64,000 bases of DNA from contig JAIXQD010000019.1 in NCBI GenBank assembly GCA_027485855.1, forward strand, positions 146,256 to 210,255. Direction: 5' to 3'. This document shows positions 1 to 64,000 of the stretch, piece by piece. The position numbers and the translations under genes were made by a program. The DNA comes from Rickettsiales bacterium (lineage in GTDB: Bacteria > Pseudomonadota > Alphaproteobacteria > G027485855). Position 1 is the stretch's first letter, and each line of letters begins with the position of its first letter. Below the pieces are notes generated by a model. The model made no database searches. It was given only the letters and a program-made list of their open reading frames with translations, and was not told the DNA's origin.

Positions 1-3000
1 ACTCGTGTTACTTGCCCCCAAAACCACACCACCCGTGCCGGTGCAAAGGCCATCACTATTAAGAGCGCAAATACGCCCATAGGAATATATGCTGGTAGAA
101 GCCTGCATTGTAGCTGCATTAAGGCTAGCCCAGGTGCCAGTGGTGCTGCCAATGTTAATGCTGCCACCCGTAATGGCCACAGCATTAGCATTTTGCGTGG
201 CCATGGTGCCAAGGCCAAGGTTGGTGCGTGCAGTAGCAGCGTCGGATGCACCCGTGCCGCCATTAGCCACAGCCACAATCCCAGTCACATTAGCCGCATT
301 GCCGCTAACATTACCCGTAACATTACCGGTGAGGTTACCCGTAATGGTGCCGCTCACGCCAAGATTGCCAGTAATATTGGTGTTAAGCAGGCTGTTGGTG
401 CCTTCATTTTGCAACAACGAGCCCCAGAAATTGATTTTGCGCTGGGTGTTATCGGTGTTGCTGCCAATAATATTTAAACCCGGGGCAAAGGGTGCGGTGC
501 CAATTACACCATCGTTAGCGTCGCCAAAGCCCGAAGTATTAGTAATTCTCATAACATTGCTCACTTCAAAAGCTCTGGCGGGCGTGCTGGTGCCGATACC
601 CACACGGCCACTGGCAGTCAGCCATAAATTGCCACCCGCGCGCACCGAACTATCCACATCCATGCCAAGGCCGATGGCGCTTGTAGTCCAATCAGTGCCG
701 GTGGCGGTACGCAGGGCCCTTATGCCCAGTGAGCTACTATTTGTGCCTGCTAAAAAGCCAATGCTGGCCAGTGCTAGCTCATTGCCCGCCGTGCCGCCCA
801 AACTGCCCGCATTGGTGCGGAAGGTGGTGCTGGCCGCGCCGCCGCCAAGCTCGGTGCCCGTGGTGCTTACATTAAGCCGTGAAGACGCGCCAATTGTGCC
901 AATACCAACATTACCATTGGTGCCAAAATACATACGCGTTGTGGCCGCGCTGTTTTGATATATATAAAAATCGCGTATGCCAGTGGCGGTAACATCCTGG
1001 CCTAATTGCCAATCGCCCGTTTGCACGCTGGCACGGCGGCTGGTGGCATGCGTACTTTCGATAATGTTCAGCGTGGGGCCACCTATAGATGTGTCAGTGT
1101 GCAGCGTAAGGGCGGTACCGCTGGCAACAGTGCCAAATTGTGCGCGCACCGCACCCGCTACAGTAACATTCACTAAGTTAGAAACCGCCAAAACGCTGGT
1201 GGTGCCGCCGGGGTCAGTAATAGAGTTTATCTGGCTCCCCGCCGTGAGACCTAACCAGCCGCTCGTGCCGCAGCCTTCAAACACGCTGCCTGTCCAACGG
1301 ATAGCGCCACGCTTGGCGGCATTACACCCGCCGGCATCATTGGCCACCTGCACCGCGCCATTGACATGCAAACGGCTGTTAGGCGCTGTGTTGCCAACAC
1401 CAAGATTACCGGCGGTGGTGAGTGTCATCAATTCATTCAGGGTATTTTGCGCTGTGGCATTGCCAGCATAAGAGCCAAAACGAATTGCCACGCTATCGCT
1501 GCTGCGGCCATAAAGCGCGGTTGCCCAACCCGTGCTTTGGCTGCCACCACCGCCCAAATGCAATTCAGTACCGAAAGCGTTATCGGTAAAAAGGCGCAAA
1601 CCTGAATTACGGGCTGTGGCCGAACCGTCGGCACCGCTAAAGAGCAAATCGCCACCGACAACATGCAAACGTGCAAATGGCGAGGGCGTGCCAATACCAA
1701 CATTACCTTGCACAATCATGCCATTGGTGGGATGATTATTGGCATAATCATTCCAAACCGTGAGGCCAGCAACTTTTGCATCCTGTGCCTGATTATTGAC
1801 TGTTCGGAAGCCAAAGAAGGTATTGGAATGCAGCGAACCATTAACAACCTCAACACCGCCATCACTGCGGATGGTCATGCGTCTGGTCATGCTGGCAGCA
1901 TCACCCGCGGGTGTGGTTGAAAAGTCAATGCGTGTGGGTTGCGATAAACCCGCCACAAAATTAGCATCGGCATACATAGTCATGTCGGCGACGCCACGCG
2001 GCCAAGTGGACAAAGCACTTTGACCACGATAAATACCCAAAATATCGCCGCTTTGTGGCTGTGTGGGCGAAGACTCGGTGCCACGAGCAAACGTAGCAAT
2101 ATAGTGAGGCACATTGCCGACACCATAATTTGTATTGCTAATAATACCATGGGTTGTGCTGTTAACTGCACCAATAGCGCCGTTAACGCGCGCATTGCCA
2201 TTTATGGTGGTACCACCATTTATAGTGGTGTTACCACTTTGGTCTATCACGACACGGTCTTGGCCTTCGGTGTTAATACGCACAGTGCCGTCGGTGCCGC
2301 TATCGGTCACACTAATGGCGCTATTGCCCTGCGATATCTGGTTAAATGAGTTGGCTACAGCCGCCCACGTGCCATCACCGCGTAAAAACAAATTAGTTTG
2401 ACCCGCCGCTGGCACTGGCACACCACCACGCGTACCTGCCGAACCGGCCGTGGCACCCGTAAAGGGCGGAATTTCAGTGTTAACAAGGCCGCTGACTGTC
2501 CAAGTGCCACTATTGCGGCGAGCAAAGCCATCGCCCGAGACATCGCTAAACAAATTGGTGCGCGCACCCGCAGCTGTGCTGGCGCCCGTACCACCATTAG
2601 CCACTGCCACAACGCCGGTCACGTTGGTTGAGTTACCGGCAAAGTTGCCGCTAAAGTTCATGCTGGTCACATTAAGCGTGCCAATGGTGGCCGTGGTTAT
2701 GGTGCTGGCCGACACAGGCGAGCCCGCCGTACCCAAAGTGGCGCTGCCGCCGGCAATGGTGCCCGACAAAGTGTTGCCGCTTAAAGTACCGCCGCTAATG
2801 GTGGCGCCAGCGGCCGAAAGCGTGCCGCTTAAAGATGGGTTTAATAAGGTGCTGCCGCTTAAGGTGCCGCCCGCAAAGGTGCCAGTCAGCGTGCCACCAC
2901 CTGCTAAGGTTGCGGCGCCACTGGTATTCAGCGTGGCCGCATTTACGTTTACGCGCGATGCTGTTGTACCAATATTAGCACTGCCGCCACCCAGCAAGCT

Positions 3001-4089
3001 GCCGGTTAATGTAGCGCCCGCGCCAGCAGCAATAGTGGCACCGGTAATAGTGGTGGTCCCGGTCTCTGTAACATTCGTAAGCGTGCTGCCACTTAATGTG
3101 CCGCCGGTAAAAGTGCCCGTAAGCGTACCACCCGCGCTAAAAGTAACCGCGCTATTAGCATCAAGCGACGTAAACGCACCCGTGCTGCGTGTGGTGGCGC
3201 CAATAGTTGCCCCGTTAATAGTGCCGCCGGTAAGGGCCACAGCATTAGCATTTTGTGTGGCTACACTGCCCAAACCCAAAGAGGTGCGTGTGGCGGCTAG
3301 ATCGGTCGCTTGGTTGGCGTCAGCGGTAAAAGTGACATTACCGCCAATTTCGACATTTTGCATAAAGCGCGAGTTACCGGCAACGTCAAGCGGGCGTTGC
3401 GGGTCGCTGGTGCCGATACCAACGTTGACAGCGCTGGGATCAACACCAAAATTAATTTTGCTGTCGCTTTGGCTTTGCCACACATTAGCGCGGCTCACCA
3501 CCTGACCCACATTGAGCGACTCTGCGCGGTCATCACCCACAGCGCTGGTATTGGCGCAGGTGGTTTGCAAAACGCCATCAGGACCAGCGGACATCACCAT
3601 CATCGAGGCAGACGAGGCGTTATTGCGCGAGCGGTCCCAGTTACAATAAACATAATAGCGGCCCCATGGGTCGATCTGCTTCACGCCCGCCACTACCGGC
3701 AACACACCCGTACTTGATGGCGTGCTGCCATTTTGAATGGCGCTAATCCAGCCGGCACTGCCAGTTGTTTGACCCGCAACCGATGGCATGCGCGCCGCTT
3801 CACCGCCGGTGGGCCAAGCCGCCGCATCGATGGTGGCGGGGTATTCTAACTGATTAAGCGAGCCATTAAGAAAGGTGCTGGCGGCCAAACTTTGCGATGC
3901 GGCCAGCAACTGATTGCGCACTTGATTTTCGGAGGTGACTTCAACATTACTGCGCAGCACTTGCGTATAACCGCTAAACAGCACCGCGCCACCAATACCT
4001 GCGAGCGCCAAAATATATAAAATAGGCGCGAGCGCAAAACCAGCTCTCATAGCTAATCTGGGCGAGCGGTTATTTTTTATATTGGGCAT
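1..4089 (-). CDS. Edge-truncated giant ORF (>=1363 codons; C-terminus lies outside the window): prepilin-like leader plus pseudopilin (GspG-like) head fused to phage tail-fibre-like repeats
   Basis: Not in the supplied ORF track. I read the plus strand in triplets from nt 1 and found no tta/cta/tca in that frame until cta at 4126-4128, so the minus frame is open from 4125 to 1. ATG at 4089-4087 is preceded by GGAGG (plus cctcc, 4095-4099). N-terminus: MPNIKNNRSPRLAMRAG|FALAPILYILALAGIGG. Pseudopilin-like DPWGRYYVYCNWD...MVMSAGPDG (about 3565-3675). Tail-fibre motifs: NVTG[VI]VAVANGGTGAS (2581-2640 and 241-300), ATQNANAVA[LI]TGG[TS]IN (about 3200-3260 and 140-200), GVPVPAAGQTNLFLRGDGTW (about 2365-2425), and five G[NR][VL]G[IV]G..P...L.V repeats. 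Confidence 0.8.
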   Translation of the reverse strand, partial: MPNIKNNRSPRLAMRAGFALAPILYILALAGIGGAVLFSGYTQVLRSNVEVTSENQVRNQLLAASQSLAASTFLNGSLNQLEYPATIDAAAWPTGGEAARMPSVAGQTTGSAGWISAIQNGSTPSSTGVLPVVAGVKQIDPWGRYYVYCNWDRSRNNASSASMMVMSAGPDGVLQTTCANTSAVGDDRAESLNVGQVVSRANVWQSQSDSKINFGVDPSAVNVGIGTSDPQRPLDVAGNSRFMQNVEIGGNVTFTADANQATDLAATRTSLGLGSVATQNANAVALTGGTINGATIGATTRSTGAFTSLDANSAVTFSAGGTLTGTFTGGTLSGSTLTNVTETGTTTITGATIAAGAGATLTGSLLGGGSANIGTTASRVNVNAATLNTSGAATLAGGGTLTGTFAGGTLSGSTLLNPSLSGTLSAAGATISGGTLSGNTLSGTIAGGSATLGTAGSPVSASTITTATIGTLNVTSMNFSGNFAGNSTNVTGVVAVANGGTGASTAAGARTNLFSDVSGDGFARRNSGTWTVSGLVNTEIPPFTGATAGSAGTRGGVPVPAAGQTNLFLRGDGTWAAVANSFNQISQGNSAISVTDSGTDGTVRINTEGQDRVVIDQSGNTTINGGTTINGNARVNGAIGAVNSTTHGIISNTNYGVGNVPHYIATFARGTESSPTQPQSGDILGIYRGQSALSTWPRGVADMTMYADANFVAGLSQPTRIDFSTTPAGDAASMTRRMTIRSDGGVEVVNGSLHSNTFFGFRTVNNQAQDAKVAGLTVWNDYANNHPTNGMIVQGNVGIGTPSPFARLHVVGGDLLFSGADGSATARNSGLRLFTDNAFGTELHLGGGGSQSTGWATALYGRSSDSVAIRFGSYAGNATAQNTLNELMTLTTAGNLGVGNTAPNSRLHVNGAVQVANDAGGCNAAKRGAIRWTGSVFEGCGTSGWLGLTAGSQINSITDPGGTTSVLAVSNLVNVTVAGAVRAQFGTVASGTALTLHTDTSIGGPTLNIIESTHATSRRASVQTGDWQLGQDVTATGIRDFYIYQNSAATTRMYFGTNGNVGIGTIGASSRLNVSTTGTELGGGAASTTFRTNAGSLGGTAGNELALASIGFLAGTNSSSLGIRALRTATGTDWTTSAIGLGMDVDSSVRAGGNLWLTASGRVGIGTSTPARAFEVSNVMRITNTSGFGDANDGVIGTAPFAPGLNIIGSNTDNTQRKINFWGSLLQNEGTNSLLNTNITGNLGVSGTITGNLTGNVTGNVSGNAANVTGIVAVANGGTGASDAATARTNLGLGTMATQNANAVAITGGSINIGSTTGTWASLNAATMQASTSIYSYGRICALNSDGLCTGTGGVVLGASNTS

Positions 4090-4218
4090 AGGTGCCTCCG
4101 CAGCATTAAAACCAAGCATTAAATTCTAGCTGTAAGATTAGCCGAAACATGTTAACAAACGGGTAAAGATGCAATTGCGTTAATTTACCTTTGCTTAACC
4201 TTAATGGAGTGTTAAGGA

Positions 4219-5418
4219 ATGAAAACCTACCAAACATTAGCGAATTACACCGCCCAAGATGGCGATATTGTCCTGCTGCGCGCCGATTTGAATGTGCCGG
4301 TAAAAGACGGCGCGGTTAGCGACGACACCCGTCTTGTGCGCCTGTTGCCCACGCTTAAAGCCTTGCAAAACAAAGGGGTGCGGGTGGCGATTTTATCGCA
4401 TTTTGGGCGGCCAAAAGGCGTTGATGTCACGCAATCTTTGCGGCCTGTTGCCGCGCATTTAGCGCAATTACTGCATACAAATATTGCTTTTGCCGAAGAC
4501 TGTATTGGTGACGCACCAAAAAATATTTTGGCAAACCTGCCCCAAGGCGGCCTTTGTGTTTTAGAAAATTTGCGTTTTCATGCCGGCGAAGAAAAAAATG
4601 ACCCCGCTTTTGTGCAGCAGCTGGCCGCTTTGGGCACAGTTTTTGTCAATGATGCGTTTTCGGCCAGTCACAGGGCGCATGCCAGTATTGTTGGTTTGGC
4701 GCAGGCTTTACCCGCTTATGCGGGGCTATTGATGGAGGCCGAACTTACCGCGCTAGACAAGGCCCTTGGCACACCAAAGCCGCCGCTATTGGCGCTGGTG
4801 GGTGGCGCCAAAATATCAACGAAGCTTGAATTACTGGGCAATTTAGTTGGTAAAGTGAATATGCTGGCGCTGGGTGGCGGCATGGCCAACACATTTTTAG
4901 CCGCACAGGGCGTGGCCATGGGTAAATCGCTGGTCGAAGCCGATATGTTGCCGCAAGCCCGCGCCATTATGGCCAAAGCGCAAAGCCAAGGCTGCGAAAT
5001 TATTTTGCCCATCGATGGCAGGGTGGCAAAAAGTTTTAGCGCCGATGCGCCACACCACGAAGTGCGCAATGCCGACATTGCCGCCGATGACATGGTGCTG
5101 GATATTGGCCCACAAAGTATTAGGAATATTATCTTAGCAGTACAGCGCGCTAAAACTGTGCTGTGGAATGGCCCCTTAGGCGCTTTTGAACTGCCGCCCT
5201 TTGCCGTGGGCACCATAAAAGTGGCGGAGAGTGTGGCTGAAGCCAGCAAAGCCGGCACGCTTTTAAGCGTGGCCGGTGGCGGCGATACTGTGGCCGCACT
5301 TGAGGCCGCTGGCACCGTGGCGGACTTTAGCTATGTTTCAACCGCGGGCGGCGCCTTTTTAGAATGGCTTGAGGGCAAAGAGCTGCCTGGCATAAGCGCG
5401 CTTATTCACGCCGCTTAG
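4219..5418 (+). CDS. pgk: Phosphoglycerate kinase
   Basis: 399-aa ORF with PGK hallmarks: LLRADLNVPV, ILSHFGRPKG, and C-terminal STAGGAFLEWLEGKELPG. Confidence 0.97.
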   Translation: MKTYQTLANYTAQDGDIVLLRADLNVPVKDGAVSDDTRLVRLLPTLKALQNKGVRVAILSHFGRPKGVDVTQSLRPVAAHLAQLLHTNIAFAEDCIGDAPKNILANLPQGGLCVLENLRFHAGEEKNDPAFVQQLAALGTVFVNDAFSASHRAHASIVGLAQALPAYAGLLMEAELTALDKALGTPKPPLLALVGGAKISTKLELLGNLVGKVNMLALGGGMANTFLAAQGVAMGKSLVEADMLPQARAIMAKAQSQGCEIILPIDGRVAKSFSADAPHHEVRNADIAADDMVLDIGPQSIRNIILAVQRAKTVLWNGPLGAFELPPFAVGTIKVAESVAEASKAGTLLSVAGGGDTVAALEAAGTVADFSYVSTAGGAFLEWLEGKELPGISALIHAA

Positions 5419-6746
5419 TCGATACTGGCTAAAACAGCGCGCAGCTCGGTAAAGATACGGTCAATCTCAGCTTTTTCAATAATAAGGCTGGGCGAGAAAA
5501 CCAATATCTCGGCGGTGGGGCGTATCACAATATCGCGCTCCCACATTTTTAGGAAAGCCTCATAGGCGCGGGTGAGGCCCGTGGTGCCAGCAGCAAATAT
5601 ACGCGGGTCAAGCTCGATAGCGCCAACCAAGCCGATATTACGGATATCAACCACATGCCGTGCATCGCGCAGGCTATGTATGGCCGATTGCCAATAGGGT
5701 GCCAGATTATCGGCCCGCGCAAACAAACCCTCTTGCTCGTAGGTATCGAGCGTGGCCATGGCGGCCGCACAAGCCAGCGGGTGACCGCTATAGGTATAAC
5801 CATGGAAAAAATCTATCTGCGTTTCGGGGCCTTGCATAAATGCCTCGTAAAGCCCACGGCGCAGCAGCACTGCCCCCATCGGCACGGTGCCATTGGTAAT
5901 GCCCTTGGCTACAGTTATCATGTCGGGCGTGACTGCAAATTTCTCGGCGGCGAAGCTGGCGCCCACACGACCAAAGCCAGTTATCACCTCATCAAAAATC
6001 AGCAGCAGGCCGTGCTTATCGCAAATGGCGCGCAGGCGCTCTAGGTAACCCACCGGTGGCACCAAAACGCCCGTGCTGCCCGCCACGGGCTCGACAATCA
6101 CCGCCGCAATGGTGCTGGCATCGTGCAATTGCACCAGACGCTCCAGCTCATCGGCCAGATGCGCGCCCCATTGCGGCTGACTATGACTAAACGCCATATC
6201 GGCGCGGCTATAAGTGTGCGGCAAATGATCGATACCGGGTAAACCCAAGCCAAACATTTTGCGGTTTGGGCTAATGCCGCCCACCGAAATACCGCCAAAG
6301 CCAACGCCATGATAAGCGCGCTCGCGGCCAATAAAACGCTGGCGCTGCCCCTGCCCTTTTTGCCGATGATAGGCCAAAGCCAGTTTTAAGGCCGTATCCA
6401 CCGCTTCAGAGCCTGATGAGGTATAAAACACATGGTCAAGATCGGCAGGCGCCATTTTAGCCAAGCGATGCGCCAGCTCAAATGCTAGCGGGTGCCCCAA
6501 ATGAAAAGTTGGCGCGTAATCAAGCTCGGCCACTTGTTTTTGCACGGCCTCGACGACGCGGCTGGCGCCATGCCCCGCATTGACGCACCATAAGCCGCCA
6601 ATCGCATCAAGCATTTTGTGGCCATCGGCGCTTTCATAATACATGCCCTTGGCTTTAGTAAGCAGGCGTGGCGCGGCCTTAAAATGCTTATTCATGGAGA
6701 AAGGCATAAAAAAAGCATCAAGGCTATTGGGGCGTGGGTGGGTCAT
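5415..6746 (-). CDS. Class-III (omega-amino acid / beta-alanine-pyruvate type) aminotransferase
   Basis: 443 aa with SGSEAVDTALKLA, DEVITGFGR and the PLP-lysine context TVAKGITNG. Its stop overlaps the pgk stop convergently (TTAG). Confidence 0.85.
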   Translation of the reverse strand: MTHPRPNSLDAFFMPFSMNKHFKAAPRLLTKAKGMYYESADGHKMLDAIGGLWCVNAGHGASRVVEAVQKQVAELDYAPTFHLGHPLAFELAHRLAKMAPADLDHVFYTSSGSEAVDTALKLALAYHRQKGQGQRQRFIGRERAYHGVGFGGISVGGISPNRKMFGLGLPGIDHLPHTYSRADMAFSHSQPQWGAHLADELERLVQLHDASTIAAVIVEPVAGSTGVLVPPVGYLERLRAICDKHGLLLIFDEVITGFGRVGASFAAEKFAVTPDMITVAKGITNGTVPMGAVLLRRGLYEAFMQGPETQIDFFHGYTYSGHPLACAAAMATLDTYEQEGLFARADNLAPYWQSAIHSLRDARHVVDIRNIGLVGAIELDPRIFAAGTTGLTRAYEAFLKMWERDIVIRPTAEILVFSPSLIIEKAEIDRIFTELRAVLASID

Positions 6747-6757
6747 GGTCGCTCGGT

Positions 6758-7246
6758 TTAACTGCGGTTGATAATCGGGTTGGGGTCTTGGTCTGTGGGC
6801 GGCGGCAAACGATTAGGGTGCAACAGCACCACGGAGTCGGCCATAAAATCGTGGAGCGTTTGTTTTTTGGCAGTAAACAGTGCCAGCAAAAAACCAAAGG
6901 CAAGGCCAATGCCGCTGACATAAAAACCAAAGCCACGCCACAAAGCGCGACCCAAGGTTAAAGGCTGGCCATCGGTGCCAACCACATAAATGCCCACAAG
7001 GCGCTTACCATAAGTGGCTTGGTGCTTTGAGGCTAAACTAAAACCCATATACAGAATATGCAGCACCGCACCCATGCCATTAATAGGACTATGTTCATAA
7101 GTTAAAAACGGCACATGCAGCAGCACAGCGAGCACACCCAGAAATATCGACACAATAAAGCCATCGAGCAGCATGGCAATAAAACGCCGTGACAGGCTGG
7201 CATAAGGAGGCGGGAAGATATTGGTGCTCGTATTAGGGCTATTCAT
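6758..7246 (-). CDS. RDD-family membrane protein
   Basis: 162 aa with an RRFIAMLLDGFIV RDD-type segment and several hydrophobic helices. Confidence 0.65.
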   Translation of the reverse strand: MNSPNTSTNIFPPPYASLSRRFIAMLLDGFIVSIFLGVLAVLLHVPFLTYEHSPINGMGAVLHILYMGFSLASKHQATYGKRLVGIYVVGTDGQPLTLGRALWRGFGFYVSGIGLAFGFLLALFTAKKQTLHDFMADSVVLLHPNRLPPPTDQDPNPIINRS

Positions 7247-7263
7247 GGCCCTAGTTTAGCGCA

Positions 7264-7304
7264 TAAAAAAAGCGCGGCAAGGTGAACTACACCAAGCCGC
7301 GCCC
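7264..7304 (-). terminator. Rho-independent terminator downstream of rplS
   Basis: On the minus strand, the GCGCGGC...GCCGCGC stem (plus 7296-7302 / 7272-7278) is followed by T7 (plus A-run 7265-7271). Confidence 0.6.
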
Positions 7305-7324
7305 TTAATCGTCAAAAATTATGC

Positions 7325-7720
7325 TTATTCGGCAGCAACCACGGCGCTTGAAGTATCGCGGCTGACCATTTTCTCGGCGATGCGGGCCGACTTACCACGC
7401 AGCGCACGCAGATAATAAAGCTTGGCCCGACGCACTTCGCCGCGGCGCACAACTTCAATGCTCTCAATGCGGGGGCTGAAAAGTGGGAACACGCGCTCCA
7501 CGCCTTCGCCATAGCTGATTTTGCGCACGGTGAAGGAAGACGCCAAGCCACGACCCTTACGGCCAATGCACACGCCTTCAAAGGCCTGAATACGCTCACG
7601 CGTACCTTCAACCACTTTCACATTGACGCGGACGCTATCGCCCGGGCCAAAATTAGGAATATTTTTGGTTGGCATAATTTTTGCCAGTTCGCGCTGCTCA
7701 AATTGCTCAAGACTATTCAT
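7325..7720 (-). CDS. rplS: 50S ribosomal protein L19
   Basis: 131 aa with [26 protein letters not shown]...RRAKLYYLR, which is typical of L19. Sits in the conserved rpsP-rimM-trmD-rplS order. Confidence 0.97.
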
Positions 7721-7920
7721 GACACTATCCTTACTCGATTATGCGGCCGTAACCGCCCATTTATGGTGCGGAGGCAGTAATAAGCATAAAAAGGCCGCTA
7801 AAGCAAAGATTTTTAGCATAAATCGGCCATTTTACTGGTTAATCATGGGTTTAGGGCCACCCCCGCCACCATGGGCACCCCTCGGCCCCCTCTCCGGCAA
7901 GGCGCGCAAAAAGCACCGCG

Positions 7921-8664
7921 CTAGGTTTGGCGGCGATATTTTGCCCATAAATCAGGGCGTTGGCCTTGTGTGTGCTTTTCGGCCTGTTGCTGGCGCCATA
8001 ATTTAATCTCGGCATGGTTGCCCGAAAGCAAAACCGGCGGCACAGCCTGCCCCTGCCATTCAGGCGGGCGGGTGTAGTGCGGATATTCTAGCAGACCCGC
8101 GCTAAAGCTTTCCTCACTGGTGGTGTGGCTATTGCCCAGCACACCCGGCAATAAGCGCACCACGGCTTCAAGCAGCACCATGGCCGCGACCTCGCCGCCC
8201 ATGAGCACGTAATCGCCGATGCTGATTTCCTCGATCGCGTCATGCTCTAATACGCGCTGATCGACGCCCTCATAGCGACCACACAACAACACCAAGCGCG
8301 CACAGCCCGCCAGCTCTTGCGCTAAGCTTTGCGTGAGTGGCCGCCCGCGGGGCGATAGGTAAATAGTCCTTCTGGGTGTGGCGGGCTTTGGCAGGGAGGC
8401 TCGCGCCTGTGCCAAGGCCGCGCTGAGCACATCGGCGCGCAACACCATGCCGGCGCCGCCACCATAGGGCGTATCATCAACATTTTTATGAGCCCCCACG
8501 CCAAAATCGCGAAGGTTGGTGGTCGCCAAATGCCATAGCCCATCTTGCAGAGCCTTACCCGCCAGCGACACACCCAACAGCCCCGGAAACGCCTCGGGGA
8601 AAAGTGTGATGATATTGGCCGCCAAAAGCGGCGGGGCGCTAAGCGGGTGATTCATCGCGCTCAT
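7921..8664 (-). CDS. trmD: tRNA (guanine37-N1)-methyltransferase
   Basis: TrmD motifs GRYEGVDQRV and SIGDYVLMGGE. The ORF track extends to 8724. An internal Met (8664 or 8655) is more likely because the longer form overlaps rimM. Confidence 0.92.
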   Translation of the reverse strand: MSAMNHPLSAPPLLAANIITLFPEAFPGLLGVSLAGKALQDGLWHLATTNLRDFGVGAHKNVDDTPYGGGAGMVLRADVLSAALAQARASLPKPATPRRTIYLSPRGRPLTQSLAQELAGCARLVLLCGRYEGVDQRVLEHDAIEEISIGDYVLMGGEVAAMVLLEAVVRLLPGVLGNSHTTSEESFSAGLLEYPHYTRPPEWQGQAVPPVLLSGNHAEIKLWRQQQAEKHTQGQRPDLWAKYRRQT

Positions 8665-9157
8665 CAACAAAAACGGGAAGGTTGATAATAATGCGCCCTG
8701 CTGCCAAATCGACCGCGGTGACAATGTTATTATTATAGGGCAACAGCATTTCAGCCTTGCCGCTGATATTCATAATAAGGCCTGCACCATAATCATCGAA
8801 GGCTGTGAGCTTGCCCAAAATATCGCCCGTGGTGCTTACCGCCAATAAACCGATTAAATCGGCACGGTAAAACTGCCCCTTGGGCAAAGGCGGCAATTTA
8901 TCACGGGGCGCATAAAGCCGCTCGCCGCGCAAAGCCATGGCGGCATCACGCGTGGTAACACCAGACACAAAAGCCACAACACTACGCGCCGGCGCCATCA
9001 CTTGCGTTATGGTAAAAAAATGCCCTGCCGCATTTTGTAAAGGCGACAGGGCAATTAAATCGGCGGGCTGTGTGGCAAAGCTATTCAGCTTGACGGCGCC
9101 ACGCACCCCATGCACACCCACAATCTCGGCCATCAGGATAAGTGCGGATGTGGCCAC
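8639..9157 (-). CDS. rimM: 16S rRNA processing protein RimM
   Basis: 172 aa with the RimM-type N-terminus VGVHGVRGAVKL, located between rpsP and trmD. Confidence 0.9.
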   Translation of the reverse strand: MATSALILMAEIVGVHGVRGAVKLNSFATQPADLIALSPLQNAAGHFFTITQVMAPARSVVAFVSGVTTRDAAMALRGERLYAPRDKLPPLPKGQFYRADLIGLLAVSTTGDILGKLTAFDDYGAGLIMNISGKAEMLLPYNNNIVTAVDLAAGRIIINLPVFVDERDESPA

Positions 9158-9163
9158 GGGTTT

Positions 9164-9517
9164 TTAGCCAGCGGCAGCTTCAGCCGCGGCAGCCGCAGCT
9201 TTAAGACGCTCTTGCGCTTTGGCTTTGGGCGCTGATTTAATCGGCGTGGCATTTTGCAGGGGCTTGGGACCAAGATTAGCCGCATATAAAAATTGTGCCA
9301 CGCGTGGCGAAGGTTGCGCGCCTGAAGCCAGCCAGTGCTTAATGCGCTCGGCATCTAAGGTAACGCGCTGTGGGTTATCGCGCTCTAATTGTGGTTTATA
9401 CACGCCCAGTTTTTCAATGAAGCGGCCATCACGGGGTGCACGGCCATCGGCCACGACAATGTGATAAAAGGGGCGCTTTTTGGCGCCGTGGCGGGTCATA
9501 CGTATTTTTAATGCCAT
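9164..9517 (-). CDS. rpsP: 30S ribosomal protein S16
   Basis: Begins [24 protein letters not shown]. Has an Ala/Lys-rich C-terminal extension. Confidence 0.95.
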
Positions 9518-9519
9518 GA

Positions 9520-10926
9520 TTACTCTCTCCGGTTGGTTTTGTCGCCCATTAGGTTTTTTAGCTGTGCAAGGTTGGCGCCGCCCCCGCCCAGCATGTTCAT
9601 AAGGCCGCCTAAACGGCCTGTTTTGCCCATTTTTTTAACTTGTTTCATCATATCGCGCATTTGCACATATTGTTTGAGCAAGCGATTAATTTCGGCAACA
9701 TCGGTGCCACTACCCAACGCCACGCGCCGTTTGCGCGAGGCATTGAGCAAATCGGGATTACGGCGCTCGGCTTTAGTCATGCTGCTGATAATTGCCTCTT
9801 GCCGCTGGATGATGTTGTTATCAACTTTGGCATCTTGCAGCTTTTGCTTCAGTGCGCCACCACCCGGCATAAAGCCCAGCATGCCCGACAAACCGCCCAT
9901 TTTGCGCATTTGCTTCAGCTGGCTGGCTAAATCATTGAGATCGAACTGGCCAGAAAGGGCTTTTTGCGTCAGCGCCTCGGCCTCGTCCTTGTCAATTTCC
10001 ATTGCGGCTTTCTCAACCAGCGCCACAACATCGCCCATGCCCAAAATACGATTAGCTAAACGCTGCGGATGATAAGCCTCGAGCGCATCCAGTTTTTCGC
10101 CCACACCCAAAAATTTTATTGGCCGCCCCGTGGCTGCGGTTAAGCTGAGTGCCGCGCCTGCCCGTGCATCGCCATCAAGCCTTGTGAGCACCAAGCCCGT
10201 CACGCCAACCGCCTCATGAAAACGCGTGGCCACGCCCAACGCATCTTGTCCGGTCATGGCATCAAGCACCAGTAATTGCTCATGCGGCTTGGCGAGCGCG
10301 CTAATGGCGCTGATTTCGTCCATCAGCTCAGTATCAATCGACAAGCGGCCGGCGCTATCAAGCAGCAGCACATCATAGCCGCCAAGCTGCGCCTCGCTGA
10401 CGGCGCGGGCGGTAATTTGCAATGGCGTTTGGCCAGCAATAATGGGCAGGCTATCAACGCCCACTTGCTGCGCCAATATGGCTAATTGCTCTTGTGCGGC
10501 GGGGCGGCGCGTATCAAGGCTGGCCAGCAAAACCTTTTTGCGCTCCAGCATGCTTAAACGGCGCGCCAACTTGCCGCTGGTGGTAGTTTTACCGCTGCCT
10601 TGCAAGCCCAGCATTAAAATAATCGATGGCGGCGTGGTGTTGAGTGTAAGCGGCACAGCGTCCGTGCCCAGCAGCGCCACCAAATTATCATGCACAATTT
10701 TAATGACTTGCTGCCCCGGCGTAATGCTGCGCAGCACCTCTTGCCCTATGGCGCGCTCTTTAACTTTGTCGATAAAATCTTTAACCACCGGCAAGGCGAC
10801 ATCGGCCTCAAGCAGGGCCACGCGCACCTCGCGCAGCGCATCGACGACATCGGCCTCGCTTAATGCGCCCTTGCGGGACAAACGGCTGAAAACGCCGGTG
10901 AGTTTCTGACTTAAACTTTCAAACAA
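9520..10926 (-). CDS. ffh: Signal recognition particle protein Ffh
   Basis: [11 protein letters not shown]alker A, DTRRPAA, DSAGR, and a Met-rich M domain. The likely start is TTG at 10926, giving (M)FESLSQKL, with GGAG about 10 nt upstream. The ORF track extends to 10950. Confidence 0.95.
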
Positions 10927-11219
10927 AATAGTAAACTCCAAAAAATACACACTACAGAATACAAAAAAACCACAGCATAACGGGGCCAGTGAGCGCCTTG
11001 CGCCGACTGACCGAGCATCCCGCCATCGAGGTTGGTAAGCTTTACTTTAAGTAAGCCCAACATCTTAAGCGCTGTGATGCCAAAGCCCCAAAAAGGGCTA
11101 TAGCAAACCAAATAGAATGATGCTTTTTAACGCTGACAGAGGCCAAAAAGCAAGTATAATCGAAGAGATTTTCTTACTGGCCGGCTTATCCTGATGATTT
11201 ATTTAAAAATTTGTCACAA

Positions 11220-11954
11220 ATGATCCGTTTTAACTCGGTCTCTTTGCGCTATGGGCGCGGGCAGCCGGTGCTGCGCGATGTGTCGTTTAATCTGCCGCCG
11301 CGCTCTTTCCATTTCTTAACGGGGGCCTCGGGGGCGGGTAAAACCAGCCTGTTGCGCCTGATGTATTTGGGCATCAAGCCCAGCCGCGGCCAGCTTTATG
11401 TATTTGAGCGCGAGGTGAGCAGCATTAAGCGCCACGATTTGCCCGCGCTCAAGCGGCGCATTGGCGTGGTTTTTCAAGATTTTCGGCTGATTGAGCATTT
11501 AACCGCGCTTGAAAATGTGATGCTGCCACTGCGCCTTGGCACACAAAACTTAGCTAATAATCTTGGCAATAATCTTGGCGCCGAAGAGCAAAAAATACGC
11601 GAACATGCCAGCGAGCTGTTGCGCTGGGTAGGTTTGGGCAATGCTCTTGCCGCGCATCCGTCCGAGCTGTCGGGCGGGCAGCAGCAGCGCGTGGCCATTG
11701 CGCGGGCTGTTATTAACCGCCCTGACCTGCTCTTGGCCGATGAGCCCACCGGCAATGTCGATGATGCCATTGGCCTGCGCTTGCTGCATTTATTTATTGA
11801 GCTGAATAAGCTTGGCACCACCGTGGTGGTCGCCACACATAACCAACAGCTGTTAGAGCGTTTTGCCAAACCAAGGCTGATATTAGCCGATGGCCGCCTT
11901 ACCATAGAAAAACCGCCAGAAGAAGTACCAGAGCAAATGGCGGGTGAGGCATGA
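11220..11954 (+). CDS. ftsE: Cell-division ABC ATPase FtsE
   Basis: Begins [12 protein letters not shown]. Has GASGAGKTS Walker A, the [14 protein letters not shown] signature and [12 protein letters not shown]. Confidence 0.92.
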
Positions 11955-12847
11955 GGCGCCGCCCGCACAAAGAATGGCAAGATATCCCGCTCGAAGCCGA
12001 CCGCTTTGGCTGGTCGCTCTCCAGCATTATTGGCGTGATGGTGCTGCTGGCAACCTTGGCGCTGGCAGCACAAATGGGGCTGCAGCACATTGCCCATAAA
12101 TGGGAAAATAATCTTTCTGGCCGGTGGACGGTTGAATTACGCCTTTTGCCAGAGTCTTCACCCAGCCTTGAGGCGCGCACCGATGCCGCGCTTAAGCTTT
12201 TGCGCGATAGCGATGTGGTGATTGCCGCAAGCGCACTCAGCCCCACACAAATGCGCAGCCTATTGGGGCCGTGGCTGCAATCGCTGCGCATGCTCGATAC
12301 GCTGCCACTGCCCGTGCTGATTGATGTACAAATCAGAACCGATGCCCAGGCGCTGACCGAGCTTGCCACAAGGCTGCAACAGGCCGTGCCGGGTCTGAGT
12401 ATCGACACCCACAATGCCGCGCTGCATGAGGCACGGCAATTATTGGCGCTGTTGCGGCTTGTGGCTTTTTCTATTCTTATTTTAGTGAGTGCGGCGGCGT
12501 TGCTGGCCGTGGTGCTGGTGGTGCGCGCAGGATTATTGGCACATGCCAATATCATTGCTATTCTTAACATTATGGGCGCGACCGATATTTATATTGCCAA
12601 ACAATTTCAGCTTTATGCTTGGCGCTTGGCACGTCTTGGGGCGGCCATGGGCTTTACCTTGGCCCTGTTGGTGCTGTTGGCCCTATGGGCGCTGCTGCCG
12701 CCTTTAGCCATAACGCAATCGGGCATTGATTGGTTGCAAAGCGCCTTATGGCTGCTGCTGCTTTTGGCTGTGCCGCTGCTGGTGGCAGGTGGCGCGGCGC
12801 TGGTTGGCCGCTTTGCCTGCTTACATCTTTTGGAGCGCAGCGCATGA
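11951..12847 (+). CDS. ftsX: Cell-division permease-like protein FtsX
   Basis: 298 aa with an ATGA overlap onto the ftsE stop. Has an N-terminal TM helix, a periplasmic domain, and three C-terminal TM helices. Confidence 0.85.
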
Positions 12848-13416
12848 GAGGGCGTAAGCGGCGTTTTATTGGCTGGCTGAGCTTAGCGGCACTGCTCTGG
12901 CTCTTGGGGCTGATTGCTTTTGCCACCGATGCCGCCTTGCTTGATGATGTGCCCACCGCCCCGGCCGAGGCCATTATTGTGGTAACGGGTGGCAGTGACC
13001 GCATTGAGCAGGGCTTACAGCTTTTGCAAAGTGGCTATGCGTCGCAATTACTCATATCGGGCGTTGGCGCCACGCCCGAGGATTTAGCCAAGCGCTACGG
13101 CATTGCCCAGCGTTGGCTTGATTGCTGTATCACGCTGGGCACTACCGCCACCGACACGCTCAGCAACGCCACGGAAGCGGCCGATTATGTGCAGCAGCGC
13201 CAATATAAAAGCGTGGCCGTCGTGACCGCGCATTATCATTTGCGCCGCACATTGTGGGAGTTCCGCACGCAAATGCCGCAGATTAAGCTTATAGGCGTTG
13301 CCGTGGCCCCCAAACATGTGCGCATAACCGATTGGTGGCAACAACCCGGAACTGCGCGCCTGCTGGTAGGCGAATATAATAAATTAATTGCCGCTTTTGT
13401 GCGCGGCCTGCTCTGA
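12844..13416 (+). CDS. DUF218/YdcF-family protein
   Basis: ATG overlaps the ftsX stop (ATGA). Has a TM anchor followed by IIVVTGGSDRIEQGL and LLISGV, which are DUF218 signatures. Confidence 0.7.
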   Translation: MRGRKRRFIGWLSLAALLWLLGLIAFATDAALLDDVPTAPAEAIIVVTGGSDRIEQGLQLLQSGYASQLLISGVGATPEDLAKRYGIAQRWLDCCITLGTTATDTLSNATEAADYVQQRQYKSVAVVTAHYHLRRTLWEFRTQMPQIKLIGVAVAPKHVRITDWWQQPGTARLLVGEYNKLIAAFVRGLL

Positions 13417-13429
13417 TAGGAATATATAC

Positions 13430-14206
13430 ATGCAACAAACTCGCCCGCAACTGACGCCCACGGTTATTATCCGCTCGCTGCTGTTTAATACGGCATTTTT
13501 TAGCTTTAATGCGCTTTACTGCTTTGCCATTTTGCCGCTTATTTTAGTGCCACGGCGGCAAATGATGTATGGCGTGTATTTTTACATGCATGCCGTGGCC
13601 TTTTTAGAAAAATATTTGGCTGGCATTACCTATAGCGTTGAAGGGCGCGAGCATTTGCCGACCGACCATAAATTTATTGTGGCGGCTAAACATCAATCAA
13701 CTTGGGAAACGCTTAAGCTGCATATTTTATGGGGCGACATTGCCGTGGTGCTTAAGCGTGAGCTATACGCCATTCCGCTGTGGGGCTGGCTGTGCCGTAA
13801 ATCGCGGCAAATCCCGATTGATCGCGGTGGCAGGGCCGCCGCCATGCGCAGCATGATTGAGGGCGCTAAAAGCTGCATTGCCGAAAACCGCACGATTGTG
13901 ATTTTTCCGCAAGGCACGCGTTTGGGTATTGGCAAATGGCGGCCTTATCGCTCGGGTGTGGCGGTGCTCTATGAGCAATTGCAAGTGCCGATGCTGCCTG
14001 TGGCGCATAATGCCGGCCTCTTTTGGCCGCGCCATAGTTTTTGGAAATATCCAGGCCACATCACCGTGCGCATTTTGCCAGCCATTGCCCCAGGCCTTAA
14101 TGCTGATGCGGCGCTCGCGAAGCTGCAAGCCGTGCTTGAGCCCGTGGCCGAAGAGCTGTCGCTGGCAGCGGGCGGCCCCGCGACTGATTATACCAAAACC
14201 GCCTAA
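13430..14206 (+). CDS. plsC: 1-acyl-sn-glycerol-3-phosphate acyltransferase-like protein
   Basis: Has the AAKHQSTWE (HX4-acidic block) and FPQGTR acyltransferase motifs. The start was chosen at MQQTRPQL. Confidence 0.78.
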   Translation: MQQTRPQLTPTVIIRSLLFNTAFFSFNALYCFAILPLILVPRRQMMYGVYFYMHAVAFLEKYLAGITYSVEGREHLPTDHKFIVAAKHQSTWETLKLHILWGDIAVVLKRELYAIPLWGWLCRKSRQIPIDRGGRAAAMRSMIEGAKSCIAENRTIVIFPQGTRLGIGKWRPYRSGVAVLYEQLQVPMLPVAHNAGLFWPRHSFWKYPGHITVRILPAIAPGLNADAALAKLQAVLEPVAEELSLAAGGPATDYTKTA

Positions 14207-14228
14207 GGGCAGTTTAAACGGCAACGCC

Positions 14229-15011
14229 TTATGGTAATGCGCCAATAAGAGCACTGGCTGCGGGCGAGCTATAGCTGCGGTCAACCAAAATTGCTCTGGG
14301 GCTGGCACCCGCACCATAAAGCTTTTCATTAAGGTCGTTATCAGGCGCTAAGACCGAACCATCGATACTGATGCCGGCAAACAGCCCTTCTGAACGGGCG
14401 AAAGCATACATATCGGCGCTGGCCCCAAGACCTGTTGCCGCTTGTGCACCCGTGCCCAACTGCCCCAGCGCCACATTGCCATCGGCGCCCAAAGTCACCG
14501 AGCGCTCTAAAATGGCATTAAGGCCCTTATCGGTCATGATGGCGATAATAATTTCTGATTGTGAGGCACCCAGCTGCAAGCCATAGGATAATCCACCTAA
14601 GCTATAAAAAGCCGGCGCGCTCCAATTGCCTTGTGCATCACGCGCTAACAGCACACCGCGCCCAAAACGGCCGCCAATGAAAATGCCGGCCTTGACCATA
14701 TCAGGAAAAATTAAAATGGCCTTCGCCCGGCTGGCAAGGTTGAGCAAAGTTGCATAATCCTTGTTGCTGAACATGCTTTCGGCCGTGAGGCGCGATTTCT
14801 CGATGATGTTCTCGGGCTTGCTTGTGGCTGTAATCAGCGTATTGCCCGATGCTGTGCCGCCTGGGGCTGAACTGCCTGAGGCTGAACTGCTGCTGCTGGG
14901 CGCGGTCTCGGTTGCGGGTGGGGTATCATTGCCAAGGCAGCCCGCCAGTAAAAAAACTGCCGCAGCCACGGTCAGTGCATTGAACGAAAAACCTGTCGTC
15001 AGAAAGCGCAT
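14229..15011 (-). CDS. SYLF/Ysc84-domain lipoprotein
   Basis: Has an LLAGC lipobox and the SYLF-type segment GGLSYGLQLGASQSEIIIAIM. An internal Met start avoids overlap with cobS. Confidence 0.65.
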   Translation of the reverse strand: MRFLTTGFSFNALTVAAAVFLLAGCLGNDTPPATETAPSSSSSASGSSAPGGTASGNTLITATSKPENIIEKSRLTAESMFSNKDYATLLNLASRAKAILIFPDMVKAGIFIGGRFGRGVLLARDAQGNWSAPAFYSLGGLSYGLQLGASQSEIIIAIMTDKGLNAILERSVTLGADGNVALGQLGTGAQAATGLGASADMYAFARSEGLFAGISIDGSVLAPDNDLNEKLYGAGASPRAILVDRSYSSPAASALIGALP

Positions 15012-15021
15012 AATATGACTC

Positions 15022-15828
15022 CTATTCAAATTGAACTTGCGCTGCCACAAGCAAAGTTAAAATTGTCGCCTCGCTGATTTGTTGCAAGGCGCCTAATACA
15101 TCGGCATTACCGCCGCCAATTTTTTTCTGCGCATAAAGGGCCACACAAAGAGCCGAGCCAAAAGCCGCACCCAAAGCTAAGGCGGCCTCGGTTGGCTCAA
15201 GCAATAACAAGGTGGCCACAATACCCAGCGCTAGGCTTATCAGCACCACCGCGCCCGATGGGTCACCAATGGGTTGGCTGGTCGGCTCGGCATCCGCTGG
15301 CGGCAGCCAAGCGGCTACGGCGGGCATCATGGCACGCGATAAACAGGCCGCTACCATCCAGCTGGCGAAGACCATTTCAGTGGTGGTGAGATTTGCCACA
15401 GCGTTTATTTTAACCAGCAGCACAGTAAGCAATGCCATCATGCCGGTTGTGCCAAGCGAGTGGTCGCGCATAATGGCCAAGCGCGCTTGCGGATTATTGC
15501 CACCCGCCACGCCATCGACAAAGTCAGCCAGCGCATCTTCGGCGCGGCAGCGGGTGAGCCACGCCAAAGCCACCACGGCTAAAGTTGCAGTCAAAATAGG
15601 CGGCAGCACCATTTCTGCCGCAAGCCAATTTACAAGGGCAGCAAAGGCACCCAAAAACAAACCCACCAACGGAAACCACACCAAAGCCGCGCCATGCTCG
15701 GCCATGGGCACGGCATCTTTGCGGGCAAAGCGCGTTAAAAAGGCCAGCGCCAGCACAAAATCATGGGCGTGGCGGGCAAAAAAGCCGCGCTCAATTTGTG
15801 GAAGGGGCAAAAGTGGCTCGTGCTGCAT
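15022..15828 (-). CDS. cobS: Adenosylcobinamide-GDP ribazoletransferase
   Basis: 268-aa polytopic membrane protein with the N-terminal ALAFLTRF motif typical of CobS. Confidence 0.78.
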   Translation of the reverse strand: MQHEPLLPLPQIERGFFARHAHDFVLALAFLTRFARKDAVPMAEHGAALVWFPLVGLFLGAFAALVNWLAAEMVLPPILTATLAVVALAWLTRCRAEDALADFVDGVAGGNNPQARLAIMRDHSLGTTGMMALLTVLLVKINAVANLTTTEMVFASWMVAACLSRAMMPAVAAWLPPADAEPTSQPIGDPSGAVVLISLALGIVATLLLLEPTEAALALGAAFGSALCVALYAQKKIGGGNADVLGALQQISEATILTLLVAAQVQFE

Positions 15829-15916
15829 ATGTTAGCTATAAGCCAGCTTCGCCCGACAATAAAGCCCCCCATCATCATTACTGGCATTTTTTATTGAGCT
15901 GCGTTACATCATAGCC

Positions 15917-16717
15917 ATGACTGAAGCCAGCCCCGCCCCCAAATTAGCCCCCGCATCTGAACCCAGCGCCGAAATTAGCCGCAAAGAGATTTTTGCGCTG
16001 CTCGCCGAGCTGCCACAAAACGGCACGGCGCCAATAAACGGCGAACTGCCCGAGCTGCAACGTTGGCTGTTTGAACATAGCCTGCGCCCCAACGATATCG
16101 ATTGGCCAAGGCTGGCGCTTTATTTTGGTGCACATGGCACCGATGAAGCCAGTAAAAACAGCCAAGCCTTATTGCAAAATGCCGCCGCCGAAAATGGCGC
16201 CATTTATGCCGTGGCCAGCCAGCTTGAGGCCGATCTACGCCTTTACGAGCTTGATTTAGCCAAGCCCCATGCGGCTAACCCACCCGCTATGACTGAAGAT
16301 GCTGGCCTGCGCGCCATTAGCTACGGCATGCTTGCGGTTGAAAGCGGCCTACATATTATTGCGCTGGCCGCTGATGGCGACGGCACCGCCAAAGCCGCCC
16401 GCCGGCTTGAAGTGGCGCTGGCCACCAGCGATGATGGGCTAAGCACACTTTTTAGCCATGGCGGCACTGAAATTGCCGCGCTGTTTGGCGCCATGCTGGC
16501 CGCACGCTTGGCCAAAATACCCGTTGTGGCCGATGGCGATTCGGCCAGAGCCGCTTTGGCACTGCTGCAAAAAATGGCGCCACAAGCCAGTAGCCATGTG
16601 TGGCTGGTTGATGGCGGGCTTGGCCAACCCGGCTTATGGCATAATCACTACACGCCTTTATTGGCCAGTGCGGCGGCCATCAATATGCTACGCATTGCGG
16701 CCAGAATGCGTAGTTAA
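15917..16717 (+). CDS. Short CobT-like (nicotinate-nucleotide-DMB phosphoribosyltransferase-like) protein
   Basis: 266 aa, divergent from cobS. Has CobT-like blocks (ALYFGAHG, AALFGAMLAARLAKIPVVADG) but is shorter than canonical CobT. Confidence 0.5.
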   Translation: MTEASPAPKLAPASEPSAEISRKEIFALLAELPQNGTAPINGELPELQRWLFEHSLRPNDIDWPRLALYFGAHGTDEASKNSQALLQNAAAENGAIYAVASQLEADLRLYELDLAKPHAANPPAMTEDAGLRAISYGMLAVESGLHIIALAADGDGTAKAARRLEVALATSDDGLSTLFSHGGTEIAALFGAMLAARLAKIPVVADGDSARAALALLQKMAPQASSHVWLVDGGLGQPGLWHNHYTPLLASAAAINMLRIAARMRS

Positions 16718-17161
16718 ATGCGCGGTTAAATGCGCCTGCAAAGCGGCTTGTTGCTTATCGGGCGCATAACGCCATAGCTCGAATGCGGGCGGGCGGGTGC
16801 GCCACAACATCGCTCCTTGCTCGGTCAGTTTTTGCGCCACAACGTCATTGCCGGTAAAAACAAAATGCCGCAAGCCATGGTGCAAACAAGCCATAACCGC
16901 ACCGGCAAAATCAGCACAATCAATTATCAGCGGCACTCTGTGCAAGCGCGGCTGCAAAGCGGCAAACCACAAAGCACCAAGGCTTTGTCCAGCACCAATA
17001 TCGCTGAGCAAAGCTAAGGGCGGCGCTGTCTCATGCGTGACAGCAGCCACCACACACTCGGCCTCGGCCAAAGTGCGAAAAGCGATAAAGCGCGCTGCGT
17101 TATTTGGCAGCGGCCATGGCGGCTGCGGTGTCGAGCATGCGGTTGGAGAAGCCCCATTCAT
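16688..17161 (-). CDS. Hypothetical protein (start uncertain; the annotated 5' end overlaps the gap stop)
   Basis: 157-aa ORF with no motif I recognise. Confidence 0.3.
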   Translation of the reverse strand: MNGASPTACSTPQPPWPLPNNAARFIAFRTLAEAECVVAAVTHETAPPLALLSDIGAGQSLGALWFAALQPRLHRVPLIIDCADFAGAVMACLHHGLRHFVFTGNDVVAQKLTEQGAMLWRTRPPAFELWRYAPDKQQAALQAHLTAHLTTHSGRNA

Positions 17162-18107
17162 TATCGTACCAGCTCAGCACGCGCACTAAACGCCCGTCAA
17201 CCACTTTAGTTTCATTAAGCGCAAAAATGCTTGAATGCGCATCATGGTTGAAATCGGTGCTGACCAGCTCTTCGCGGTAGCAAGCTAAAATGCCGCGCAA
17301 ACTGCCCTTGGCTGCGGCCTCGATAGCATTGTTAATGGCCTCAATGCTGGTATCTTTGGCGGCGACAAACTTAAAATCAACCACCGACACATTAGGCGTT
17401 GGCACCCTGATAGCCGTGCCATCGAGCTTGCCTTGCAGAGCCGGCAAAACCTTGCCAACGGCCTTGGCCGCACCAGTTGAGGTTGGAATCATGTTTAATG
17501 CTGCCGCGCGCGCCCGATGCAAATCGCTATGCATGGTATCAACAATGCGCTGATCGCCTGTGTAACTATGAATAGTAGTCATAAAGCCGCGCTCGATGCC
17601 AACCGCCGCATGCAACACGCTGGCGACAGGGGCCAAGCAATTTGTGGTGCAAGACGCATTAGACACCACCAAATGCTGCGCCGTAAGCGCCGTATGGTTG
17701 ACACCATAAACCACAGTAAGATCTTCCTCGGTGGCGGGGGCCGAAATCAGCACTTTTTTGGCGCCAGCGGTTATATGCTTGCCTGCATCGGCTTTTTTGG
17801 TGAAGCGGCCAGAACACTCAAAGGCAATATCAATTTTATGCTGGCCCCATGGCAATTTTTCGGGATCGTTTATCTGATAGGCTTTAATGCTGCGACCATT
17901 GAGCAGCAGCGCATCGGCCGTGGCGCTCACCTCACCCGCAAAGCGACCATGCACAGAATCATATTTCAGCAAATGGGCGTTGGTGTGGGTGTCGGCCAAA
18001 TCATTGATGGCCACAACTTCTATATCGGTGCGGCCGCTTTCAGCTAAAGCCCGCAACACCAAACGACCAATGCGACCAAACCCATTTATTGCGACACGTA
18101 GACTCAT
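17100..18107 (-). CDS. gap: Glyceraldehyde-3-phosphate dehydrogenase, type I
   Basis: Has NGFGRIGR (NAD binding), the SNASCTTNCLAP active site, and WYDNEWGFSNR. Confidence 0.97.
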   Translation of the reverse strand: MSLRVAINGFGRIGRLVLRALAESGRTDIEVVAINDLADTHTNAHLLKYDSVHGRFAGEVSATADALLLNGRSIKAYQINDPEKLPWGQHKIDIAFECSGRFTKKADAGKHITAGAKKVLISAPATEEDLTVVYGVNHTALTAQHLVVSNASCTTNCLAPVASVLHAAVGIERGFMTTIHSYTGDQRIVDTMHSDLHRARAAALNMIPTSTGAAKAVGKVLPALQGKLDGTAIRVPTPNVSVVDFKFVAAKDTSIEAINNAIEAAAKGSLRGILACYREELVSTDFNHDAHSSIFALNETKVVDGRLVRVLSWYDNEWGFSNRMLDTAAAMAAAK

Positions 18108-18116
18108 CGTAAACCC

Positions 18117-18533
18117 CTAGTTAGTGAAGTAATAATAACAACGAAAGCCGCACACCTCTTCGCTGCGCTGTTCGGCGCAACAAATCGGCCAATTGGCGGT
18201 GCCGGCCATGCCCTTTTTCTTAGGCTCGTAGGAACCTGGTAAAGCGCAGGCTTGATAGGCGCCCTCATATTGGAAATCGACAAAAATATCGGGCTTAAAG
18301 CCATAAATGATTTTTGCGCATTTGCCGGCCTCTTGCACCATAGCCTCGGGGTTTTCATAATCGGTGCAGTTAAAACTAAAGGGGCACGTAGCATCGCCCA
18401 AATTACTGGCGCGGTCACTAAAGGGTGAGATGCTGGTAAAATTAGCCGGCGGCGCTGGCCGCTGCTCGGTCTGCGCCATAGCTTGAGTAAAACCGCTGCA
18501 CAAAAAAACTAAAACAAAAAGAATAAAACGCAT
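18117..18533 (-). CDS. Small secreted Cys-rich protein (last gene of the pil/dot block)
   Basis: Has the signal peptide MRFILFVLVFLCSGFTQAMA and about 10 Cys in the mature part of about 118 aa. No recognisable family. Confidence 0.55.
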   Translation of the reverse strand: MRFILFVLVFLCSGFTQAMAQTEQRPAPPANFTSISPFSDRASNLGDATCPFSFNCTDYENPEAMVQEAGKCAKIIYGFKPDIFVDFQYEGAYQACALPGSYEPKKKGMAGTANWPICCAEQRSEEVCGFRCYYYFTN

Positions 18534-18545
18534 GGGTACATCCTG

Positions 18546-19916
18546 TTAGTTGGCGCGCTCATCACGCAAGGTCGCAATATCGGCCGCTTGTTGCTGCACC
18601 ATATGCCGCAGCTCGGCATTTTGTTGCGATAATTCGCGGATCGCTTCAATGACAGGCGCAATCAGATTGCCAATTTCAACGCCCAGCGTGCCGTTGGTAT
18701 CTATGGCGCGCACCAGCTCGGGGAAGGCTTTGGCCACATCTTGCGCAATCACGCCCATATCTGGCCTTTGCCCGTCTTTCCAAATATAGCTGACGCCCTT
18801 GATGGTCAGTAAGCGTGCTAAGGGCGAATTTATGTCTTCGATATTTTCTTTTAATCGGCCATCTGAGGTATAAACAAATGACGTCGCCTGCAAGGTGCCG
18901 GTAAAGGTGCCATCACCACCAGTAATTGTGCCAGCGGCCATGTTTATATTGCCGCCATTCGTGGCAATGTCGCCAGTATTAACAATGCCGCCATTGGCCA
19001 TGGTGAGCGCACCATTTATAATGGCATTACCACTGACATCGAGTGCGCGTGAGGCCACAGTGCCAGCATTAATAATGCGGCCATCTGCCGCGCTGTTCGA
19101 TTGCATATCGATATTGCCCGCTAAAGTAGAAATTGTGCCGCCATTGGTCAGAATGGGGCCGCCCGCCATGGTGATGCCATTGACGCCAGTAAAGAGTAAG
19201 GTTGTTTCCATAGTGTTGAGCGTTTGGGCTGGGTTATCGCTCACCTCATCGAGGCGGTGCAAATAACGCTGCGAGCTAAAGCCCAAATCAGGCGAGTAAA
19301 AACCCACACTCACCAACCGGCCGCTGATTGTGGCGGCCGCCACACCAAATTGTAAAGAGGCTACACAATAGCCGCTAAATGCACCGCTAATACTATCGGC
19401 CGCACAGCGCAGCGCGGGGTTGGCAAACATAGCGCCGCCCGCGGCACCCATTTGCGTTATCATGCTGCCGAGGCGCTGATCTTCGGGGATACCAAAGCCG
19501 GTGCCATTAACCGTGTAAACTAAAACATCAATACGCGTATCGGTGGTGTTATCCTGACGCCGAATAGCAATACGATAATCTTGCCCCTGCACATTGGTAT
19601 AGGTAAAACCAGGCGGCAAATAATTTTGCAAGGCCGCTGTTGTTTGTGCAGCATCTAAAACTATGGGTGCGGCCGTTGTGAAGCCAGCTGTCGCCACCAG
19701 CACGGTGTATTGCGCTTGAATATATGCCTCGGCCGCTCTGTGCACCATCATGTGCTGAGCGGCCATGGCGCTATCTTGCGCTTGGCGGCCCGCATTGGTG
19801 GTGAGCTGCAAAATAGAGGTAATCACCACGCCCGCCACCGCCAGCACAATGGCCATCTCGACCAACGAAAAACCCGCTTTGCTGAGCGCTAATTTGCTAT
19901 GCCAAAAAGCGCGCAT
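18546..19916 (-). CDS. pilV: PilV-position minor type IV pilin with beta-helical repeats and a tail-fibre intramolecular-chaperone (peptidase S74-like) C-terminus
   Basis: Prepilin N-terminus: SKAG|FSLVEMAIVLAVAGVV. Has a G/N/T/I-rich repeat core. The C-terminus is FVYTSDGRLKENIEDI...GVSYIWKD...GVIAQDV...LIAPVIEAIRELSQQN plus a coiled coil (about 18549-18885). Confidence 0.8.
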   Translation of the reverse strand: MRAFWHSKLALSKAGFSLVEMAIVLAVAGVVITSILQLTTNAGRQAQDSAMAAQHMMVHRAAEAYIQAQYTVLVATAGFTTAAPIVLDAAQTTAALQNYLPPGFTYTNVQGQDYRIAIRRQDNTTDTRIDVLVYTVNGTGFGIPEDQRLGSMITQMGAAGGAMFANPALRCAADSISGAFSGYCVASLQFGVAAATISGRLVSVGFYSPDLGFSSQRYLHRLDEVSDNPAQTLNTMETTLLFTGVNGITMAGGPILTNGGTISTLAGNIDMQSNSAADGRIINAGTVASRALDVSGNAIINGALTMANGGIVNTGDIATNGGNINMAAGTITGGDGTFTGTLQATSFVYTSDGRLKENIEDINSPLARLLTIKGVSYIWKDGQRPDMGVIAQDVAKAFPELVRAIDTNGTLGVEIGNLIAPVIEAIRELSQQNAELRHMVQQQAADIATLRDERAN

Positions 19917-20509
19917 TATGTGCCCCCATCAAGGATTGCCGCTTCGCCAGCTTCAAGCGGTGGTGTAAGCGTGATGCCGCTGACTTCTGATAAATCTATG
20001 TTGCTACTGAGCGCAAAGCCATTGCTGGCGGGGTCGTAGGCAAAAACATCCATGGTGAAGGCCGTGCCGGTATCTTCTAGCATGCCATATTGTACGCTAC
20101 GCCCCATGATACGCTCAAGCTCGCTGACTAAATCGCCACCCAGATATTGCGCAAAATTAGCTTGCGGCTCGCCGTTCGCATCAAGCGTGATAACATTGCT
20201 ATAAGTAAAAGTGTGCCGCGTGCCGCCGCGATTAAACGCCACCGAAAACCATAAATTATTATTGACCCCGCCCGGCCCATAAAGCGGCAAAATTAAAGCG
20301 GGGTCGAGCACTTGCACATCGCCTGGGTTAGCGACAATCACCGGATTTGCCCCAACGGCAGCCATGGCGGATTGATGCCAGCGCACCATTTGCTGGCCAT
20401 AAATTGTGGGTGGGTTAAGGCTTTGCCGCGCTAAAACATCGCTGGTGACTGTAACCAGCACGCCGCTGCTGATGGCAAGCAACAAAGCAATAAAAGCAAC
20501 TGCAAACAT
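19916..20509 (-). CDS. Membrane-anchored pilus-associated protein (possible non-canonical minor pilin)
   Basis: 197 aa with the N-terminus MFAVAFIALLLAISSGVLV. GGAGGG RBS upstream. Shares an ATGA-type 1-nt overlap with the pilV-like start. Confidence 0.5.
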   Translation of the reverse strand: MFAVAFIALLLAISSGVLVTVTSDVLARQSLNPPTIYGQQMVRWHQSAMAAVGANPVIVANPGDVQVLDPALILPLYGPGGVNNNLWFSVAFNRGGTRHTFTYSNVITLDANGEPQANFAQYLGGDLVSELERIMGRSVQYGMLEDTGTAFTMDVFAYDPASNGFALSSNIDLSEVSGITLTPPLEAGEAAILDGGT

Positions 20510-20611
20510 GCTTTATCCCTCCTGCCCGCCAAAAAATAAATGCCCAAAAATAAGCGCTCAAAAATATAAACTGGGCCCAAAAACTTTGCCCGATACCAAA
20601 ATATCAGCACA

Positions 20612-20652
20612 TAAGAAAAAGGCTCGCCACGCATAATATTGTGGCGAGCCTG
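20612..20652 (-). terminator. Hairpin plus T-run immediately after the major pilin gene
   Basis: On the minus strand: AGGCTCGCCAC-aatattatgc-GTGGCGAGCCT followed by TTTTTCTT. Confidence 0.6.
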
Positions 20653-20693
20653 ATAGTTTTACGCAACCAGCAATGCTGCCTTAACAGCAAAGC

Positions 20694-21305
20694 CTAGCGA
20701 ATAAAGAAGCGCCAAACCACATCAGCCGTTGCTGTGCCACAATCGGTGGCAATCGCAGCGGGGCTGAAGGCAGCATCAATAGCGGCTTGGTCGGCAAGAC
20801 CGGCTAAAACAATTTCAGCGCCTGTGCCTGCGGTAATACCAACAAGGCCCACATCGGCGCCAAGGTTGCGGGCGCGCGTGGCCAGCTCAATGCAAGCCGC
20901 ACCCGGAATGCCGGTCATGCTGACGGTGAACTCATTCACCGATGTGCCCGCATCAACCGAAAGCGTGGTAGCACCACCCCAAGCGGTGGTGGCGTTAGTG
21001 GCATCGACAATCATGTCGGCGGGGATAACCCGTGCCGCAATCATCGCCGCCGTATTAAGGCCGGCTGAAGTATTGGAGCCGGCATAAAGATTGCGCACGC
21101 CTTGCACAATTTGCAGCAGCTGCTGGTGACCTTTGGTTTCGCGCATATTTTCGTAAACGCTCGCGGCGGCAATCCAGATACCGCCGACAACCAAGCCAAC
21201 GATGGCCAGCACGATGGCCGCCTCAATGAGGTTAAAACCACGGCGCAGCAGCGACACCGATTTATCTTGGTTCTTCTGCAATTGAACACGAGACAGTAAA
21301 CGCAT
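20694..21305 (-). CDS. pilS: Type IVb major prepilin (PilS-like)
   Basis: Has a 23-aa basic leader ending RRG|FNLIEAAIVLAIVGLVVGG, and a C-terminal Cys pair (AACIEL...ATDCG) consistent with a D-region disulfide. Confidence 0.8.
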   Translation of the reverse strand: MRLLSRVQLQKNQDKSVSLLRRGFNLIEAAIVLAIVGLVVGGIWIAAASVYENMRETKGHQQLLQIVQGVRNLYAGSNTSAGLNTAAMIAARVIPADMIVDATNATTAWGGATTLSVDAGTSVNEFTVSMTGIPGAACIELATRARNLGADVGLVGITAGTGAEIVLAGLADQAAIDAAFSPAAIATDCGTATADVVWRFFIR

Positions 21306-21459
21306 AGCAGCCCCTCATCTAGTTGAATAAAAATCAATTGAAATTACGAATAGCATTATCGCCTGTTAGGGTAAATAAACCTTTAAGCCGTTGCTTGTCG
21401 ATTCATTATATTTATTACGCTATTGTTATGTGCTTTTTACGGCACGGCTAAGATATTGA
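21306..21459 (-). promoter_or_regulatory. AT-rich region upstream of pilS; candidate internal promoter
   Basis: 154-bp gap in an otherwise tightly packed operon. A minus-strand TATAAT lies at 21405-21410 and a GAGGGG RBS precedes the ATG. I found no convincing -35 element. Confidence 0.35.
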
Positions 21460-22536
21460 CTAAAACTTGCCGCCACCACCAGAGCTGAGTGTGGTGGTAA
21501 TGCCCACAATGCTGGATAGGGCCCAAGCAATAATGGCACCCACACAGCCCAAACCAACATAACGCACAATTTGGGCCTGACTGCGTAGTTTATCGATTTG
21601 CTCGCGCATCCACTCATCGGTGACTTTGCGCAGCACATCGGCCACATCCGAACGCTCGGACAGAATTTCTAAATCAAGTGCCAGCTGCGGGTCGGGGAAG
21701 TTGTAGTTGGTTTGCCGCAAAGCCTCACCTAAATTGCGCCCGCGCATCACTTCTTCGCGCGTGGCGGCAATGCGTTGCTTGAGCCACGGGTTAGCCTGCA
21801 CCTCGAGCACTTCTAAGGCACGCTTAAGCGACACTTGCGCTTGCAACAAAGCCGACATGGACAACAAAAACGCACTGCCCTGCCACAAGCGATACCATGA
21901 CCAAGGCGGGAACATATCAAACATCGCACGCACATGCCCGCGCCAAACCGGCATGAGCATGGCAAGGCCAACCATGAGGCCAATAACAAACACCAGCGTC
22001 AGCAAGCCCCATGAGCGAATATAATCGGACACACTGGCAAGGCTGCCCATGCTGGCAATCACTTGTGGTGGGGCCATTTGCCGCATTGGCTCAATCATAT
22101 TGACACCAAACAACCACAACACCGCCCCCAACAGCATCAGCATAAACACCGGATACCCGACGGCTTGAATAATAGCGCCCTTCATTTCTTTGCTGCGGTC
22201 GCCCATTTCAAGAATCTGTTGCATGGCCAGCGCAACTTGCCCCGCTTCTTCGCCCGCTTTTATCATGAACAACTCAGACAGCGGCACCCAGCCCACCATG
22301 GCTTCAGACAGGCTCTCACCCGCACGGTCACGCTCAAACCATTCTTTGAGCGCCAAAGCTGCGGCCTTGCGCGGATAGCGCCCGCGCTCGGTGACATTAT
22401 TGTAAAGCCGCTCAAGACAGCGCGACAGCGCCTCATTCATGGCCATCATGCCTTGCAGCTTGCGATAAATGCGAAAACGCTCGCTGCGATTAAGCCGAAA
22501 ACTGAGCTGCGCCAGACTGCGTGCCGTATCTACCAT
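21460..22536 (-). CDS. pilR: GspF/PilC-family platform protein (PilR-like)
   Basis: 358 aa with the GspF-type topology (three TM segments). Located downstream of the ATPase gene with a 7-nt overlap. Confidence 0.82.
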   Translation of the reverse strand: MVDTARSLAQLSFRLNRSERFRIYRKLQGMMAMNEALSRCLERLYNNVTERGRYPRKAAALALKEWFERDRAGESLSEAMVGWVPLSELFMIKAGEEAGQVALAMQQILEMGDRSKEMKGAIIQAVGYPVFMLMLLGAVLWLFGVNMIEPMRQMAPPQVIASMGSLASVSDYIRSWGLLTLVFVIGLMVGLAMLMPVWRGHVRAMFDMFPPWSWYRLWQGSAFLLSMSALLQAQVSLKRALEVLEVQANPWLKQRIAATREEVMRGRNLGEALRQTNYNFPDPQLALDLEILSERSDVADVLRKVTDEWMREQIDKLRSQAQIVRYVGLGCVGAIIAWALSSIVGITTTLSSGGGGKF

Positions 22537-24458
22537 GAACCCCCCATGCCTAGAAGGCTCTCAACATCTTTAAGGCCGCGATCGCTAATGAGTGGCCCCA
22601 GCTCAAACTCGGCATCTTGTGGGGCAACTTCGCCCTTACGAATTTTATAAAGCGCGTGACCGGCCATGGTAATACCATTAAGGCCATGCGGGCTAAGCCA
22701 GTATTTGCGCGCATCTTCCATGCGGTTTTCAGACAGCAGCGCCATCAGGCGCATATCGGTTTCAATCACCTCGGCCGCAATGGTGCGGCCCACCCGCCCC
22801 TTAAAACAATGGCGGCAGCCCTCAATATTAGGAAAAAATACCTCTGACAGATCGGGCTCGCGCAAGCGGTTGAGCGGGTCGGATAATTCATCGGCTTTGG
22901 GGTCGCGCTCGGCATCAAGCAAGGCCAGCGCGGCCCTGATACGGCGCGCCAAAGGATCAAGCTCGGGGCTATCGGCCACGGCTTTTTTAAGCGGAATGCG
23001 GCAATGCGGGCAAAGCTGACGCATGAGACGCTGACACATCATGCCTTTGACCAAATGATGGTCATAAACCAAATAAGGCTCTAGCCCCAAATCGCGCAGA
23101 CGCTGCGGCACCGCAATGGCCGAATAAACGTGCAAGGTGGTGTACACCTGCCGCCCCGTGAGCGCCAAACGAAACAGAAAATTCGCCGTGGTTAAATCGC
23201 GGGTTTCGCCCAACATCACAATATCGGGGTCAAGGCGCAAGGCCGAGCGCATAATTTCAATGAAGGTTTTTTCGCGCATTTCATCTTTAGCGCTGGCGGC
23301 CACGCCAATTTGCCGCGCCCCTAAAACGCCGCCTTCGGGCGGGTCTTCAATCATAAGGCAGTTCAATTGGTAATTGGTCTCGGCCATGCGCCGATTAAGC
23401 ATCACCCGCAAGGTGGTAGTTTTACCTTGGTTAACCGGGCCGGTAATAATGCGCATACCGCCCGGCGTGTTACGCAAGCTGCGCACCGCCTCCATTTGCT
23501 CGGGCAAAAAACCCAGCTGGTCAACATCGGCCGCCATAAAATTGGCCCCAAAAATATGCAGGCCATCATATTGCAAGCGCATATCAAGATAGCGCCCACC
23601 ATCAGCCAGCGGCATCCATTGGCAGCGCACGCTTAAAATACCATCGGGAAACTGAATAGCATCAAGGCCGCTTTGTGGCACCAGCATGGCCGCCATGGGC
23701 TCTAGCCAATTTGCGGTGGCGCCCGACTGCACCGATGAGTGCGAATAAACCGATGAGAGAAACTGGTCGCCCTCGCGCTGGGTCCAGGTTTCCCACAGGC
23801 GCAAGGCACCATCAACCCGAAACTCAACTTTGGTACGGCCGGCGCTGGCCTCGATGTGAATATCGTTGGCGCCAAACTCTTTGGCTTTTTGCAAAGTCTC
23901 ATTTATTTTACGGCGAACCGAGTTATCATCTTGTTTGCTTGATGAGACGGCACGCTCGGCATAAAAATAGGCCTGCCGAATAATATCGGGCGTCACATAG
24001 GTTGGGTCATTAACCCGAAAACCCTGCCGCCGCGCCGACACCGCAACCGAAGTAATCAGCGGCGAGTTTTTATGGCTTTCTGACACCAGCCACATGCCAC
24101 TATCGAACAACACGCAAAGACCGCGAGAGTCGGGTGCAATTTTGAGCGGCCCATTGGGCGAGGTTAAAACCTGCCCCACAAAAATAATGCGCTTATTGCC
24201 ACCGCCATCGGTGGTCATTTCCTCGGCGGCGCGGTCTGGCTCGGCGACGGGCGCGGCGGCCTCGATGGCGGCTTGTTCTTTGGTTGGCTGTTCTTTGTTA
24301 TCTTTATTGGGATTATTTTTATTGCCGGCGCCGGCCAATGCAGGATTCTTTTTGCGCTCGCCGCTGTTGCTACTGGCTTTTTTTGGGTTAAGCGCGGCCT
24401 TAGCTGATGCCTCGCCACTCATGAGATTGCTCAGTTTTTGCATCAACCCATCAAACAT
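22530..24458 (-). CDS. pilQ: GspE/PilB-family assembly ATPase (PilQ-like in R64 nomenclature)
   Basis: Has Walker A GPVNQGKTTT, DPDIVMLGETRD, and the tetracysteine CPHC...CRHC. The N-terminus is K/N/A-rich and low-complexity. Confidence 0.9.
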   Translation of the reverse strand: MFDGLMQKLSNLMSGEASAKAALNPKKASSNSGERKKNPALAGAGNKNNPNKDNKEQPTKEQAAIEAAAPVAEPDRAAEEMTTDGGGNKRIIFVGQVLTSPNGPLKIAPDSRGLCVLFDSGMWLVSESHKNSPLITSVAVSARRQGFRVNDPTYVTPDIIRQAYFYAERAVSSSKQDDNSVRRKINETLQKAKEFGANDIHIEASAGRTKVEFRVDGALRLWETWTQREGDQFLSSVYSHSSVQSGATANWLEPMAAMLVPQSGLDAIQFPDGILSVRCQWMPLADGGRYLDMRLQYDGLHIFGANFMAADVDQLGFLPEQMEAVRSLRNTPGGMRIITGPVNQGKTTTLRVMLNRRMAETNYQLNCLMIEDPPEGGVLGARQIGVAASAKDEMREKTFIEIMRSALRLDPDIVMLGETRDLTTANFLFRLALTGRQVYTTLHVYSAIAVPQRLRDLGLEPYLVYDHHLVKGMMCQRLMRQLCPHCRIPLKKAVADSPELDPLARRIRAALALLDAERDPKADELSDPLNRLREPDLSEVFFPNIEGCRHCFKGRVGRTIAAEVIETDMRLMALLSENRMEDARKYWLSPHGLNGITMAGHALYKIRKGEVAPQDAEFELGPLISDRGLKDVESLLGMGGSW

Positions 24459-24526
24459 AAATTGCCTATCGGTTGCGAAAAAATTTTATGCGAAAAAGTT
24501 TTAATGGCGCGAGCACCAACCACACG

Positions 24527-25462
24527 CTAATTTTTATCAAGGGTAACGGTTTGCTCTTTGCCCTTACTATTGCGCAAAACTACGCTATCGGCAGAGATGG
24601 ACACAATTTGCTGACCATCAGCCAAACTATCGCCAATGCCGACATTTTTGCGCTCGCCGCCACTGCTGACGGTGGCCCGCAGCGAACCTTCAGCCCCTGA
24701 AATGCGCTCAATTTCAACTTTGCCCTCGGGGTTGCGGCGCGGCGAAATGGTGGGCGCAATATTTGCCGATGAATTAAAAGACGGCGAAATATTGGTGGAA
24801 ACGCTCTGCGGATTTGATGGTGCAGGCGGTGGCGGTAAGGGCGTAAGCGAACTGGCTGGCACTGCCGGAATGCCCGATAAGCCACCCGCGCCACCAAAAG
24901 AGGGGCGAGATTTTTGCTCACGCGCATCACGAATTTTGCTGATCTCAGTAAGTTGTTTTTCAATACTGTTCAAAATCTCAAGGCGCTTTAAGGCGTCTTC
25001 AGCGGCGGCGATATCATCAAGGCTGATGCGCGATTGGTCGTTGCGCAGGCGCTCGAGCACTTTATTGACGGCAGCAATATCTTCGGCCGAGCGCGCTTTA
25101 CTGCCGCCAGCTTGAGCGGTTGCGCTGCCGGTATTAGCACTGCCAGCATTCGGCATGCTGGGCACAGCCCCTTGCGTTGCCAAAGGCTTGCCCGCGCCAT
25201 CAAGCAACACAGCTGAGGCGCTGTTGCTGGCGCTATTATTTGTGCTTGTTACTGTGCTGGGGCTGGCGCTATCGGCAGTTGAATTTTTTTCATCGGTCAG
25301 GCTTGGTGCAGGCGGCGGCAATTTTGCTTGCGGCACCTGGGCTAAAGCCGCGCTGCTCAAAAACGCCAGCAGCGTACAACCACCCAACATTAAAATGAGT
25401 TTATGGCCAATAAGTTGATGGCCAATGAGTTTATGGCTGGGTATGGGTTTAGCGCATTTCAT
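24527..25462 (-). CDS. pilP: PilP-like pilus biogenesis protein
   Basis: Has a signal/TM segment, a long Ser/Ala/Pro linker, and a C-terminal beta domain (RATVSSGGERKNVGIGDSLADGQQIVSISADSVVL). Start chosen at MKCAKP. Confidence 0.6.
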   Translation of the reverse strand: MKCAKPIPSHKLIGHQLIGHKLILMLGGCTLLAFLSSAALAQVPQAKLPPPAPSLTDEKNSTADSASPSTVTSTNNSASNSASAVLLDGAGKPLATQGAVPSMPNAGSANTGSATAQAGGSKARSAEDIAAVNKVLERLRNDQSRISLDDIAAAEDALKRLEILNSIEKQLTEISKIRDAREQKSRPSFGGAGGLSGIPAVPASSLTPLPPPPAPSNPQSVSTNISPSFNSSANIAPTISPRRNPEGKVEIERISGAEGSLRATVSSGGERKNVGIGDSLADGQQIVSISADSVVLRNSKGKEQTVTLDKN

Positions 25463-26702
25463 AAATAACCCCTTCTGTCTTCCACGAACCATTAGACCAG
25501 CTGATGCTTTCAATCACAAAGCCGGGTAGGCCCGCATAGCCTTGCCACTGGTGCCATGGTGCAGTGTCGCTGTTTAAGGTAACTTTTCTCTTAACCCATG
25601 GCGGCGGCGGGGGTGGAGCCGGCTGCCCTTGCCTTGGTGGCGGGGGGGGCGGCTCGACCACAGGTTTAAGCGCGGCCCGCCAGTTGCGCCGCAGGGCAAT
25701 TTGCGTGACATCATCTTTGTTTAAAATAACTTCGGTGCCGCGACGAGTGAGGTTTTCTAAGGTAAATTGGCTATTGGCACGCGATTGGCTATCATCCATG
25801 CGGGCATTGGGCGGCACAATGGCCACGCCCGATGTACGCGACCATTCAACGCTTAAAGTGCGCCCCGCACAGGAAAAAGTGGCCAAATTCCACCCCGCCA
25901 TAACCACCGGCACATTTTTCATGGCTTCGCGGCAGGCAGTCATAAAAATTTCAGGCGATGGGGCATCTTCCCAAACACGCTTGGGCGGCTCGGGCAAATT
26001 GGCCTGTGGCAACAACGTAGAGGGCACAGTTTGCAGCCCTTCGCGCAGCCTTTGCTCGCGGGCCTTTTGGCTATTTCTGCGCTCAAGCGCCACTTGTGCG
26101 GCATCGCGCTCGCGTTGCCATTGCAGGCCAGCATAAGCCAGCCCACCCACCACCAAAACGCCCAGCAGCACAAACAAAATGATATTGCGCGGTATGGTAA
26201 CAGGACGCAAAATACCGCTCGACCGGCCTTGCAACAAGAGCGAGAGCGGCACGGGATCGGCGCCCGGAATGGTCCAGCTATCGGGCGCATAAATACGCTG
26301 CAAGCCGCCCAAGCCAATTTCGTGCATGAGACGCTCACGCGCCTCACGCTCATCGGCATAAAGATGGTCGCCATCGGGCGCAATCAGGTCATCGCGAACA
26401 ACGCAAACCCAATAGCCTTCATCTAAACGAAAAGCGCCAACCCACGAGCCGGGCTGCTGGTCGGCCATGCTGGCAGCACCCGTGGGCATGCCTTGGCGAT
26501 GCCCATAGGATTTTTGCCCTAAACCAAATTGTGCCACCCGGCCACTTTTGGTGGCACCCCTTACGGCAAAATAATCGGCTGGTTGCCCTTGCTGACGGGC
26601 GGCCTCACGCGCGGCTTGTGCCACGCGCCCTGATGGGCTGGGCTGCCAATAAAGGCCAACCGCAAATTTGCGCCGCCCAATGCTGACGACACCGCCCGCC
26701 AT
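25449..26702 (-). CDS. pilO: PilO (type IVb, PilO2-like) protein
   Basis: Has the N-terminus IGRRKFAVGLYWQPS characteristic of R64/PAPI-1 PilO, one central TM helix, and a poly-Pro segment. Confidence 0.7.
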   Translation of the reverse strand: MAGGVVSIGRRKFAVGLYWQPSPSGRVAQAAREAARQQGQPADYFAVRGATKSGRVAQFGLGQKSYGHRQGMPTGAASMADQQPGSWVGAFRLDEGYWVCVVRDDLIAPDGDHLYADEREARERLMHEIGLGGLQRIYAPDSWTIPGADPVPLSLLLQGRSSGILRPVTIPRNIILFVLLGVLVVGGLAYAGLQWQRERDAAQVALERRNSQKAREQRLREGLQTVPSTLLPQANLPEPPKRVWEDAPSPEIFMTACREAMKNVPVVMAGWNLATFSCAGRTLSVEWSRTSGVAIVPPNARMDDSQSRANSQFTLENLTRRGTEVILNKDDVTQIALRRNWRAALKPVVEPPPPPPRQGQPAPPPPPPWVKRKVTLNSDTAPWHQWQGYAGLPGFVIESISWSNGSWKTEGVIYEMR

Positions 26703-26705
26703 CGC

Positions 26706-28340
26706 CTAGCCTCGCGATTCAGCAGATGGCTGACCGATATCGACCTCTTGCGGCGTAATCGAGATAAACAACATGCGCCGCGATTCGGTATTAGCATTTC
26801 TGCCGCCCAACAACATGTTAAACGGGCTGCCAACGCCCGAGCGGTCTTGGGTGATGTCGTTTTGATCGACGCCGCTCAGCACCAAAGTTTGCCCACTTTG
26901 CAACATGGCTTGCTGCACAAAAATGCGGCTGGCGGTTTCGGGCAACTGAATAGACGAGCTATTTTGACCCGTGCCCGATGAAAAGGGCTCAATGCCCAGC
27001 AAATCAATCACCGACAGCGAATATTGCAGCAAAATACGGCCATCATCCAAAATGCGCGGCGTGAGCTGCAAAGAATAACCCTGCCGAATAATGCCAGGCT
27101 CAAGTGACGTGCTTTGGAAACTTTGCGAAGTGCTGGTTTCAACACTGGCAAGATAAGCGCGGTCAACACCAATGCGCCGCGTGGCGGGGCGGTTATTCAG
27201 TGTGGTTACGGGCAATTGCGCCACGCGTGACACTTTGCCCTTCGTGGCCAAAGCACGCAATACCGCATCACTGCCCGTGGTCGCGCGGTTGCGCCCCAGA
27301 ATTGTCACGCCAAGCCCGCCCGCGCGTTCGGCGGCTGAAACGCCAGGGATAGTTGCGCCCGTCCACTCAAAGCTGGGGAAGTTGCTGGTTTGCCGCACAA
27401 TGGCGTTTAGGTCGAAGTTGAAATCGACATCGTCGTTGAGATCAAGGCTAAACACCTCAACATTAATGGCCACCTGCTTGGTGAGCTGCACATTTTGGTC
27501 GTCAATAAAACTGGCCACCTGGCGCATGATTTCGGGCGTGGTGATAACCGTAACTGTACCCGTAGACGGCGCCACCTGGAACGAACCCACGCCGCCCAAA
27601 ACGGCCTGCATGGTTTTTTCAAGCTCGCTCCAAAACTCAATTTTAGCGGATAAATCGGCGCTTTGTTTAATGCCGCCACCATTATTACTGGCCGTGGTGC
27701 CGCCGCCTTGCACGCCGCCCTCAAGCTCGCCGGTTAAGCCATCGGTGATTTCAACCGTGCCGGGCATGGAGTAAATGGTAAAAATGCGCGTTTCGAAGCG
27801 CGAGAAAACAATGGCTGCGCCATCATAGCGCCACGACAGACCAAAATTACCCGCCACACGCTCGAGCAAGCCCGACAGCGGGCCTTGCCATTGTATGGGC
27901 ATGGCATCGTTATTATTGGCCGCACCCGCGGCTGGACGTGAAGCACCACCCACAGCGCCCGCTCTTGGGGCGGCGGCCGCAGTATCGGCGCCATCAGCGA
28001 GGCGCACCGGAATGCGGCTTTGCTGGGCGATTTCGTCGGCAATTTCGCGCAAAGTTAATGGCTTTGCCGAAGACAGCACAAACGCATTGGTTGTTTCAAA
28101 GCGCTCGGGCAGGGCTTGGCCACGGCGCGTGCGCACCGCTTTTTGCCCCGTCCACACCTGATCGGTGATTTGCAGCGAATCATGGCGCACGATTTCGGCG
28201 GGGCGCTTGGCGGTATCAACTTCGGTCACGGCCGTTTTTTGCCGCTGCTCAAAATCGCGGTCAAGGCGCTCAGTGTTGCAGGCCGCCAAAGTTGCAGCGG
28301 CCAGAACCAGCGATAGCCCCAGTGATAGGATTTTTTTCAT
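26706..28340 (-). CDS. pilN: Secretin lipoprotein (PilN-like)
   Basis: Begins MKKILSLGLSLVLAAATLAAC (lipobox) and has a C-terminal secretin domain (LVLSGVDQNDITQDRSGVG...LFISITPQ). GGAGAG RBS lies before the ATG at 28340. Confidence 0.85.
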   Translation of the reverse strand: MKKILSLGLSLVLAAATLAACNTERLDRDFEQRQKTAVTEVDTAKRPAEIVRHDSLQITDQVWTGQKAVRTRRGQALPERFETTNAFVLSSAKPLTLREIADEIAQQSRIPVRLADGADTAAAAPRAGAVGGASRPAAGAANNNDAMPIQWQGPLSGLLERVAGNFGLSWRYDGAAIVFSRFETRIFTIYSMPGTVEITDGLTGELEGGVQGGGTTASNNGGGIKQSADLSAKIEFWSELEKTMQAVLGGVGSFQVAPSTGTVTVITTPEIMRQVASFIDDQNVQLTKQVAINVEVFSLDLNDDVDFNFDLNAIVRQTSNFPSFEWTGATIPGVSAAERAGGLGVTILGRNRATTGSDAVLRALATKGKVSRVAQLPVTTLNNRPATRRIGVDRAYLASVETSTSQSFQSTSLEPGIIRQGYSLQLTPRILDDGRILLQYSLSVIDLLGIEPFSSGTGQNSSSIQLPETASRIFVQQAMLQSGQTLVLSGVDQNDITQDRSGVGSPFNMLLGGRNANTESRRMLFISITPQEVDIGQPSAESRG

Positions 28341-28439
28341 ATTGACTCTCCGCTCCACCAAAACCCCGAACCCCCGAAAGAAGCCCCAAAGAAACCCACT
28401 ATAAAACGCACCACAAAGCGCACCATAAAGTTCTGCGGC

Positions 28440-29501
28440 CTAACGGCCATACTGGTTACCGCGCGTGGTAATCACCAACACTGCTTGTCCAGCGGTGCTG
28501 TTTTTATGCAGGCGGCCCATTGGTTGTGGCTCAGCATCAGCTAAGCCTGCCAGCATTTGCCGCAACGCATCTTCATAAGAGCCGGTATAGGCCGAGGTGG
28601 CTTGTAGCGGATAGTCATATTCAGCGTCCCAGCTGAGCTCGACGCCGGCTTTATCCGACCAATTTTGCAACACGCTTTTTAACGTATCGCCGCGCTCGGC
28701 CCGCCACACATATAAAGCTGTGCTGCTGTCGCCCTCAATGGTGGTGGGGCTGGACAGCGCCGCATTTTCGCCCTCGATCAAGAGCGGGGCGGCGTCGCCC
28801 TCAATCACGGCGGCGCCATTAAGCGCATCGGTGCCACTTATTGGCATAGGATTATTTTCATAGGCGGGCAAGACGCCCAAAATGCCCGAGGTGCTGCCGC
28901 CCATAGTCGCTTTAGGCGTAAGCGTCATGGGTGTGGCATCAGGCCCTGTGGCGCTGAGCTGGTCATAGCTGGTGGCGGCCGCGCGTGGTGGCACAAAGGC
29001 CTCACCCGCGCGGGCAATATTGACCATGCCGGTGGCGAAGCTGGCCGACAAACCCACAGATGACAGGCTTTGTTGCAAAACATTTTGCCAGGATTGCCCA
29101 CCACGCCAGCTGACCAGCGTGCCCAAATCAACCGACTCGGCGACCGAAAAACCATGATCGGGCGGCACCACTTGCCGCAACATGGCGCCCAGTGGAATGC
29201 GATTGGCAAAACCCTCTAAGATGGCGCCATCGCTGGCAACACCACTAGCCGAAAGCGCAGGCGCAGTAAGTGGCTGCGGCACAACAGCCATGCTGGGTGA
29301 TGACATAACTGGCGGTAAATTATTTTGCGACCCAGCTAAAGGTAGAGGCTGCGGCAAACGACCAGAGCTGGCATTATTTTGCGCATCAGGCGGCACTAAT
29401 TTAAAACCCGCTTGCGCTGGTGCCACAAGGCAAAGACAAAATAACGCCGCAACAGCACCGCTTAAAAATTTTTGTTTTATGTACATTTTGAAAACAGGCA
29501 T
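28440..29501 (-). CDS. pilL: PilL-like protein with a TcpQ-type C-terminal domain
   Basis: Has a signal peptide and the C-terminus LYVWRAERGDTLKSVLQNWSDKAGVELSWDAEYDYPL, which resembles the PilL/TcpQ family. The start could be 29543, 29501 or 29486. Confidence 0.7.
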   Translation of the reverse strand: MPVFKMYIKQKFLSGAVAALFCLCLVAPAQAGFKLVPPDAQNNASSGRLPQPLPLAGSQNNLPPVMSSPSMAVVPQPLTAPALSASGVASDGAILEGFANRIPLGAMLRQVVPPDHGFSVAESVDLGTLVSWRGGQSWQNVLQQSLSSVGLSASFATGMVNIARAGEAFVPPRAAATSYDQLSATGPDATPMTLTPKATMGGSTSGILGVLPAYENNPMPISGTDALNGAAVIEGDAAPLLIEGENAALSSPTTIEGDSSTALYVWRAERGDTLKSVLQNWSDKAGVELSWDAEYDYPLQATSAYTGSYEDALRQMLAGLADAEPQPMGRLHKNSTAGQAVLVITTRGNQYGR

Positions 29502-29731
29502 GACCACTCCGGCAAAATGTAAAACGCTGTCGCTTGCAAGCACCAGTAAAAGCTGATTCGTGCATGAAAGCAGTTAATATATTGTTTTGACAGAACAGTG
29601 GCTGCCAGACAATGGCTAAAAGCCTTTAGCCCCGATACAGATGTCGCTCGTGACTTAACTGCACCATGCAGCGGGCAAAACCGGCAATCAGAGAGCTGGC
29701 CAGAAAACTGCCCGCAAAAAAGCCGCACAGT

Positions 29732-30004
29732 TTATTTTGCCTGATAATCATACCACCTGCGGATTCTTTGGTGCCGGTGTGCTGGTCGTCGTGCGCCCAA
29801 AAGCCGGCGTCGCACAGCCCGCCATGCGGCATCATAAGCAAGACCGTTTCGCTCGAATAAATAAAATAACAAAGTGCAGAGGCACGCAAAAATAAGAGTG
29901 TAAAGCCTTAAATGCAAAACCAGCAGCAAAAACGGCACGGCTGCGCGCGCATCAAAGCCCAAAAAGCGCACCGGTTTCATACTGTTGCGCCAATGAACAT
30001 CCAT
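29732..30004 (-). CDS. icmT: IcmT/TraK-family small membrane protein
   Basis: 90 aa: HWRNSMKPVRFLGFDARAAVPFLLLVLHLRLYTLIF...FERNGL. This matches the IcmT pattern. Located directly after dotB. Confidence 0.72.
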   Translation of the reverse strand: MDVHWRNSMKPVRFLGFDARAAVPFLLLVLHLRLYTLIFACLCTLLFYLFERNGLAYDAAWRAVRRRLLGARRPAHRHQRIRRWYDYQAK

Positions 30005-31179
30005 CAGTCTAACTCCGCCGAGAGGCCCTTGGATAACAGCAAATACCAGCGCCGCTCGATAAGCCCCTGCTCGAAGGCATTACGGGCGCTGCGCTCCATG
30101 GGGCAGCCCCAATCGGGCACAACGCGCTGAATTTCGTAGGTCCAGCGGTCGATGGGCATATCCAGCATTTTTTCGCGCAGGTTATCGTCAAAAACCATAT
30201 ATTCACGCAGGCCGATGCGCCCGCCACCAATTTTGGGCACCAAGGTTTGCGTCACTACCAAGCGCAAAGTTTCCATCAGCGCCATGGCGCGCTCAAGCCG
30301 CTCGGCTGGCTCAAACACCGAAATCATCCGCCGCACAGTTGCGGCAACGCCAATGGTGTGTGCGGTTGAATAAACTGTGTGGCCCGTTTGCGCGGCCTCA
30401 ATGGCGGCCGACACGGTTTCACGGTCGCGGGCCTCACCCACCATAATAATACTGGGCTTACGCCGCAAAGCATTGCGTACACCGGCAGCAAAATTGGGCA
30501 AATGGCGCGGGATTTCGCTTTGCGAAACAAGACTGCGCGGGCTGCTGATGCTGTCATAAACATATTCGATGGGGGCTTCGTAAGTCAGCAGCTTGCCGCA
30601 GCCTTGCGGGCGCTCAACCAACATACGACAGCCCGCGGCCAATAAAGTGGTTTTGCCGCTGCCCGTGGGCCCCGTGACTAAAACCAAACCTTGCCGTGGC
30701 GCCCAATTTTCGATGATGTCTTTTTCAATACCTAAATCCAATAAAGTGGGCGGCAGATTAGGCAAGGTGCGCAAGGTGACTTGCACAGCATCTCTGCCAC
30801 GCGACAACACCGCCGTGATATTCACCCGAAAGCGGATGCGCGTATTGCGGTCGGTTTTTATTTCGTAGGATAAATCAAGGTCGCGGCCCGAGGCCAGTTT
30901 GGCCAAAGCATCTGGCCCATAAAGCCGATTGAGCAAGGCGGCCATATCCGCACTATCGAGCGGGCGGCGTGTGCCAACCCGCAAGCCGCCATCAACTTCA
31001 ATCATGAGGGGGCGGTCTGACTGAATGTTGATATCGGAGGCGCGCTCGCGCACCGACCACAGCAACATACTATCAACGAGATCTTCGCGTAAACGCGGCG
31101 GCTCATCGGGCCAGAAAACGCCGGGCGCTGGCTCGATATCGAGGTCTTTTGGGTCTATTGTTGTGGGGCCGGCAGCCAA
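30004..31179 (-). CDS. dotB: DotB/TraJ-type (PilT-like) hexameric ATPase
   Basis: Has Walker A GPTGSGKTT, RFRVN, MVGEARDRET and STAHT. Follows the dotD-dotC-dotB synteny seen in Legionella and IncI plasmids. Confidence 0.85.
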   Translation of the reverse strand: MAAGPTTIDPKDLDIEPAPGVFWPDEPPRLREDLVDSMLLWSVRERASDINIQSDRPLMIEVDGGLRVGTRRPLDSADMAALLNRLYGPDALAKLASGRDLDLSYEIKTDRNTRIRFRVNITAVLSRGRDAVQVTLRTLPNLPPTLLDLGIEKDIIENWAPRQGLVLVTGPTGSGKTTLLAAGCRMLVERPQGCGKLLTYEAPIEYVYDSISSPRSLVSQSEIPRHLPNFAAGVRNALRRKPSIIMVGEARDRETVSAAIEAAQTGHTVYSTAHTIGVAATVRRMISVFEPAERLERAMALMETLRLVVTQTLVPKIGGGRIGLREYMVFDDNLREKMLDMPIDRWTYEIQRVVPDWGCPMERSARNAFEQGLIERRWYLLLSKGLSAELD

Positions 31180-32072
31180 CGCTCGCTCCGCGTGTTGAAT
31201 TGTGGCTGACCCGTGATGGTCACAGCGCGATCACCCACACGCATTTCAGTGCCATCACCCGACACGCCGCGCTCTTCTAACAGCGCAAAAGGCTCGCTAA
31301 TCATGCCTTGCTGCAATAATTCGCGGTAACGCACCATGCCGACAAAGTCGGCGGTCAAGCGGTCGAGATCGGCTTGAAAAACCTCATCGGCCTGAGTGCG
31401 GCCAGCTTCCCAGCCTTGGCGCAGATATTTTTGCCAAAGAATTTTTTCCTCGGCATTTTTGGGCAGCAATAAATCGGGCGGCGGCAAAACCTTACCCCAA
31501 TCGCGCTCTAAATAGAGACGCCAATCACGGGCGGCCGTGACAATACGCGCTTGCCGATTAATTTTAAGCACGCGCTCGGCCGTGGCTGCCGCTTGCCCGC
31601 CCGCTGTGACTAACACGGCACGCTGCGCCTCACTTACTACGGGCGGCTCAATGAGCAAGCCAGATGGCGCTTGCACCAAAAGCTGCCGAAAATCGAAGGT
31701 GCGGCTGAGCGCGCTATCTTGCTCGGCTAAGCGGCGCTGAATTTCGAAGGTGCGCAACGCCAAGCCAGCCCGTGCGCCATAAGATAAAGCGGCCTCGCGC
31801 AGGCCATCGGTGCGGATTTGCAAACCCATAGTGTTGCCAATCGTGCTTTCATCGGTGCCGCGGCGCTCAAGATTAAGCATATCAACCAGCGCAGGCGGTG
31901 GCGGTGAAGGCTCAACCACATTGGGCGTATCAAGAACATCTTGTGCCTGTGCCACCATGGGCGCGGCAAACAGTAAAGCCGCCAGCAGCAGCGCCAGAAT
32001 AGTTGGCTGCAGTTTTTTAGAGGCTGTTTTTGGCAACATAGCGAATTTCAATAGCATTGCGGTTGGGGTCAA
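31155..32072 (-). CDS. dotC: DotC/TraI(IncI)-family outer-membrane-associated protein
   Basis: About 300 aa with a signal peptide (LLAALLFAAPMVAQA). The call rests on size and its position between dotD and dotB. The true start is probably an internal Met (32057 or 32039). Confidence 0.7.
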   Translation of the reverse strand: MTPTAMLLKFAMLPKTASKKLQPTILALLLAALLFAAPMVAQAQDVLDTPNVVEPSPPPPALVDMLNLERRGTDESTIGNTMGLQIRTDGLREAALSYGARAGLALRTFEIQRRLAEQDSALSRTFDFRQLLVQAPSGLLIEPPVVSEAQRAVLVTAGGQAAATAERVLKINRQARIVTAARDWRLYLERDWGKVLPPPDLLLPKNAEEKILWQKYLRQGWEAGRTQADEVFQADLDRLTADFVGMVRYRELLQQGMISEPFALLEERGVSGDGTEMRVGDRAVTITGQPQFNTRSERWLPAPQQ

Positions 32073-32514
32073 CAGTGAGATCGCCCTGATTGGTTATCTG
32101 CAAGCCAACATCGCGCAAGACATGCACCAGCGGTTGCTCATAAGCATCGATATTGACCACCACCGGCACGGGCGGACGCGAGCCTAAAGTGCGATAGCTA
32201 TAGCCTGCGCGCATGGCCAATAACTCGGCAATTTGCTCGGCAGGCCCGCTCCAACGAATAGTTGTGGGCGTTTGCAAGGCGCTGGGCGCTGAAGCCACAT
32301 CATCAAAGGCGGTGGGCATGGGCGGCGTGCGGGTTTGCTCAACGCGCGAAATAGTTTGCAAGGCTGTCGCCGCTTTATTAGCGGCCTCTGCTATACGCAG
32401 CGACACCGAATCGGCCGCAGCCAAAGTGGGTGTGGGTGGCGGGCGACGCGCATTAGGATTGGCGCAAGCGACCAATGCTAATAACAGCGGCAGTAAAATA
32501 ATGTGGCGCATCAA
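32017..32514 (-). CDS. dotD: DotD/TraH(IncI)-family lipoprotein
   Basis: 165 aa with the lipobox LLALVAC. Size and position are typical of DotD. Confidence 0.72.
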   Translation of the reverse strand: MMRHIILLPLLLALVACANPNARRPPPTPTLAAADSVSLRIAEAANKAATALQTISRVEQTRTPPMPTAFDDVASAPSALQTPTTIRWSGPAEQIAELLAMRAGYSYRTLGSRPPVPVVVNIDAYEQPLVHVLRDVGLQITNQGDLTVDPNRNAIEIRYVAKNSL

Positions 32515-32643
32515 AGCTTCCTTACAAAATTTTTCTTATAGACAAAAGATAAAGCAAAACACCCAACTTGGCTATGCCCTCGCAGCAACACCTCGCCATT
32601 ACTTAAGCTTACCATGCCTCAACACCATCATGACTCACTGGCG

Positions 32644-32919
32644 CTACTTGCTATAAAGCCAAGCAAAACCAGCCAGCGTTGCGGCAGGCAGTAATTTTAT
32701 TAACCCGCTAATGTAACGACCCTCTATTACATCAACCACAGCCAGCATAAAAACCCCGCCCGATGCCAAGCCAAAAATAATCACACCGGGTGGTAGGCCC
32801 AGCCATAATTTATTTTTGGCCGCCGTAAGGCCACCAAGACCCGCAAGGCCTTGTGGTTTTTTGCTGACCATGGCGGGCGGCGCGGCACTGGTTTTTTGCG
32901 GCAGGTTTTTATCGGTCAT
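32644..32919 (-). CDS. Small two-TM membrane protein
   Basis: 91 aa with two hydrophobic helices. No recognisable family. Confidence 0.45.
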   Translation of the reverse strand: MTDKNLPQKTSAAPPAMVSKKPQGLAGLGGLTAAKNKLWLGLPPGVIIFGLASGGVFMLAVVDVIEGRYISGLIKLLPAATLAGFAWLYSK

Positions 32920-32934
32920 GCTTTTGTGGCTCCG

Positions 32935-33867
32935 CTATTGAACTTTTACCGGTGGCGGCAAATCGGCAATGATTTGGCTGATTTGCTCGGGCACGCCATC
33001 AACCACTTTCACCACGCCTGCTCTATCGCGATAAACAATATAAGGCGTTGATGGCAGTTTCCACCGATCGAACAAAGCGCGATTAGAAATAACTTTTTGC
33101 AAACCGGGTAAGGGCGGGTTATCGGTGAGACCATCAAGCTTGCCATCGACAATGCGGTTCCAGCCGGCTTCTTTGTCGGCCATTTCAAGCCAATGGGCGG
33201 CAATATTGCGCGAGCGCTCGCCCAAAATATCCACCGGCACGAGGCGCAATTTCACGCTGCCCGCTTTCAGGTAAGGCTCGGCAAATTGCCCCCAAGCTTT
33301 TTTGCAGTGACGGCAGAGTGGGTCAACCACCATGGTCAGTTCTGGCGCATTGGCTTGGCCAATAGTCACGCCGTGCGCTGCCACGAGTTCGCGTAAAAGT
33401 TTTTCACCTGGCGAGACCGCCGCCGCACTCAGTTTTTGCTGACGCAACACATCGTCTTTGACTTGGCCGAAGGCATCTTGCATCTGGTTCATGCCTTGCT
33501 GAAACAAGGCCGCCACACGCGGGTCGCTATCGCGCAAGCGCTGCAATTGCTGGGCGGTGACCAGCTCGTCCTTATCGTTATAAAGCGCGCCATTCATCAG
33601 ACCGCGGCGGTCGGGCGTGGCGTAAAGGATTTGAATATTATCGTCGCGCTGCAATAAAAATCCGGGCATGCCATACTCATCGCCCAGATAAAAAACATTG
33701 GTGCCCGGCTGCACCATTTTTTCAATGAGCGCTTGGGCGGTGGGGTCGGGCTTGCCGAGTGCCGCGCCAGCCAAAGGGTTATCGGCCGTTTGTGCCATGG
33801 CCATAACCGGCAGCAAGAGGCCGAACAACAAAGCCAGAAAAGAAACGGGCAATAAACGCTTAACCAT
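32935..33867 (-). CDS. Periplasmic DsbC/TrbB-like thiol:disulfide interchange protein
   Basis: Has a signal peptide and the thioredoxin-fold CxxC motif VVDPLCRHCKKAW. Confidence 0.75.
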   Translation of the reverse strand: MVKRLLPVSFLALLFGLLLPVMAMAQTADNPLAGAALGKPDPTAQALIEKMVQPGTNVFYLGDEYGMPGFLLQRDDNIQILYATPDRRGLMNGALYNDKDELVTAQQLQRLRDSDPRVAALFQQGMNQMQDAFGQVKDDVLRQQKLSAAAVSPGEKLLRELVAAHGVTIGQANAPELTMVVDPLCRHCKKAWGQFAEPYLKAGSVKLRLVPVDILGERSRNIAAHWLEMADKEAGWNRIVDGKLDGLTDNPPLPGLQKVISNRALFDRWKLPSTPYIVYRDRAGVVKVVDGVPEQISQIIADLPPPVKVQ

Positions 33868-33899
33868 GGCTGCACCCCTTAGGAAAATTATCTGATACC

Positions 33900-34394
33900 T
33901 TACCGCATCGCCAAAACTTGACCATTGACTGAACGCTCGGGCGCAATTTTGCTGACTGGCCCCACTGAAGTTGTTGGGGGGTAGTCTTTAATCAGCCCCT
34001 TGCGCTGCATGGCCAAAACAACCTTACGCGCATAGGCATAACCCAATTGTGGCGTGGCCGAATGGTAACGGGCAAAGCCGCCAAAAACCGAGCCGGTGCT
34101 TTTTATGTGCGTTTTCAAAATCCATGCCGCGACATGGGTATTGACGCATGGATCATCGCGCACCCAAGCCCGCGCGGTGCGCTCATCGACCTCCCACATT
34201 TTTGCAAGCTGCGGCAACCACACAGTGTTGATTTGCATGGGGCCTAAATCGTAGGTGCCGTTAGTATTAGGCCCCACCTCTTGCCCAACTCTGCCGCCCT
34301 CAACTTGATAAATGCCCACCAAATAGGCGGGCTCAAAGCTATAGAGCTGCGCTGCTGCAACAATACATGCCGCAAGTGTAGAGACAACGCCCAT
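33900..34394 (-). CDS. SLT-domain lytic transglycosylase (VirB1 / R64 PilT-like)
   Basis: Has IYQVEGGRVG (catalytic Glu context) and YDLGPMQINTVWL. Confidence 0.85.
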   Translation of the reverse strand: MGVVSTLAACIVAAAQLYSFEPAYLVGIYQVEGGRVGQEVGPNTNGTYDLGPMQINTVWLPQLAKMWEVDERTARAWVRDDPCVNTHVAAWILKTHIKSTGSVFGGFARYHSATPQLGYAYARKVVLAMQRKGLIKDYPPTTSVGPVSKIAPERSVNGQVLAMR

Positions 34395-34396
34395 GG

Positions 34397-35260
34397 CTAG
34401 CTTAACCCCGTATCATCAAGCTGGGCTGTGGCGGGCGGATCAACATAAGCCGCAAGCGTAGCCAGCATTGCCATGCGCTGATCAAATAATTGCCAGACAC
34501 GCTGCATCGGCACGACATTGCCATGCTGGGTGAAATAAGCCGCCCGCTCTTCTGGGTTCATATAGAGCAAGCGATCGGCCTCGGCATAATGGCTTTCAGT
34601 GTAGAGCTGGCCTGCGGCTTTTAAAAAACTATAGGCCAATGTCCGCCATTCGGCAGCAGAGCAACCGGCAGGCGCCAAGGCGCGGGTAAGTTGGTCGGTG
34701 GCCAGCACCAAACGCTCGGCAATGTCGGCAAGCAGGGCATGCTCTTGCCGGTTAAAGGCATATTGCGCAACTGCGCCCACCACCGGCGATAAAGCCTCAA
34801 GCATGCGCGCCCTAAAGGTGGCCAAACTATTGGCAGGCACATCATCATCGGCGCTGTGCAGCTGGGGTAATTTTTGCTCTAGCTTGAGCAGCAGGGCCAC
34901 GACAGCATCGGCCTCGGCCATCTCAAGCGGGCGGCCCGACGCACGATAATGTGCGGCAACGCATTGGCTGGCGGCACCCGTCACCGCCCAACGCGCCCAA
35001 TCATCGGCACCTTGACCAGACGCACCCAAATTTGCGGCAATGCTCTCGCTGAGTTGTGCAACACGATCGGCCAGCTCTTCAATGGTGTTGCTGGCATTGG
35101 CGATGGTAGCTTCATCTTGCCCGGCGGTGGGCGACACCTCACACACAGCGGCCAAGAGCGGCGCTGCCAGTTTTTGCAACATGGCCGTCAGCGCCCGCAG
35201 GCGCAGCGTGTCGGCCGAGATTGCGGTGTCTATATTTTGCGAGGGGGCGGGCGCGGTCAT
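34397..35260 (-). CDS. Hypothetical cytoplasmic protein
   Basis: 287 aa, helical and Ala/Leu-rich, with no signal peptide. No recognisable family. Confidence 0.45.
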   Translation of the reverse strand: MTAPAPSQNIDTAISADTLRLRALTAMLQKLAAPLLAAVCEVSPTAGQDEATIANASNTIEELADRVAQLSESIAANLGASGQGADDWARWAVTGAASQCVAAHYRASGRPLEMAEADAVVALLLKLEQKLPQLHSADDDVPANSLATFRARMLEALSPVVGAVAQYAFNRQEHALLADIAERLVLATDQLTRALAPAGCSAAEWRTLAYSFLKAAGQLYTESHYAEADRLLYMNPEERAAYFTQHGNVVPMQRVWQLFDQRMAMLATLAAYVDPPATAQLDDTGLS

Positions 35261-35266
35261 AGAGCT

Positions 35267-35836
35267 TTATCTTTTGTCTGGAATAAGGGGAGCAGTTGCA
35301 GGAGCTGGCACAGAAGAGGGTGTTGTGGCTTGTGGGGCACGCAAACGCGCCAGCTCTTTTTCGCTGCTACGATATTGGCACAAACCATAGCTAAGGCTGC
35401 CATTGCTGCCGCCTTGCTCATCGGCAGTGGCCGTATTGCAGGCCGCATCACGCGCCGCGACAAATTTATCAAAAGCCGCTTGTACGGCAGGGTCGATTTT
35501 TATGGCTGTGCCATCAGTGGGCTTTTGCTCGGTGGGTTTTTGCTGAGTGGGGCTGTGCATCGATTGCATCTGCGCTAACAGCACAGCATCAAGCTTGGCG
35601 CCTTCTTCGAAAATGCAATCGGTTTGGGCTAAAATATTTTCTAGCTGTTCGCAGCGGCTTAAATTGGGGGCTTTGCTATTGGCTGCCTCGGATGCTGCGG
35701 GTGCAGCCTTTGCGGCCACGGGCGCTGCTGTTTGCGAATGCGCCGGCAGCACAAAGGTCGCCGTGATAAGGCCAAATAAGGCCAAGGCGGTGATAAGCAA
35801 GCGCATGCGCATGATGCTCTTTTTTTGCTGTTGCAT
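35267..35836 (-). CDS. Periplasmic DUF1311/LprI-like protein; candidate immunity protein for the upstream lysozyme-like tail
   Basis: Has a signal peptide and a DUF1311-like Cys pattern: CEQLENILAQTDC...FVAARDAAC...GSNGSLSYGLC...ELARL. Its RBS AGGAGG lies inside the last codons of the upstream gene, with the ATG 3 nt after the stop. Confidence 0.55.
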   Translation of the reverse strand: MQQQKKSIMRMRLLITALALFGLITATFVLPAHSQTAAPVAAKAAPAASEAANSKAPNLSRCEQLENILAQTDCIFEEGAKLDAVLLAQMQSMHSPTQQKPTEQKPTDGTAIKIDPAVQAAFDKFVAARDAACNTATADEQGGSNGSLSYGLCQYRSSEKELARLRAPQATTPSSVPAPATAPLIPDKR

Positions 35837-35839
35837 GAC

Positions 35840-38137
35840 TTAGCCTCCTGGTCTTGTTGGCGCTGCGGGTGCTGCAGCCGGACAGCTTGCCCGAACAATA
35901 TCCTCAATCTCGCGGGTGTAGCGCCCCTGACAGGCCGATGACCACCCACCTGTTGCCGCAGAGCAATACCCACCCCGCGAACGATACAATGCCCGCAATT
36001 GCGATTCAATGTCCATTGAGCGCCAATTGGGGTTTTCGCGCTCAAATTTGCTGAGCAAGGCGCCAACATTACCATGCTGCACGCCAATTGACCACATGGC
36101 CTGCTGCACACGAATATCATTCATATCCCAGCCACCCTGCCGGCGGAAATTATTAACGGCGTTACCGTAATTAACCCGCCTGATATATTCGTGCTGCATT
36201 TCGGCAAAATTGGGGTCGTTGATAGATTTCCATGCATTTTCAAAGGCGCGCCACGTTGTGGGGGTTGAGCCACGGCCATTATTGGGCGGCAAGAGCGGCT
36301 CAAGCCTTTGCCGAACCGGTGAATTGGCCGGAAGGCCCCGCACAAAAGCATGTACACTGCCCGCGGCGCCAGCCAATTGATAGCTCCCAAAAGACTTGCC
36401 GCCACGATCGCGCAAAGCCGCAGCATCGGAATTGACCGAGTTTGGATTGCCGTTCGATTCATAGCGAGCGGTAATCGTGCCAAGGCGGCATGCATCAATA
36501 GGTAAGCCACTGCCACTGCCCGGCCCCGTGAAGAAATCAAAGCCCTCGGGCACGCGCGCCAAAGCACCCAAAGCAAAATCGATATATTCGACATCAGCCA
36601 TCACGCCATTTTCGTCGGGCACATCAAAGACCGAGCCATAGCCTTTAGGCAAAGGCCGCTGCACGGGCTGTGCCCCCGCAGGTAAAACGGGATGCGGAAT
36701 ACGTTTTTTATCGGCCGACATCAGCGTGGCCTCAAGCAGCATGATTTGTTCAATCAGCTGGTTTTTGCGCCATTTAAGCTGATTAAGCGTGCCGAGGCTT
36801 TGATTGATATAACGCAATTTCACTGTGTCCGGCGCGGACGACGCGGCAATGTGCCACCTTGTGCTGAAACGCTCAGAAAACATCAATTCCATAATTTTAT
36901 GCTCGGACAACATCACATTATCCGGAATGGTATAGCCGGCTTCTTTCATCATGCCGCGCCCCCAAGTGAGAATACCCTCGGTGCTGCCGGCTTGGGGTGC
37001 CACCGGCATACGGCGCGCAATAATTTGCTGGCAGGTATAAAAAGCCAGCTGATTGCTGGCCTGCCAGCCACGCAATTTCATCAGATAGACCGGATTGGCG
37101 TTGGCTAAATTACCGCGCACCGGATCAAGCACGGTGGGCAGTACCACATTATCGCAATAAGCTTTGGCGGCCGCGCGCGCCCAGTCAGGCTGCTCGCCCG
37201 CCGCTTGCTGGCGCAAACGCAAAATATCATGCACCAGAATGGAGCGCGGATTTATATCCATATCGGGCAAAGCACCATTGATTTCTTTTGCATCAGCGCC
37301 ACGACAGCGCGGGTCTTGCGGGTTGGTGCTTTTACAATCTTGGAAAGAATGCATGCGGTCTTCGAAGCGCTTATTCACATCGGCCAACATGCCACGCGCT
37401 GCGGCAATTTCGCGCGCGGGCTGGCTAGAGCTAGATTGACCAGAGCTAGTTTGGCCAGAGCGAGACTGGCCTGCGGCGGGTGCTGCACCTGCCGGAGCTG
37501 CGGCCACTGCCGAAGCTGGATTTGCGCTAGCTGGGTTTGCAGATGCGCCACCCACTCTGCTAACGCCGCCACTATTGCCGCCACTATTGCCGCCACCCAG
37601 CGAGGCCGCCACTTGCTGCATACGCTCGGCGCTACTATCTTGCGTGCGATTAAGCAAACGATCTTCGGCTGACGCTGCCAGCAACGCTGCTTGCATTACG
37701 GTATTAGTTTCAACGGCGGCTAAATCGCGCTGGCCAGAGGCCACAACACAGCCTTGCCGACCCACATCGGGTGCAAATTTTTCGGCCACATCCATTTTGG
37801 CGCGGCGCTGTAAATTTTCGTATTTATTTTGAATTTCGGCGTTGGCAATTTTGCCCTTAACTTGTGCGCGCAATTGCTCGGCGGTGATATCGGCCGTAGC
37901 ACCCGCGCTTTTTAGATATTGCATTAAAGCCGCAAACACCGTTTGCAATATGGTGGCAACGCCGCCAATAGCCACACCGGTTGCCGCCATGGGAGCTGCG
38001 GCCGCATTACATTCGGCTTCAGCGGGGGGACATTGTACAACAGCCATCGACGCACGCACTGGCACAAGCACCAGCACGCCCGCCAAAATCATATGGCGAG
38101 TAAGCCTCATAATATTAAGCTTACGGCTTGATTGCAC
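35840..38137 (-). CDS. Paralogue A: shared N-domain plus a C-terminal lysozyme/SLT-superfamily-like domain
   Basis: GTG start with AAGGAG 5 nt upstream. Has a signal peptide, then a hydrophobic segment. The N-domain is very similar (by eye) to paralogue B. The C-terminal tail of about 221 aa (35843-36505) has ARYESNGNPNSVNS...GGKSFGSYQL, which resembles the E-S...N-P...G..G..Q pattern of SLT/VgrG3-type muramidases. Confidence 0.75.
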   Translation of the reverse strand: MQSSRKLNIMRLTRHMILAGVLVLVPVRASMAVVQCPPAEAECNAAAAPMAATGVAIGGVATILQTVFAALMQYLKSAGATADITAEQLRAQVKGKIANAEIQNKYENLQRRAKMDVAEKFAPDVGRQGCVVASGQRDLAAVETNTVMQAALLAASAEDRLLNRTQDSSAERMQQVAASLGGGNSGGNSGGVSRVGGASANPASANPASAVAAAPAGAAPAAGQSRSGQTSSGQSSSSQPAREIAAARGMLADVNKRFEDRMHSFQDCKSTNPQDPRCRGADAKEINGALPDMDINPRSILVHDILRLRQQAAGEQPDWARAAAKAYCDNVVLPTVLDPVRGNLANANPVYLMKLRGWQASNQLAFYTCQQIIARRMPVAPQAGSTEGILTWGRGMMKEAGYTIPDNVMLSEHKIMELMFSERFSTRWHIAASSAPDTVKLRYINQSLGTLNQLKWRKNQLIEQIMLLEATLMSADKKRIPHPVLPAGAQPVQRPLPKGYGSVFDVPDENGVMADVEYIDFALGALARVPEGFDFFTGPGSGSGLPIDACRLGTITARYESNGNPNSVNSDAAALRDRGGKSFGSYQLAGAAGSVHAFVRGLPANSPVRQRLEPLLPPNNGRGSTPTTWRAFENAWKSINDPNFAEMQHEYIRRVNYGNAVNNFRRQGGWDMNDIRVQQAMWSIGVQHGNVGALLSKFERENPNWRSMDIESQLRALYRSRGGYCSAATGGWSSACQGRYTREIEDIVRASCPAAAPAAPTRPGG

Positions 38138-38163
38138 AAATGCTCCTTATCGGTTTGTTGTCA

Positions 38164-38547
38164 CTACTGTGTTAATTTATCAAATAACTTAAGTGCGGTT
38201 TCTCGCGGCACGCCATTGCTACGCAAAACGCTTTCGCTGGGCACGCCGCCATCAAAATACAGCACCGACCATTTGCCCTTATCTTGCTTAAGTACAAATG
38301 GACCCGCCGACACTTCGTCCTGCCAATAGCCCGATACATAAGGCGGCACCGAGCGGCTAACACTAATTTCCATGCCGGCAACCTTACCGGGATTAAGCAA
38401 GCCCTCGGCCACGGCTTGCATTTTTTGGTCGGCCGCTTCAACACCCGCTGGTAATTTTGCCGGCGCGCTTTGGGCGGCATTACCGATGCCAAACACCGTT
38501 AAAACCAAAACCAAGAACGAGCCAAAAAAGATGCGCTTATGTTTCAT
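38164..38547 (-). CDS. Small periplasmic protein; candidate immunity protein for the upstream CHAP tail
   Basis: 127 aa with the signal peptide MKHKRIFFGSFLVLVLTVFGIGNAAQS. The ATG lies 8 nt after the upstream stop, with a GGTAGGAGA RBS. Confidence 0.5.
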   Translation of the reverse strand: MKHKRIFFGSFLVLVLTVFGIGNAAQSAPAKLPAGVEAADQKMQAVAEGLLNPGKVAGMEISVSRSVPPYVSGYWQDEVSAGPFVLKQDKGKWSVLYFDGGVPSESVLRSNGVPRETALKLFDKLTQ

Positions 38548-38555
38548 AGTGTCTC

Positions 38556-40541
38556 CTACCCACGGGGCCGATAAATTTGTGTGGCACCACCAAACCTGTT
38601 AAAATAGCCATTACGTGCCAAGCCCACATTGGCACCGCGCCCATTATTATTATAGGCCAGCGTGCAGCCCACATTGGCGCAAATGCCCACATGGCTATAC
38701 ATACGGCCGCCCACCACACCACGTATCATCACAATATCGCCGGGCTGCGCTTGTCCGGGGCTGACGCGTGTGCCACCGCCACTTTGTAAATAATTCTGCA
38801 TGCCGGCCACGCTGAGCGTGCCACCGGGAGGAATCATGCTGCGCCCCGATGCGGCCAGCAAATAATTGACATATTGGGCGCAGCCAAGGTTGCCCGTATA
38901 GGCAGGGCCGCACACCACCGCACCATTACGGCCGCTGGTGCAGTTAGTCGCATCGGCATAGCCACCCGGAATGGGCCGCCCCACTAAAGATTGCGCAAGC
39001 GCCATAAGATCGTTGCTGACAACTTGAATGCCAGATAGGCCGCCGCCGCCCTCGGCAACATCGCCGCCCGTGCCATCAAAATCAATATTATCGCCTTGCA
39101 GTTCGGCAAAAGAGGCTTCGGCTAAATCAAAATCGACATAGCGCACATCGTCGTTCACGCCATCCGCATTGACATCTAAATCAAGAATCTCGCCAACACC
39201 CGTGGGCAGCGGTAAGCTGGTGGGAGTTGCACCTGGCGCTAATTGTGGCAGTGGTATTTTGTTTTTATCGCTGGATAAAATGCTCGCTTCGAGCAGGCCA
39301 AGTTGCTCAAGCAGTTCGTGCTTGCGCCATTTCAGCTGATTATAAGTGCCAAATGTTTGGCTGATATAACGCAGTTTTACACTGTCAGGGGCGCTGGCGG
39401 CGGCGATATTCCAGCTGGTGCTGAAGCGCTCACGAAACAGCAATTCCATAATTTTATGCTCGGACAACACAGCATCGGCCGGAATATCATAGCCAAATTC
39501 TTGCATCAGCGCCTTGCCCCAGTTCAGCGGGCTTGCAGCATTGCCGCCCGCTTCGGCCGAAATGGGCATGCGCCGTGCGGCAATCTGCGCGCAAACATGC
39601 CCCGCCAGCTGTTTGGCCGCCTGCCAGCCGCGCAGTTTCATCATGTAAACCGGATTGGCGTTGGCCAAATTGCCCCGCACCGGATCCAGCGTGACGGGCA
39701 ATATCACATTTTCGCAATAGGTGAGCGCGGCCAGCTTGGCCCAATCGGGCTCGCTTGGGTTTTGATAGCGCAGGCGCAAAATATCGTGCGTTAAAATAGT
39801 GCGCGGCATAATATCAAAATCGGCCAAGGCACCATCGGTGCATTCAGTGTTTTTGGGGTCGGTGTTTTTACAATTTTGGAAATTGAGCATGCGTTTTTCA
39901 AAGCGCTCATTCACATCGGCCAGCATGCCACGCGCGGCGGCCACCTCGGCGCAGGCACTGTCATTATCGGCTGCCGCCGGAATATCAAGCCCCAATAAAC
40001 GAGCCGTTTGGCGCAAGCGCTCATGCGCCGAGCCGCAATCACGATTAACCAGGCGGTCTTCGACCGCAGCTTCAATCGGCACGGCTTGCAGCGCCGAGTT
40101 ATTTTCGGCCGCCATCAGCGCTTGCTGACCCGAGGCCGCAACACAGCTTTGCCGGCCAACATCCGGCGTGAAATTTTGCGCAACCTGCATTTTGGCTTCG
40201 CGCTGCATGTTTTCGTAACTTGCCTGATTTTCGGCATTGGCGATTTTTGCACTGACTTGCGCACTGAGCTGCTGCGCCGATACTTCGGCCGTGCTGCCCG
40301 CGCTTTCTAAAAACTGCATAATAGCCACAAAGGCTGCTTGAATGGCTGTGGCCACCGCAGTCAAAGCGCCACCCACAGCAACAGTGGGTGCAATGGCCGC
40401 AGCACAACCAGGGCAAGTATCCATCGCGGCGCTGGCCTGTGCGGCGCGCGGCGGCAGGGCCAGCCCCACCACCAACAGCAACGCCATCACGCCAAAACGG
40501 CAGCGCGCCATACGAGTACCTGCGCCAGCAAGAGACAGCAT
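38556..40541 (-). CDS. Paralogue B: shared N-domain plus a C-terminal CHAP/NlpC-P60-like domain
   Basis: ATG at 40541 has AAGGAGG 8 nt upstream. The ORF-track start at 40712 would overlap paralogue C. The C-terminal 150 aa (38559-39008) has GCAQYVNYLL (Cys nucleophile context) and GDIVMIRG...YSHVGIC (His), which is a CHAP/NlpC-P60 arrangement. Confidence 0.75.
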   Translation of the reverse strand: MLSLAGAGTRMARCRFGVMALLLVVGLALPPRAAQASAAMDTCPGCAAAIAPTVAVGGALTAVATAIQAAFVAIMQFLESAGSTAEVSAQQLSAQVSAKIANAENQASYENMQREAKMQVAQNFTPDVGRQSCVAASGQQALMAAENNSALQAVPIEAAVEDRLVNRDCGSAHERLRQTARLLGLDIPAAADNDSACAEVAAARGMLADVNERFEKRMLNFQNCKNTDPKNTECTDGALADFDIMPRTILTHDILRLRYQNPSEPDWAKLAALTYCENVILPVTLDPVRGNLANANPVYMMKLRGWQAAKQLAGHVCAQIAARRMPISAEAGGNAASPLNWGKALMQEFGYDIPADAVLSEHKIMELLFRERFSTSWNIAAASAPDSVKLRYISQTFGTYNQLKWRKHELLEQLGLLEASILSSDKNKIPLPQLAPGATPTSLPLPTGVGEILDLDVNADGVNDDVRYVDFDLAEASFAELQGDNIDFDGTGGDVAEGGGGLSGIQVVSNDLMALAQSLVGRPIPGGYADATNCTSGRNGAVVCGPAYTGNLGCAQYVNYLLAASGRSMIPPGGTLSVAGMQNYLQSGGGTRVSPGQAQPGDIVMIRGVVGGRMYSHVGICANVGCTLAYNNNGRGANVGLARNGYFNRFGGATQIYRPRG

Positions 40542-40560
40542 TGATAAGTGCCTCCTTTGC

Positions 40561-41820
40561 TTATTTTTCCCACGGCGCTTTCGCCGATGTGGGCGTGGCA
40601 CCCGCGGGCAAGACCGGCGGATTATCCTGCAACACAGCCGAAAGCTGCGCTGCACGCAACATAGCCAAACGCTCGAGCATTTCATATTCGCGCCACTCTT
40701 GCTGCGAGACAAACGCCAAAGACTGGTTGATAGAGGTCAGCATGTCTTTCGGTTCGCTATTGGCGTAAAAGGCCACATCCTTGAAAATATCGTAGTAAAG
40801 CGTGCGCAAAATATCTTGCTCTGAAGCATTTTCCGGCACGGTGCGGCCAACACGGGCGGCAATGGTTTTGCCCCATTCAAGCCTGCTGGTATCAACTGGT
40901 GCGCCACCGCGCGTCACTTCGTTGGCGGGCGTGCGCGTGGTCATTATGTCAAGGCAGACGAGATCGACCAAGCTGAGGCGCGCATCCACACCACGACGCT
41001 GCATGTGATAGACCCGACCTTGCGGGCTATTCAGCAACTGGCCCGTGACGGGATCAGGCACAACGGGGTCTTTGATGTGGCTACAAAAAAGCTGAGCTGC
41101 GCCCACATGGCCATCATCGCCCGAGCCCAAATTATCGGACAGCAGAATATCGGCGCGAATATCGGTGTTTCTCTTGTTGGGGTCATCTTGGCAGCGTGGA
41201 TTTTTGGGGTCAACCTGATCGCAATCAAGATAGCCGCCCTTGGCCAAAGCGACCACACTGGCCGACGCATCGGCCTGCGTGCCGCGCTGGGCGGGGCCTG
41301 CAGCATTAGTGCTGCGCTTTAATGCATTGCCACGAGCCACACTGGCTAAAAAGCGCGTATTGGCTGCCGCTGCTGTTGCCGCTTGCGCACCCGATGCGCG
41401 CACGCACGCATCTTTATTGGTGGATGGGGCATATTGCTGCGCCACCCGCATTTTGGCTTCGCGCTGCAGATTTTCAAAATCATTCTGAATTTTGGCATTG
41501 GCTATTTTAGCGTCAATTTGTGCTTGCAACTGCACCGCCGAAACTTTGGCCGTGCTGCCCGCGCTGGTGATAAAACTGAGCATCAGCTGCATAGCAGTGA
41601 TAGCGGCAGTTAACACGCCTGTGACCGCAGCACCAACAGCCGTAACCGCGCCCACCAACGCTTGCGCTTGTGCCACTTGCGGCGTGCCAAACAACAAAGC
41701 ACCCGCCAGCAACAAAGTGGCCGCGCCCCTGCCTAAAGACCCCAAGGGATTTTTTCGCGGATTTTTTTGCGGATTTTGCCGCCGATTTTGCCCCGCGCTA
41801 TTTTGCATAAGCTGGTGCAT
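40561..41820 (-). CDS. Paralogue C: the shared N-domain only, with no enzymatic tail
   Basis: 419 aa. Aligns by eye with A and B: SAGSTAKVSAVQLQAQIDAKIANAKIQNDFENLQREAKMRVAQ matches SAG[AS]TA[DE][IV][ST]A[EQ]QL..QV..KIANAE.QN.YEN[LM]QR.AKM.VA. Ends just after the shared LPAGATP junction. Confidence 0.7.
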   Translation of the reverse strand: MHQLMQNSAGQNRRQNPQKNPRKNPLGSLGRGAATLLLAGALLFGTPQVAQAQALVGAVTAVGAAVTGVLTAAITAMQLMLSFITSAGSTAKVSAVQLQAQIDAKIANAKIQNDFENLQREAKMRVAQQYAPSTNKDACVRASGAQAATAAAANTRFLASVARGNALKRSTNAAGPAQRGTQADASASVVALAKGGYLDCDQVDPKNPRCQDDPNKRNTDIRADILLSDNLGSGDDGHVGAAQLFCSHIKDPVVPDPVTGQLLNSPQGRVYHMQRRGVDARLSLVDLVCLDIMTTRTPANEVTRGGAPVDTSRLEWGKTIAARVGRTVPENASEQDILRTLYYDIFKDVAFYANSEPKDMLTSINQSLAFVSQQEWREYEMLERLAMLRAAQLSAVLQDNPPVLPAGATPTSAKAPWEK

Positions 41821-42890
41821 TAGTTACCCCCTCGCGGCGCAAAGGGCGAGGTTATACCCGGCACCCGTGTTGTGCCTATCTCCTTATCGGTATCTCTCGT
41901 GCGGAACTGGAAGGTCACGCCACGCGAAGGCATATTGGCATTGCGTGCTTCAAGGCTGCGTGGGTCCATAATATCTTGTGCCGAAAGATCGACGCCAAAA
42001 ATGCGCGCCCCACGGAACAGGCCGCTAATATCGCCGCCATCACGCAGCGGCGCCCAGCCATCACAGAAACCACCATGCACATTACCGAGCTGATTAAGGT
42101 CAGGGCCGATATTGAGAAAATCTAACCCAGGAATGCAAATTGAATTGGCGATAAAATCAACCGCCATTTGAAGGGCCTGACAGGCCGCATTAATGACCGC
42201 ATCAATGATTTGTTTGAAAATCATATCGGCCAGCGCGCGCACTAAACCCAGCGGGTCGCTCAAAATTTTAATGAGGTCGAAAGCCGCAAACATTTTCACG
42301 AGGCAAAAGCGGTCTTCGATTTTTCGGGGGCCCTCGCCTAAGGCGTTCATATTGGCCGCCAAGGCGTTGGTGGCTTGCGCTTCGCTGCCGGCGACAATGG
42401 CATCTTGAATAGGGTCTAAGCAATCTTCGGTGGACATGGCTTTTGCAGCGGCATTGCCATAATCGGTTGCGGCCTTATTGGCTTTATCGCTGCCAGGCAC
42501 ACCTGGCACTGGCCCCGAACCTGTCATTTGTGCGGCAGCTTTATCAAGCGCGCTGCTCAGCTCTTTGGGGTTGGTTACTTCGCTGGCTGTTGGCACGGGC
42601 GATGGGTCGGGGTCGGTTGTGCCCGTATTGCCGCCCGTATTGCCACCCGTGTTACCAGTTGTGGTAATATTTGCCGTACCGCGCGAATTACCGGTTGTTA
42701 TGCCATCAGCAATAAAAGGCGGCTCATCCGCAGGATTCACCGGAACCCGCGGATTAGATATAACTGGCGCTGCAGGTGCGGCAACGCCGCCACCAATCAC
42801 TCGGTCTGGTGTGGCAATAGCAGGCGAGATCCCAAATACAAATAACGCGCAGAGCAACGCAAAGGTCAGAATAAATGAGCGTAGCAACAT
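41820..42890 (-). CDS. Secreted ORFan with a G/N/T-rich linker and a Cys-containing helical C-domain
   Basis: Start chosen at MLLRSFILTFALLCALFVFG (GGAGAGG RBS). Its stop overlaps the paralogue C start (TAATG). Confidence 0.55.
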   Translation of the reverse strand: MLLRSFILTFALLCALFVFGISPAIATPDRVIGGGVAAPAAPVISNPRVPVNPADEPPFIADGITTGNSRGTANITTTGNTGGNTGGNTGTTDPDPSPVPTASEVTNPKELSSALDKAAAQMTGSGPVPGVPGSDKANKAATDYGNAAAKAMSTEDCLDPIQDAIVAGSEAQATNALAANMNALGEGPRKIEDRFCLVKMFAAFDLIKILSDPLGLVRALADMIFKQIIDAVINAACQALQMAVDFIANSICIPGLDFLNIGPDLNQLGNVHGGFCDGWAPLRDGGDISGLFRGARIFGVDLSAQDIMDPRSLEARNANMPSRGVTFQFRTRDTDKEIGTTRVPGITSPFAPRGGN

Positions 42891-43025
42891 GGGCCTCTCC
42901 CGATTCTTCACACGATTCTTCACACAATTATTCATTGGCGCGCGAAATTTAAACATTTAGCCTTACATTTATGGCTGATTATGCTTAAAGCAACCTTAAT
43001 TGTTTTGCAGCCGTTTTTATACAGC

Positions 43026-43613
43026 TTATTGCGGCGCAACTGGCACCGCAGATTTGGGTGCAAGACGGTCGGCATTGGCTGTGCGCCAGTCTTTAATAAA
43101 GGCGCTGATAAGGCCAGAGAAGTTTTTAGAAACTTCTGCCCGGTTATTTTGCACACTGGTGCGCACCAAACCGCCGCGCTCCCAGTAATTAACCGTAATT
43201 GTTTTGCGCCGTGCATTGGGCGGCAAGCGCACCGTGTGCGCCGCTTGCGCCGACAAAGAGAGCCAAGCCACACACTCGAGCGGGGCAGATTTTACCACCG
43301 CCAAAACCGGAAACAGGGTGAGGCGCAGCACATCGGCCTTTTGTGGAGGGGCCGTGCGCGCATCATAGGCCGCCAGCATTTCGCCATGTAAAGTAACACG
43401 CATGGCCTCGGCCACTTCTTGGGCTGAAACAAGGCAATCTTCGGCGTTACCGACTGGACGCAAGGTTAAATCGGCCATGGCCAGCTCGCTGACACCCCAT
43501 AAAGGCGGCAAGGTGCGATCGCGGGCCGAGGGTTGCGAGGTTCCCTCTTGCGCCCAAGCGGGCAGGGCAAACAACACAAGCAGTATCAATGTATAAAAAC
43601 CAAGCCCGCGCAT
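43026..43613 (-). CDS. Secreted ORFan (first gene after dksA)
   Basis: 195 aa with the signal peptide LILLVLFALPAWAQE. No recognisable family. Confidence 0.5.
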   Translation of the reverse strand: MRGLGFYTLILLVLFALPAWAQEGTSQPSARDRTLPPLWGVSELAMADLTLRPVGNAEDCLVSAQEVAEAMRVTLHGEMLAAYDARTAPPQKADVLRLTLFPVLAVVKSAPLECVAWLSLSAQAAHTVRLPPNARRKTITVNYWERGGLVRTSVQNNRAEVSKNFSGLISAFIKDWRTANADRLAPKSAVPVAPQ

Positions 43614-43622
43614 AAGATTGGC

Positions 43623-44063
43623 CTATTCGCGCTCGTCGCGCTTGGTGCGCTCGCGCCGCTCGTGCCGCTCTTGCGCTTCAAGGCTGAGTGTGGCGATTGG
43701 CCGCGCATCAAGGCGTTTTACGCCAATGGGGTCGCCGGTTTCTTCGCAATAGCCATAGCTGCCATCTTCAACGCGCAGCAAGGCTTCTTCAATTTTGCCC
43801 AATAATTTGCGCTCGCGATCGCGGGTGCGAAACTCAAGACCAAGGCTGGTTTCGGCGCTGGCTCTATCGGCGATATCGGGCTCTTGCATGCCGCCGCCAT
43901 CAATATTTTCGAGCGTGTCATGCGATTGCTGCAAAAGCTCTTCTTTCCAGAGCATCAGTTTTTGCCGGAAGAACTCAAGCATCATCGGGTTCATGTAGGG
44001 CTCTTTTTCGCTGGGGCGATAATCGGGCGGCAATTGCGGCGGCAAAATTTTAGTGGCGGTCAT
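43623..44063 (-). CDS. dksA: RNA polymerase-binding transcription factor DksA
   Basis: 146 aa with a coiled-coil region containing DIADRASAE (DxxDxA tip). The zinc-finger region is YGYCEETGDPIGVKRLDARP. It appears to retain only part of the four-Cys motif. Confidence 0.9.
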   Translation of the reverse strand: MTATKILPPQLPPDYRPSEKEPYMNPMMLEFFRQKLMLWKEELLQQSHDTLENIDGGGMQEPDIADRASAETSLGLEFRTRDRERKLLGKIEEALLRVEDGSYGYCEETGDPIGVKRLDARPIATLSLEAQERHERRERTKRDERE

Positions 44064-44126
44064 GGAGGCCTCACAAGATGGTAGGTGCCAAATTATAGAA
44101 AAGCCAAGCGCGTCTGTCTAGCGAGG

Positions 44127-44561
44127 CTATAAGGAATAATGTTTCGCAAGCTCAACTTGAACCCGAAGATCGATATCATCCAACAGTGCACTCATTTCTG
44201 GGTCGGCAAGATCGGGGCGCTTGCTGGCCACCAAGCGTGCCAATTGCAGCAATTTATCGCGCGACAGGCCGCCCATCAGCAGCTGCACGCGCAAATCTTC
44301 GAGGCGGTCGAGCAATTCATTGGCACGCTGCCGCGCCTTGCGCCGGCGCTCGGTTTGCTCATTGATTTCCTGCAAACCAATAAGCCCATCAACGCTTGAG
44401 AGCGGCCCTGCACTTGTGGCTGCAGCCGCGGCACCAGCCTTGCTGCCCGCATCTAAATGCTTGGCAAACTCAACTTTGCTATTGCTGCCACTGCTGGCAT
44501 TGCTTCGGCTGACTGGAGCGCCACTGCGCGTGCCGCCAACGCCGCCTTCAATTTTAGTCAC
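44127..44561 (-). CDS. fliX: Flagellar assembly regulator FliX
   Basis: 144 aa, divergent from flgI as in Caulobacter. The C-terminus LLDDIDLRVQVELAK is FliX-like. GTG start with an AAGGAG RBS. Confidence 0.72.
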   Translation of the reverse strand: MTKIEGGVGGTRSGAPVSRSNASSGSNSKVEFAKHLDAGSKAGAAAAATSAGPLSSVDGLIGLQEINEQTERRRKARQRANELLDRLEDLRVQLLMGGLSRDKLLQLARLVASKRPDLADPEMSALLDDIDLRVQVELAKHYSL

Positions 44562-44669
44562 AATTTTTGCTCCTTACTATGCTTATACACTTAACCGATT
44601 TGGCTTAACAGGGGTTAAACAACACACCACGCTAACTTAATATTCGGCTGATTGTTTCTGCTACAAAAC

Positions 44670-44685
44670 TGGCACGCGGCTTGCA
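44670..44685 (+). promoter_or_regulatory. Sigma-54 (-24/-12) promoter for flgI
   Basis: TGGCAC-gcggc-TTGCA is an exact match to TGGCAC-N5-TTGCW. It lies about 30 nt upstream of the flgI ATG. Confidence 0.7.
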
Positions 44686-44713
44686 TAACACACCCTGCAA
44701 TGTGGAGGGAAAC

Positions 44714-45838
44714 ATGCGAGTGACCATTTTAAAGCGTTTTTTGGCTCTAACTTTAGCGGCGATTTTGGCCATGCCCTCGCCCGCTTTAGCCAACGGCGTG
44801 CGCATAAAAGATATCGCCGATGTTGAGGGCGTGCGCGAAAACCTGATGGTAGGGTATGGTCTTGTTGTTGGCCTGAATGGCACAGGCGATAGTCTTACCA
44901 ACTCGCCCTTCACTGAAAAAAGCTTGATTGGTATGTTAGAGCGCCTTGGCGTGAACACACGCGGCGATAATCTTAAAACTAAAAACGTTGCCGCCGTGAT
45001 GGTAACAGCCATGCTGCCACCTTTTGCCAGCCAAGGCTCAAAAGTAGATGTGACCATTTCGGCCCTTGGTGACGCCAAAAGCCTGTTGGGCGGCACTTTG
45101 CTGGTAACACCGCTCTTAGGTGCCGATGGTGAGGTTTATTCAGTGGCGCAAGGCTCGGTTGCGGTGGGTGGCTTTTCGGCAGAGGGGCAAGGCCAAAGCA
45201 TAACCAAAGGCGTGCCCACATCGGGCCGCATTGCCAGTGGCGCTGTAGTTGAGCGCGAGATTCCGTTTTCTTTGGCCGACCTGCCCTATTTGCGCCTGGC
45301 CTTGCGCAACCCAGATTTTACCACGGCGCGGCGCGTGGCCACAGCCATTAATAAGGGGCTGGGCGCCAATGTGGCACAAGCCCCCGACCCCGCGACCATT
45401 GTTGTTGACCTACCCGCCGACAAACGCGCCGACATGGTGGGGCTCATGACCAAAATAGAGCAAATCACCGTGGTGCCCGACCAGCCGGCTAAAGTGGTTA
45501 TTGATGAGCAATCCGGCACGATTGTTATGGGCGAGAATGTGCGCATCAGCACGGTTGCTATTGCGCAAGGCAACCTCACTATTCGCATTACTGAAACGCC
45601 GCAAGTATCGCAACCCAACGCACTCAGCAGTGGCGGCACCACCACCACCGTGCCGCGCACCGAAGTTTCGGTTGATGAATCGGGCGATAAAAAACTCGGC
45701 ATTGTGCAAAGCAGTGTGAGCTTACAGGATTTGGTGCAAAGCCTGAATACTTTGGGCATTGGCCCACGCGATATGATTGTTATCCTACAATCCATTAAAG
45801 CGGCCGGCGCCTTGCAAGCCGACATTGAGGTGCTGTAA
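44714..45838 (+). CDS. flgI: Flagellar P-ring protein FlgI
   Basis: Begins MRVTILKRFLALTLAAILAMPSPALA (signal peptide), followed by RIKDIADVEGVRENLMVGYGLVVGLNGTGD. GGAGGG RBS. The ORF-track start at 44681 falls inside the promoter. Confidence 0.95.
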   Translation: MRVTILKRFLALTLAAILAMPSPALANGVRIKDIADVEGVRENLMVGYGLVVGLNGTGDSLTNSPFTEKSLIGMLERLGVNTRGDNLKTKNVAAVMVTAMLPPFASQGSKVDVTISALGDAKSLLGGTLLVTPLLGADGEVYSVAQGSVAVGGFSAEGQGQSITKGVPTSGRIASGAVVEREIPFSLADLPYLRLALRNPDFTTARRVATAINKGLGANVAQAPDPATIVVDLPADKRADMVGLMTKIEQITVVPDQPAKVVIDEQSGTIVMGENVRISTVAIAQGNLTIRITETPQVSQPNALSSGGTTTTVPRTEVSVDESGDKKLGIVQSSVSLQDLVQSLNTLGIGPRDMIVILQSIKAAGALQADIEVL

Positions 45839-46200
45839 TGGATGCGCTGGGCAGCCTGCCAAATGTTGAAATTGCGCAAATGCGCGCGCGTAGTGCGCCG
45901 CAAGCGCAAGCAAAGGCAGAGACATCGCCCAGCATTGGCAATTTGCTGGCCAAGCACAAAGCCAGCCCCGAGCAATTACAAAAAATGGCCAAGGACTATG
46001 AAGCCGTTTTTATCACGCAATTACTGCAACCGATGTTTGCCGGCCTTGATACCGACCCAGAGGCCGGTGGCGGCGGCAGCGCCGAAGAAAGCTATCGCGG
46101 CCTCATGCTGCAAGAATATGGCAAAGTTTTTGCCGCCCGCGGTGGCTTAGGCATGACGCCCATTTTGACCAAAGAATTTCTACGGTTACAGGAGAAATAG
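45838..46200 (+). CDS. Rod-binding protein (FlgJ N-domain / CheL-like)
   Basis: 120 aa with the rod-binding motif AKDYEAVFITQLLQPMF. ATGA-type overlap with flgI. Confidence 0.75.
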   Translation: MDALGSLPNVEIAQMRARSAPQAQAKAETSPSIGNLLAKHKASPEQLQKMAKDYEAVFITQLLQPMFAGLDTDPEAGGGGSAEESYRGLMLQEYGKVFAARGGLGMTPILTKEFLRLQEK

Positions 46201-46201
46201 C

Positions 46202-46693
46202 ATGAGCCAAAAGCCAGTGCCGCCACCCGCCCCCACAGCCAATGCCGATGATGCCCTGCTCTATTTAGAAAAGCGCTTGGTGAGCCTTGCTAAAATCGCC
46301 GATGAGCTGGTGGCACTCATGGAAGAGGAAAACATTTTAATTGAGCGCACCAACCCCGAGGCGCTCAACCCACTCGTGAAAAAAAAGCAACTGTTGGTGC
46401 GCGACTATCAAACCGCCATGACCGGCCTTGTTGGCACACCAGAAAGCCGCGCCTTGCTCAGCGAGGCACATCGGCAACATTTGCGCCAGCTCTGTGGCCG
46501 TCTCGATGAAGCCACCACCACCAATGCACTTAAACTAAAAGCGGCGGCCAATGCCAATGAACGCTTGCTGCATATTATTGTGCAAGCGGTTCGGCGCGAG
46601 CAGCAAAGCCTTAATCCTTATAGCGCTGGCAGTAGTCAGCACATTAAGGGCGATAAATCGGCGGGGCCAGTGGCGGTTAATCGTATGCTCTAA
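46202..46693 (+). CDS. Flagellar-cluster protein, possibly FlgN/FlbY-like
   Basis: 163 aa, helical. The call is positional only. Confidence 0.4.
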   Translation: MSQKPVPPPAPTANADDALLYLEKRLVSLAKIADELVALMEEENILIERTNPEALNPLVKKKQLLVRDYQTAMTGLVGTPESRALLSEAHRQHLRQLCGRLDEATTTNALKLKAAANANERLLHIIVQAVRREQQSLNPYSAGSSQHIKGDKSAGPVAVNRML

Positions 46694-46771
46694 AAATTGG
46701 CAGCAGAAATTGGCACCAGTCTTGCACATTCATTTTTAACGGCGCGTAAAAACAACAGAACAGGGTTTACA

Positions 46772-48202
46772 ATGCTCGATATCATCTCTTTGCTTAGCTC
46801 TAACTTTGGCACGGCGACCAAGCCCGAAAAGGCCCGCGAGCGCAGCGAAGATTTTGACGCCCTCTTAGCCCGCGATAGCAAAACCGAGCCCAAGCGTGAT
46901 GTCGCCCGCAATGACATAAGCCCAGACAAAGCCCGCAGCAAAAATATTACAGCGCAAAGCGAGCGTGACGACACGAATGTAAAAGATACACCCGCCGCCA
47001 CCGATGCTGCCGATGCGCCAAAACAAGCCGCGGCAGAAAATGCCGAGCCCGATCAAGAAAAAAACCAAGATGCACCAGCGCAAGATGCGGCGCAAACGGC
47101 CAAAACAGACAACAACCCTTCCGATAAGCCCAAAGCTGCCGATGATGCTGTAGCTTTGGCGCAACCCTTGCTGCCGCCGACTTTGTCGGAGGACAGTAAG
47201 GCAACATCGTCTGCCTTCCCTCAGGTGGACGATGTTGCCGTAACACTTGCGGCCACCACCAGCACCGCCCCCACCAGCGATGCCGCAGCGGACGCCGCAA
47301 CCTTAGCCGCACAAACCGCGCTTGCGGCAGCGGCCACGAAAGACACCGCCAAAGCCGAGGGCGAAAAGCCCAGCGGCAAAGCGCTGGCCGAAAAAACTGC
47401 AACCATTGTTAATACGCAAAGCAAAGCTGTGGCCGCACTTTTAGGCGATGGCGAAGAGAAAAACACCGATAAGCTGAGTGCCGGCAACAAAAAAGACGGC
47501 GAAACAAAAACCGAGCAACGCGCCAGCCCCAATGCGCTGGCACAATTGCAGCCGCAAACACCACCCCCACCACCGCCACAAAATAACGATGCGGCACAAA
47601 TACAGCTTCAACAAGCAATGCAGCCAAAAGCCGAGCTGCAAAAAATGCAAGCGGCCAACAATGCTGCGCCCGAGCATAAGCCACAGCTGACAGTAACCGA
47701 GGCACAAAAGCCGCAGCTTTATGAGCAAACCAGCCAGCTTTCGGGCGCAACACGTGCAGGAAGGCCCGCCCAACTCCCGCATATTCCTGAACAAGTGGCC
47801 GTGGCCTTGCATAAAGCTATCCGCAATGGCGAGGACACGCTCACCTTGCAGTTAAAGCCTGCCGATCTTGGCAAGATTGAAGTGAAGCTCGAATTTGCCG
47901 CCGATGGCCGCGTGCGCGCCACGGTTATGGCCGACAATGCCGTGACACTTGATATGATGCAAAAAGATGCACGCGGTCTTGAGCGCGCCTTGCAAGAGGC
48001 CGGCCTGCGCACCGATGCGGGCTCGCTCTCATTTAATTTGCGCGAGCAAAATCAGCGGCAAACACAAAATGACGGCGATGACAGCCGTGCTGGCTTTGGC
48101 AGATTTAGCACCGGCAATGATAATATTGACGATGGCGCGGCCGAGCTTGCGCATATAGCAACACGCTATGTGGCCCCTGGCCGCATTGATGTACAAGTAT
48201 AG
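46772..48202 (+). CDS. fliK: Hook-length control protein FliK-like
   Basis: Has an Ala/Pro/Lys-rich central region and a C-terminal Flg_hook-type block, LQLKPADLGKIEVKLEFAADGRVRATVMADN. The start is uncertain (TTG 46697 or ATG 46772). Confidence 0.7.
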   Translation: MLDIISLLSSNFGTATKPEKARERSEDFDALLARDSKTEPKRDVARNDISPDKARSKNITAQSERDDTNVKDTPAATDAADAPKQAAAENAEPDQEKNQDAPAQDAAQTAKTDNNPSDKPKAADDAVALAQPLLPPTLSEDSKATSSAFPQVDDVAVTLAATTSTAPTSDAAADAATLAAQTALAAAATKDTAKAEGEKPSGKALAEKTATIVNTQSKAVAALLGDGEEKNTDKLSAGNKKDGETKTEQRASPNALAQLQPQTPPPPPPQNNDAAQIQLQQAMQPKAELQKMQAANNAAPEHKPQLTVTEAQKPQLYEQTSQLSGATRAGRPAQLPHIPEQVAVALHKAIRNGEDTLTLQLKPADLGKIEVKLEFAADGRVRATVMADNAVTLDMMQKDARGLERALQEAGLRTDAGSLSFNLREQNQRQTQNDGDDSRAGFGRFSTGNDNIDDGAAELAHIATRYVAPGRIDVQV

Positions 48203-48211
48203 GAGAGCAGC

Positions 48212-48925
48212 ATGGATCTAAACACAATCAGCAATAATGTGCTTATGGCAAAAAACACTGCCAATAAAGCGCAGCCACAAACGCTTGATACCAGCAGCAA
48301 CACCAAGGATACGCTGAGTAAGCTCAATGCGAATTTTGACTTTTTTCTGAAGATGCTGACCACACAATTACAATATCAGGATCCAACCTCGCCCGCCGAC
48401 CCCAGCGAATTCACCAAGCAATTGGTGCAATATAGCGGCGTTGAGCAACAGGTTTCGACCAATAAAAAACTTGATCAGCTCCTCAGCAAACTTGGCAATA
48501 GCGATGCTGGGGCGTTATTGGGCTATCTGGGCCGCAATGTTGAACTGAGCGGCAGCAGCTTGCCGCTGCAAAATGGCGAAGCGGCCTTCAAATATAAACT
48601 CACCGATGTTGCCAAAGATATAAGTGTCAATGTCACCGACGAAAATGGCATTTTGGTGCGCAGTTTTATTGGCAATAAAGCCGCCGGCACCCATGAAGTA
48701 AAATGGGATGGCAAAGATGATGATGGCCAGCCCATGCCCGATGGTCTTTATAAGCTGCAAATCACCGCCCGCGACAGCAAAGGCCAGATTATGGAGACCA
48801 CACCATCGATTTATGGGCGCGTGACGGGCGTTGAGAATGGCGCCAGCGGCAGCGTGCTTGAAATTATGCGCGGCCTTACCACCACCGGCGATAAGGTGCT
48901 GAGCATTCGTGAGCGCAGCGTATAA
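48212..48925 (+). CDS. flgD: Hook capping/assembly protein FlgD
   Basis: Has NFDFFLKMLTTQLQYQDPTSP and FTKQLVQYSGVEQQ, plus a FlgD Ig-like C-domain. Confidence 0.92.
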   Translation: MDLNTISNNVLMAKNTANKAQPQTLDTSSNTKDTLSKLNANFDFFLKMLTTQLQYQDPTSPADPSEFTKQLVQYSGVEQQVSTNKKLDQLLSKLGNSDAGALLGYLGRNVELSGSSLPLQNGEAAFKYKLTDVAKDISVNVTDENGILVRSFIGNKAAGTHEVKWDGKDDDGQPMPDGLYKLQITARDSKGQIMETTPSIYGRVTGVENGASGSVLEIMRGLTTTGDKVLSIRERSV

Positions 48926-48960
48926 GCCGCGTTTAGTTTTGGGCGTTTAGTTTTGGGCGT

Positions 48961-49659
48961 TTATTGGGCTAAGAGCGGCAATAAATAAGGCACGGCGCGC
49001 TCGGCCATAATTTTGGCGCCCGCGGCATTAGGGTGCAAACCATCGGCTTGATTAAGCGCCGGCTGCATCGCCACCCCTTCTAGCATAAAAGGCCACAGGG
49101 CAATTTTATATTTATCGGCCAGCCTTTGATACATCGGGTCAAAGGCCGCAGCATAGCTTGGGCCCAAATTGCGCGGCGCTTGCATGCCCACCAACAAAAT
49201 TTTGATTTGTTTTTTTTGCAGCGTCTCAATAATGCTGGCCAGATTTTTTTCAGCTTCAGCGGGCGATAAGCCACGCAGCGCATCATTGGCGCCCAAAGCC
49301 AACAGCACAATTTGTGGGTTGCTGGCCAAAGCCCAATCGAGCCTTGCTATGCCGCCGGCTGTTGTTTCGCCCGATACGCCGGCATTTTCGATGCTCACCG
49401 CCCGGCCTTGCGTTTGCAGCAAAGCTTCTAACTGCGCGGGAAACGCCTCTTGCGGGGCAAGGCCATAGCCTGCCGTAAGGCTATCACCAAAGGCCATAAT
49501 TTTTATTGGTGCTTCTGCGTTTACTTGCGCCGTGGCTGGCATGGCATAGCCTCCCCCCAAAAATAACGTGAGCAACAGCAACAATAATTGGACAGAGGCA
49601 CGCAGCGCCCCATATAAAGACTTAGGAGAAAAACCATGATGCATAATGCCGCCCCCCAA
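48961..49659 (-). CDS. tesA: SGNH/GDSL arylesterase-lysophospholipase (TesA-like)
   Basis: Has FGDSLTAGYGL (GDSL block), GANDALRG, and ADGLHPN (DxxH). Divergent from ybbA-ybbP as in E. coli. The exact start is uncertain because its head overlaps the ybbA start. Confidence 0.85.
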   Translation of the reverse strand: MGGGIMHHGFSPKSLYGALRASVQLLLLLLTLFLGGGYAMPATAQVNAEAPIKIMAFGDSLTAGYGLAPQEAFPAQLEALLQTQGRAVSIENAGVSGETTAGGIARLDWALASNPQIVLLALGANDALRGLSPAEAEKNLASIIETLQKKQIKILLVGMQAPRNLGPSYAAAFDPMYQRLADKYKIALWPFMLEGVAMQPALNQADGLHPNAAGAKIMAERAVPYLLPLLAQ

Positions 49660-50343
49660 ATAAACCAGACTGTGTCTGATGCGCTGGTCGAGTTTAAAGA
49701 TATTGGCCTGACCATGGGTGGCACAGGCAGCCCCGTCAATATCCTACGTGAGATAAATCTACAAATAAAATCCGGCGAAACAGTGGCAATTATTGGGCCA
49801 TCGGGCGCGGGCAAAACCAGCTTGCTGATGCTGTTGGGTGGGCTTGAGCAGGCCAGTCACGGCACCATTACTATTGCGGGGCAAAACATCACCAGCCTCA
49901 ATGAAGATGCGCTGGCCCGCTTTAGGCGGCAAAATATTGGCATTGTTTATCAGGCCTTTCACCTTATCCCCAGCATGACCGCGCTTGAAAATGTGGCGCT
50001 GCCCCTAGACCTGCTGGGCGACCCTAACGCCACCACCCGTGCCGAAGAATTGCTGCAAAAAGTGGGGCTGGCGGCAAGACTCACGCATTACCCATCGCAA
50101 TTATCGGGCGGCGAGCAACAGCGTGTGGCGGTGGCGCGGGCCTTGGTTAGTCGGCCGCGCCTGCTTTTGGCCGATGAACCAACCGGCAATCTTGATGCAG
50201 CCAATGGCGAGCAAGTGATTAAGCTGTTATTTGAACTCACCGCCGATTTTGGCAGTAGCTTAGTGCTGGTCACACACGATGCCGCGCTGGCGGCACGCTG
50301 CCAAAGGCAGATACGCATTCGTGATGGTCGGGTTGTGGCATGA
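49636..50343 (+). CDS. ybbA: ABC transporter ATP-binding protein (YbbA/LolD-like)
   Basis: Has [23 protein letters not shown] and [12 protein letters not shown]. Confidence 0.9.
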   Translation: MMHNAAPQINQTVSDALVEFKDIGLTMGGTGSPVNILREINLQIKSGETVAIIGPSGAGKTSLLMLLGGLEQASHGTITIAGQNITSLNEDALARFRRQNIGIVYQAFHLIPSMTALENVALPLDLLGDPNATTRAEELLQKVGLAARLTHYPSQLSGGEQQRVAVARALVSRPRLLLADEPTGNLDAANGEQVIKLLFELTADFGSSLVLVTHDAALAARCQRQIRIRDGRVVA

Positions 50344-52898
50344 GCGGCCTATTCTCGCCCCTCGCCTTTAAACTGGCGCTCCGCGAATTACGCCCGCGCA
50401 TGGGCGGCGGCTGGGGGCATTTGCGTTTATTTATAATTTGTTTGGCGCTGGGCGTGGCGATTATTGCCGCTGTGCTATCCACCACAGCAACCGTGTTGCA
50501 AAGCCTGAAAGCAGATGGCCGCAATATTTTAGGGGGCGATATTTCGGTGCGGGTGTTGTACGAGCCGATTGCCAGCCAAGATTTAAGCTGGCTTGCGCAG
50601 CAAGGGCGTGTAGCACAATTTATTGAAATGCGTAGCCTGGTGCGCAGCCTTGATGAGCAACGCAGCAGCTTGGTTGAGCTTAAAGCCACGGGCGAAAATT
50701 ATCCGCTGACCACAGGGTTTATCTTGGCGCCTGCCTTAGAGTTGCAGCAAGCACTGGCACAAAAAGACGGTATTTATGGCGCGGTGCTTGAAGATACTTT
50801 GCTGACACGTTTATCGATAAAAATTGGCGAGCGCCTCAAAATTGGCACGCTCGAGGTTGAGGTACGCGCCATTGTGCAAGCCGAGCCAGACCGCGCCGGC
50901 AGTGGTAGCTTTGCTTTAGGCCCGCGCTTTATTATCAGCACCGAGGCACTGGCTAAAACGGGGTTGTTGCAGCAAGGCAGTTTGGCTGAATATCATTATC
51001 GGCTGCTGCTGCCGGCAAGCACAGATGTTAGTGCCATGCGCGAGGCAATAAACGCCCGCCCTGCGGCCACAGGCTGGCAAGTGCGCGACCTTGATAATGC
51101 CGCGCCACAGCTGCGCCGCTTTGTTGAGCAATTTGGTATTTTTCTGAGCCTTGTTGGGCTGACCTCACTGTTAATTGGTGGCATTGGCATTGGTAATGCG
51201 GCGCGTGCCTATTTGCTGCACAAGCTGGCGCATCTGGCTATTTTAAAAAGTCTGGGCGCCGAGCAAAAGCTGGTTTTCCTGGTGTTTGGCTGGCAATTTT
51301 TGCTGATGAGCGCGGCGGGTATTTTACTGGGGCTGGGCTTGGGCATTGTCTTGCCGCTTATGGCCGCGCCCGTGTTGCAAAATATTTTGCCACTGCCGCT
51401 CACCATAACGCCGCAGCCCGCAGCCTTATTACAAGCGGCCTTGTTTGGTTTTTTAACCAGCCTTGCCTTTTGTTTGTGGCCATTGGGGCAAGCGGTGCGC
51501 ATCTCGCCGCAGCAATTATTTAGAAGCCTATTGCGCCTGCCGCCCACTTGGCCGCAGCGCAGCTTAATTTTACTCACCGCGCTGGCGGCTTTGGCTTTGG
51601 CCACACTTGCAGTGATGGGCGCCAGCCAAAAAATCTATGCGGTGGCTTTTATTGTCGGCAGCCTTGTGACCTTGCTGCTGTTTCGTTTAATGGCAGCAAT
51701 GCTGGTATGGCTGGCCGCAAATATTGCCAAGCACTTGCCGCGCGCAAGGCAGCTGCATTTGGCGCTGGCTTTGGGCAATCTTTATCGGCCGGGCAATGCT
51801 GTGGGTGTATTATCTCTCAGCTTGGGGCTGGGTCTGACCGCGCTGGTGGCTGTGGGGCAAATAGAGCATAATTTATCGGCACGTTTAGGCAGCTCGCTGC
51901 CAGCAGATAGCCCCAGTTTTTTCTTTGTTGATATTCAGCCACAGCAATTAGCGCCATTTAACGGCCTTATAAACAGCCTGCCTAATGTAACCGGCCTGAA
52001 TGAAGTGCCGTCTTTGCGCGGGCGCATTACCAGCATCAATGGCAAGCCCGCCGAACAAGCGCTCACCGCCGAGCGCCACGCCTGGATGCTGCGCTCGGAT
52101 CGGGGCATTACCTATGCCGCCAAGCCGCCAAAATATAGCGATATTATTGCTGGCCAATGGTGGCCTGAAAATTATCAAGGCCCGCCGCTGATCTCGGTTT
52201 ACAAAGATTTAGCCGAGGCTTTTGGCATTGGTATTGGCGATGAGGTGGGCTTTACTATTTTAGGCCGCAACATCACCGCTAAAATTGGCTCTATCCGCCA
52301 AATTGATTGGAGCACTTTTAACCTGAACTTCACCGTAATTTTTTCGCCCGGCGTTTTAGACAATGCGCCGCATACATGGCTGGCAACGGTGCAAACCACA
52401 ACCGCTGATGCAGACATAGCAGTGCAGCAAGCGGTGATAAACAAGTTTAGCAACATCACCCCCGTGCGCGTTAAAGAAGCGCTGAGTGCCGCACAAAAAC
52501 TTTTGCAGCAAATGGGCATAGCCGTGCAGGTGATTGCGCTATTAACGCTGATAACGGGCGGGCTGGTAATGGCGGGCGCCATGGCGGCCGACCAAAAACG
52601 GCGGCGGCTTGATGCGGTGATTTTAAAAGCCCTCGGCACCACCAGGGGCGATATTTTGCGTATCCTCACCATTGAATTTGCGCTGCTAGGCATAATGGTG
52701 GCCGTGCTTTCAATTGGCCTTGGCACACTTGCGGCCTATGCCACACAAACCTATGTGATGAATATACCCTTTAGCTTTGCGCCAATGGTGGCGCTGGCTG
52801 TGGTGGCTATTGGCTTAGTGTTTGCCTTATGTTTTGGCATTGGCTTATCGCTGCAAATGTTGCGGCAAAAAGTGGCGCCCCTATTACGACACGATTAG
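50340..52898 (+). CDS. ybbP: FtsX-domain ABC permease (YbbP-like, duplicated 4-TM modules)
   Basis: 852 aa with two FtsX-like TM bundles separated by large periplasmic domains. ATGA overlap with ybbA. Confidence 0.85.
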   Translation: MSGLFSPLAFKLALRELRPRMGGGWGHLRLFIICLALGVAIIAAVLSTTATVLQSLKADGRNILGGDISVRVLYEPIASQDLSWLAQQGRVAQFIEMRSLVRSLDEQRSSLVELKATGENYPLTTGFILAPALELQQALAQKDGIYGAVLEDTLLTRLSIKIGERLKIGTLEVEVRAIVQAEPDRAGSGSFALGPRFIISTEALAKTGLLQQGSLAEYHYRLLLPASTDVSAMREAINARPAATGWQVRDLDNAAPQLRRFVEQFGIFLSLVGLTSLLIGGIGIGNAARAYLLHKLAHLAILKSLGAEQKLVFLVFGWQFLLMSAAGILLGLGLGIVLPLMAAPVLQNILPLPLTITPQPAALLQAALFGFLTSLAFCLWPLGQAVRISPQQLFRSLLRLPPTWPQRSLILLTALAALALATLAVMGASQKIYAVAFIVGSLVTLLLFRLMAAMLVWLAANIAKHLPRARQLHLALALGNLYRPGNAVGVLSLSLGLGLTALVAVGQIEHNLSARLGSSLPADSPSFFFVDIQPQQLAPFNGLINSLPNVTGLNEVPSLRGRITSINGKPAEQALTAERHAWMLRSDRGITYAAKPPKYSDIIAGQWWPENYQGPPLISVYKDLAEAFGIGIGDEVGFTILGRNITAKIGSIRQIDWSTFNLNFTVIFSPGVLDNAPHTWLATVQTTTADADIAVQQAVINKFSNITPVRVKEALSAAQKLLQQMGIAVQVIALLTLITGGLVMAGAMAADQKRRRLDAVILKALGTTRGDILRILTIEFALLGIMVAVLSIGLGTLAAYATQTYVMNIPFSFAPMVALAVVAIGLVFALCFGIGLSLQMLRQKVAPLLRHD

Positions 52899-52928
52899 CA
52901 TTACGGCACGATTAACGTTACGCCACGA

Positions 52929-53447
52929 TTAGCGATGATACCCAATAAGCGGGCGGGCCATCATGGGTGCGCTCAACAAAGCCCGACGAATGGCGGCATG
53001 ATCGGCCGCAAGGCGGTTGCCCTCGGCATCGTGCAGGGCATGATGCACCGGATTGCCGCTATGCTGAAAATAATCATGCAGTTTTTGTGCATCAATTTTG
53101 TCGCGCACATTACAGCCGCGAATATTTTGTGGCGCCGACTTACCAACCACGCTGCAAAACAAAATCCAATCGCCCTCATAATCCCAGCAGATATAAATTT
53201 TGTCGGCGGCGAATTGCTGCAACCAGCTATTAAGGCGCTGGGTTAGCTCGTCTTTATTGGCGCAAGCTGCGCCCGGTATTTTGCCCAAAAGCGGCAGCAC
53301 TGTCTCTCTAACAAAGGGGCTGCAATCTTCAGGGTTTACCGGAAGCTCGGCATAAAATTTATGTTGCCCGCACTCGCTGAGCACCCCAAGGCTTATCAGC
53401 TTTTGGAAGGTGAAATCGCTAAATTCGGTATCGATAAACATCAGCAT
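52929..53447 (-). CDS. DEDDh-type 3'-5' exonuclease-like protein
   Basis: Has FIDTEF (ExoI-like) and HHALHDAEGN (H-x4-D ExoIII-like). Confidence 0.55.
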   Translation of the reverse strand: MLMFIDTEFSDFTFQKLISLGVLSECGQHKFYAELPVNPEDCSPFVRETVLPLLGKIPGAACANKDELTQRLNSWLQQFAADKIYICWDYEGDWILFCSVVGKSAPQNIRGCNVRDKIDAQKLHDYFQHSGNPVHHALHDAEGNRLAADHAAIRRALLSAPMMARPLIGYHR

Positions 53448-53596
53448 ATTTTTATTGTGCAGAAATGCGCCGGCAATGCCACAAAATAAAGAGATAAAAT
53501 AAAGGCACAGAATAAAGATATAAAATTAAGGCGGGCATTTGAGCTAAATGTGCCTTGGCCTAGCCCAATCCTTAAAAGAAACAGGCAAAATCAGGA

Positions 53597-53630
53597 CAAA
53601 AAAAAGAGCCGCCCATTGCGGGGCGGCTCA
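53597..53630 (-). terminator. Rho-independent terminator of the giant repeat-protein gene
   Basis: On the minus strand: GAGCCGCCC-cgcaat-GGGCGGCTC followed by T8. Confidence 0.75.
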
Positions 53631-53683
53631 ATTATTGTACCAACTTTTTAGGCGATAGGCCTAAGCCTAAAGCCCCAAGATTT

Positions 53684-56600
53684 TTACCAACCGAAGATAT
53701 TCCAATTAAACCCAGTGTTTGTGTTGGTGTTGCTATTGGAATTGCTGACATTGACGTTGGTGTTATCACCTACGACCGTGTTGCTGTTGGTGTTGGTATT
53801 GCTGACATTGACGTTGGTGTTGCCACCCACGACCGTGTTGCTGTTGCTGTTAGTATTGTTAACGGTGTTGATATTGGAGTTCGTATTGCTATTGGTATTC
53901 GAGCTCGTACTGGTGTTCGAGTTGGTGTTCGTGTTGGTGTTGGTGTTGGTATTCGTATTCATGGGCACGCAAGCGCTGCTGGTGATTTCCCAGTCGCTAT
54001 TGTTACCACACTGACCGCCACGATTGACCACACGCTGCTCAGTCACGCTGCCAACCATACCGTTGGGGCAGGCGCCAAAGCCAGAGCGGGCGCGCACTTC
54101 AGTGCTTTGCACGCAAACCGGTGCGCAAGTGTTGCTGGTCACCGTCCAGTTGCCATTCACGCCACACTGATTGCCCACATTGGTGCTGCGGGTTTCAGTG
54201 ATGGTGCCAGCCTGACCCGAAGGGCAAGGCGTGCTGTTGCGTGTTTCGCTCCCTTCGTTGCAAATCTGCGCGCAGGTGTTGCTGGTGACAGCCCACTCGC
54301 CATTGACACCGCACTGGTTATTGACATTAACCGTGCGACGCTCGCTGATGGTGCCAGCCTGACCAGACGGACATTGCGTGCTGTTGCGGTTTTCGTTGGC
54401 CTGTGCACAGACAATGGGGAAGCGCACATCATCGCAATCACGCTCATTGAAAGCGTTGTTGCCGCAGATGCTATAGCCGCAACCAGCCACATGGACCGAG
54501 ATGGCGACATTGCGTGACTGACCATTATACAAACCATTCAGCGCATTGCTACCAAAGGGGTTGGCCGGGCAATAGCTGGGGCTGTTTGGCGTACGCGTGA
54601 CATCGGTGCTGGTAGTGGGGCCTCTGCCGCCTTCAACAACCAGCAGAACACCCGTGCTGGTAGGCGTGCCTGTGCTTACGGTGTAAGGCGCGGGCTGACC
54701 ACCAAAGACCAGGTCATCGCACGCTGTTTCATTAACCAATGCTAGCGATGTGCCTTGTGGGCCTTCGGCAGATTGTGATGAATGCGGCTCAGCCCAGGCC
54801 ACGCGGTTGGTGACGCAGATTGTGTATGCACAGCCATTGCCACCGCTGCTTACTGCATCAGTTTTGTTGGCGCCTTTCCACAAGCCATTCCAATAGGCAA
54901 GCGGGAATTCGGTCAAAGCTGGTGCGTTGGCAATGATACCGCCGACATTAAAGGGATCGGCGCTGCAATAAGCAGGGTTGTTGTTTGCAGGAACAATCGA
55001 AGCGCCTGTCACCTGACCGCGGTTGCCCGTGATGGTTACAGTGACTGTACCATTATTGCCGGTGGGTGTGCCAACATCAATACCAAGCGGCACGGCCACA
55101 ATAATGGGGGTGCAGGTGTTGGCTGTGACTGTCCACTCACCATTCACGTTGCACTGATTACCCACATTAGTCGTGCGCGTTTCAGTGATGGTGCCAGACT
55201 GACCTGATGGGCAAGGCGTGCTGGTGCGTGTTTCGCTGCCTTGGGTGCAAACCGGGGCGCAGGTGTTGCTGACCACGGCCCACTCACCATTGACGTTGCA
55301 CTGGTTATTAACATTAACCGTACGACGTTCAGTGATGGTGCCAGCCTGACCAGACGGACATTGCGTGCTGGTGCGATCTTCTGTGGCTTGTGCACAGCTA
55401 ATCGGGAAGGTGACTTGGTCGCAATCCGTCTCATCAAATGCGGTGCTGCCGCAAATGTTGTAACTGCACCCGGCGACATGCATCCACACAGGGATATTGC
55501 GTGATTGGCCGTTATACAAACCGTTCAGCGCCGTGCTGCCAAATGGATCGGCGGGGCAATAGCTGGGACTGTTGGGCACGCGTGATACAGCGGTGCTGGT
55601 GGTGGGGCCTCTGCCGCCGCCAACAGTAACCGGAACATTGCTACCCGTGGGTGTGCCAACATCGACCGAGTAAGGCACAGGTGCCGGTGGGAATGCTAAT
55701 GGCCCGCATGATTGCTCGCCCGCATCATTGCTGACACAAACGGCATACACGCAACCCGCAAGGCCGCCAACTGTTGAACTGCTATTCACCGTGGTGCAGA
55801 CACCATTGTTACAATTGGTGCTGGTGGTGTTGATAACCTGCACTGGCGTATTCACAGTCAATGTGCGGCTTTGGTCTTTCCACAGGCCATTCAATGCATT
55901 CAAGGGGAATGGGTTGAATGGGCAAGTGCTGGGGCTATCGCTACGCAGCGCATAAGAGCTGTTGGTAACGGGGCCAATGTCGCCTTTCACATTAAAGGGT
56001 ACCGTTGAACCAGGCTGATAACCGCTGGGTGTGCCCACAGTCAGTCGCAGCGGATCGGTTGGCACGGGGGTGCAAGTGTTGCTCACCGGCGTCCAAGCGC
56101 TGTTGACACCACATTGCGAACCAACATTGGTGGTACGACGCTCGGTCACAGTGCCTTGCTGGCCTGCGGGGCAAGCATCGGTGCGCACGCGCTCTTCGCT
56201 GCCTTCACGGCAAGTTCTGGCGGTGAGCAAATTATCGCAGGCGCGCTCTTGGGCGGTGTTGGTCACGCACACCCAGTAGTTACATGTGCCGATATTCGCA
56301 TTAAGGTTGGTGACACGGCTGGCGCCATTCCACAGACCTTGCAAGGCGCTGGTCGCACCATTGACAAAGGGCTCGGCGGGGCAATCGGCAGGCTCACCAA
56401 AGAAGCGCTCAACCGTAGCTGAGGTCACTGGGTTACGGCCACCGCCAACAGTGGCGGGCACTGTGCGGCCGCTGCCATTATCGTTGGTGGGTGTACCCAG
56501 GTCTAAAGTGAGCGGTGCGGGCGAACCAGGGAAGGACAGCGTATCGCAATCTTCCTGATTTTGGGCGTTGGTGACGCAGGTGCGATAGACGCAGCCGGCC

Positions 56601-58525
56601 AGATTGCCAACCACATTATTTTGACTGCTGGTCACAGTCACTTCACGCTGCTGACCATTCCACAGACCATTCAGCACATTGCTGGCCAATGGGCTGCTGG
56701 CGCAATAAGCCGGATTGCTGCCTGAAGGCACAAAGGTGGCGTTTGTCACAGGGCCATCGCCACCGGTCACGGTGACTGGCACGCGTGCCCCTGGCGTGTT
56801 GCCTGTGGGGGTGCCAACAGTCAGCCTCAGTGGCACTGACACGATGGGTGTGCAAGTGCTGCTGACAATGGACCAAGCGCTATTGACGTTGCACTGGTTG
56901 CCCACATTAAGCGTGCGGCGCTCGGTGATGGTGCCAGTGGTGCCTGCTGCGCAGGGCGTGCTGGTACGATCTTCGGTGCTCTCGGTGCAGATGGGGGCGC
57001 AAGTATTGCTGACCACGGCCCAGTTACCATTGGTGCCGCAGACATTACCAACATTGGTGGTGCGACGCTCGGTGATGGTGCCAGCCTGACCCGTGGGGCA
57101 AGGCGTGCTGGTGCGGTTTTCAGTGCCTTCGGTGCAGACGGGGGCGCAAGTGTTGCTCACCACCGACCAGTTACCATTGGTGCCGCAGACATTACCAACA
57201 TTGATGGTGCGGGTTTCAGTAATGGTGCCAGCCTGACCCGATGGGCAAGGCGTGCTGGTGCGGGTTTGAGTATCTTCGACGCATGCGGGCGGGATGGGCG
57301 CGCAAGTGTTGCTGACCACGGCCCAATCACCATTGACGCCACACACAGTGCCAACATTGGTGGTGCGACGCTCGGTGATGGTGCCTTGCTGACCCGATGG
57401 GCAAGGTGTGCTGGTGCGATCTTCAGTGCCTTCAGTGCAGGCATTGGGGAAACGCAGCGTATCGCAAGCGCTTTCATTGACGCCATTGGTCACGCAAACG
57501 CGCCAAGCGCAATTGGGCTTATTGGTCGAGGCATAGGGGCGTGTTTGGCCAAACCACAAACCATTCAGCGAGGCATTGCCGCTATTGGGGTTGGCAACAT
57601 CGGTATTGCTGCCTTGCGTAAACAAGCTGAGCGTACCGCAATTGCTGGGGTTGTTGTTAATGGGCGTAATCACCGCATTGGTGACCGGCCAGCGATTGCC
57701 GCCAACGATAAAATCAAAGTTGCGGCGGCCTGTGTCGGTTGAGGTTGACGGGCCAGTGATGGTGAGTGTCAAAGGCTGCTGCGGTGAGCAGGTGCTGCCA
57801 GCGAATGTCCATGGGCCGTTAACGCCGCAAACATTGCCAACGCTTGTTGTACGACGCTCGATGACATTGCCGGTTTGACCTTGTGGGCAAGCGCCGATAT
57901 TGCGCGTTTCTTCGTCTTCGACGCATGAGGGCGGAATGGGCGCGCAAGTGTTGCTGACTACCGTCCAAGCGCTGTTCACGCCGCAAACAGTGCCAACATT
58001 AAGGGTGCGACGCTCAGTGATGACACCATTTTCGCCTTGTGGGCATGGTGTTGAGGTGCGGTCTTCGGTGCTGACGGTGCAAGCGTTGCAGCTGCCGGTT
58101 TCGCTGGTCAGCAGCCAGACGCCGCCATCGCAGCTATAATTTGCGGTAAAGCCGTTATTGGTGCCACCACGCAGCGTGGCAAGCTGACCTTTGGCGCCAC
58201 GGGGCAAGGTTTGTGGTGCGCCGCAAATTTGGGTTGTGGCTGAAACGCAGCAAAAATCAACGGTGGTGCCAGCGGGTTGATTATTTTTGAAGGCGTTGAA
58301 ATCATCGGTGGAACCAAAGGACATGGTCAAAAAGCGGGTGCCCGAGCTATTGGTGATAGTGATGCAAGCTTCTCTTGGGCCTTGTGGGTTGCCTGTGCCG
58401 GCCGGACGCTCGCCGACCCAGTTGCGATTGACATAAACAGGAACTCCGTTGCTCTGCGCATAAGCTGTGCCGGCTGTACACAGCACCAAAACAACACTCA
58501 GAGCCTTGAGAATTTGCTTAATCAT
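53684..58525 (-). CDS. 1613-aa secreted repeat protein: 12 four-Cys modules, 8 larger repeat domains and an Asn/Thr-rich tail
   Basis: Has the signal peptide MIKQILKALSVVLVLCTAGTAYA. The module consensus is C.EGTEDRTSTPCPSGQAGTITERRTTNVGN.CG.NG.W.VVSNTC.P. The C-terminus ends in GFNWNIFGW. Confidence 0.85.
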   Translation of the reverse strand: MIKQILKALSVVLVLCTAGTAYAQSNGVPVYVNRNWVGERPAGTGNPQGPREACITITNSSGTRFLTMSFGSTDDFNAFKNNQPAGTTVDFCCVSATTQICGAPQTLPRGAKGQLATLRGGTNNGFTANYSCDGGVWLLTSETGSCNACTVSTEDRTSTPCPQGENGVITERRTLNVGTVCGVNSAWTVVSNTCAPIPPSCVEDEETRNIGACPQGQTGNVIERRTTSVGNVCGVNGPWTFAGSTCSPQQPLTLTITGPSTSTDTGRRNFDFIVGGNRWPVTNAVITPINNNPSNCGTLSLFTQGSNTDVANPNSGNASLNGLWFGQTRPYASTNKPNCAWRVCVTNGVNESACDTLRFPNACTEGTEDRTSTPCPSGQQGTITERRTTNVGTVCGVNGDWAVVSNTCAPIPPACVEDTQTRTSTPCPSGQAGTITETRTINVGNVCGTNGNWSVVSNTCAPVCTEGTENRTSTPCPTGQAGTITERRTTNVGNVCGTNGNWAVVSNTCAPICTESTEDRTSTPCAAGTTGTITERRTLNVGNQCNVNSAWSIVSSTCTPIVSVPLRLTVGTPTGNTPGARVPVTVTGGDGPVTNATFVPSGSNPAYCASSPLASNVLNGLWNGQQREVTVTSSQNNVVGNLAGCVYRTCVTNAQNQEDCDTLSFPGSPAPLTLDLGTPTNDNGSGRTVPATVGGGRNPVTSATVERFFGEPADCPAEPFVNGATSALQGLWNGASRVTNLNANIGTCNYWVCVTNTAQERACDNLLTARTCREGSEERVRTDACPAGQQGTVTERRTTNVGSQCGVNSAWTPVSNTCTPVPTDPLRLTVGTPSGYQPGSTVPFNVKGDIGPVTNSSYALRSDSPSTCPFNPFPLNALNGLWKDQSRTLTVNTPVQVINTTSTNCNNGVCTTVNSSSTVGGLAGCVYAVCVSNDAGEQSCGPLAFPPAPVPYSVDVGTPTGSNVPVTVGGGRGPTTSTAVSRVPNSPSYCPADPFGSTALNGLYNGQSRNIPVWMHVAGCSYNICGSTAFDETDCDQVTFPISCAQATEDRTSTQCPSGQAGTITERRTVNVNNQCNVNGEWAVVSNTCAPVCTQGSETRTSTPCPSGQSGTITETRTTNVGNQCNVNGEWTVTANTCTPIIVAVPLGIDVGTPTGNNGTVTVTITGNRGQVTGASIVPANNNPAYCSADPFNVGGIIANAPALTEFPLAYWNGLWKGANKTDAVSSGGNGCAYTICVTNRVAWAEPHSSQSAEGPQGTSLALVNETACDDLVFGGQPAPYTVSTGTPTSTGVLLVVEGGRGPTTSTDVTRTPNSPSYCPANPFGSNALNGLYNGQSRNVAISVHVAGCGYSICGNNAFNERDCDDVRFPIVCAQANENRNSTQCPSGQAGTISERRTVNVNNQCGVNGEWAVTSNTCAQICNEGSETRNSTPCPSGQAGTITETRSTNVGNQCGVNGNWTVTSNTCAPVCVQSTEVRARSGFGACPNGMVGSVTEQRVVNRGGQCGNNSDWEITSSACVPMNTNTNTNTNTNTNSNTSTSSNTNSNTNSNINTVNNTNSNSNTVVGGNTNVNVSNTNTNSNTVVGDNTNVNVSNSNSNTNTNTGFNWNIFGW
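53687..53959 (-). repeat. Coding imperfect hexanucleotide (AAC-ACC/AGC)n microsatellite plus a tandem duplication of about 60 nt
   Basis: Encodes NTNTNTNTNTNSNTSTSSNTNSNTNSN...NSNTVVGGNTNVNVSNTN / NSNTVVGDNTNVNVSNSN. Confidence 0.8.
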
Positions 58526-58970
58526 TTTTATGTCCTTTGCAACATTGGGTTATATTTTTAAGGGCCATACGCTTCAATTACCTAAAACAAGGGGGGGCTA
58601 AATATACCAGCCCTTGCAATGCGCATAGCTCTGCCAAAAAAATGGCCACACGGGGTTTTATACACTATTTTTCCGGAAGTGTAATACTTTCGTGTGGGGA
58701 CGTTATAAAAAAGTGCAAGACCCTGCAATTTTGGCATGAATGAACCCAATAAGCCGAAGATTGGTCGGAAATAATCGTCCTATCTTTGACAGCAACGCAT
58801 TAAAGAGGCGTAAATTAAAGCCATGCGGCGGCTTTTTGCTAAAAATTGCGCAATTATGGTTAATGGCGCTTAATTTATATTGCCCCCAACGCGTCCGGCC
58901 AAGAACGATTACACCTAAGAGCCTTTTGTTTTTTGCAAAAATTTTGGACTGTTTCTGTTATGATGTTTGT

Positions 58971-59249
58971 ATGTTTTATTTAATTATACTTGGCATTGCC
59001 GTTATGCTGGCGTGGGCAGAGGCTAAAGACTCTTATCGCAATCCGTGGCTGCATGCTGGTATGGCGCTGCTGTTTCCGCCCTTATGTTTTATTGTTTTTT
59101 TATTGCCGCGTCTGTCGCCGCCTGCTCCTGCTGTTTTGCCGCAAGATAATGACTATCCCGCGCAAGCAGTGCCGCTGTTTCAAACGCAGTTAGCCAGCGG
59201 CGCGTTAGCCGTGACCACGCCTCAATCTCGCAATAACCAAAATGCTTAA
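58971..59249 (+). CDS. Small two-TM membrane protein (start uncertain)
   Basis: MFYLIILGIAVMLAWAE...LLFPPLCFIVFLLP. The upstream part of the 169-aa ORF-track model looks non-coding. Confidence 0.35.
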   Translation: MFYLIILGIAVMLAWAEAKDSYRNPWLHAGMALLFPPLCFIVFLLPRLSPPAPAVLPQDNDYPAQAVPLFQTQLASGALAVTTPQSRNNQNA

Positions 59250-59262
59250 ATAAGCTGCGGGT

Positions 59263-60867
59263 TTAACTAATGCGCAGTAATTGCCAGCGCCAAAGGCAAG
59301 GCTGCTGTGCTGTGTGCCGTAGCGACACCAGCAAATGCTGGTTAGCCTCGACCGTGCCACCGCTGCAATAGAGGCCAGTTTCAAGGCTTAACTGCGCTTG
59401 CAGCATGGTCTGATGATGCTCTTTATTATGGTCGGGCACAATCTGCCAGTGCCAAATCTGCCCATCGGGCATTGCTAAGATACAGCGCTGATTTTCTGTA
59501 TCTAATGATAATTTTATTTTTGGCGCAAAGTGCCAGCGCCAAGCAACCAGTAAACTGGGCGCACCCCCAACATCTTGCAGCGGCTGTAAACGCTCCTCGC
59601 CGGAAAGGCAGGTGCCCTCATGATTTAGGCTTAAGCTGCGCGCCACACGATAACCAAAATTATCGGCATACCCATCATGGCTGACATCAAGCCTTTGCCC
59701 ACCTGCTTCAGCACTGCGAGTCACAATCGGTGGCAGGGGTGGCTCGTGCAGGTTGTTGTCTTTAAGCGGGAAGGCGTTGGTATCATCAAGGCAAATGGTG
59801 CTGTGCGCCGCCGTGGTGGCAAGCGCTTGCGCATAAGAGCTGTGATAATCGCCCGCACTTTTTGGGTGCACGCCGCTATTCACAATAAGCCGTTCGGTGC
59901 CAAGACTAAACTCAAAGGCCAAGGTGCTGGCATGGGGCCAGCCCTGTTGTGGTGGCAAACCGCAATCGATAATCGCCACGGCCGCGCCCGCACCTAAACG
60001 CTGCCAGCCACCCAATAAAAGTTGCGGCACAGTTTTAGCACTATGTGCGGCATGCGCTAAAACGGCATCGATGAGCACGGCATCCGTTGCCATGCTGCTG
60101 CCCGCGCCATGAAACAGCGCAAGGCCACCATCGCCATGACGCAAACTGCGCAAGGCCGGTGCTGCTTGATGAATGGCTTGATCAAGCCGGCTGGGTGCCG
60201 CAAGCCGCGCTTGGCGCAGATTAAGCCGTATTTCTACCAGATGCCGTAATATCAGCAATAAATCTTGTGGGTTGCGCGAGGCCGGCGCGCCATCGGGCAG
60301 CAGCAACTGATTAAGCGCATGCGGCAAAAGTTGCAGCCCCAAATGCGTGCAATATTCAAGCCCACGCAAAGCCAGCCCCGCATAAATTAAGGCGCGCACC
60401 ACATCAAGCTGCGGCAGACCTGGGCTGGCACTATTGTAAGTTTGCGCCAAATGACGCGCCTGCATCCATAAGGCCGCCAGCGGCATGGGCGCATAATCGG
60501 CAAAGCACAAACCATGCGCCAGACGTTGCGCTAAAATATCGGGGTGCCACAAAGTGGGGCTAAAGCGCCCATGGCTTTGCCACCATTGCTGCACCAGTAA
60601 TTGCGCTTGTTGTTTTGCCGCAAGGCTGCCTTCGGCGCGCAAATCGCGCAGGAAAGCAAATTGATGAAGCGGTGAATTTTCCGGCCATTCGGCAGGCGAG
60701 ATAGGGTTATCTAAAAGCGGCGCTGCTGCATCGGCCCTACCCGGCCATGGGTCGGACGGCATATGTGCAGATAAACCCGTGGCACCTGCGGCAAGCCAGC
60801 TTTGATAAAAGCCTGATTGAAAAATTGGCCGCAACCAATGTGCGGGTAAGGCTGCCAGCAACGCCAT
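59263..60867 (-). CDS. Heparinase II/III-like family protein
   Basis: ATG at 60867 overlaps the rpe stop (TAATG). Its size and position downstream of rsmB-rpe match the heparinase II/III-like genes common in alphaproteobacteria. The ORF-track start at 60975 lies inside rpe. Confidence 0.65.
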   Translation of the reverse strand: MALLAALPAHWLRPIFQSGFYQSWLAAGATGLSAHMPSDPWPGRADAAAPLLDNPISPAEWPENSPLHQFAFLRDLRAEGSLAAKQQAQLLVQQWWQSHGRFSPTLWHPDILAQRLAHGLCFADYAPMPLAALWMQARHLAQTYNSASPGLPQLDVVRALIYAGLALRGLEYCTHLGLQLLPHALNQLLLPDGAPASRNPQDLLLILRHLVEIRLNLRQARLAAPSRLDQAIHQAAPALRSLRHGDGGLALFHGAGSSMATDAVLIDAVLAHAAHSAKTVPQLLLGGWQRLGAGAAVAIIDCGLPPQQGWPHASTLAFEFSLGTERLIVNSGVHPKSAGDYHSSYAQALATTAAHSTICLDDTNAFPLKDNNLHEPPLPPIVTRSAEAGGQRLDVSHDGYADNFGYRVARSLSLNHEGTCLSGEERLQPLQDVGGAPSLLVAWRWHFAPKIKLSLDTENQRCILAMPDGQIWHWQIVPDHNKEHHQTMLQAQLSLETGLYCSGGTVEANQHLLVSLRHTAQQPCLWRWQLLRIS

Positions 60868-61538
60868 TAGCCAGCGCCTTGCTGGCGGAGTGCGGCGATA
60901 TTTTGCGCATAATGGGTGGCACCACCCTGCACTAAAGCTGTGCCGGCCACCAGCACATCGGTGCCTGCCGCACAAAGGCTGCGCGCATTGGCAAGATTAA
61001 CGCCGCCATCAACCACAATGGCGACAGGCTGTGTGGTGCTATTCAGCATCTGACGCAAGGCAGTAATTTTTGCCTCTAGCGGAATATAATCCTGCCCGCC
61101 AAAGCCTGGGTTGACAGTCATGACTAAAACCAAATCTAATAAAGGCAGCACATGCGCCAAACTATCGATGCTGGTGGCCGGATTAAGCGCCACACCGGCT
61201 TTTTTACCGAGCGATTTTATCAGTTGCAGCGAGCGGTGCAGATGCGGCCCCGCTTCTGGGTGAATGGTGATATGGTCGGCACCCGCTGCGGCAAAGGCCG
61301 GAATTAAACCATCGACCGGCGCAATCATCAGGTGCACATCGAAGGGTTTTTGGCTAAAGGGGCGCAGCGCTTTCACCATTTGCGGGCCAAAAGTGAGGTT
61401 TGGCACAAAATGGCCGTCCATCACATCAAGATGCAGCCAATCAGCGCCGGCGGCATCGAGCGCGCGCACTTCTGCGCCAAGCTGGGCAAAATCGTAAGCC
61501 AGCAAAGAGGGCGCGATGAGTGGTGAGTAAGCAGACAT
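60867..61538 (-). CDS. rpe: Ribulose-phosphate 3-epimerase
   Basis: Has LHLDVMDGHFVPN, DVHLM, and MTVNPGFGGQ. Confidence 0.95.
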   Translation of the reverse strand: MSAYSPLIAPSLLAYDFAQLGAEVRALDAAGADWLHLDVMDGHFVPNLTFGPQMVKALRPFSQKPFDVHLMIAPVDGLIPAFAAAGADHITIHPEAGPHLHRSLQLIKSLGKKAGVALNPATSIDSLAHVLPLLDLVLVMTVNPGFGGQDYIPLEAKITALRQMLNSTTQPVAIVVDGGVNLANARSLCAAGTDVLVAGTALVQGGATHYAQNIAALRQQGAG

Positions 61539-61655
61539 GGCGCAAGTTTAGCCGCTCTTATCGATTCTGCCCAGAGTAACTAAAGAGTGAATCTAAGAGA
61601 CGAATCTGGGGGGCGAATCTGGGGCAGGCTTAGTTCTTTTGACTAATGTTTTTGA

Positions 61656-62957
61656 CTAATGCTTTTTGAGGCGCGCGGCATAAAAACCATCGCAGCCGAT
61701 TTGTTCTGCCAATAAATCGGGGCGGGTGTGCAACTCGCCCAAAGGCGTTAAAAACGCCGTGCGCCCGTCAATTTCGGCGGGCATAATCGGGCTGCGGCTA
61801 AAATTAGGGTGTTGCGCTAAAAAGGCCGCAATTTGCTGCGCGCCCTCCTCGGGCTGCAAAGAGCAGACCGCATAAACCAAGCTGCCACCTTGTGCCACAA
61901 AACCAGCAGCGCGTTTAAGCAAAGCCTGCTGCATGGCACACAAGCGGGTGATGTCGGCCGCGCTTTTCAGCCATGGCAAATCTGGGTGACGGCGAATAAT
62001 GCCAGTGCCGCTGCAAGGCGCATCGAGCAACACCGCATCAAAAGTCTTGCTTGGCGTCCAAGCCAGCGCATCGGCACACACCACATCGGCCGAAAGTTTG
62101 AGTCTGGCCATATTTTGCTGCAAACGCTGCAAACGCGGTGCCGAATTATCAAGCGCGGTTACAGTGGCGCCCTGCTGCGCGAGCCACGCGGTTTTGCCGC
62201 CAGGGGCCGCGCATAAATCTAAGACCGCTTGGCCTTGTTGTGCTGGCACACAGCGCGCCACCAGTTGGGCGGCGTAATCTTGCACCCACCAATCGCCATC
62301 GCTAAAGCCGGCCAGTTCTTCGACAAGGCCGGCTTGTGTTAAGCGCACACTATGCTCGGCCAAAACTGTGCCGCCCAAAATTTGCGCCCATTCTGTTGCT
62401 GGTTTTTTGGTGGTGAGATCAAGCGGCGCTTCTTGCTGCAAGGCTTGCAGCAAATTGCGCGCTGCGGGCTCGCCATAGGCCTGAACCCAGCTTTGCCACA
62501 GCCATTCGGGCATATTAAGCCGCGCATCGAGTGCGGCAAAACTGGCCGATTGCTCGCTGGCCCTGCGCAACACCGCATTGACCAGCCCTTTTAGCCCCTG
62601 CTCTTTTGCGCCTAACAGGCCCACGGTTTGGCTGACTGCCGCATGTGCAGGCGTTTTAAGCAACAATAATTGCGCCACGCCCAAGCGCAAAATCAGCCAA
62701 ACAGAATCAGGAATTTTATCCGGCTCGCGCAGAAGCTTACGCAGCAACGCATCAATCTGGCCGATATGGCGTAATGTGCTGGCGGCCAGCAGGCGGGCAA
62801 AGCCGCGCTCGCGAGCAGGCAAAGCCGCATAGCTGGCCGTAGCCAAGGATTCATCCAGCGCCTGCCGCTGCACTAAAACCGCATGCAGCAGACGCAAGGC
62901 CTCGATGCGAGCGGGCGATGCAGTTGGCGTATTGGTTGCTGCCCCGCCGCGCACCAC
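61656..62957 (-). CDS. rsmB: 16S rRNA (cytosine967-C5)-methyltransferase
   Basis: Has a NusB-like N-domain and the SAM methyltransferase core VLDLCAAPGGKT, DAPCSGTG, and LVYAVCS. Confidence 0.9.
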   Translation of the reverse strand: MVRGGAATNTPTASPARIEALRLLHAVLVQRQALDESLATASYAALPARERGFARLLAASTLRHIGQIDALLRKLLREPDKIPDSVWLILRLGVAQLLLLKTPAHAAVSQTVGLLGAKEQGLKGLVNAVLRRASEQSASFAALDARLNMPEWLWQSWVQAYGEPAARNLLQALQQEAPLDLTTKKPATEWAQILGGTVLAEHSVRLTQAGLVEELAGFSDGDWWVQDYAAQLVARCVPAQQGQAVLDLCAAPGGKTAWLAQQGATVTALDNSAPRLQRLQQNMARLKLSADVVCADALAWTPSKTFDAVLLDAPCSGTGIIRRHPDLPWLKSAADITRLCAMQQALLKRAAGFVAQGGSLVYAVCSLQPEEGAQQIAAFLAQHPNFSRSPIMPAEIDGRTAFLTPLGELHTRPDLLAEQIGCDGFYAARLKKH

Positions 62958-63914
62958 TTAGCCCCAGGGCCCCGAGCGACGCTGAATGGGCAGGCTCTTT
63001 TGCGCATTTTTTGGCCGCACAACTGGGCTTTGCTCTGGCGCACGCTGCGCTATGGGGCTGGCGGCATCGGCAGCATTTTGTTGCGCCATTTCCATAAGCC
63101 GTGCAATGCGGTTTTCAGCCTTAGGGTGCGTAGAAAACAAGCCGTCAATTTTATGCGCATGCAGCGGGTTGATAATAAACATATGCGCCGTGGCGGGGTT
63201 GGCCTCGGCTGCGTGATTATCAATTTGCTTAGCAGCACCGCTGATTTTATTGAGCGCACTGGCCAAGGCCTCGGGCTTGCCATGAATTTCGGCGCCGACG
63301 CGGTCGGCCTCATATTCGCGGGTGCGGCTAATGGCCATTTGCACCACAACGGCCGCAATGGGTGCCACAATAGCCATCAGCAAAACGCCCATCGCGCCCA
63401 TGGGCGACTCGCGATTGCCACCAAACCACATGGCAAAATTACCAATGCTCGACAAAGCGCCCGCCATAGTGGCGGTCACCGTCATAATAAGCGTGTCACG
63501 GTTTTTGATGTGCGCCAGCTCGTGTGCCATAACGGCGGCCACTTCATCGCGGTTGAGTGTTTGCAACAAGCCAGTGGTGGCTGCAACCGCACCCTTTTGT
63601 GGATTGCGCCCCGTGGCAAAAGCATTGGGTTGGCTTTGCTCAATCAGATACACTTTGGGCATGGGCAATTGGGCTTTTTGCGCCAGATCTTGCACCATGT
63701 TGTAAAATTCGGGCGCGGTTTGTGCATCAACCTGCTTGGCGTTATACATACGCAGCACAATTTTATCCGAGTGCCAATAAGCGACAAAGTTGGTAATAGC
63801 CGCAATGCCCAGCGCAATGCCAAGACCGGCCGCACCGCCCAGCATAAAGCCAACGCCGCCAAATAATGCGGTCATACCGGCCAACAACATAAAAGTTTTT
63901 ACAATGCCCTTCAT
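62958..63914 (-). CDS. htpX: M48 zinc metalloprotease HtpX
   Basis: Has the [10 protein letters not shown] zinc motif and four TM segments. The stop abuts the rsmB start. Confidence 0.93.
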
Positions 63915-64000
63915 CGTGACCTCCCTTTGGTTTTGTGTATTTCGCTCTTATATGTGGCGGTGACGAACAAAAGTGCAAGCAAAACCGGAAAAAGACCAAA

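Follow-up and report, generated by a model that had tools for sequence, protein, structure and literature searches.

A predicted lysozyme-like tail on a TraW/IcmX-like protein and its putative exported inhibitor in a Rickettsiales chromosomal island

Gene content of the locus

In this study we analysed one stretch of DNA of 64,000 nucleotides (the 64-kb window) from a Rickettsiales bacterium (GCA_027485855.1 JAIXQD010000019.1:146256-210255), with positions counted from its first letter. The window carries three tandem paralogues with a common core, here called A, B and C, which sit in a chromosomal island together with DotB/C/D, IcmT and an R64-type thin-pilus cluster. Paralogue A and the gene that directly follows it have the following features:

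35840..38137, minus strand: paralogue A, an ORF of 765 aa with a GTG start and AAGGAG upstream (coordinates checked)
38045..38137, minus strand: predicted Sec signal peptide of A, residues 1-31, ...VPVRASM/A (translation inspected)
36563..38044, minus strand: TraW/IcmX (VirB5-equivalent)-like core of A, residues 32-525 (core homology)
37418..37591, minus strand: low-complexity Gly/Ser/Ala/Pro/Gln insert of A, residues 183-240 (alignment)
36485..36562, minus strand: Gly-rich linker between core and tail of A, residues 526-551 (A/B alignment, translation)
36041..36484, minus strand: predicted lysozyme/chitosanase-like peptidoglycan hydrolase domain of A, residues 552-699 (PF21277)
35840..36040, minus strand: C-terminal 66 residues of A plus stop codon, with three Cys
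35844..35849, minus strand: AGGAGG ribosome-binding site of the 189-aa gene (sequence read directly)
35267..35836, minus strand: 189-aa exported protein, putative cognate inhibitor (immunity protein) of the tail of A (ORF, independent gene call)
35735..35836, minus strand: predicted Sec signal peptide of the 189-aa protein, residues 1-34, ...VLPAHS/Q (inspection)
35348..35653, minus strand: DUF1311/LprI-like region of the 189-aa protein, residues 62-163 (PF07007)

Paralogue A is arranged as signal peptide, TraW/IcmX-like core, linker and lysozyme-like tail, and its last 66 residues fall beyond the Pfam PF21277 match. The low-complexity insert, which the alignment places in A and in neither B nor C, consists of short in-frame tandem repeats (37421-37471, period 15; 37565-37596, period 12). 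An earlier note on this DNA had marked 35267 to 36505 as a lysozyme-like tail coupled to a periplasmic protein; its coordinates were exact, position 36505 being codon 545 of A. The other two paralogues, and the gene that follows B, are located immediately upstream of A:

40561..41820, minus strand: paralogue C, 419 aa, TraW-like core only (alignment)
38556..40541, minus strand: paralogue B, 661 aa from the ATG at 40541, with the core as in A and another tail (alignment)
38556..39044, minus strand: tail of B, papain-like CHAP/NlpC-P60-type, GCAQY ... SHVGIC (sub-threshold Pfam matches)
38164..38547, minus strand: 127-aa exported protein, putative inhibitor of the tail of B (ORF, signal-peptide-like N-terminus)

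Further genes of the island lie downstream on the same strand:

33900..34394, minus strand: TrbN/VirB1-like lytic transglycosylase in the same operon (PF01464 SLT; NCBIfam TrbN, E=2.5e-21)
32935..33867, minus strand: TrbB/DsbC-like thiol:disulfide interchange protein (BLASTP E=3e-16 to its plasmid counterpart)
29732..32514, minus strand: homologues of DotD/TraH, DotC/TraI, DotB/TraJ and IcmT/TraK (sequence matches)
18546..29543, minus strand: R64-type type IVb (thin) pilus genes (Pfam)

The Dot/Icm homologues were recognised by the Pfam families DotD (E=9e-30), T4SS_TraI (E=4.5e-76) and T2SSE (E=3e-36) and by a match to IcmT (E=1e-14), and the pilus genes comprise PilL-like, PilN secretin, PilO, PilP-like, PilQ ATPase, PilR, PilS pilin and PilV-like members. 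Thioredoxin_2 and DsbC_N gave weak matches to the TrbB/DsbC-like protein, and such a protein fits the Cys-rich exported proteins encoded nearby. DotA/TraY, DotG/H/F, DotO and a coupling protein were all absent from the 64-kb window, so that a complete machine on which a tip protein could be mounted is not evident there. A relaxase, an integrase and a flanking tRNA were likewise not found in the 64 kb.

At the junction between A and the 189-aa gene, the AGGAGG (35849-35844 on the minus strand) lies within the final codons of A, 7 nt ahead of the ATG, and is followed by TAA (35842-35840), a GTC spacer and ATG (35836-35834). Direct reading of the sequence therefore agrees exactly with the earlier description of a ribosome-binding site in the end of A and a start codon 3 nt past its stop. 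That this coupling marks a toxin and its immunity protein, as had also been suggested, does not follow: in ten consecutive junctions of the operon, the gap ranges from -1 to 32 nt (in order on the minus strand -1, 19, 8, 26, 3, 6, 2, 32 and 15 nt, for the genes of C, B, the 127-aa protein, A, the 189-aa protein, a 287-aa protein, the SLT protein, the Dsb-like protein and a 91-aa protein). Genes are closely packed throughout this operon, so that the 3-nt gap is not diagnostic of a pair.

The shared core, the tails and their partners

Profile comparison places the roughly 500-aa N-terminal core of A distantly within the IncI TraW family, as an equivalent of IcmX and VirB5. The earlier note had recognised neither this nature of the carrier nor the third, tail-less paralogue. 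When the A/B/C core was compared by hhalign with a canonical profile of seven TraW-like proteins, R64 TraW included, the probability was 97.7% (E=1.9e-12 over 314 columns), and three Cys were invariant in all ten sequences. Paralogue C matched MPF_I plasmid proteins of Acetobacteraceae (tblastn E=1e-6, BLASTP E=6e-14) and, over its full length (residues 59-400), an HMM of 83 sequences (E=9e-16). None of A, B and C matched NCBIfam conj_TraW (NF033888), the cut-off of which is 100 bits; a bridging Acetobacter plasmid protein reached 29 bits (E=5.9e-7). The homology of the core to TraW is transitive, via alphaproteobacterial plasmid proteins, and the match of that alphaproteobacterial family to R64 TraW itself is moderate (E=0.017-0.13 with our own HMMs). 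R64 and the alphaproteobacterial plasmids have in common the order TraV-like, TraW-like, one gene, DotA/TraY, which was not found here, the window having no DotA/TraY homologue. No PDB chain matched the A/B/C core by sequence, and an AlphaFold2 model of the core from three sequences (pLDDT 32) was unusable. TraW, IcmX and VirB5 are equivalent proteins that form a stalk/pilus pentamer (PMC12624023, PMC12857230).

The lysozyme-like character of the tail of A, proposed earlier, was clearly borne out. Pfam PF21277 (T6SS_VgrG3-like_C, gathering score 27 bits) matched the tail alone with 74.2 bits (E=1.7e-20) and the whole of A with 71.2 bits (E=1.5e-19). The Vibrio cholerae VgrG3 chains 4NOO and 4NSO align with the tail at an E of about 1e-5, with RYES of the tail opposite KYES of VgrG3 and RDRGGKSFGSYQL opposite GDYGGASYGCYQM, so that the motifs YES and D-x-GG-x-S-F/Y-G-x-YQ are kept between the two. 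A weak match to GH46 was also obtained. On these profile matches and alignments, the tail of A is a VgrG3C-type lysozyme/chitosanase-like domain. VgrG3 reportedly cleaves the glycan chain, and its catalytic residues are said to be those of lysozyme-like chitosanases (PMC12663445).

Gene calling on an independent assembly also yielded the 189-aa protein, and the frame of this protein has a codon-usage score of 0.29 against -0.29 and -0.56 for the other two frames. Inspection of its translation revealed a K/R-rich stretch, a hydrophobic stretch and AHS at the N-terminus and no lipobox in the signal peptide, in agreement with the earlier claim of an exported protein. Its four Cys (62, 74, 133 and 153) have a 2+2 layout, C62-x11-C74 ... 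C133-x19-C153, and the loop between the pairs contains QQKPT/EQKPT repeats (tandem repeat at 35514-35551). PF07007 (LprI) matched the whole protein with 18.9 bits (E=0.002) and the domain alone with 20.8 bits (E=5e-4, profile positions 14-104 of 106), in both cases short of the gathering score of 22 bits. LprI is the best Pfam match of the isolated domain, and TPR_23 outranks it when the whole protein is searched. Among PDB entries the DUF1311 structure 3GI7 matched best (E=0.29), and both C-terminal Cys coincide in the alignment. A single-sequence AlphaFold2 model, of too low confidence to be usable (pLDDT 56), predicted helices at 61-93, 116-140, 146-156 and 159-166, and Foldseek of this model against PDB found nothing below E=1.

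Four conserved Cys are a trait of the DUF1311/LprI family (PMC7933661), and the 189-aa protein probably belongs to it. The DUF1311 assignment of the earlier note is supported by the four-Cys layout and by a nearly full-length best match for the domain, and falls under the Pfam cut-off. Its further argument, that LprI is a lysozyme inhibitor, is shaky: ScwA, an LprI-domain protein, regulates MltD levels, deletion of scwA left lysozyme sensitivity as before, and the authors of that study credit the inhibition by LprI to its second domain, MliC (PMC7933661). No homologues of the 189-aa protein were found in searches of 5.8 billion proteins and of 1.8 billion representative proteins, and for this reason neither covariation nor family-wide linkage nor co-occurrence can support the pairing.

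The paralogue pattern gives a different line of evidence. A and B are 49% identical overall and 64% identical over the conserved block, with similarity collapsing at the linker, and A and C are 36% identical; C, with B directly downstream, stops just before the linker, at the point from which A and B continue into their tails. The tail of B matched CHAP (E=1.4e-4, 22.7 bits; cut-off 26), NLPC_P60 (E=2e-3, 18.4 bits; cut-off 23) and DUF6950 (E=4e-3, 17.6 bits), all papain-like cell-wall amidase/peptidase-type families and all sub-threshold, and no PDB match was found for it. A and B have alternative C-terminal domains, PF21277 and CHAP/NlpC-P60-like, on one carrier core. A different exported partner is encoded directly downstream of each (the 189-aa protein after A; the 127-aa protein after B, starting 8 nt past it) and none after the tail-less C. 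Both partners have predicted signal peptides. Their family matches differ or are lacking, none having been found for the 127-aa protein. A and B fit the layout of polymorphic toxins, with a conserved carrier, swapped tails and tail-specific exported partners. Among 78 complete metagenomic canonical TraW-like ORFs, none had a hydrolase tail; 76 stop at the canonical end and the other two are fused to a neighbouring gene, with no toxin. No relatives of the A/B/C core turned up when contigs from genomes, metagenomes and viruses were scanned with motifs, a search bounded by the patterns chosen. Since tailed relatives were not found elsewhere, the polymorphic-toxin pattern rests on one locus.

Comparison with known systems

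The closest parallel is VgrG3 with its inhibitor TsiV3/TsaB (PDB 4NOO, 4NSO), whose catalytic domain belongs to the same family, PF21277, as the tail of A. In both, the enzyme sits C-terminally on a structural protein from the tip of a secretion machine (a presumed role for A), and a gene for a periplasmic inhibitor, putative for A, lies directly downstream. The carrier is a TraW/IcmX-like T4BSS protein in A and a VgrG spike in VgrG3, the inhibitor is DUF1311-like for A and TsiV3-like for VgrG3, and the window is without T6SS genes. The enzyme of A would be exported by Sec to the producer's own periplasm, unlike VgrG3, which stays cytoplasmic until the T6SS fires. We also considered A as an evolved VgrG and rejected this, with no VgrG domain in A and no T6SS family in about 55 ORFs of the window.

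DUF1311 proteins are predicted or tested immunity proteins beside cell-wall-targeting T6SS effectors (PMC9796082, PMC12135965, PMC12981562). Their genes have been found downstream of lysozyme-like T6SS effectors (Pantoea hcp-island orphans) and beside WHIX effectors (PMC9796082, PMC12135965), and Etsi4 of EHEC is a DUF1311 immunity protein that rescues toxin expression and pairs with Etse4 (PMC12981562). Etsi4 scores 18.7 bits against the LprI profile, compared with 18.9-20.8 bits for the 189-aa protein, and both have the 2+2 Cys layout, with no pairwise sequence similarity between them. In the DUF1311-type T6SS pairs, and putatively here, a small protein with a signal peptide adjoins a wall-targeting toxin acting in the periplasm. 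Etse4 has no PF21277 domain, unlike A, and Etse4-type effectors are delivered by a T6SS, which would not be the case for A.

With regard to the carrier, R64 TraW, Legionella IcmX and VirB5 (TrwJ) are also exported by Sec, and the core found here, of about 390-420 aa, is collinear with the MPF_I TraW-position family. A, B and C cluster with DotB/C/D and IcmT, as in IncI1/Dot-Icm systems; unlike R64 TraW, they fall under the conj_TraW cut-off, occur in three tandem copies and have no adjacent DotA/TraY. Enzyme-like tails are present on A and B and on none of the 78 metagenomic or seven plasmid TraW-like relatives. Tandem, diverged copies of the VirB5 equivalent (TrwJ) in one locus are also known from Bartonella Trw (PMC12857230); those copies are thought to vary adhesion, whereas A and B differ by enzyme-like extensions and partner genes.

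Bacterial killing by a T4BSS has a precedent in the kib T4BSS of Pseudomonas putida IsoF (PMC9519443), whose cluster likewise includes trbN and dotD. In kib, both the effector and its immunity protein act in the cytosol, and the effector forms a separate substrate, in contrast to A, which bears a hydrolase-like tail on a structural-type subunit. The X-Tfi immunity proteins of the Xanthomonas/Stenotrophomonas X-T4SS are periplasmic, as quoted in PMC9519443. Like the present locus, X-T4SS and kib combine a type IV system with effector/immunity pairs, which are putative here. X-Tfes are separate substrates, recognised via a C-terminal signal.

Interpretation of the tail-partner pairs

Taking together the domain identities, the gene order with its junctions, the paralogue pattern and the homology between the core and the TraW-position family, we propose that A and B are tip-mounted peptidoglycan hydrolases with cognate periplasmic inhibitors, a reading to which we give a probability of about 0.55. 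A would be a Sec-exported TraW/IcmX-type subunit, of a family forming the pentameric stalk/channel tip in IncI and Dot/Icm systems, that gained a C-terminal VgrG3C-type domain predicted to cut peptidoglycan glycan strands. The 189-aa gene would be translated from the mRNA of A, and its product, a periplasmic, disulfide-bonded, helical DUF1311-like protein, would bind and block the tail of A. As enzyme and inhibitor would both enter the periplasm of the producer, an inhibitor would be needed, primarily against self-lysis of the producer and secondarily as protection for sister cells. The enzyme may become active only once the tip protein has been pushed from the producer into the envelope of a contacted cell. 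B and its 127-aa partner would form a second module of like design with a CHAP/NlpC-P60-like, peptide-cutting tail, and C would be a plain structural version. We infer enzymatic activity, inhibitor binding, tip location and delivery to another cell, and the purpose might be either the killing of rivals or the breach of a mating partner's wall. For the toxin-immunity interpretation as a whole, the domains, the predicted export and the tail-partner pattern speak in favour; the DUF1311 cut-off and the arguments from LprI and from coupling do not.

It is possible, though we consider it unlikely, that the tails of A and B act in cis and open the producer's own peptidoglycan for assembly of the T4BSS or type IVb pilus, a VirB1-like function placed on a VirB5-like subunit, with the 189-aa and 127-aa proteins as spatial or temporal brakes and not as immunity proteins. 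Such a role would suit one tightly packed operon shared with secretion and pilus assembly genes, the predicted export of enzyme and inhibitor to one periplasm, and a family in which no member with alternative toxin tails was found. T4SS and pilus clusters also often include peptidoglycan hydrolases, such as the TrbN/VirB1-like protein here and the R64 pil lytic transglycosylase. However, because a dedicated SLT is already present in the operon, two more hydrolases with inhibitors look like effectors and not like assembly aids, and the lytic transglycosylases of the examined R64 and Acetobacter plasmid loci have no annotated inhibitor neighbour. A glycosidase and a peptidase/amidase, each with a private inhibitor, are the pattern of antibacterial effector sets, and the nearest characterised relative of the tail of A is a T6SS toxin.

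We judge it rather improbable that the 189-aa protein is an unrelated periplasmic helper (chaperone, assembly factor or ScwA-like regulator) whose position reflects operon packing. Across the three paralogues, a tail goes with a partner and the lack of a tail with the lack of a partner, DUF1311 genes recur beside wall-degrading effectors, and the LprI match, sub-threshold as it is, is equalled in weakness by that of Etsi4, which nevertheless rescues toxin expression. The sub-threshold LprI score, tight junctions throughout the operon, the regulation of MltD levels by ScwA with unchanged lysozyme sensitivity upon scwA deletion (PMC7933661), and the lack of homologues, hence of co-occurrence evidence, speak for such a helper. 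Very improbable in our view is a third explanation, that the locus is the decayed remnant of an integrated IncI-like conjugative element in which A, B and their partners are no longer deployed. Only DotB/C/D, IcmT, TrbB-like, TrbN-like and TraW-like genes are present, and DotA, DotG/H, DotO, coupling protein, relaxase, integrase and flanking tRNA are absent within the 64 kb, as a remnant would have it; but the missing genes may sit elsewhere on the 306-kb contig or in the genome. Decay is also at odds with the state of the ORFs, all of which are intact, score well in codon usage and have ribosome-binding sites, with paralogues that keep 49-64% identity and conserved Cys, and with a pilus cluster that looks complete.

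Enzyme-inhibitor pairs are known from other bacterial weapons, and a TraW/IcmX-like carrier is unusual among them. If A and B are indeed tip-mounted hydrolases with cognate inhibitors, this island would represent the known effector-immunity logic on a new carrier.

An island carrying three TraW-like paralogues

The three tandem paralogues A, B and C and the small genes 3' of A and B belong to an island of ~25 kb, which spans about 18.1-43.6 kb of the window and is flanked by glycolysis genes (GAPDH, 17100-18107) and by alphaproteobacterial flagellar genes (DksA-like, FliX, FlgI and others).

Features of the island (positions in the window)
18546-29543, minus strand: R64-type type IVb thin pilus genes (PilL-like, PilN secretin, PilO, PilQ, PilR, PilS, PilV-like)
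29732-32514, minus strand: DotD/TraH, DotC/TraI, DotB/TraJ and IcmT/TraK homologues
35267-35836, minus strand: 189-aa ORF, 3' of A (ORF call)
35840-38137, minus strand: paralogue A, 765-aa ORF (ORF call)
38164-38547, minus strand: 127-aa ORF with signal peptide, 8 nt 3' of B (ORF)
38556-40541, minus strand: paralogue B, 661 aa, upstream of A (ORF, alignment)
38556-39044, minus strand: tail of B, CHAP/NlpC-P60-like (sub-threshold Pfam matches)
40561-41820, minus strand: paralogue C, 419 aa, directly upstream of B, tail-less (alignment)

The DotD, DotC, DotB and IcmT homologues are located directly upstream of a complete-looking chromosomal thin-pilus cluster, and the closest plasmid homologues of DotC were found in Acetobacteraceae (~42% identity), so that the host may itself be a member of this family. 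A TrbB-like thiol:disulfide interchange protein, a TrbN/VirB1-like lytic transglycosylase and several orphan ORFs are also encoded in the island. Within the 64-kb window, no DotA/TraY, DotG/H/F/I, DotO, coupling protein, relaxase, integrase or tRNA was detected; the locus may encode part of a T4BSS, one portion of a split system, or a hybrid machine. A phage or defence-system origin of the locus was dropped, its neighbours being T4BSS and pilus genes, and PADLOC models gave no matches for eight island proteins.

Two further genes of the window are worth recording. The PilV-like minor pilin (18546-19916, minus strand) has an N-terminal methylation motif and a Peptidase_S74 ('chaperone of endosialidase') end (E=1.9e-15), a domain that typically terminates the tail spikes and tail fibres of phages. 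A 1613-aa ORF without any Pfam match (53684-58525, minus strand) adjoins a MacB/FtsX-type ABC transporter (49636-52898).

A and B share an N-terminal region of ~500 aa, with 64% identity over the best-conserved block, and are fully unlike past a Gly-rich linker. C has 36% identity to A, and its end coincides precisely with the start of the tails in the other two; it overlaps the stop of an upstream 378-aa ORF by 1 nt, and B starts 19 nt after C with no small ORF between them. Thus, one core is present in three versions: without tail or partner, with a peptidase-like tail and one partner, and with a glycosidase-like tail and a second partner. In our view this pattern is the strongest available evidence that the small exported proteins may be matched to the tails.

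For the tail of B, all matches were sub-threshold and belonged to papain-like families of cell-wall amidases and peptidases (CHAP, E=1.4e-4; NlpC/P60, E=2e-3; DUF6950), with the Cys/His motifs GCAQY...SHVGIC; a search against PDB sequences gave nothing significant. The 127-aa protein had neither a family match nor a significant PDB sequence match. The tail of B and this exported orphan are a candidate second enzyme/inhibitor pair. Short in-frame tandem repeats with periods of 12 or 15 were also observed on the minus strand (37418-37591, 35514-35551, 41747-41789 and 42621-42650), encoding low-complexity stretches in A (GNSGGNSGG, SGQTSSGQSSS), the 189-aa protein (QQKPTEQKPT), the N-terminus of C (RKNPQKNPRKNP) and the 378-aa ORF (GNTGGNTGGNTG).

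Relationship of the shared core to TraW and IcmX

Searches of Pfam, NCBIfam and PDB with A, B or C revealed no match to the core, and PDB sequence searches with a core profile gave nothing significant. Among the up to 8000 candidates covered by the full-length search with A, a limit that was probably reached owing to the low-complexity insert of A, only A and B themselves were present, and scans of genome, metagenome and viral contigs with two short peptide patterns per scan found no core relatives. The AlphaFold2 model of A from a three-sequence alignment was unusable (pLDDT 32). When C was compared with plasmids by tblastn, we identified hypothetical proteins of ~390 aa (E=1e-6), encoded by MPF_I conjugative plasmids from Acetobacter, Roseomonas and related bacteria. 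By BLASTP, the protein from the Acetobacter sp. AC2005 plasmid matched both C (E=6e-14) and B (E=8e-6); it also matched NCBIfam conj_TraW (NF033888) over positions 40-340 of 380 (E=5.9e-7), although the match does not reach the curated cut-off.

Gene order in four alphaproteobacterial plasmids (small gene, TraW-like gene, one variable gene, DotA/TraY) mirrors the traV-traW-traX-traY order of R64. The variable gene in these MPF_I plasmids encodes 458, 701, 478 and 555 aa, compared with 194 aa for R64 TraX in the equivalent position. A ten-sequence alignment of six plasmid proteins, R64 TraW and A, B and C was collinear with three invariant Cys, and hhalign of the A/B/C core against seven canonical sequences gave 97.7% probability (E=1.9e-12, 314 columns). 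An 83-member family HMM, including 78 metagenomic sequences, found C over residues 59-400 with E=9e-16 (database size, one million). R64 TraW itself was only moderately similar to the alphaproteobacterial family (E=0.017 to 0.13 with our HMMs). Within the A/B/C family, the link to TraW-like proteins from MPF_I plasmids runs through C. According to recent reviews, R64 TraW and Legionella IcmX are equivalents of VirB5 and form a pentamer at the tip of the stalk or pilus atop VirB6/DotA (PMC12624023, PMC12857230), and a cryo-EM study presents DotA-IcmX as a pentameric protochannel that becomes longer upon activation (bioRxiv 10.1101/2025.06.23.660953).

When metagenomes were scanned for the canonical TraW-like family, 80 loci were recovered, and 76 of the 78 complete ORFs stop at the canonical end. 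The other two, of ~930 aa (metagenome contigs Ga0157360_1001679 and JAABUX010009063.1), are extended by the neighbouring gene in frame; toxin tails were ruled out for them by BLASTP matches to the 458-aa plasmid neighbour (E=4e-79 and 2e-36), which normally precedes DotA/TraY. These two may be genuine fusions, or artefacts of assembly or of a frameshift. No enzyme tail was present in the 7 plasmid proteins and 78 metagenomic ORFs related to the core. As far as these searches reach, putative hydrolase tails on TraW-like proteins were observed only at this locus.

The tail of A and the exported 189-aa protein

The C-terminal domain of A matched PF21277 (T6SS_VgrG3-like_C) over residues 552-699, scoring 71 bits in the full-length sequence and 74 bits when the tail was scored by itself (cut-off, 27 bits). 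By phmmer against PDB sequences, it also matched the C-terminal domain of Vibrio cholerae VgrG3 (4NOO, 4NSO; E ~1e-5), and the alignment retained the motif pairs RYES/KYES and RDRGGKSFGSYQL/GDYGGASYGCYQM (A tail/VgrG3); a weak match to GH46 chitosanase was observed as well. VgrG3 is reported to have catalytic residues in common with lysozyme-like chitosanases and to cleave the glycan chains of peptidoglycan (PMC12663445). Because of these three matches and this description, the label 'lysozyme-like tail' in the earlier note is correct. Only three matches to the tail were found among 72,556 plasmids, all in unrelated contexts, and a scan of viral contigs found none.

The same note had regarded the tight coupling of A to the next gene as a sign of a toxin and its immunity protein. 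Read directly from the sequence, the junction is exactly as it had described, with AGGAGG (35849-35844), C, TAA (35842-35840), a 3-nt spacer (GTC) and ATG (35836), and position 36505 is codon 545 of A. As evidence for such a pair, the coupling proved non-specific, since short gaps recur across the operon (-1, 19, 8, 26, 3, 6, 2, 32 and 15 nt at consecutive junctions). The frame of the 189-aa protein had a codon-usage score of 0.29 against housekeeping genes from within the window (the two alternative frames scored -0.29 and -0.56), and the protein is also a called gene on a contig from an independent short-read assembly. Promoter and terminator scans gave counts not above those in shuffled sequence. 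A 287-aa ORF without signal peptide (34397-35260, minus strand) separates the 189-aa gene from the lytic transglycosylase (SLT) gene, with gaps of 6 nt and 2 nt, respectively; its only matches, to DUF6750 and MakE, were faint.

The 189-aa protein starts with a K/R-rich segment followed by LLITALALFGLITATFVL and AHS/Q, a typical Sec signal by inspection only, and contains four Cys (C62-x11-C74 and C133-x19-C153). Its match to LprI/DUF1311 (PF07007) spans profile positions 14-104 of 106 but stays under the cut-off of 22 bits, at 18.9 bits (E=0.002) with the full-length sequence and 20.8 bits (E=5e-4) with the isolated domain. PF07007 was the best Pfam match when the domain was scored alone, whereas a sub-threshold TPR_23 (EspA-like) match ranked higher for the whole protein (E=2e-4); the latter was rejected, falling below LprI with the domain alone, and is most likely an effect of Ala-rich helical composition. 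The best PDB sequence match was the DUF1311 structure 3GI7 (E=0.29), in which both C-terminal Cys and a GGSNG/PGSNA loop line up. No homologue other than the protein itself was found in a word-indexed set of 5.8 billion proteins or by full phmmer against 1.8 billion representatives, and tblastn against plasmids gave nothing relevant at E<=10. A single-sequence AlphaFold2 model contained helices only and was weak (pLDDT 56), and Foldseek found no match to it under E=1. The assignment to DUF1311 is probable: the signal peptide, the 2+2 Cys and the near full-length match speak for it, and the sub-threshold score speaks against it.

Such a score is normal for proteins of this kind, because Etsi4 (Sakai ECs_0213; locus 7166-7615, E. 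coli O157:H7 Sakai), an EHEC protein with experimental support as a DUF1311 immunity protein and reported to rescue toxicity of the periplasm-acting T6SS effector Etse4 (PMC12981562), scores only 18.7 bits (E=0.0023) against PF07007, also under the 22-bit gathering score. Both proteins have the 2+2 Cys layout and fall just under the Pfam LprI cut-off. Etse4 (ECs_0214) itself had no Pfam domain at E<=0.01, and the presence of PF21277 in this toxin was ruled out. In Pantoea, LprI-domain proteins that carry signal peptides have been reported as immunity proteins, either orphan or cognate, encoded 3' of lysozyme-like T6SS effectors (PMC9796082), and similar proteins have been reported beside WHIX effectors (PMC12135965). 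The pairing of a lysozyme-like effector with DUF1311-type immunity is therefore already known from T6SS, and A with the 189-aa protein would add one more example. The appeal of the earlier note to LprI as a lysozyme inhibitor carries less weight than it might seem to: deletion of scwA, encoding the Salmonella LprI-domain protein ScwA, left lysozyme sensitivity unchanged, and the authors ascribed LprI activity to its separate MliC domain (PMC7933661).

Possible roles of the putative armed tip subunits

The reading that we favour, with a probability of about 0.55, is that A and B are tip subunits bearing peptidoglycan hydrolases, which are inhibited in the periplasm by the 189-aa protein and the 127-aa protein, respectively. 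Each hydrolase and its inhibitor would both reach the periplasm of the producer via Sec, and therefore the inhibitor would first have to guard against self-lysis; after extrusion of the tip subunit into the envelope of a contacted cell, the enzyme would act there, either to kill competitors or to breach the wall of a mating partner. Killing mediated by a T4BSS has a precedent in Pseudomonas putida IsoF (PMC9519443). The toxin-immunity part of the earlier proposal, a predicted function, is upheld in part: the domains and the paralogue pattern speak for it, and the sub-threshold DUF1311 membership counts against it.

A less probable alternative is that the hydrolases act in cis during assembly, with the small proteins as brakes. 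A separate SLT is already present, which argues against this, as does the combination of a glycosidase and a peptidase with a private inhibitor each, an effector-like set. It is unlikely that the 189-aa protein has another role, and we consider it very improbable that the locus is a decayed remnant.

Returning to the favoured reading of armed tips, we tentatively extend it to the whole locus: an apparatus encoded on the chromosome and descended from an IncI/Dot-Icm-type T4BSS and its thin pilus might possess 'evolved' VirB5/IcmX-like tips that carry a glycosidase and a peptidase, each with private periplasmic immunity. If true, this would be a type IV counterpart of evolved VgrG spikes, and would give type IV systems a new means of attacking neighbouring bacteria or of breaking into them.

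The pair itself is of a known kind; the novelty is its carrier, a subunit of the TraW/IcmX/VirB5 class with one tail-less and two armed versions. As both the 189-aa protein and Etsi4 fall below the LprI cut-off, family-based screens will miss such immunity genes. Subunits of the VirB5/IcmX class are thought to be located at the very tip of type IV channels or pili and to be the first to meet the target cell. If hydrolases are delivered from this position, type IV machines could be armed via a structural subunit, as T6SS spikes are, the locus would offer a simple genetic handle for asking whether tip subunits enter the recipient envelope, and the few type IV systems that serve against bacteria would gain a further member.

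Follow-up and report, generated by a model that had tools for sequence, protein, structure and literature searches.

Three neighbouring genes, here called A, B and C, encode remote homologues of the tip or channel protein of a type IVB (conjugation-type) secretion machine, as judged by profile comparison. They lie in tandem, in a Micavibrio-like bacterium, within a window of 64 kb (the whole stretch of DNA that was analysed, 64,000 nucleotides). In this genome, two of the three copies appear to have gained an enzyme domain past the natural C-terminus, each with a small gene for a putative periplasmic partner. We propose that A, B and C may form a device for breaching the wall of prey cells.

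All three open reading frames are intact, lie on the minus strand and have the boundaries given to them in an earlier, sequence-only reading, which had recognised three tandem paralogues with a constant N-terminal region. Paralogue A (35840..38137, 765 aa) consists of a TraW-like domain (36647-38056) with a Gly/Ser/Ala-rich insert (37424-37597), a linker, and a VgrG3-type muramidase domain (36041-36484). Paralogue B (38556..40541, 661 aa) has a TraW-like domain (39207-40439), the shared linker and a CHAP/NlpC-P60-like tail (about 38568-38894). B begins 19 nt downstream of C; its frame continues upstream without a stop as far as a TTG at 40712, and the public gene call (P0001) starts at the ATG at 40541. 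Paralogue C (40561..41820, 419 aa) is TraW-like and has no tail. A and B are identical at 259 of 498 positions (52%; BLASTP E=8e-162), and A and C align in two segments with 40% and 32% identity (E=2e-22 and 2e-26). About 100 columns are invariant in a three-way alignment, five invariant Cys among them. By these alignments the similarity is far above chance, and C is a diverged copy of the domain found in A and B.

A and B had been described as unrelated immediately after the motif LP(A/P)GA(Q/T)P. Instead, their similarity runs about 25 aa further, through a common linker ending ...Y(I/V)DF(A/D)L, which places the tail swap point downstream of the motif. Beyond about A523/B473, BLASTP found no significant similarity. 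The motif is located just ahead of the stop codon of C, which ends 8 residues past its LPAGATP, and short Pro-rich stretches also close other family members. Hydropathy analysis located two hydrophobic segments in A (windows starting at 9-18 and 46-55) and two in B (11-18 and 45-60), corresponding to the Sec signal peptide and second hydrophobic helix proposed previously. For C, the second segment alone rises above the hydropathy threshold, and the signal peptide is discernible by eye.

What is the constant domain? The earlier reading had left this carrier domain unrecognised; it is a remote relative within the TraW family, which in IncI/type IVB systems corresponds to IcmX and VirB5. A profile built from A, B and C alone collected about 26 remote family members, most of them 330-480 aa long. 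C matches the TraW-like gene of Acetobacter MPF_I conjugative plasmids (tblastn E=1e-6), a 391-aa ORF that lies one gene upstream of DotA/TraY and matches the NCBIfam model conj_TraW (E=4.4e-7). In profile-profile comparison, the family profile matches R64 TraW with 96.5% probability (E=7.5e-10), and with 96.1% when the Acetobacter sequence is left out; the homology covers the C-terminal half. As controls, 40 other R64 or Acetobacter T4BSS proteins scored at most 1.4% against the family profile, and TraF and TrbA scored 0.2%. The three window proteins by themselves neither detected R64 TraW nor reached the curated TraW model; the family profile had no match in the PDB, and structure prediction (AF2) was not confident, with a pLDDT of 38.6. 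The layout of the three proteins (signal peptide, hydrophobic N-helix, Cys-rich middle, long C-helix) agrees with that described for IcmX: a signal peptide, a hydrophobic N-terminal helix, an extended Cys-containing middle and a long C-terminal helix (PMC12501162). The equivalence of TraW, IcmX and VirB5 has been tabulated (PMC12624023), and recent reviews treat them as an exported subunit at the distal translocation channel or tip.

The genes around A, B and C form a type IVb pilus and partial Dot-Icm neighbourhood, as the sequence-only reading had it, and all those described here are on the minus strand. Directly upstream is a gene for a 378-aa exported protein (41820..42956), whose stop overlaps the start of C. 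Its homologues precede TraW-like genes in three related loci, L004, L047 and L029 (E=4e-9, 4e-6 and 1.6e-4), and it weakly resembles an Acetobacter plasmid ORF upstream of the TraW-like gene (E=0.001). By hhalign it could not be related to R64 TraV (0.1%); it is a conserved upstream partner, placed as TraV is in R64. On the other side of the array are a 287-aa protein without a signal peptide (34397..35260), a dedicated lytic transglycosylase of the VirB1/TrbN/IagB type (33900..34394; Pfam SLT E=1.8e-6, NCBIfam TrbN E=2.5e-21) and a periplasmic disulfide isomerase like DsbG and DsbC (32935..33867; NCBIfam DsbG E=7e-28). The last resembles an Acetobacter plasmid thiol:disulfide interchange protein (E=4e-16); in IncI plasmids this role belongs to TrbB. 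Next are genes for a 91-aa membrane protein, DotD/TraH, DotC/TraI, the DotB/TraJ ATPase and IcmT/TraK (29732..32919), identified by Pfam (DotD E=9e-30; T4SS_TraI E=4.5e-76; T2SSE E=3e-36) and by matches to R64 (TraJ E=1.6e-53; TraI E=1.5e-26), with 46% identity (E=6e-17) for IcmT. The type IVb pilus genes (18117..29543) encode PilL, the PilN secretin, PilO, PilP, the PilQ ATPase, PilR, the PilS pilin, a 197-aa ORF, a PilV-like minor pilin and a 138-aa ORF; they were assigned from the Pfam families TcpQ, Secretin, PAP_PilO, T2SSE, T2SSF, PilS/Bundlin and N_methyl. DotA, DotG, DotH, DotO and a coupling protein were not found within the window, and we assume, going by relatives, that they are encoded elsewhere in the genome.

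The set of TraH-I-J-K, type IVb pilus, TraW, DsbC-like protein and transglycosylase mirrors IncI plasmids, and the window lacks core T4BSS genes, as would be expected of a decaying, integrated IncI-like plasmid whose TraW duplicates and tails are debris with no current function. We consider this very improbable. All ORFs are intact and tightly spaced, the GC and GC3 of the A and B tails match the surrounding DNA, the window holds no tRNA gene, and there is no integrase among the ORFs scanned against Pfam. Moreover, the module is chromosomal and has been kept across dozens of divergent genomes.

The closest relatives of DotB (66-76% identity) are from Micavibrio aeruginosavorus and allied uncultured MAGs, and a chromosomal DotD-DotC-DotB-IcmT module recurs among these organisms. 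The larger chromosomal module, which comprises the upstream partner, the TraW array, the genes for the 287-aa protein, the transglycosylase and the DsbG-like protein, DotD, DotC, DotB, IcmT and the type IVb pilus, is conserved in tens of loci. The transglycosylase gene was found in 64 of 80 related loci; the 287-aa protein has homologues in 59, with 27-52% identity and the transglycosylase gene always adjoining. Tandem arrays of two or three TraW-like genes occur in 14 loci, counting those where the flanks examined reach that far. The TraW-likes have changed much more rapidly than the module core: in a comparison with L004, identity is 74% for DotB, 57% for DotC and 52% for the 287-aa protein, but tblastn does not detect TraW. 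Micavibrio is an obligate epibiotic predator, so the clade that carries the module includes such a predator; a passage in the literature describes at least one Micavibrionales MAG as photoheterotrophic (PMC9933672). The earlier guess that prey cells are the target agrees with these relatives, and by analogy with them the present organism may be predatory.

In the sequence-only reading, A, B and C were soluble toxins of the polymorphic kind: Sec would bring them to the periplasm and the type IVb pilus would then export them, like TcpF and CofJ, with the N-terminal domain as a mere carrier. The three genes share their direction and close spacing with a complete-looking pilus gene set, the T4BSS set in the window is partial, and signal peptides are combined with exported partners downstream. 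However, the N-terminal domain is homologous to a T4BSS channel or tip protein rather than to known pilus-secreted proteins, and we found no specific support for pilus export. Such export is also less necessary, because some relatives carry DotA, DotG, DotH, DotI, DotO, DotL or DotM close to the same module. In Micavibrio proper, the TraW arrays are near the DotDCB module and DotI/DotH, and in the 21-kb stretches compared PilL is followed by flgL/flgK, not by PilN-PilS. The polymorphic-toxin label fits in that the tails vary within this genome; it does not fit in that no close homologues were found elsewhere that could display tail exchange between strains, and no orphan tail cassettes. We regard pilus export of soluble toxins as improbable.

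The tail of A matches the Pfam family T6SS_VgrG3-like_C (PF21277; E=1.5e-19, 71.2 bits against a cut-off of 27) and the structure of VgrG3C (4noo/4nso; PDB 4noo E=8e-6), with the catalytic-region motif YES.G...D.GG.S.G.YQ preserved, which confirms the muramidase-like tail first noticed by eye. By sequence its family is the one defined by a T6SS spike toxin, that is, a T6SS or phage-tail projectile enzyme; its plasmid-borne relatives lie inside giant proteins of phage-tail-like clusters. The tail of B is a Cys/His domain resembling CHAP and NlpC/P60 (E=1.5e-4 and 2.4e-3, both under the Pfam gathering cut-offs), a type of amidase or peptidase, in keeping with the papain-like domain originally proposed. 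It shares 40-42% identity (E=6e-15 and 3e-14), and the motifs GC(A)xxVN and HVGIC.N.GC, with the C-terminal ends of large cyanobacterial proteins encoded in conjugative T4SS clusters beside VirB10 and a coupling protein. These cyanobacterial hydrolases (L088, L089) have no match to the TraW profile. That the B tail is closest to conjugation-associated enzymes counts against a prey target, and hydrolases of this kind are commonly taken to cut the wall of the donor itself.

The tails could be self-directed, with structural TraW-likes cutting the producer's own peptidoglycan for assembly of the T4BSS or pilus, and the partners restraining them until then. The sequence-only reading had named as its own refutation a carrier that is a structural T4SS or pilus component with tails that remodel the wall; the first half describes what we find, and the relatives of the B tail, which also have a homologous small ORF behind them, keep the second half alive. 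Other TraW-family members have independently acquired M23, NlpC/P60 or SLT-like domains or long N-terminal extensions, and the enzyme domains among these suggest a general coupling of tips to hydrolases. Precedents are FlgJ (a rod cap plus muramidase), VirB1-VirB5 and the conjugation hydrolases of the PrgK/CwlT type. Nonetheless, the module already encodes a conserved, dedicated transglycosylase. In the closest relatives (L004, L047), and in Micavibrio too, the same module works with that enzyme alone and its TraW-likes lack tails; no C-terminal tails were seen on TraW-likes in the related genomes open to inspection. The tails are thus accessory and not needed for assembly. The family of the A tail is one of projectile enzymes, and housekeeping lytic enzymes of such machines are not known to require cognate inhibitors. 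On balance we think self-directed remodelling, the main alternative, rather unlikely.

A small ORF with a signal-peptide-like start lies directly downstream of A and of B; C has none. This bears out the earlier reading, which placed a small exported protein behind each tail. The 127-aa protein behind B (38164..38547, minus strand, starting 8 nt after B) is a candidate inhibitor or immunity partner of the B tail. It resembles the 117-aa ORFs behind the homologous hydrolases of Leptolyngbya and Acaryochloris (BLASTP E=0.002) and is the sole match of a two-sequence HMM of these ORFs among 608 window ORFs (E=0.0013), a marginal match, since in a larger decoy set it has E=0.0099 and an unrelated ORF scores equally. 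The 189-aa protein behind A (35267..35836, minus strand, starting 3 nt after A) is a candidate lysozyme-inhibitor-like partner: it matches Pfam LprI/DUF1311 with E=0.001-0.002 (19-20 bits, under the cut-off of 22), and its top PDB match, at a non-significant E=0.29, is a DUF1311 protein. No homologues of the 189-aa protein were found beside other PF21277 enzymes. We infer that both proteins are probably inhibitors of the tails.

We tentatively favour the explanation that A and B are tip proteins, each extended by an enzyme past its natural C-terminus, with cognate periplasmic partners and the prey wall as target. The paralogy, the tail identities, the gene order, the conservation of the module and the remote TraW homology are the observed part of this explanation; the inhibitory role of the partners, the location at the tip and a target in prey rather than self are its conjectural part. 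An outward-directed function is suggested by the membership of the A tail in a T6SS spike-toxin family, by exported partners behind the tailed genes only, by the LprI-like character of the 189-aa partner and the conservation of the 127-aa partner with a homologous hydrolase across phyla, by the accessory nature of the tails, and by the fast divergence and independent domain gains of TraW-likes. We propose that A, B and C would be exported by Sec and oxidised with the aid of the DsbG-like protein, and that the partners would hold the tails silent in the producer's periplasm. Their N- and C-terminal helices would let the TraW parts assemble in the machine, along its axis or at its tip. On contact with prey, the tip would be pushed out or shed, as IcmX is reported to be, and the tails would make local cuts in the peptidoglycan of the prey, so as to anchor to it, open it or kill it.

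How does this locus compare with known systems? Like TraW of the IncI1 plasmid R64, IcmX and VirB5, the carrier shows remote but specific homology over the C-terminal half; its tail-less form is of matching size (about 400-470 aa), has the layout described for IcmX, and is encoded with DotB, DotC, DotD, IcmT, a DsbC-like protein and a transglycosylase. Unlike TraW of R64, it is present in three tandem chromosomal copies rather than one plasmid-borne copy, two of them with C-terminal peptidoglycan hydrolases and partner genes; DotA/TraY does not adjoin it in this window, and the curated TraW model is unmatched. FlgJ, VirB1, PrgK/CwlT and the cyanobacterial T4SS hydrolases likewise tie a hydrolase to an envelope-spanning machine, and the last have CHAP-like C-termini close to the B tail and the homologous small ORF, but none is fused to a TraW/VirB5-type subunit, and the present locus has its own transglycosylase and relatives without tails.

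Both the X-T4SS and the kib T4BSS are used, or proposed for use, against other bacteria, and kib shows that a T4BSS is able to kill them. The X-T4SS has peptidoglycan hydrolase effectors with adjacent periplasmic immunity. Effectors of these systems are cytoplasmic proteins in their own right that the coupling protein recruits, and the kib effector-immunity pair is cytosolic, whereas here the enzyme is covalently part of a putative exported machine subunit. If our explanation is true, A and B would be to a T4BSS what an "evolved" VgrG spike is to a T6SS. Vibrio cholerae VgrG3 is also a structural tip protein with a C-terminal muramidase of the PF21277 family, tailed and tail-less paralogous tips coexist in one genome, and a periplasmic protective protein, TsiV3 in the case of VgrG3, is encoded next door; the 189-aa partner, a candidate for this role, is dissimilar to TsiV3. 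The carrier is unrelated to VgrG, the machine would be a T4BSS or type IVb pilus rather than a contractile tail, and A, B and C carry Sec signal peptides, unlike VgrGs, which stay in the cytoplasm until they are fired.

Three tandem paralogues with a common N-domain, A (35840-38137, 765 aa), B (38556-40541, 661 aa) and C (40561-41820, 419 aa), lie on the minus strand in a co-directional run of genes that extends from 43613 down to ~18117, with intergenic gaps of a few nt. A and B are 52% identical across 498 aligned residues (E=8e-162), two blocks of C align with A (E=2e-22 and 2e-26), and the three-way alignment has ~100 invariant columns, five of which are Cys. These alignments, a common linker and the small ORFs that follow A and B uphold the tandem-paralogue observation of an earlier sequence-only reading, which interpreted the array as polymorphic toxins with a constant carrier and swappable tails. 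That reading also placed the junction between carrier and tail at LP(A/P)GA(Q/T)P. However, A and B remain similar for ~25 aa beyond this motif before they become unrelated, and in C the motif (LPAGATP) lies 8 residues before the stop. Hence, the array lacks the dedicated demarcation motif of polymorphic toxins. There are no orphan toxin/immunity cassettes downstream, where the next gene is a conserved module gene encoding a 287-aa protein.

The tail of A is well supported as a VgrG3-type muramidase and is a predicted enzyme. Residues 552-699 of A match PF21277, the T6SS VgrG3-like C-terminal muramidase domain, scoring 71.2 bits where the cut-off is 27. Among solved structures, the VgrG3C chains 4noo and 4nso match A with E=8e-6, and the pattern YES.G ... 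D.GG.S.G.YQ is kept. Plasmid-borne relatives of this domain are found inside 2,423-aa and 1,170-aa proteins of phage-tail-like clusters, and a word-indexed homologue search with the A tail returned almost only self matches. We rejected a recent foreign origin of the tails, since their GC and GC3 agree with those of the neighbourhood.

Motif and homologue evidence identifies the B tail as a predicted papain-like wall hydrolase. All profile matches of its last ~110 residues fall below cut-off: CHAP (22.6 bits; cut-off 26), NLPC_P60 (18.3; 23) and DUF6950 (17.5; 27). A single-sequence AF2 model of the tail (pLDDT 50.8) is too poor for fold comparison; Foldseek returned nothing significant with it, the top non-significant matches being papain-like proteases. 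The C-termini of two cyanobacterial proteins of 771 and 868 aa are 40-42% identical to the B tail (E=6e-15 and 3e-14), and both proteins are encoded in conjugative T4SS clusters, adjoining VirB10 and the coupling protein. The motifs GC(A)QYVN and SHVGIC are common to the B tail and its Leptolyngbya and Acaryochloris homologues; from knowledge of the family, we presume that their Cys and His are catalytic. In cyanobacterial conjugative T4SS clusters (locus L089, 5000-7730; locus L088, 4733-7689), large hydrolases combine a GH19 annotation with a CHAP-like C-terminus. Directly behind each of them comes a conserved 117-aa ORF; the two ORFs are 31% identical (E=3e-11), and one has a signal peptide. 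This looks like an unannotated hydrolase-partner pair.

Both tailed genes are followed by a small ORF with a signal-peptide-like start, of 127 aa beginning 8 nt after B and of 189 aa beginning 3 nt after A; no small exported ORF lies behind C. Immediately downstream of the tails and with signal peptides, the two candidate partner genes occupy the immunity position of polymorphic toxins. The 127-aa protein matches the cyanobacterial 117-aa ORFs by BLASTP (E=0.002), and is the sole match among 608 window ORFs to a two-sequence HMM of those ORFs (E=0.0013), a match that drops to marginal in a larger decoy set. Because the comparison was fixed by gene position beforehand, we take this match as fair evidence that the 127-aa protein and the B tail may form a conserved hydrolase-partner cassette. 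A similar ORF co-occurs with a homologous hydrolase in two cyanobacterial plasmids. The 189-aa protein has a sub-threshold match to the lysozyme inhibitor family LprI/DUF1311, and its best PDB match, which is not significant, is also a DUF1311 protein. We found no homologues of it among ORFs downstream of two other PF21277 enzymes, nor in the plasmid search.

The carrier was not recognized in Pfam and NCBIfam scans, in which A, B and C had no match to conj_TraW (NF033888). Close homologues are absent from all collections searched. Out of 5.8 billion proteins, a word-indexed search retrieved A and B alone, and the three N-domains had no match among 185,579 species genomes. Word-indexed searches with the B N-domain and with the family alignment likewise gave almost only self matches, which left structure prediction without deep alignments. 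When 1.84 billion representatives were scanned in full with an HMM, 26 distant relatives emerged, mostly 330-480 aa long (best E=1e-16). Four metagenomic proteins (P0013, P0016, P0023 and P0024), distant members of the family, are fusions to hydrolase domains, namely an N-terminal Peptidase_M23, a C-terminal NlpC/P60-CHAP domain or an N-terminal SLT-like region; neither P0016 nor P0024 had a match when metagenomes were scanned.

The identity of the carrier emerged from conjugative plasmids. tblastn with C detected relatives on Acetobacter MPF_I plasmids, as a 391-aa ORF one gene upstream of DotA/TraY. This ORF (locus L002, 19449-20624; NZ_CP042809.1 and 15 other Acetobacter plasmids) is annotated merely as "hypothetical protein". 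It matches conj_TraW over nearly its whole length with E=4.4e-7 (29.4 bits against a cut-off of 100), and three of 25 family members match conj_TraW weakly. In hhalign, the family profile matched R64 TraW with 96.5% probability (E=7.5e-10, 193 columns) and still with 96.1% once the Acetobacter sequence was taken out, while as controls 40 further T4BSS proteins from R64 and Acetobacter reached at most 1.4%. A profile of A, B and C alone fails against R64 TraW, and matches the Acetobacter TraW-like protein with 93.5% probability. The link to TraW is thus transitive but specific, since the three window sequences alone miss R64 TraW, and the assignment of the carrier to the TraW family is a well supported prediction.

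Recent reviews equate TraW with IcmX and VirB5 (PMC12624023; PMC12857230). IcmX consists of a signal peptide, an N-terminal hydrophobic helix, an extended domain and a C-terminal helix (PMC12501162), and in situ it sits as a pentamer over DotA, on the axis of the machine. A, B and C appear to share this layout; hydropathy shows two N-terminal hydrophobic segments in A and B and, in C, the second of them above threshold. Hydropathy thus bears out the second hydrophobic stretch that the sequence-only reading had placed behind the signal peptide, and this stretch is most simply explained as the IcmX-type N-terminal helix. An AF2 model of the N-domain, built from three sequences, has long N- and C-terminal helices at a pLDDT of 38.6. 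PDB sequence and profile searches with the N-domain family and R64 TraW found no IcmX/TraW structure, and the family profile matched nothing. In A alone, the extended domain carries a ~58-residue low-complexity insert rich in Gly, Ser, Asn, Ala and Pro (37424-37597, minus strand; GGGNSGGNSGG...ANPASANPASA...SGQTSSGQSSSSQ), which is absent from B and C. The structural nature of the carrier bears on function. It counts towards the main rival of the reading that we favour below, in which A and B would clear the cell's own wall during machine assembly, in the manner of FlgJ or VirB1. The location of B-tail relatives in conjugation clusters counts in the same direction.

Downstream of the array are genes for the conserved 287-aa protein, an SLT/TrbN-like lytic transglycosylase, a DsbG-like isomerase and a 91-aa membrane protein. 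These are followed by DotD, DotC/TraI, DotB/TraJ and IcmT, and then by PilL, N, O, P, Q, R, S and a PilV-like minor pilin. DotD, DotC, DotB and IcmT belong to the same co-directional block as A, B and C; DotA/TraY, DotG, DotH, DotI, DotO, DotL and DotM are absent within the 64-kb window. The flanks are chromosomal, with gap on one side and dksA, fliX, flgI, fliK and flgD adjoining the module on the other (43623-48925), and there are no tRNA genes in the window. A 378-aa gene upstream was rejected as a TraV homologue, having no similarity to R64 TraV. Further along, a 1,613-aa ORF (53684-58525, minus strand) has no Pfam match at E<=0.001 and adjoins a Heparinase II/III-like protein (59263-60975).

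The PilV-like minor pilin (18546-19916, minus strand) has an N-terminal methylation motif and a C-terminal Peptidase_S74 intramolecular-chaperone domain (E=1.9e-15). The same domain acts in phage tail fibres and spikes as a self-cleaving module for trimerisation, which suggests that this pilin may be a trimeric, fibre-like pilus-tip adhesin. The type IVb pilus had also been proposed, in the sequence-only reading, as the exporter of A, B and C as soluble toxins. We found no specific support for this proposal; Pfam and NCBIfam scans of the three proteins gave no match to TcpF/CofJ-type proteins secreted by type IVb pili.

A DotB scan of 185,579 species genomes identified 80 related loci (66-76% identity) in Micavibrio aeruginosavorus, other Micavibrio and uncultured Alphaproteobacteria/"Bdellovibrionales" MAGs; NCBI taxonomy places Micavibrio in Bdellovibrionales. 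The set of 287-aa protein, SLT, DsbG, DotD, DotC, DotB, IcmT and PilL is present in 53-80 of the 80. With the family HMM, tandem TraW-like arrays of two or three genes were found in 14 loci. L004 and L047, the closest of these relatives, keep the gene order of the window, with two tail-less copies and no small ORFs, and none of the 80 loci has A-like or B-like tails or partner genes. A constant N-region with variable tails holds within this genome, among A, B and C; the clade relatives lack C-terminal tails, and distant family members bear other hydrolase domains, in some cases at the N-terminus. The TraW-like proteins are diverging far faster than core genes, as a comparison with L004 shows, in which DotB is 74% identical and TraW similarity is undetectable.

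In Micavibrio proper, the TraW arrays lie beside flgK and flgL (L073, 13149-16503, in M. aeruginosavorus HCB189). A 764-aa protein next to one such array was considered as DotA and rejected, being FlgK, followed by FlgL. Relatives also have several large ORFs close to the module, which were tested as divergent TraW-like proteins and rejected. One member of each Micavibrio-type array is long, at 559-870 aa, with an N-terminal extension of 220-520 residues that has no Pfam match (all on the minus strand: L067, 16745-18694; L068, 16796-18610; L058, 16885-19497; L061, 16388-18067; L082, 16060-17991). These extensions may be adhesin-like heads. The one in L058 contains a long run of degenerate "NFSP..L..L" repeats.

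Genes for the T4BSS core lie near the module in several relatives: DotA (L017, 899-4117), DotO with a DotM-like gene (L024, 12434-17289), DotO...DotG-DotH (L066, 12006-21159; also L059), DotI (L033, 6565-7200) and DotL (L021, 1-1122). In M. aeruginosavorus HCB189, DotI and the start of DotH adjoin the TraW array (L073, 19771-21094). Besides its type IVb pilus, the clade therefore has a scattered chromosomal I-type T4BSS, of which only a part falls within the window. The 2011 genome paper on M. aeruginosavorus ARL-13 reported that neither a type III nor a type IV secretion system was in evidence, and our literature search found no paper tying Micavibrio to T4BSS/TraW module genes.

What might the A and B fusions do? 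We favour an outward, prey-directed role over clearance of the cell's own wall, for several reasons. In relatives, the same module runs with just the SLT, which makes the tails accessory, and an exported partner accompanies the tailed genes only. Elsewhere, the A domain is carried by projectile proteins: the T6SS spike and proteins of phage-tail-like clusters. TraW-like proteins diverge much faster than the core, and distant members of the family have independently gained M23, NlpC/P60 or SLT-like domains or long heads. Finally, among the parts of the machine, IcmX is the one that gets to the cell surface and departs from it. A broader proposal, speculative and on balance rather unlikely in its entirety, is that Micavibrio-like epibiotic predators have domesticated an IncI-type apparatus (T4BSS with type IVb pilus) in their chromosomes, and that it serves as a prey-attack organelle. 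Its TraW/IcmX-like tip would have expanded into fast-evolving tandem arrays with interchangeable prey-directed modules, either adhesin-like heads or wall hydrolase tails guarded by cognate periplasmic inhibitors, and A and B would be the first "evolved tips" of a T4SS.

Our analysis of this locus and its relatives describes a conserved chromosomal T4BSS-derived module in which TraW/IcmX-like proteins have been multiplied and, here, attached to two different predicted wall-cutting enzymes. We found no description in the literature of TraW/IcmX/VirB5-type proteins fused to wall hydrolases. If the fusions act in self-remodelling, they would hint at where and how T4BSS machines cross peptidoglycan, and would add to the case that the VirB5-type subunit and wall hydrolases are functionally linked. 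If they are directed at prey, the module would be a concrete, genetically tractable and testable candidate for the Micavibrio attack device, and its carrier the first type IV secretion tip or channel subunit to serve as a covalent carrier of antibacterial enzymes. Among known systems, the kib T4BSS has an effector-immunity pair of its own that is cytosolic, unlike A and B. The effector/immunity pairs of bacteria-killing T4SSs are similar, although in A and B the enzyme is joined covalently to a subunit of the machine that is itself exported. The arrangement of A and B would work like that of "evolved" VgrG, and the prey-directed fusions would be the T4SS counterpart of evolved VgrG spikes.

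Follow-up and report, generated by a model that had tools for sequence, protein, structure and literature searches.

The closest described systems include evolved T6SS spikes (V. cholerae VgrG3-TsiV3; Tae/Tai, Tse1-Tsi1), in which a tip protein of a contact-dependent machine has a C-terminal peptidoglycan hydrolase. The locus described here has the same arrangement. As in VgrG3-TsiV3, the gene for a small periplasmic protein lies directly downstream and the tip protein also has a plain paralogue, and one tail at the locus belongs to the VgrG3 C-terminal family. The carrier differs from T6SS spikes. It is a TraW/IcmX/VirB5-class T4BSS protein by homology and is predicted to be exported by Sec, and the window (the whole 64-kb stretch of DNA that was analysed) showed no T6SS genes. 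Unlike in Tae/Tai, the NlpC/P60-type tail falls outside Tae1-4 by the tests run, and its partner represents a new family. Small exported proteins encoded directly downstream of exported wall hydrolases in the T6SS (Tae/Tai, Tge/Tgi) are typically inhibitors.

Wall hydrolases also accompany type IV secretion. Conjugation systems cross peptidoglycan with a glycosidase plus a peptidase (CwlT, PrgK, TraG of pIP501). The locus resembles VirB1, CwlT (ICEBs1), PrgK (pCF10), TraG (pIP501) and Tn916 Orf14-type hydrolases in lying in a string of type IV secretion genes and in joining an NlpC/P60-CHAP peptidase with glycosidase activity. The nearest relatives of its tail likewise occur in conjugative clusters. 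Those hydrolases are separate or membrane-anchored, whereas here the enzyme is fused to a predicted stalk-tip protein and the two activities are split over two paralogous carriers. We know of no dedicated downstream partner for any of the T4SS-associated hydrolases named above.

The carrier class is described as well. TraW corresponds to IcmX and VirB5, a pentameric stalk/pilus protein (PMC12624023). IcmX is located at the tip of the central channel and is released by the machine (PMC12501162; 10.1101/312009). The carrier at this locus shares the architecture of VirB5, TraW of IncI plasmid R64 and IcmX: a signal peptide, and helices at the N-terminus (hydrophobic here) and C-terminus that enclose a variable middle. 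Described members of the class measure about 380-470 aa and lack an enzyme domain. Unlike known loci, this one has three tandem copies and no adjoining DotA in the window.

The bactericidal X-Tfe/X-Tfi pairs of Xanthomonas and Stenotrophomonas are reported to be T4SS-delivered wall hydrolases with adjacent genes for periplasmic immunity proteins (PMC6759196). The locus shares with them a wall hydrolase, a neighbouring gene for a periplasmic protein and type IV secretion, which is predicted here. X-Tfe proteins are type IVA, cytoplasmic substrates with a C-terminal XVIPCD that is read by the coupling protein. The protein here appears to be a Sec-exported structural fusion.

Gene layout and secretion-system context

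The host is a freshwater bacterium. The fusion gene and its small partner gene are both on the minus strand, within a gene string that contains the following features:

30004..32514, minus strand: homologues of DotD, DotC and DotB (T4BSS outer-membrane lipoproteins and ATPase), same gene string
32935-33867, minus strand: DsbG/TrbB-like disulfide isomerase
33900-34394, minus strand: TrbN/PilT(R64)-like lytic transglycosylase
35267..35836, minus strand: secreted protein of 189 aa, encoded 3 nt behind the paralogue with the lysozyme tail, weakly DUF1311/LprI-like
35840..38137, minus strand: TraW-like paralogue with a VgrG3-like lysozyme tail, 765-aa ORF, likely start 38110
38164..38547, minus strand: 127-aa partner gene, starting 8 nt downstream of the hydrolase gene
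38173-38340, minus strand: conserved partner domain, residues 70-125, by profile match
38473-38547, minus strand: predicted Sec signal peptide of the partner, residues 1-25, read from sequence
38548..38555, minus strand: 8-nt spacer from TAG stop to partner ATG, read from sequence
38556..40541, minus strand: fusion gene for TraW-like scaffold and NlpC/P60 tail, 661 aa (P0001)
38559..39026, minus strand: C-terminal NlpC/P60-CHAP-type cysteine peptidoglycan hydrolase domain, P0001 residues 506-661
38646..38648, minus strand: codon for N632 of P0001, the invariant Asn (83/83 relatives)
38691..38693, minus strand: codon for H617 of P0001 (H674 of the 718-aa ORF), the predicted catalytic His
38880..38882, minus strand: codon for C554 of P0001 (C611 of the 718-aa ORF), the predicted nucleophile Cys
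39027..39176, minus strand: acidic Asp/Gly-rich linker from scaffold to tail, by comparison with the 765-aa paralogue
39177..40541, minus strand: TraW/IcmX/VirB5-class scaffold with its signal peptide, P0001 residues 1-455, by hhalign and synteny
40561..41820, minus strand: plain TraW-like paralogue, 419 aa, without an enzyme tail

The mechanical ORF of the fusion has 718 aa and spans 38556..40712 on the minus strand. The gene caller puts the start at 40541, and the true start is about there; another possible start is at 40511. An identical copy of the fusion gene is carried by an independent Logan contig (L001). The partner gene has a GGAGA Shine-Dalgarno at 38552-38556, which overlaps the hydrolase gene's TAG stop. 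A preliminary description had placed a periplasmic 127-aa ORF 8 nt behind the tail. The spacer at 38548-38555 between TAG and ATG agrees with this, and so does the Sec signal peptide of the partner, which can be read directly from the sequence (MKHKRIFFGSFLVLVLTVFGIGNA/AQS).

Three TraW-like paralogues lie in tandem. One is plain, one has the VgrG3-like lysozyme tail, and one has the NlpC/P60 tail. Up to about residue 445, the two tailed paralogues share 45-88% identity. Past this point, identity falls to 10-35% and the unrelated enzyme tails start, as expected from the earlier claim of one carrier scaffold with unrelated enzymes. The first part of the linker (G.G...D....GV..DV.Y.DF.L) is still common to the fusion and the 765-aa paralogue. 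Each tailed paralogue is followed by a gene for a small exported protein. The sister tail matches the VgrG3-like lysozyme domain PF21277 at 2e-20. The 189-aa protein behind it weakly resembles the DUF1311/LprI lysozyme inhibitors (Pfam LprI at 1.3e-3, below the cut-off; DUF1311 structure 3gi7 at E 0.18). The locus was found in metagenomes of three studies and was identical but for one base. The view that these are modular cassettes stands in part. Different tails sit on a shared carrier, and no strain-level variants of tail or cassette were seen in the metagenome contigs of the three studies, where depth was low.

The T4BSS and pilus genes in the window comprise only DotB (6e-121), DotC (8e-49 to TraI/DotC of an Acetobacter plasmid) and DotD (5e-29) homologues plus a type IVb pilus. 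DotA/TraY, DotG/H, DotO, a coupling protein and a relaxase were all absent within the 64-kb window. The genes form a 25-kb island flanked by housekeeping and flagellar genes, and a type IVb pilus operon, complete and in the same orientation, comes after them. A separate lytic transglycosylase and the DsbG-like gene are encoded in the same operon as the fusion. The Legionella dot/icm genes are divided between two regions, so the absent T4BSS genes may lie elsewhere on the 306-kb contig.

The scaffold is a TraW homologue, that is, a member of the TraW/IcmX/VirB5 class, on profile comparisons that pass through plasmid intermediates. An hhalign comparison matched it at 98.2% to a plasmid protein whose gene, in plasmids of Acetobacter, Methylocapsa and Roseomonas, precedes DotA/TraY by two genes, as traW does in R64. 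Family-to-family hhalign against IncI TraW gave 99.0% over ~300 columns. The value was 98.0% with Janthinobacterium left out and 96.7% with the alphaproteobacterial set only, and negative controls were <1%. Compared directly with R64 TraW alone, the scaffold scored 1.4% in hhalign, and the window and metagenome sequences alone gave 6.6% against enteric TraW. A match requires plasmid intermediates and a TraW family profile to be included, so the link to TraW is transitive. A single-sequence PDB search of the scaffold was empty or returned noise, its profile matched no solved structure and no Pfam family, and two profile scans of genome contigs recovered no relatives. Across 1.84 billion representatives and 72,556 plasmids, searches turned up no other enzyme-tailed member of the TraW class. 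Metagenomic relatives of the scaffold sit on short contigs without readable gene context. A further relative is on Acinetobacter plasmid pAB3, where all neighbours are annotated as hypothetical.

The NlpC/P60-type tail and its partner

The tail is an intact NlpC/P60-CHAP-type cysteine hydrolase domain with a papain-like fold. Pfam CHAP (1.4e-4, 22.8 bits against a gathering cut-off of 26), NLPC_P60 (2e-3, 18.4 bits against 23) and DUF6950 (4e-3, below the gathering score) all match the same stretch. About 83 relatives were found in 1.84 billion representatives, and the domain is at the extreme C-terminus in all of them. CHAP is matched by 19 of the 83 and NLPC_P60 by 7 (Pfam, E<=1e-3). A profile built from 39 relatives matches solved NlpC/P60 enzymes in the PDB at 1e-6, with values of 1e-6 to 3e-4 for Lys2972, CwlO and Spr/MepS. 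The alignment-based AF2 model has a pLDDT of 80.4 and a pTM of 0.78 and was used instead of the single-sequence model, which was poor (pLDDT 48). Its top Foldseek match is NlpC/P60 4xcm (probability 1.0, TM 0.50), followed by the CHAP domains of LysGH15 and LysK and by NlpC/P60 3h41; the Foldseek E-values are modest (1e-3). These matches uphold the CHAP/NlpC-P60-like assignment made earlier. A word-index search of 5.8 billion proteins matched the tail and the full protein to the window's own proteins only, and a single-sequence PDB search of the tail was empty or returned noise.

The catalytic residues are intact. The Cys of GCAQYV and the His of SHVGIC, picked out in the preliminary description, proved to be the family-invariant residues C554 and H617, each kept in 82/83 relatives. 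C554 aligns with the Cys of endolysin Lys2972, and a helix in the AF2 model (tail residues 53-64) begins at it. H617 aligns with the HVG motif of CwlO, Spr and Lys2972. N632, kept in all 83, is likely the third catalytic residue, a role suggested by the alignment. The domain is predicted to cleave the peptide stems of peptidoglycan.

Two other origins of the tail were rejected. No Tae family was among the sequence matches, and Tae4 ranked fourth at best (E 0.86), with the low-confidence model only. The tail is thus not a T6SS amidase of the Tae1-4 type, and a T6SS origin was rejected on this point and on the gene content of the window. A phage endolysin origin was rejected despite the top PDB match to Lys2972, because exported proteins carry the domain as a C-terminal module and it has no phage context.

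The partner had been taken for an ORFan. Searches of the word index (5.8 billion proteins), Pfam, NCBIfam and the PDB returned no match beyond the window's own protein, and its profile matched no Pfam family, no fold among solved structures and no known immunity family. Two marginal hits, to an NCBIfam copper-uptake-associated protein (E 0.0019; 18 bits, where the cut-off is 50) and to CpdB in the PDB (E 0.037), were rejected because they reflect a shared beta-hairpin motif and not homology. A different result came from the genes directly downstream of related hydrolases. A profile built from them, without the partner, matches the partner at E 3.6e-11. The downstream genes of five distant relatives carry its C-terminal motif, and BLASTP between such proteins gave E 2e-5 to 6e-6 in the three pairs tested. 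By this profile evidence, the partner is a member of a conserved, unannotated and previously unnoticed family, and the ORFan label no longer applies.

The partner domain is immediately downstream of the hydrolase in 57 of 71 assessable metagenome loci and was not matched elsewhere among 4443 segments. The adjacency is therefore far beyond chance, as had been proposed. The median gap between the two genes across the family is 6 nt. An export or anchor segment is present in 56/57 partners, and none of the 80 loci showed an orphan copy of the partner. The family is tied to one NlpC/P60 subfamily, which occurs in Patescibacteria, in relatives from conjugative T4SS clusters, which we take to be cyanobacterial-type, and in the proteobacterium of the window. 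In CPR bacteria, the module sits among housekeeping genes such as ClpB, MiaA and ParB. The pair is best read as one copy of a conserved two-gene module of an NlpC/P60-type hydrolase and a small exported partner.

Proposed action and alternative readings

The mechanism that we propose, tentatively and at a little under an even chance, is that a peptidoglycan hydrolase is carried on a T4BSS tip protein and is neutralised in the producer's periplasm by the partner. A TraW-family protein would have acquired the hydrolase as a C-terminal addition. The fusion would be exported by Sec to the periplasm, where its disulfides would form (it has two extra Cys pairs, and a DsbG-like gene is in the operon). 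The co-translated 127-aa partner would be exported to the same compartment and bind the hydrolase domain, so that the producer's own wall is spared. The TraW-like protein would be built into, or released from, the T4BSS tip, and the enzyme would thereby reach the envelope of a contacted cell. If that cell lacks the partner, the enzyme would cut the peptide stems of its peptidoglycan. The sister paralogue would deliver a lysozyme-type glycosidase likewise, with its own inhibitor-like gene just downstream.

The two tails may instead be machine-associated wall hydrolases and not weapons. They would form a glycosidase and peptidase set whose tether to TraW confines its action to the machine, and the partner would be a regulator or inhibitor that keeps damage low. 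We consider this possible but somewhat unlikely. It fits the nearest relatives of the tail, P0006, P0014 and P0018, which are GH19 plus NlpC/P60 proteins or large hydrolases in conjugative T4SS clusters with TrbI, a coupling protein, a relaxase or VirB4. It also fits the Tn916-like conjugative-element hydrolases among the PDB matches, the VirB2-type pilin fusions that make up 33 of the 83 relatives, and a CPR pilin array with one pilin plus SLT-like and one pilin plus NlpC/P60 protein. The enzyme keeps its partner even in housekeeping contexts. The operon, however, already has a dedicated lytic transglycosylase, and an inhibitor exported to the same compartment argues against the producer's wall as the intended substrate. 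The plain TraW copy adjoins two tailed copies, as with specialised T6SS spikes. To our knowledge, diderm T4SSs normally use non-lethal lytic transglycosylases only, which also speaks against this reading. The partner itself could be an accessory factor, for example one that activates the hydrolase, serves as its subunit for wall binding or targeting, or helps with export or folding. The pairing is strictly 1:1, spans phyla and leaves very short gaps, a pattern that fits an obligate subunit equally well, the lack of orphan copies in the 80 loci differs from many immunity genes, and the partner resembles no known immunity family. Against this, the gene at the same position in the sister pair weakly resembles a lysozyme-inhibitor family, and the analogy to Tae/Tai and Tge/Tgi points to an inhibitor. 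We judge an accessory role improbable. The partner is probably a protective inhibitor of the hydrolase domain. It has no known fold or motif, so the word inhibitor is based on analogy and compartment logic, and immunity is meant in the same conditional sense.

A decayed or rearranged IncI-like element, or export through the type IVb pilus with the TraW-like part as a mere carrier domain, appears very improbable. TcpF and CofJ do leave the cell through a type IVb pilus, and the island lies between housekeeping and flagellar genes without DotA/TraY or other core T4BSS genes, next to a complete pilus operon on the same strand. But all ORFs, catalytic residues and ribosome-binding sites are intact, the genes are tightly coupled, and the locus is essentially identical across the metagenomes of three studies. 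The missing genes may also sit elsewhere on the contig, as the two dot/icm regions of Legionella suggest. Within the proposed tip-borne hydrolase, the term effector in the sense of a weapon is one of two readings, since the enzymes may serve envelope penetration. The conjugative clusters of the nearest relatives and the housekeeping neighbours in CPR bacteria are contexts that do not require a weapon. Three traits are weapon-like: a plain paralogue stands beside two with unrelated wall-degrading tails and small exported proteins, the sister tail is of the T6SS VgrG3 lysozyme type, and a separate lytic transglycosylase is already there for machine assembly. We lean slightly towards killing over mere facilitation of entry. 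The wider proposal, that the T4BSS acts as an interbacterial weapon whose TraW/IcmX/VirB5 paralogues bring interchangeable peptidoglycan-degrading warheads to the periplasm of cells that it contacts and that the partner founds a new family of NlpC/P60 inhibitors across phyla, is in our view unlikely.

Implications for type IV channel tips

IcmX, TraW and VirB5 were assigned to the type IV channel tip only recently. A natural fusion of a wall enzyme to a tip protein suggests that the tip reaches the wall of the target cell, and it provides a handle for testing this. If the enzymes kill, the locus would be the first hint of a type IVB system that delivers antibacterial toxins, and delivery would be by fusion to a structural component, a route so far known from the T6SS. 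Evolved TraW/IcmX/VirB5 tips, if true, would parallel, in the T4BSS, the evolved VgrG spikes. If the partner is an inhibitor, it would represent a new way to control these NlpC/P60 hydrolases. Its family also bears on how episymbiotic CPR bacteria handle their pilin-fused wall hydrolases.

Gene layout and the partner family

The relevant genes form a single compact minus-strand string, from ~43.6 kb to ~18.5 kb. Flagellar genes and the housekeeping genes ffh, trmD, GAPDH, and an AptA-type aminotransferase flank the string. The source is an uncultured bacterium, judged to be an alphaproteobacterium. The fusion of scaffold and hydrolase tail, P0001, is encoded as follows.

38556..40712, minus strand: large ORF (718 aa), its upstream portion overlapping the preceding gene
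40541, minus strand: start of P0001 (661-aa product) by the gene caller
38556-38558, minus strand: TAG stop of the hydrolase gene

An alternative Met is present at 40511, immediately before the clear signal peptide of the fusion protein. The ORF of the 127-aa partner starts at 38547, 8 nt past the hydrolase stop, as first described. Its GGAGA ribosome-binding site overlaps the hydrolase stop codon. The partner is cotranscribed with the hydrolase and probably translationally coupled to it. Its N terminus reads as a typical Sec signal peptide. Both genes, with identical proteins, are present on an independent contig (L001). The locus was found in freshwater/aquatic metagenomes from three studies and was identical save one base.

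Standard searches with the 127-aa protein returned no match. Genes directly downstream of distant tail relatives repeatedly encode proteins of 130-206 aa that open with a hydrophobic segment and carry, toward the C terminus, the motif Y-A-x-x-x-W ... G-G ... W-x-h-h ... G-G ... G-V-P ... A-x-x-L, which corresponds to residues 70-125 of the window protein. The gene behind the tail relative P0018 encodes a more divergent form. Three pairs of partners tested by BLASTP gave E values of 2e-5, 2e-4, and 6e-6. We searched 80 metagenome loci containing the hydrolase family with a profile of the motif. The partner domain was present on the same strand in 57, beginning 208-529 nt past the end of the tail match. 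In 9 loci, the remaining contig was too short to judge; in 14 with enough room downstream of the tail, the domain was not found. None of the 4443 six-frame segments contained it elsewhere in these loci, so the adjacency is beyond chance, as had been argued. The median gap between hydrolase and partner was 6 nt, and 56 of the 57 partners have the N-terminal hydrophobic segment.

A profile built from 58 sequences without the window protein matched the 127-aa ORF (E value, 3.6e-11); of the 838 window segments, the runner-up had an E value of 0.71. The preliminary description had called this protein an ORFan. It is instead a member of a conserved downstream family, and this label was the only point of that description to fall. 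Profile searches found no Pfam model and no solved relative for the family. Given the repeated downstream occurrence, the hydrolase and small protein form a conserved two-gene module, of which the window pair is, on sequence grounds, a typical copy. An exported partner accompanies this type of hydrolase across phyla.

The hydrolase tail and its relatives

Scanned alone, the last 159 residues of P0001 matched CHAP (1.4e-4), NLPC_P60 (2e-3), and DUF6950 (4e-3) in one stretch, all under the Pfam cut-offs. A word-index search found no relatives of the tail. HMMER, run over all 1.84 billion representatives, retrieved ~83, with lengths of 107-1110 aa and the tail domain at the extreme C terminus in every one. 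Near-invariant in the alignment are Cys554, His617, Asn632, Gly601-Asp602, and the Cys621/Cys626 pair (numbered as in P0001; the 718-aa ORF adds 57). P0001 retains them all, and Cys554 and His617 are exactly the residues named earlier.

A 39-relative profile matched the solved endolysin Lys2972 (1.3e-6), with both Cys and His in register. It also matched CwlO (2e-6), Spr/MepS (2-3e-4), and many further NlpC/P60 structures, including Tn916-like conjugative-element hydrolases. The AF2 model from the same relatives (pLDDT, 80.4; pTM, 0.78) has the Cys opening a helix, followed by beta-sheet. Foldseek matched it to the NlpC/P60 DL-endopeptidase 4xcm (probability, 1.0; TM, 0.50), to LysGH15 and LysK (CHAP domains), and to further clan-CA peptidases. 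The tail is therefore predicted to be an intact NlpC/P60-CHAP-type, papain-like wall hydrolase, in agreement with its first assignment. Two additional cysteines lie in an insert of the tail and, taken with the operon's DsbG-like gene, fit a periplasmic or extracellular enzyme.

Among the 83 relatives, 28 have an N-terminal T4SS_pilin domain, 5 have TrbC/VirB2, and 10 have a GH19 domain. The closest, P0006, joins GH19 to a tail 51% identical to that of P0001. Its gene is flanked by a coupling-protein gene and its own partner gene, in a cluster that includes TrbI/VirB10. A few genes separate the P0014 gene from a relaxase upstream of it, and the P0018 gene adjoins VirB2/B3/B4-like genes. A CPR-type subgroup has the module in a conserved chromosomal setting with ClpB, MiaA, and ParB, often with additional VirB2-like pilin genes. 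One external pilin array (L007 5896-9525; GCA_043774825.1) encodes a T4SS_pilin-like plus SLT-like protein, a T4SS_pilin plus NlpC/P60 protein, two small membrane proteins, and the partner. This is the same glycosidase and peptidase duo as in the window tails, carried there on VirB2-like pilins and here on TraW. A preprint on Patescibacteria T4SSs describes such arrays, and a term search of it found no mention of hydrolases (10.1101/2025.01.22.634366).

The TraW-like scaffold and the surrounding island

An N-terminal module of ~440 aa is common to three tandem paralogues: a plain 419-aa copy, P0001, and a 765-aa copy. The two tailed copies share a short acidic linker motif. They are 45-88% identical to about residue 445 and 10-35% beyond, a collapse that upholds the proposal of modular tails on one carrier. 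The tail of the 765-aa copy matches the VgrG3-like C-terminal lysozyme family (2e-20). A 189-aa secreted protein encoded 3 nt downstream of it weakly resembles DUF1311/LprI lysozyme inhibitors.

The scaffold is rare outside this genome. Homologues were absent from 185,579 species genomes, and four untailed metagenome proteins were found among the 1.84 billion representatives. Using tblastn, we found homologues on MPF_I conjugative plasmids of Acetobacter. The Acetobacter protein matched the window scaffold family at 98.2% by hhalign, and through it 132 plasmids were reached (Acetobacteraceae, Roseomonas, methanotrophs, Bosea, and Acinetobacter, including pAB3). The plasmid homologues examined are 377-396 aa long, and none has a tail. 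The gene lies two genes upstream of DotA/TraY, the place of traW in R64, in plasmids of Acetobacter, Methylocapsa, and Roseomonas. Direct comparison of the scaffold with R64 TraW gave no match. A 12-member scaffold profile matched a 5-member TraW profile at 99.0% over 305 columns, at 98.0% without the most divergent TraW, and at 96.7% with alphaproteobacterial members only; negative controls gave 0.3-0.8%. The window and metagenome sequences alone gave 6.6%, so the link to TraW is transitive. Through these plasmid intermediates, the scaffold is assigned by profile to the TraW/IcmX/VirB5 class. A 2025 review treats R64 TraW, IcmX, and VirB5 as equivalents that form a stalk or pilus pentamer, and likewise equates TraY with DotA and VirB6 (PMC12624023). 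IcmX lies on the central axis and caps the DotA channel (PMC12501162), and a truncated form is released by the secretion machine (10.1101/312009).

In 75 records of large conjugative Acinetobacter plasmids, the TraW-family homologue is present, unannotated, as a "hypothetical protein." Another hypothetical gene of similar size precedes it. In A. baumannii ATCC 17978 plasmid NZ_CP033111.1, apparently pAB3 (L095 5352-7615), the nearby MPF_I genes are almost wholly unannotated.

The window string encodes a DsbG/TrbB-like isomerase, a TrbN/PilT(R64)-like lytic transglycosylase, DotD, DotC, and DotB. It contains a complete type IVb pilus operon (TcpQ/PilL-like protein, secretin, PilO, ATPase, platform protein, PilS pilin, and PilV-like minor pilin). 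DotA/TraY, DotG/H, DotO, a coupling protein, and a relaxase were not found within the 64-kb window; they may be sited elsewhere on the 306-kb contig. The 25-kb island (18546-43613, minus strand), between housekeeping and flagellar genes, unites the type IVb pilus and DotD/C/B with the isomerase, the transglycosylase, and the three TraW-like genes. Either the T4BSS is split and this is one half of it, or the system is a reduced hybrid.

Other features were observed. The PilV-like minor pilin (18546-19916, minus strand) has an N-terminal methylation motif and a Peptidase_S74 intramolecular-chaperone end (1.9e-15), as in phage tail spikes/fibres, which is unusual for a type IVb pilus tip. Immediately before the three TraW-like genes, on their upstream side, 41820-42956 (minus strand) encodes a 378-aa secreted protein containing a GNTGGNTGGNTG repeat. 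Its resemblance to the protein that occupies the TraV position on the Acetobacter plasmid is very weak (8 bits). A 287-aa protein (34397-35260, minus strand) is encoded between the DUF1311-like and lytic transglycosylase genes, with gaps of 6 and 2 nt; it has no signal peptide and no family match. The region of the Asp/Gly-rich linker (39010-39323) had a local word depth of ~308 versus ~9 elsewhere in one metagenome run, probably from unrelated low-complexity or repeat-like sequence of other organisms mapping there. A 1613-aa ORF is present at 53684-58525 (minus strand).

Possible roles of the pair

An exported TraW-class protein is predicted to bear an intact papain-like wall hydrolase. In the periplasm of the producer, the partner would encounter the fusion and block its enzyme. 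The TraW part would place the enzyme at the tip of a type IV stalk or pilus, where it would reach the wall of a contacted cell without the partner. We hold this model of a trans-acting enzyme and its inhibitor tentatively, at a little under even chances. A role in cis or in machine assembly is rather unlikely: an enzyme meant to open the producer's wall sits poorly with an inhibitor in the same periplasm, and the operon already has a lytic transglycosylase for that. Both points argue for action in trans. We consider it improbable that the partner is not an inhibitor, and quite improbable that the locus is a remnant or uses a pilus-dependent route.

Action in trans may result in killing, the effector-immunity view taken at the outset. 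The array of paralogues, the VgrG3-type sister tail, and its inhibitor-like partner support this. It may instead serve wall opening for transfer or attachment, to which the conjugative context of the nearest tail relatives and the glycosidase and peptidase duo, typical of conjugation hydrolases, both point. Of the effector-immunity interpretation, the nonrandom adjacency and modular tails stand; the immunity and weapon roles remain putative. The same logic appears in evolved T6SS spikes (VgrG3-TsiV3), Tae/Tai pairs, X-T4SS effector-immunity pairs, and the T4SS-associated hydrolases VirB1, CwlT, PrgK, TraG of pIP501, and Tn916 Orf14. A full-text literature search on interbacterial killing by type IVB systems returned only type IVA and T6SS/T7SS work. 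No further tailed scaffold members were found in the 1.84 billion representatives or the plasmid collection searched. As read from sequence, three features of this locus are new: the joining of wall hydrolases to a protein of the TraW/IcmX/VirB5 class, a tandem run of three tip-protein paralogues that differ in their tails, and a partner family that has had no annotation.
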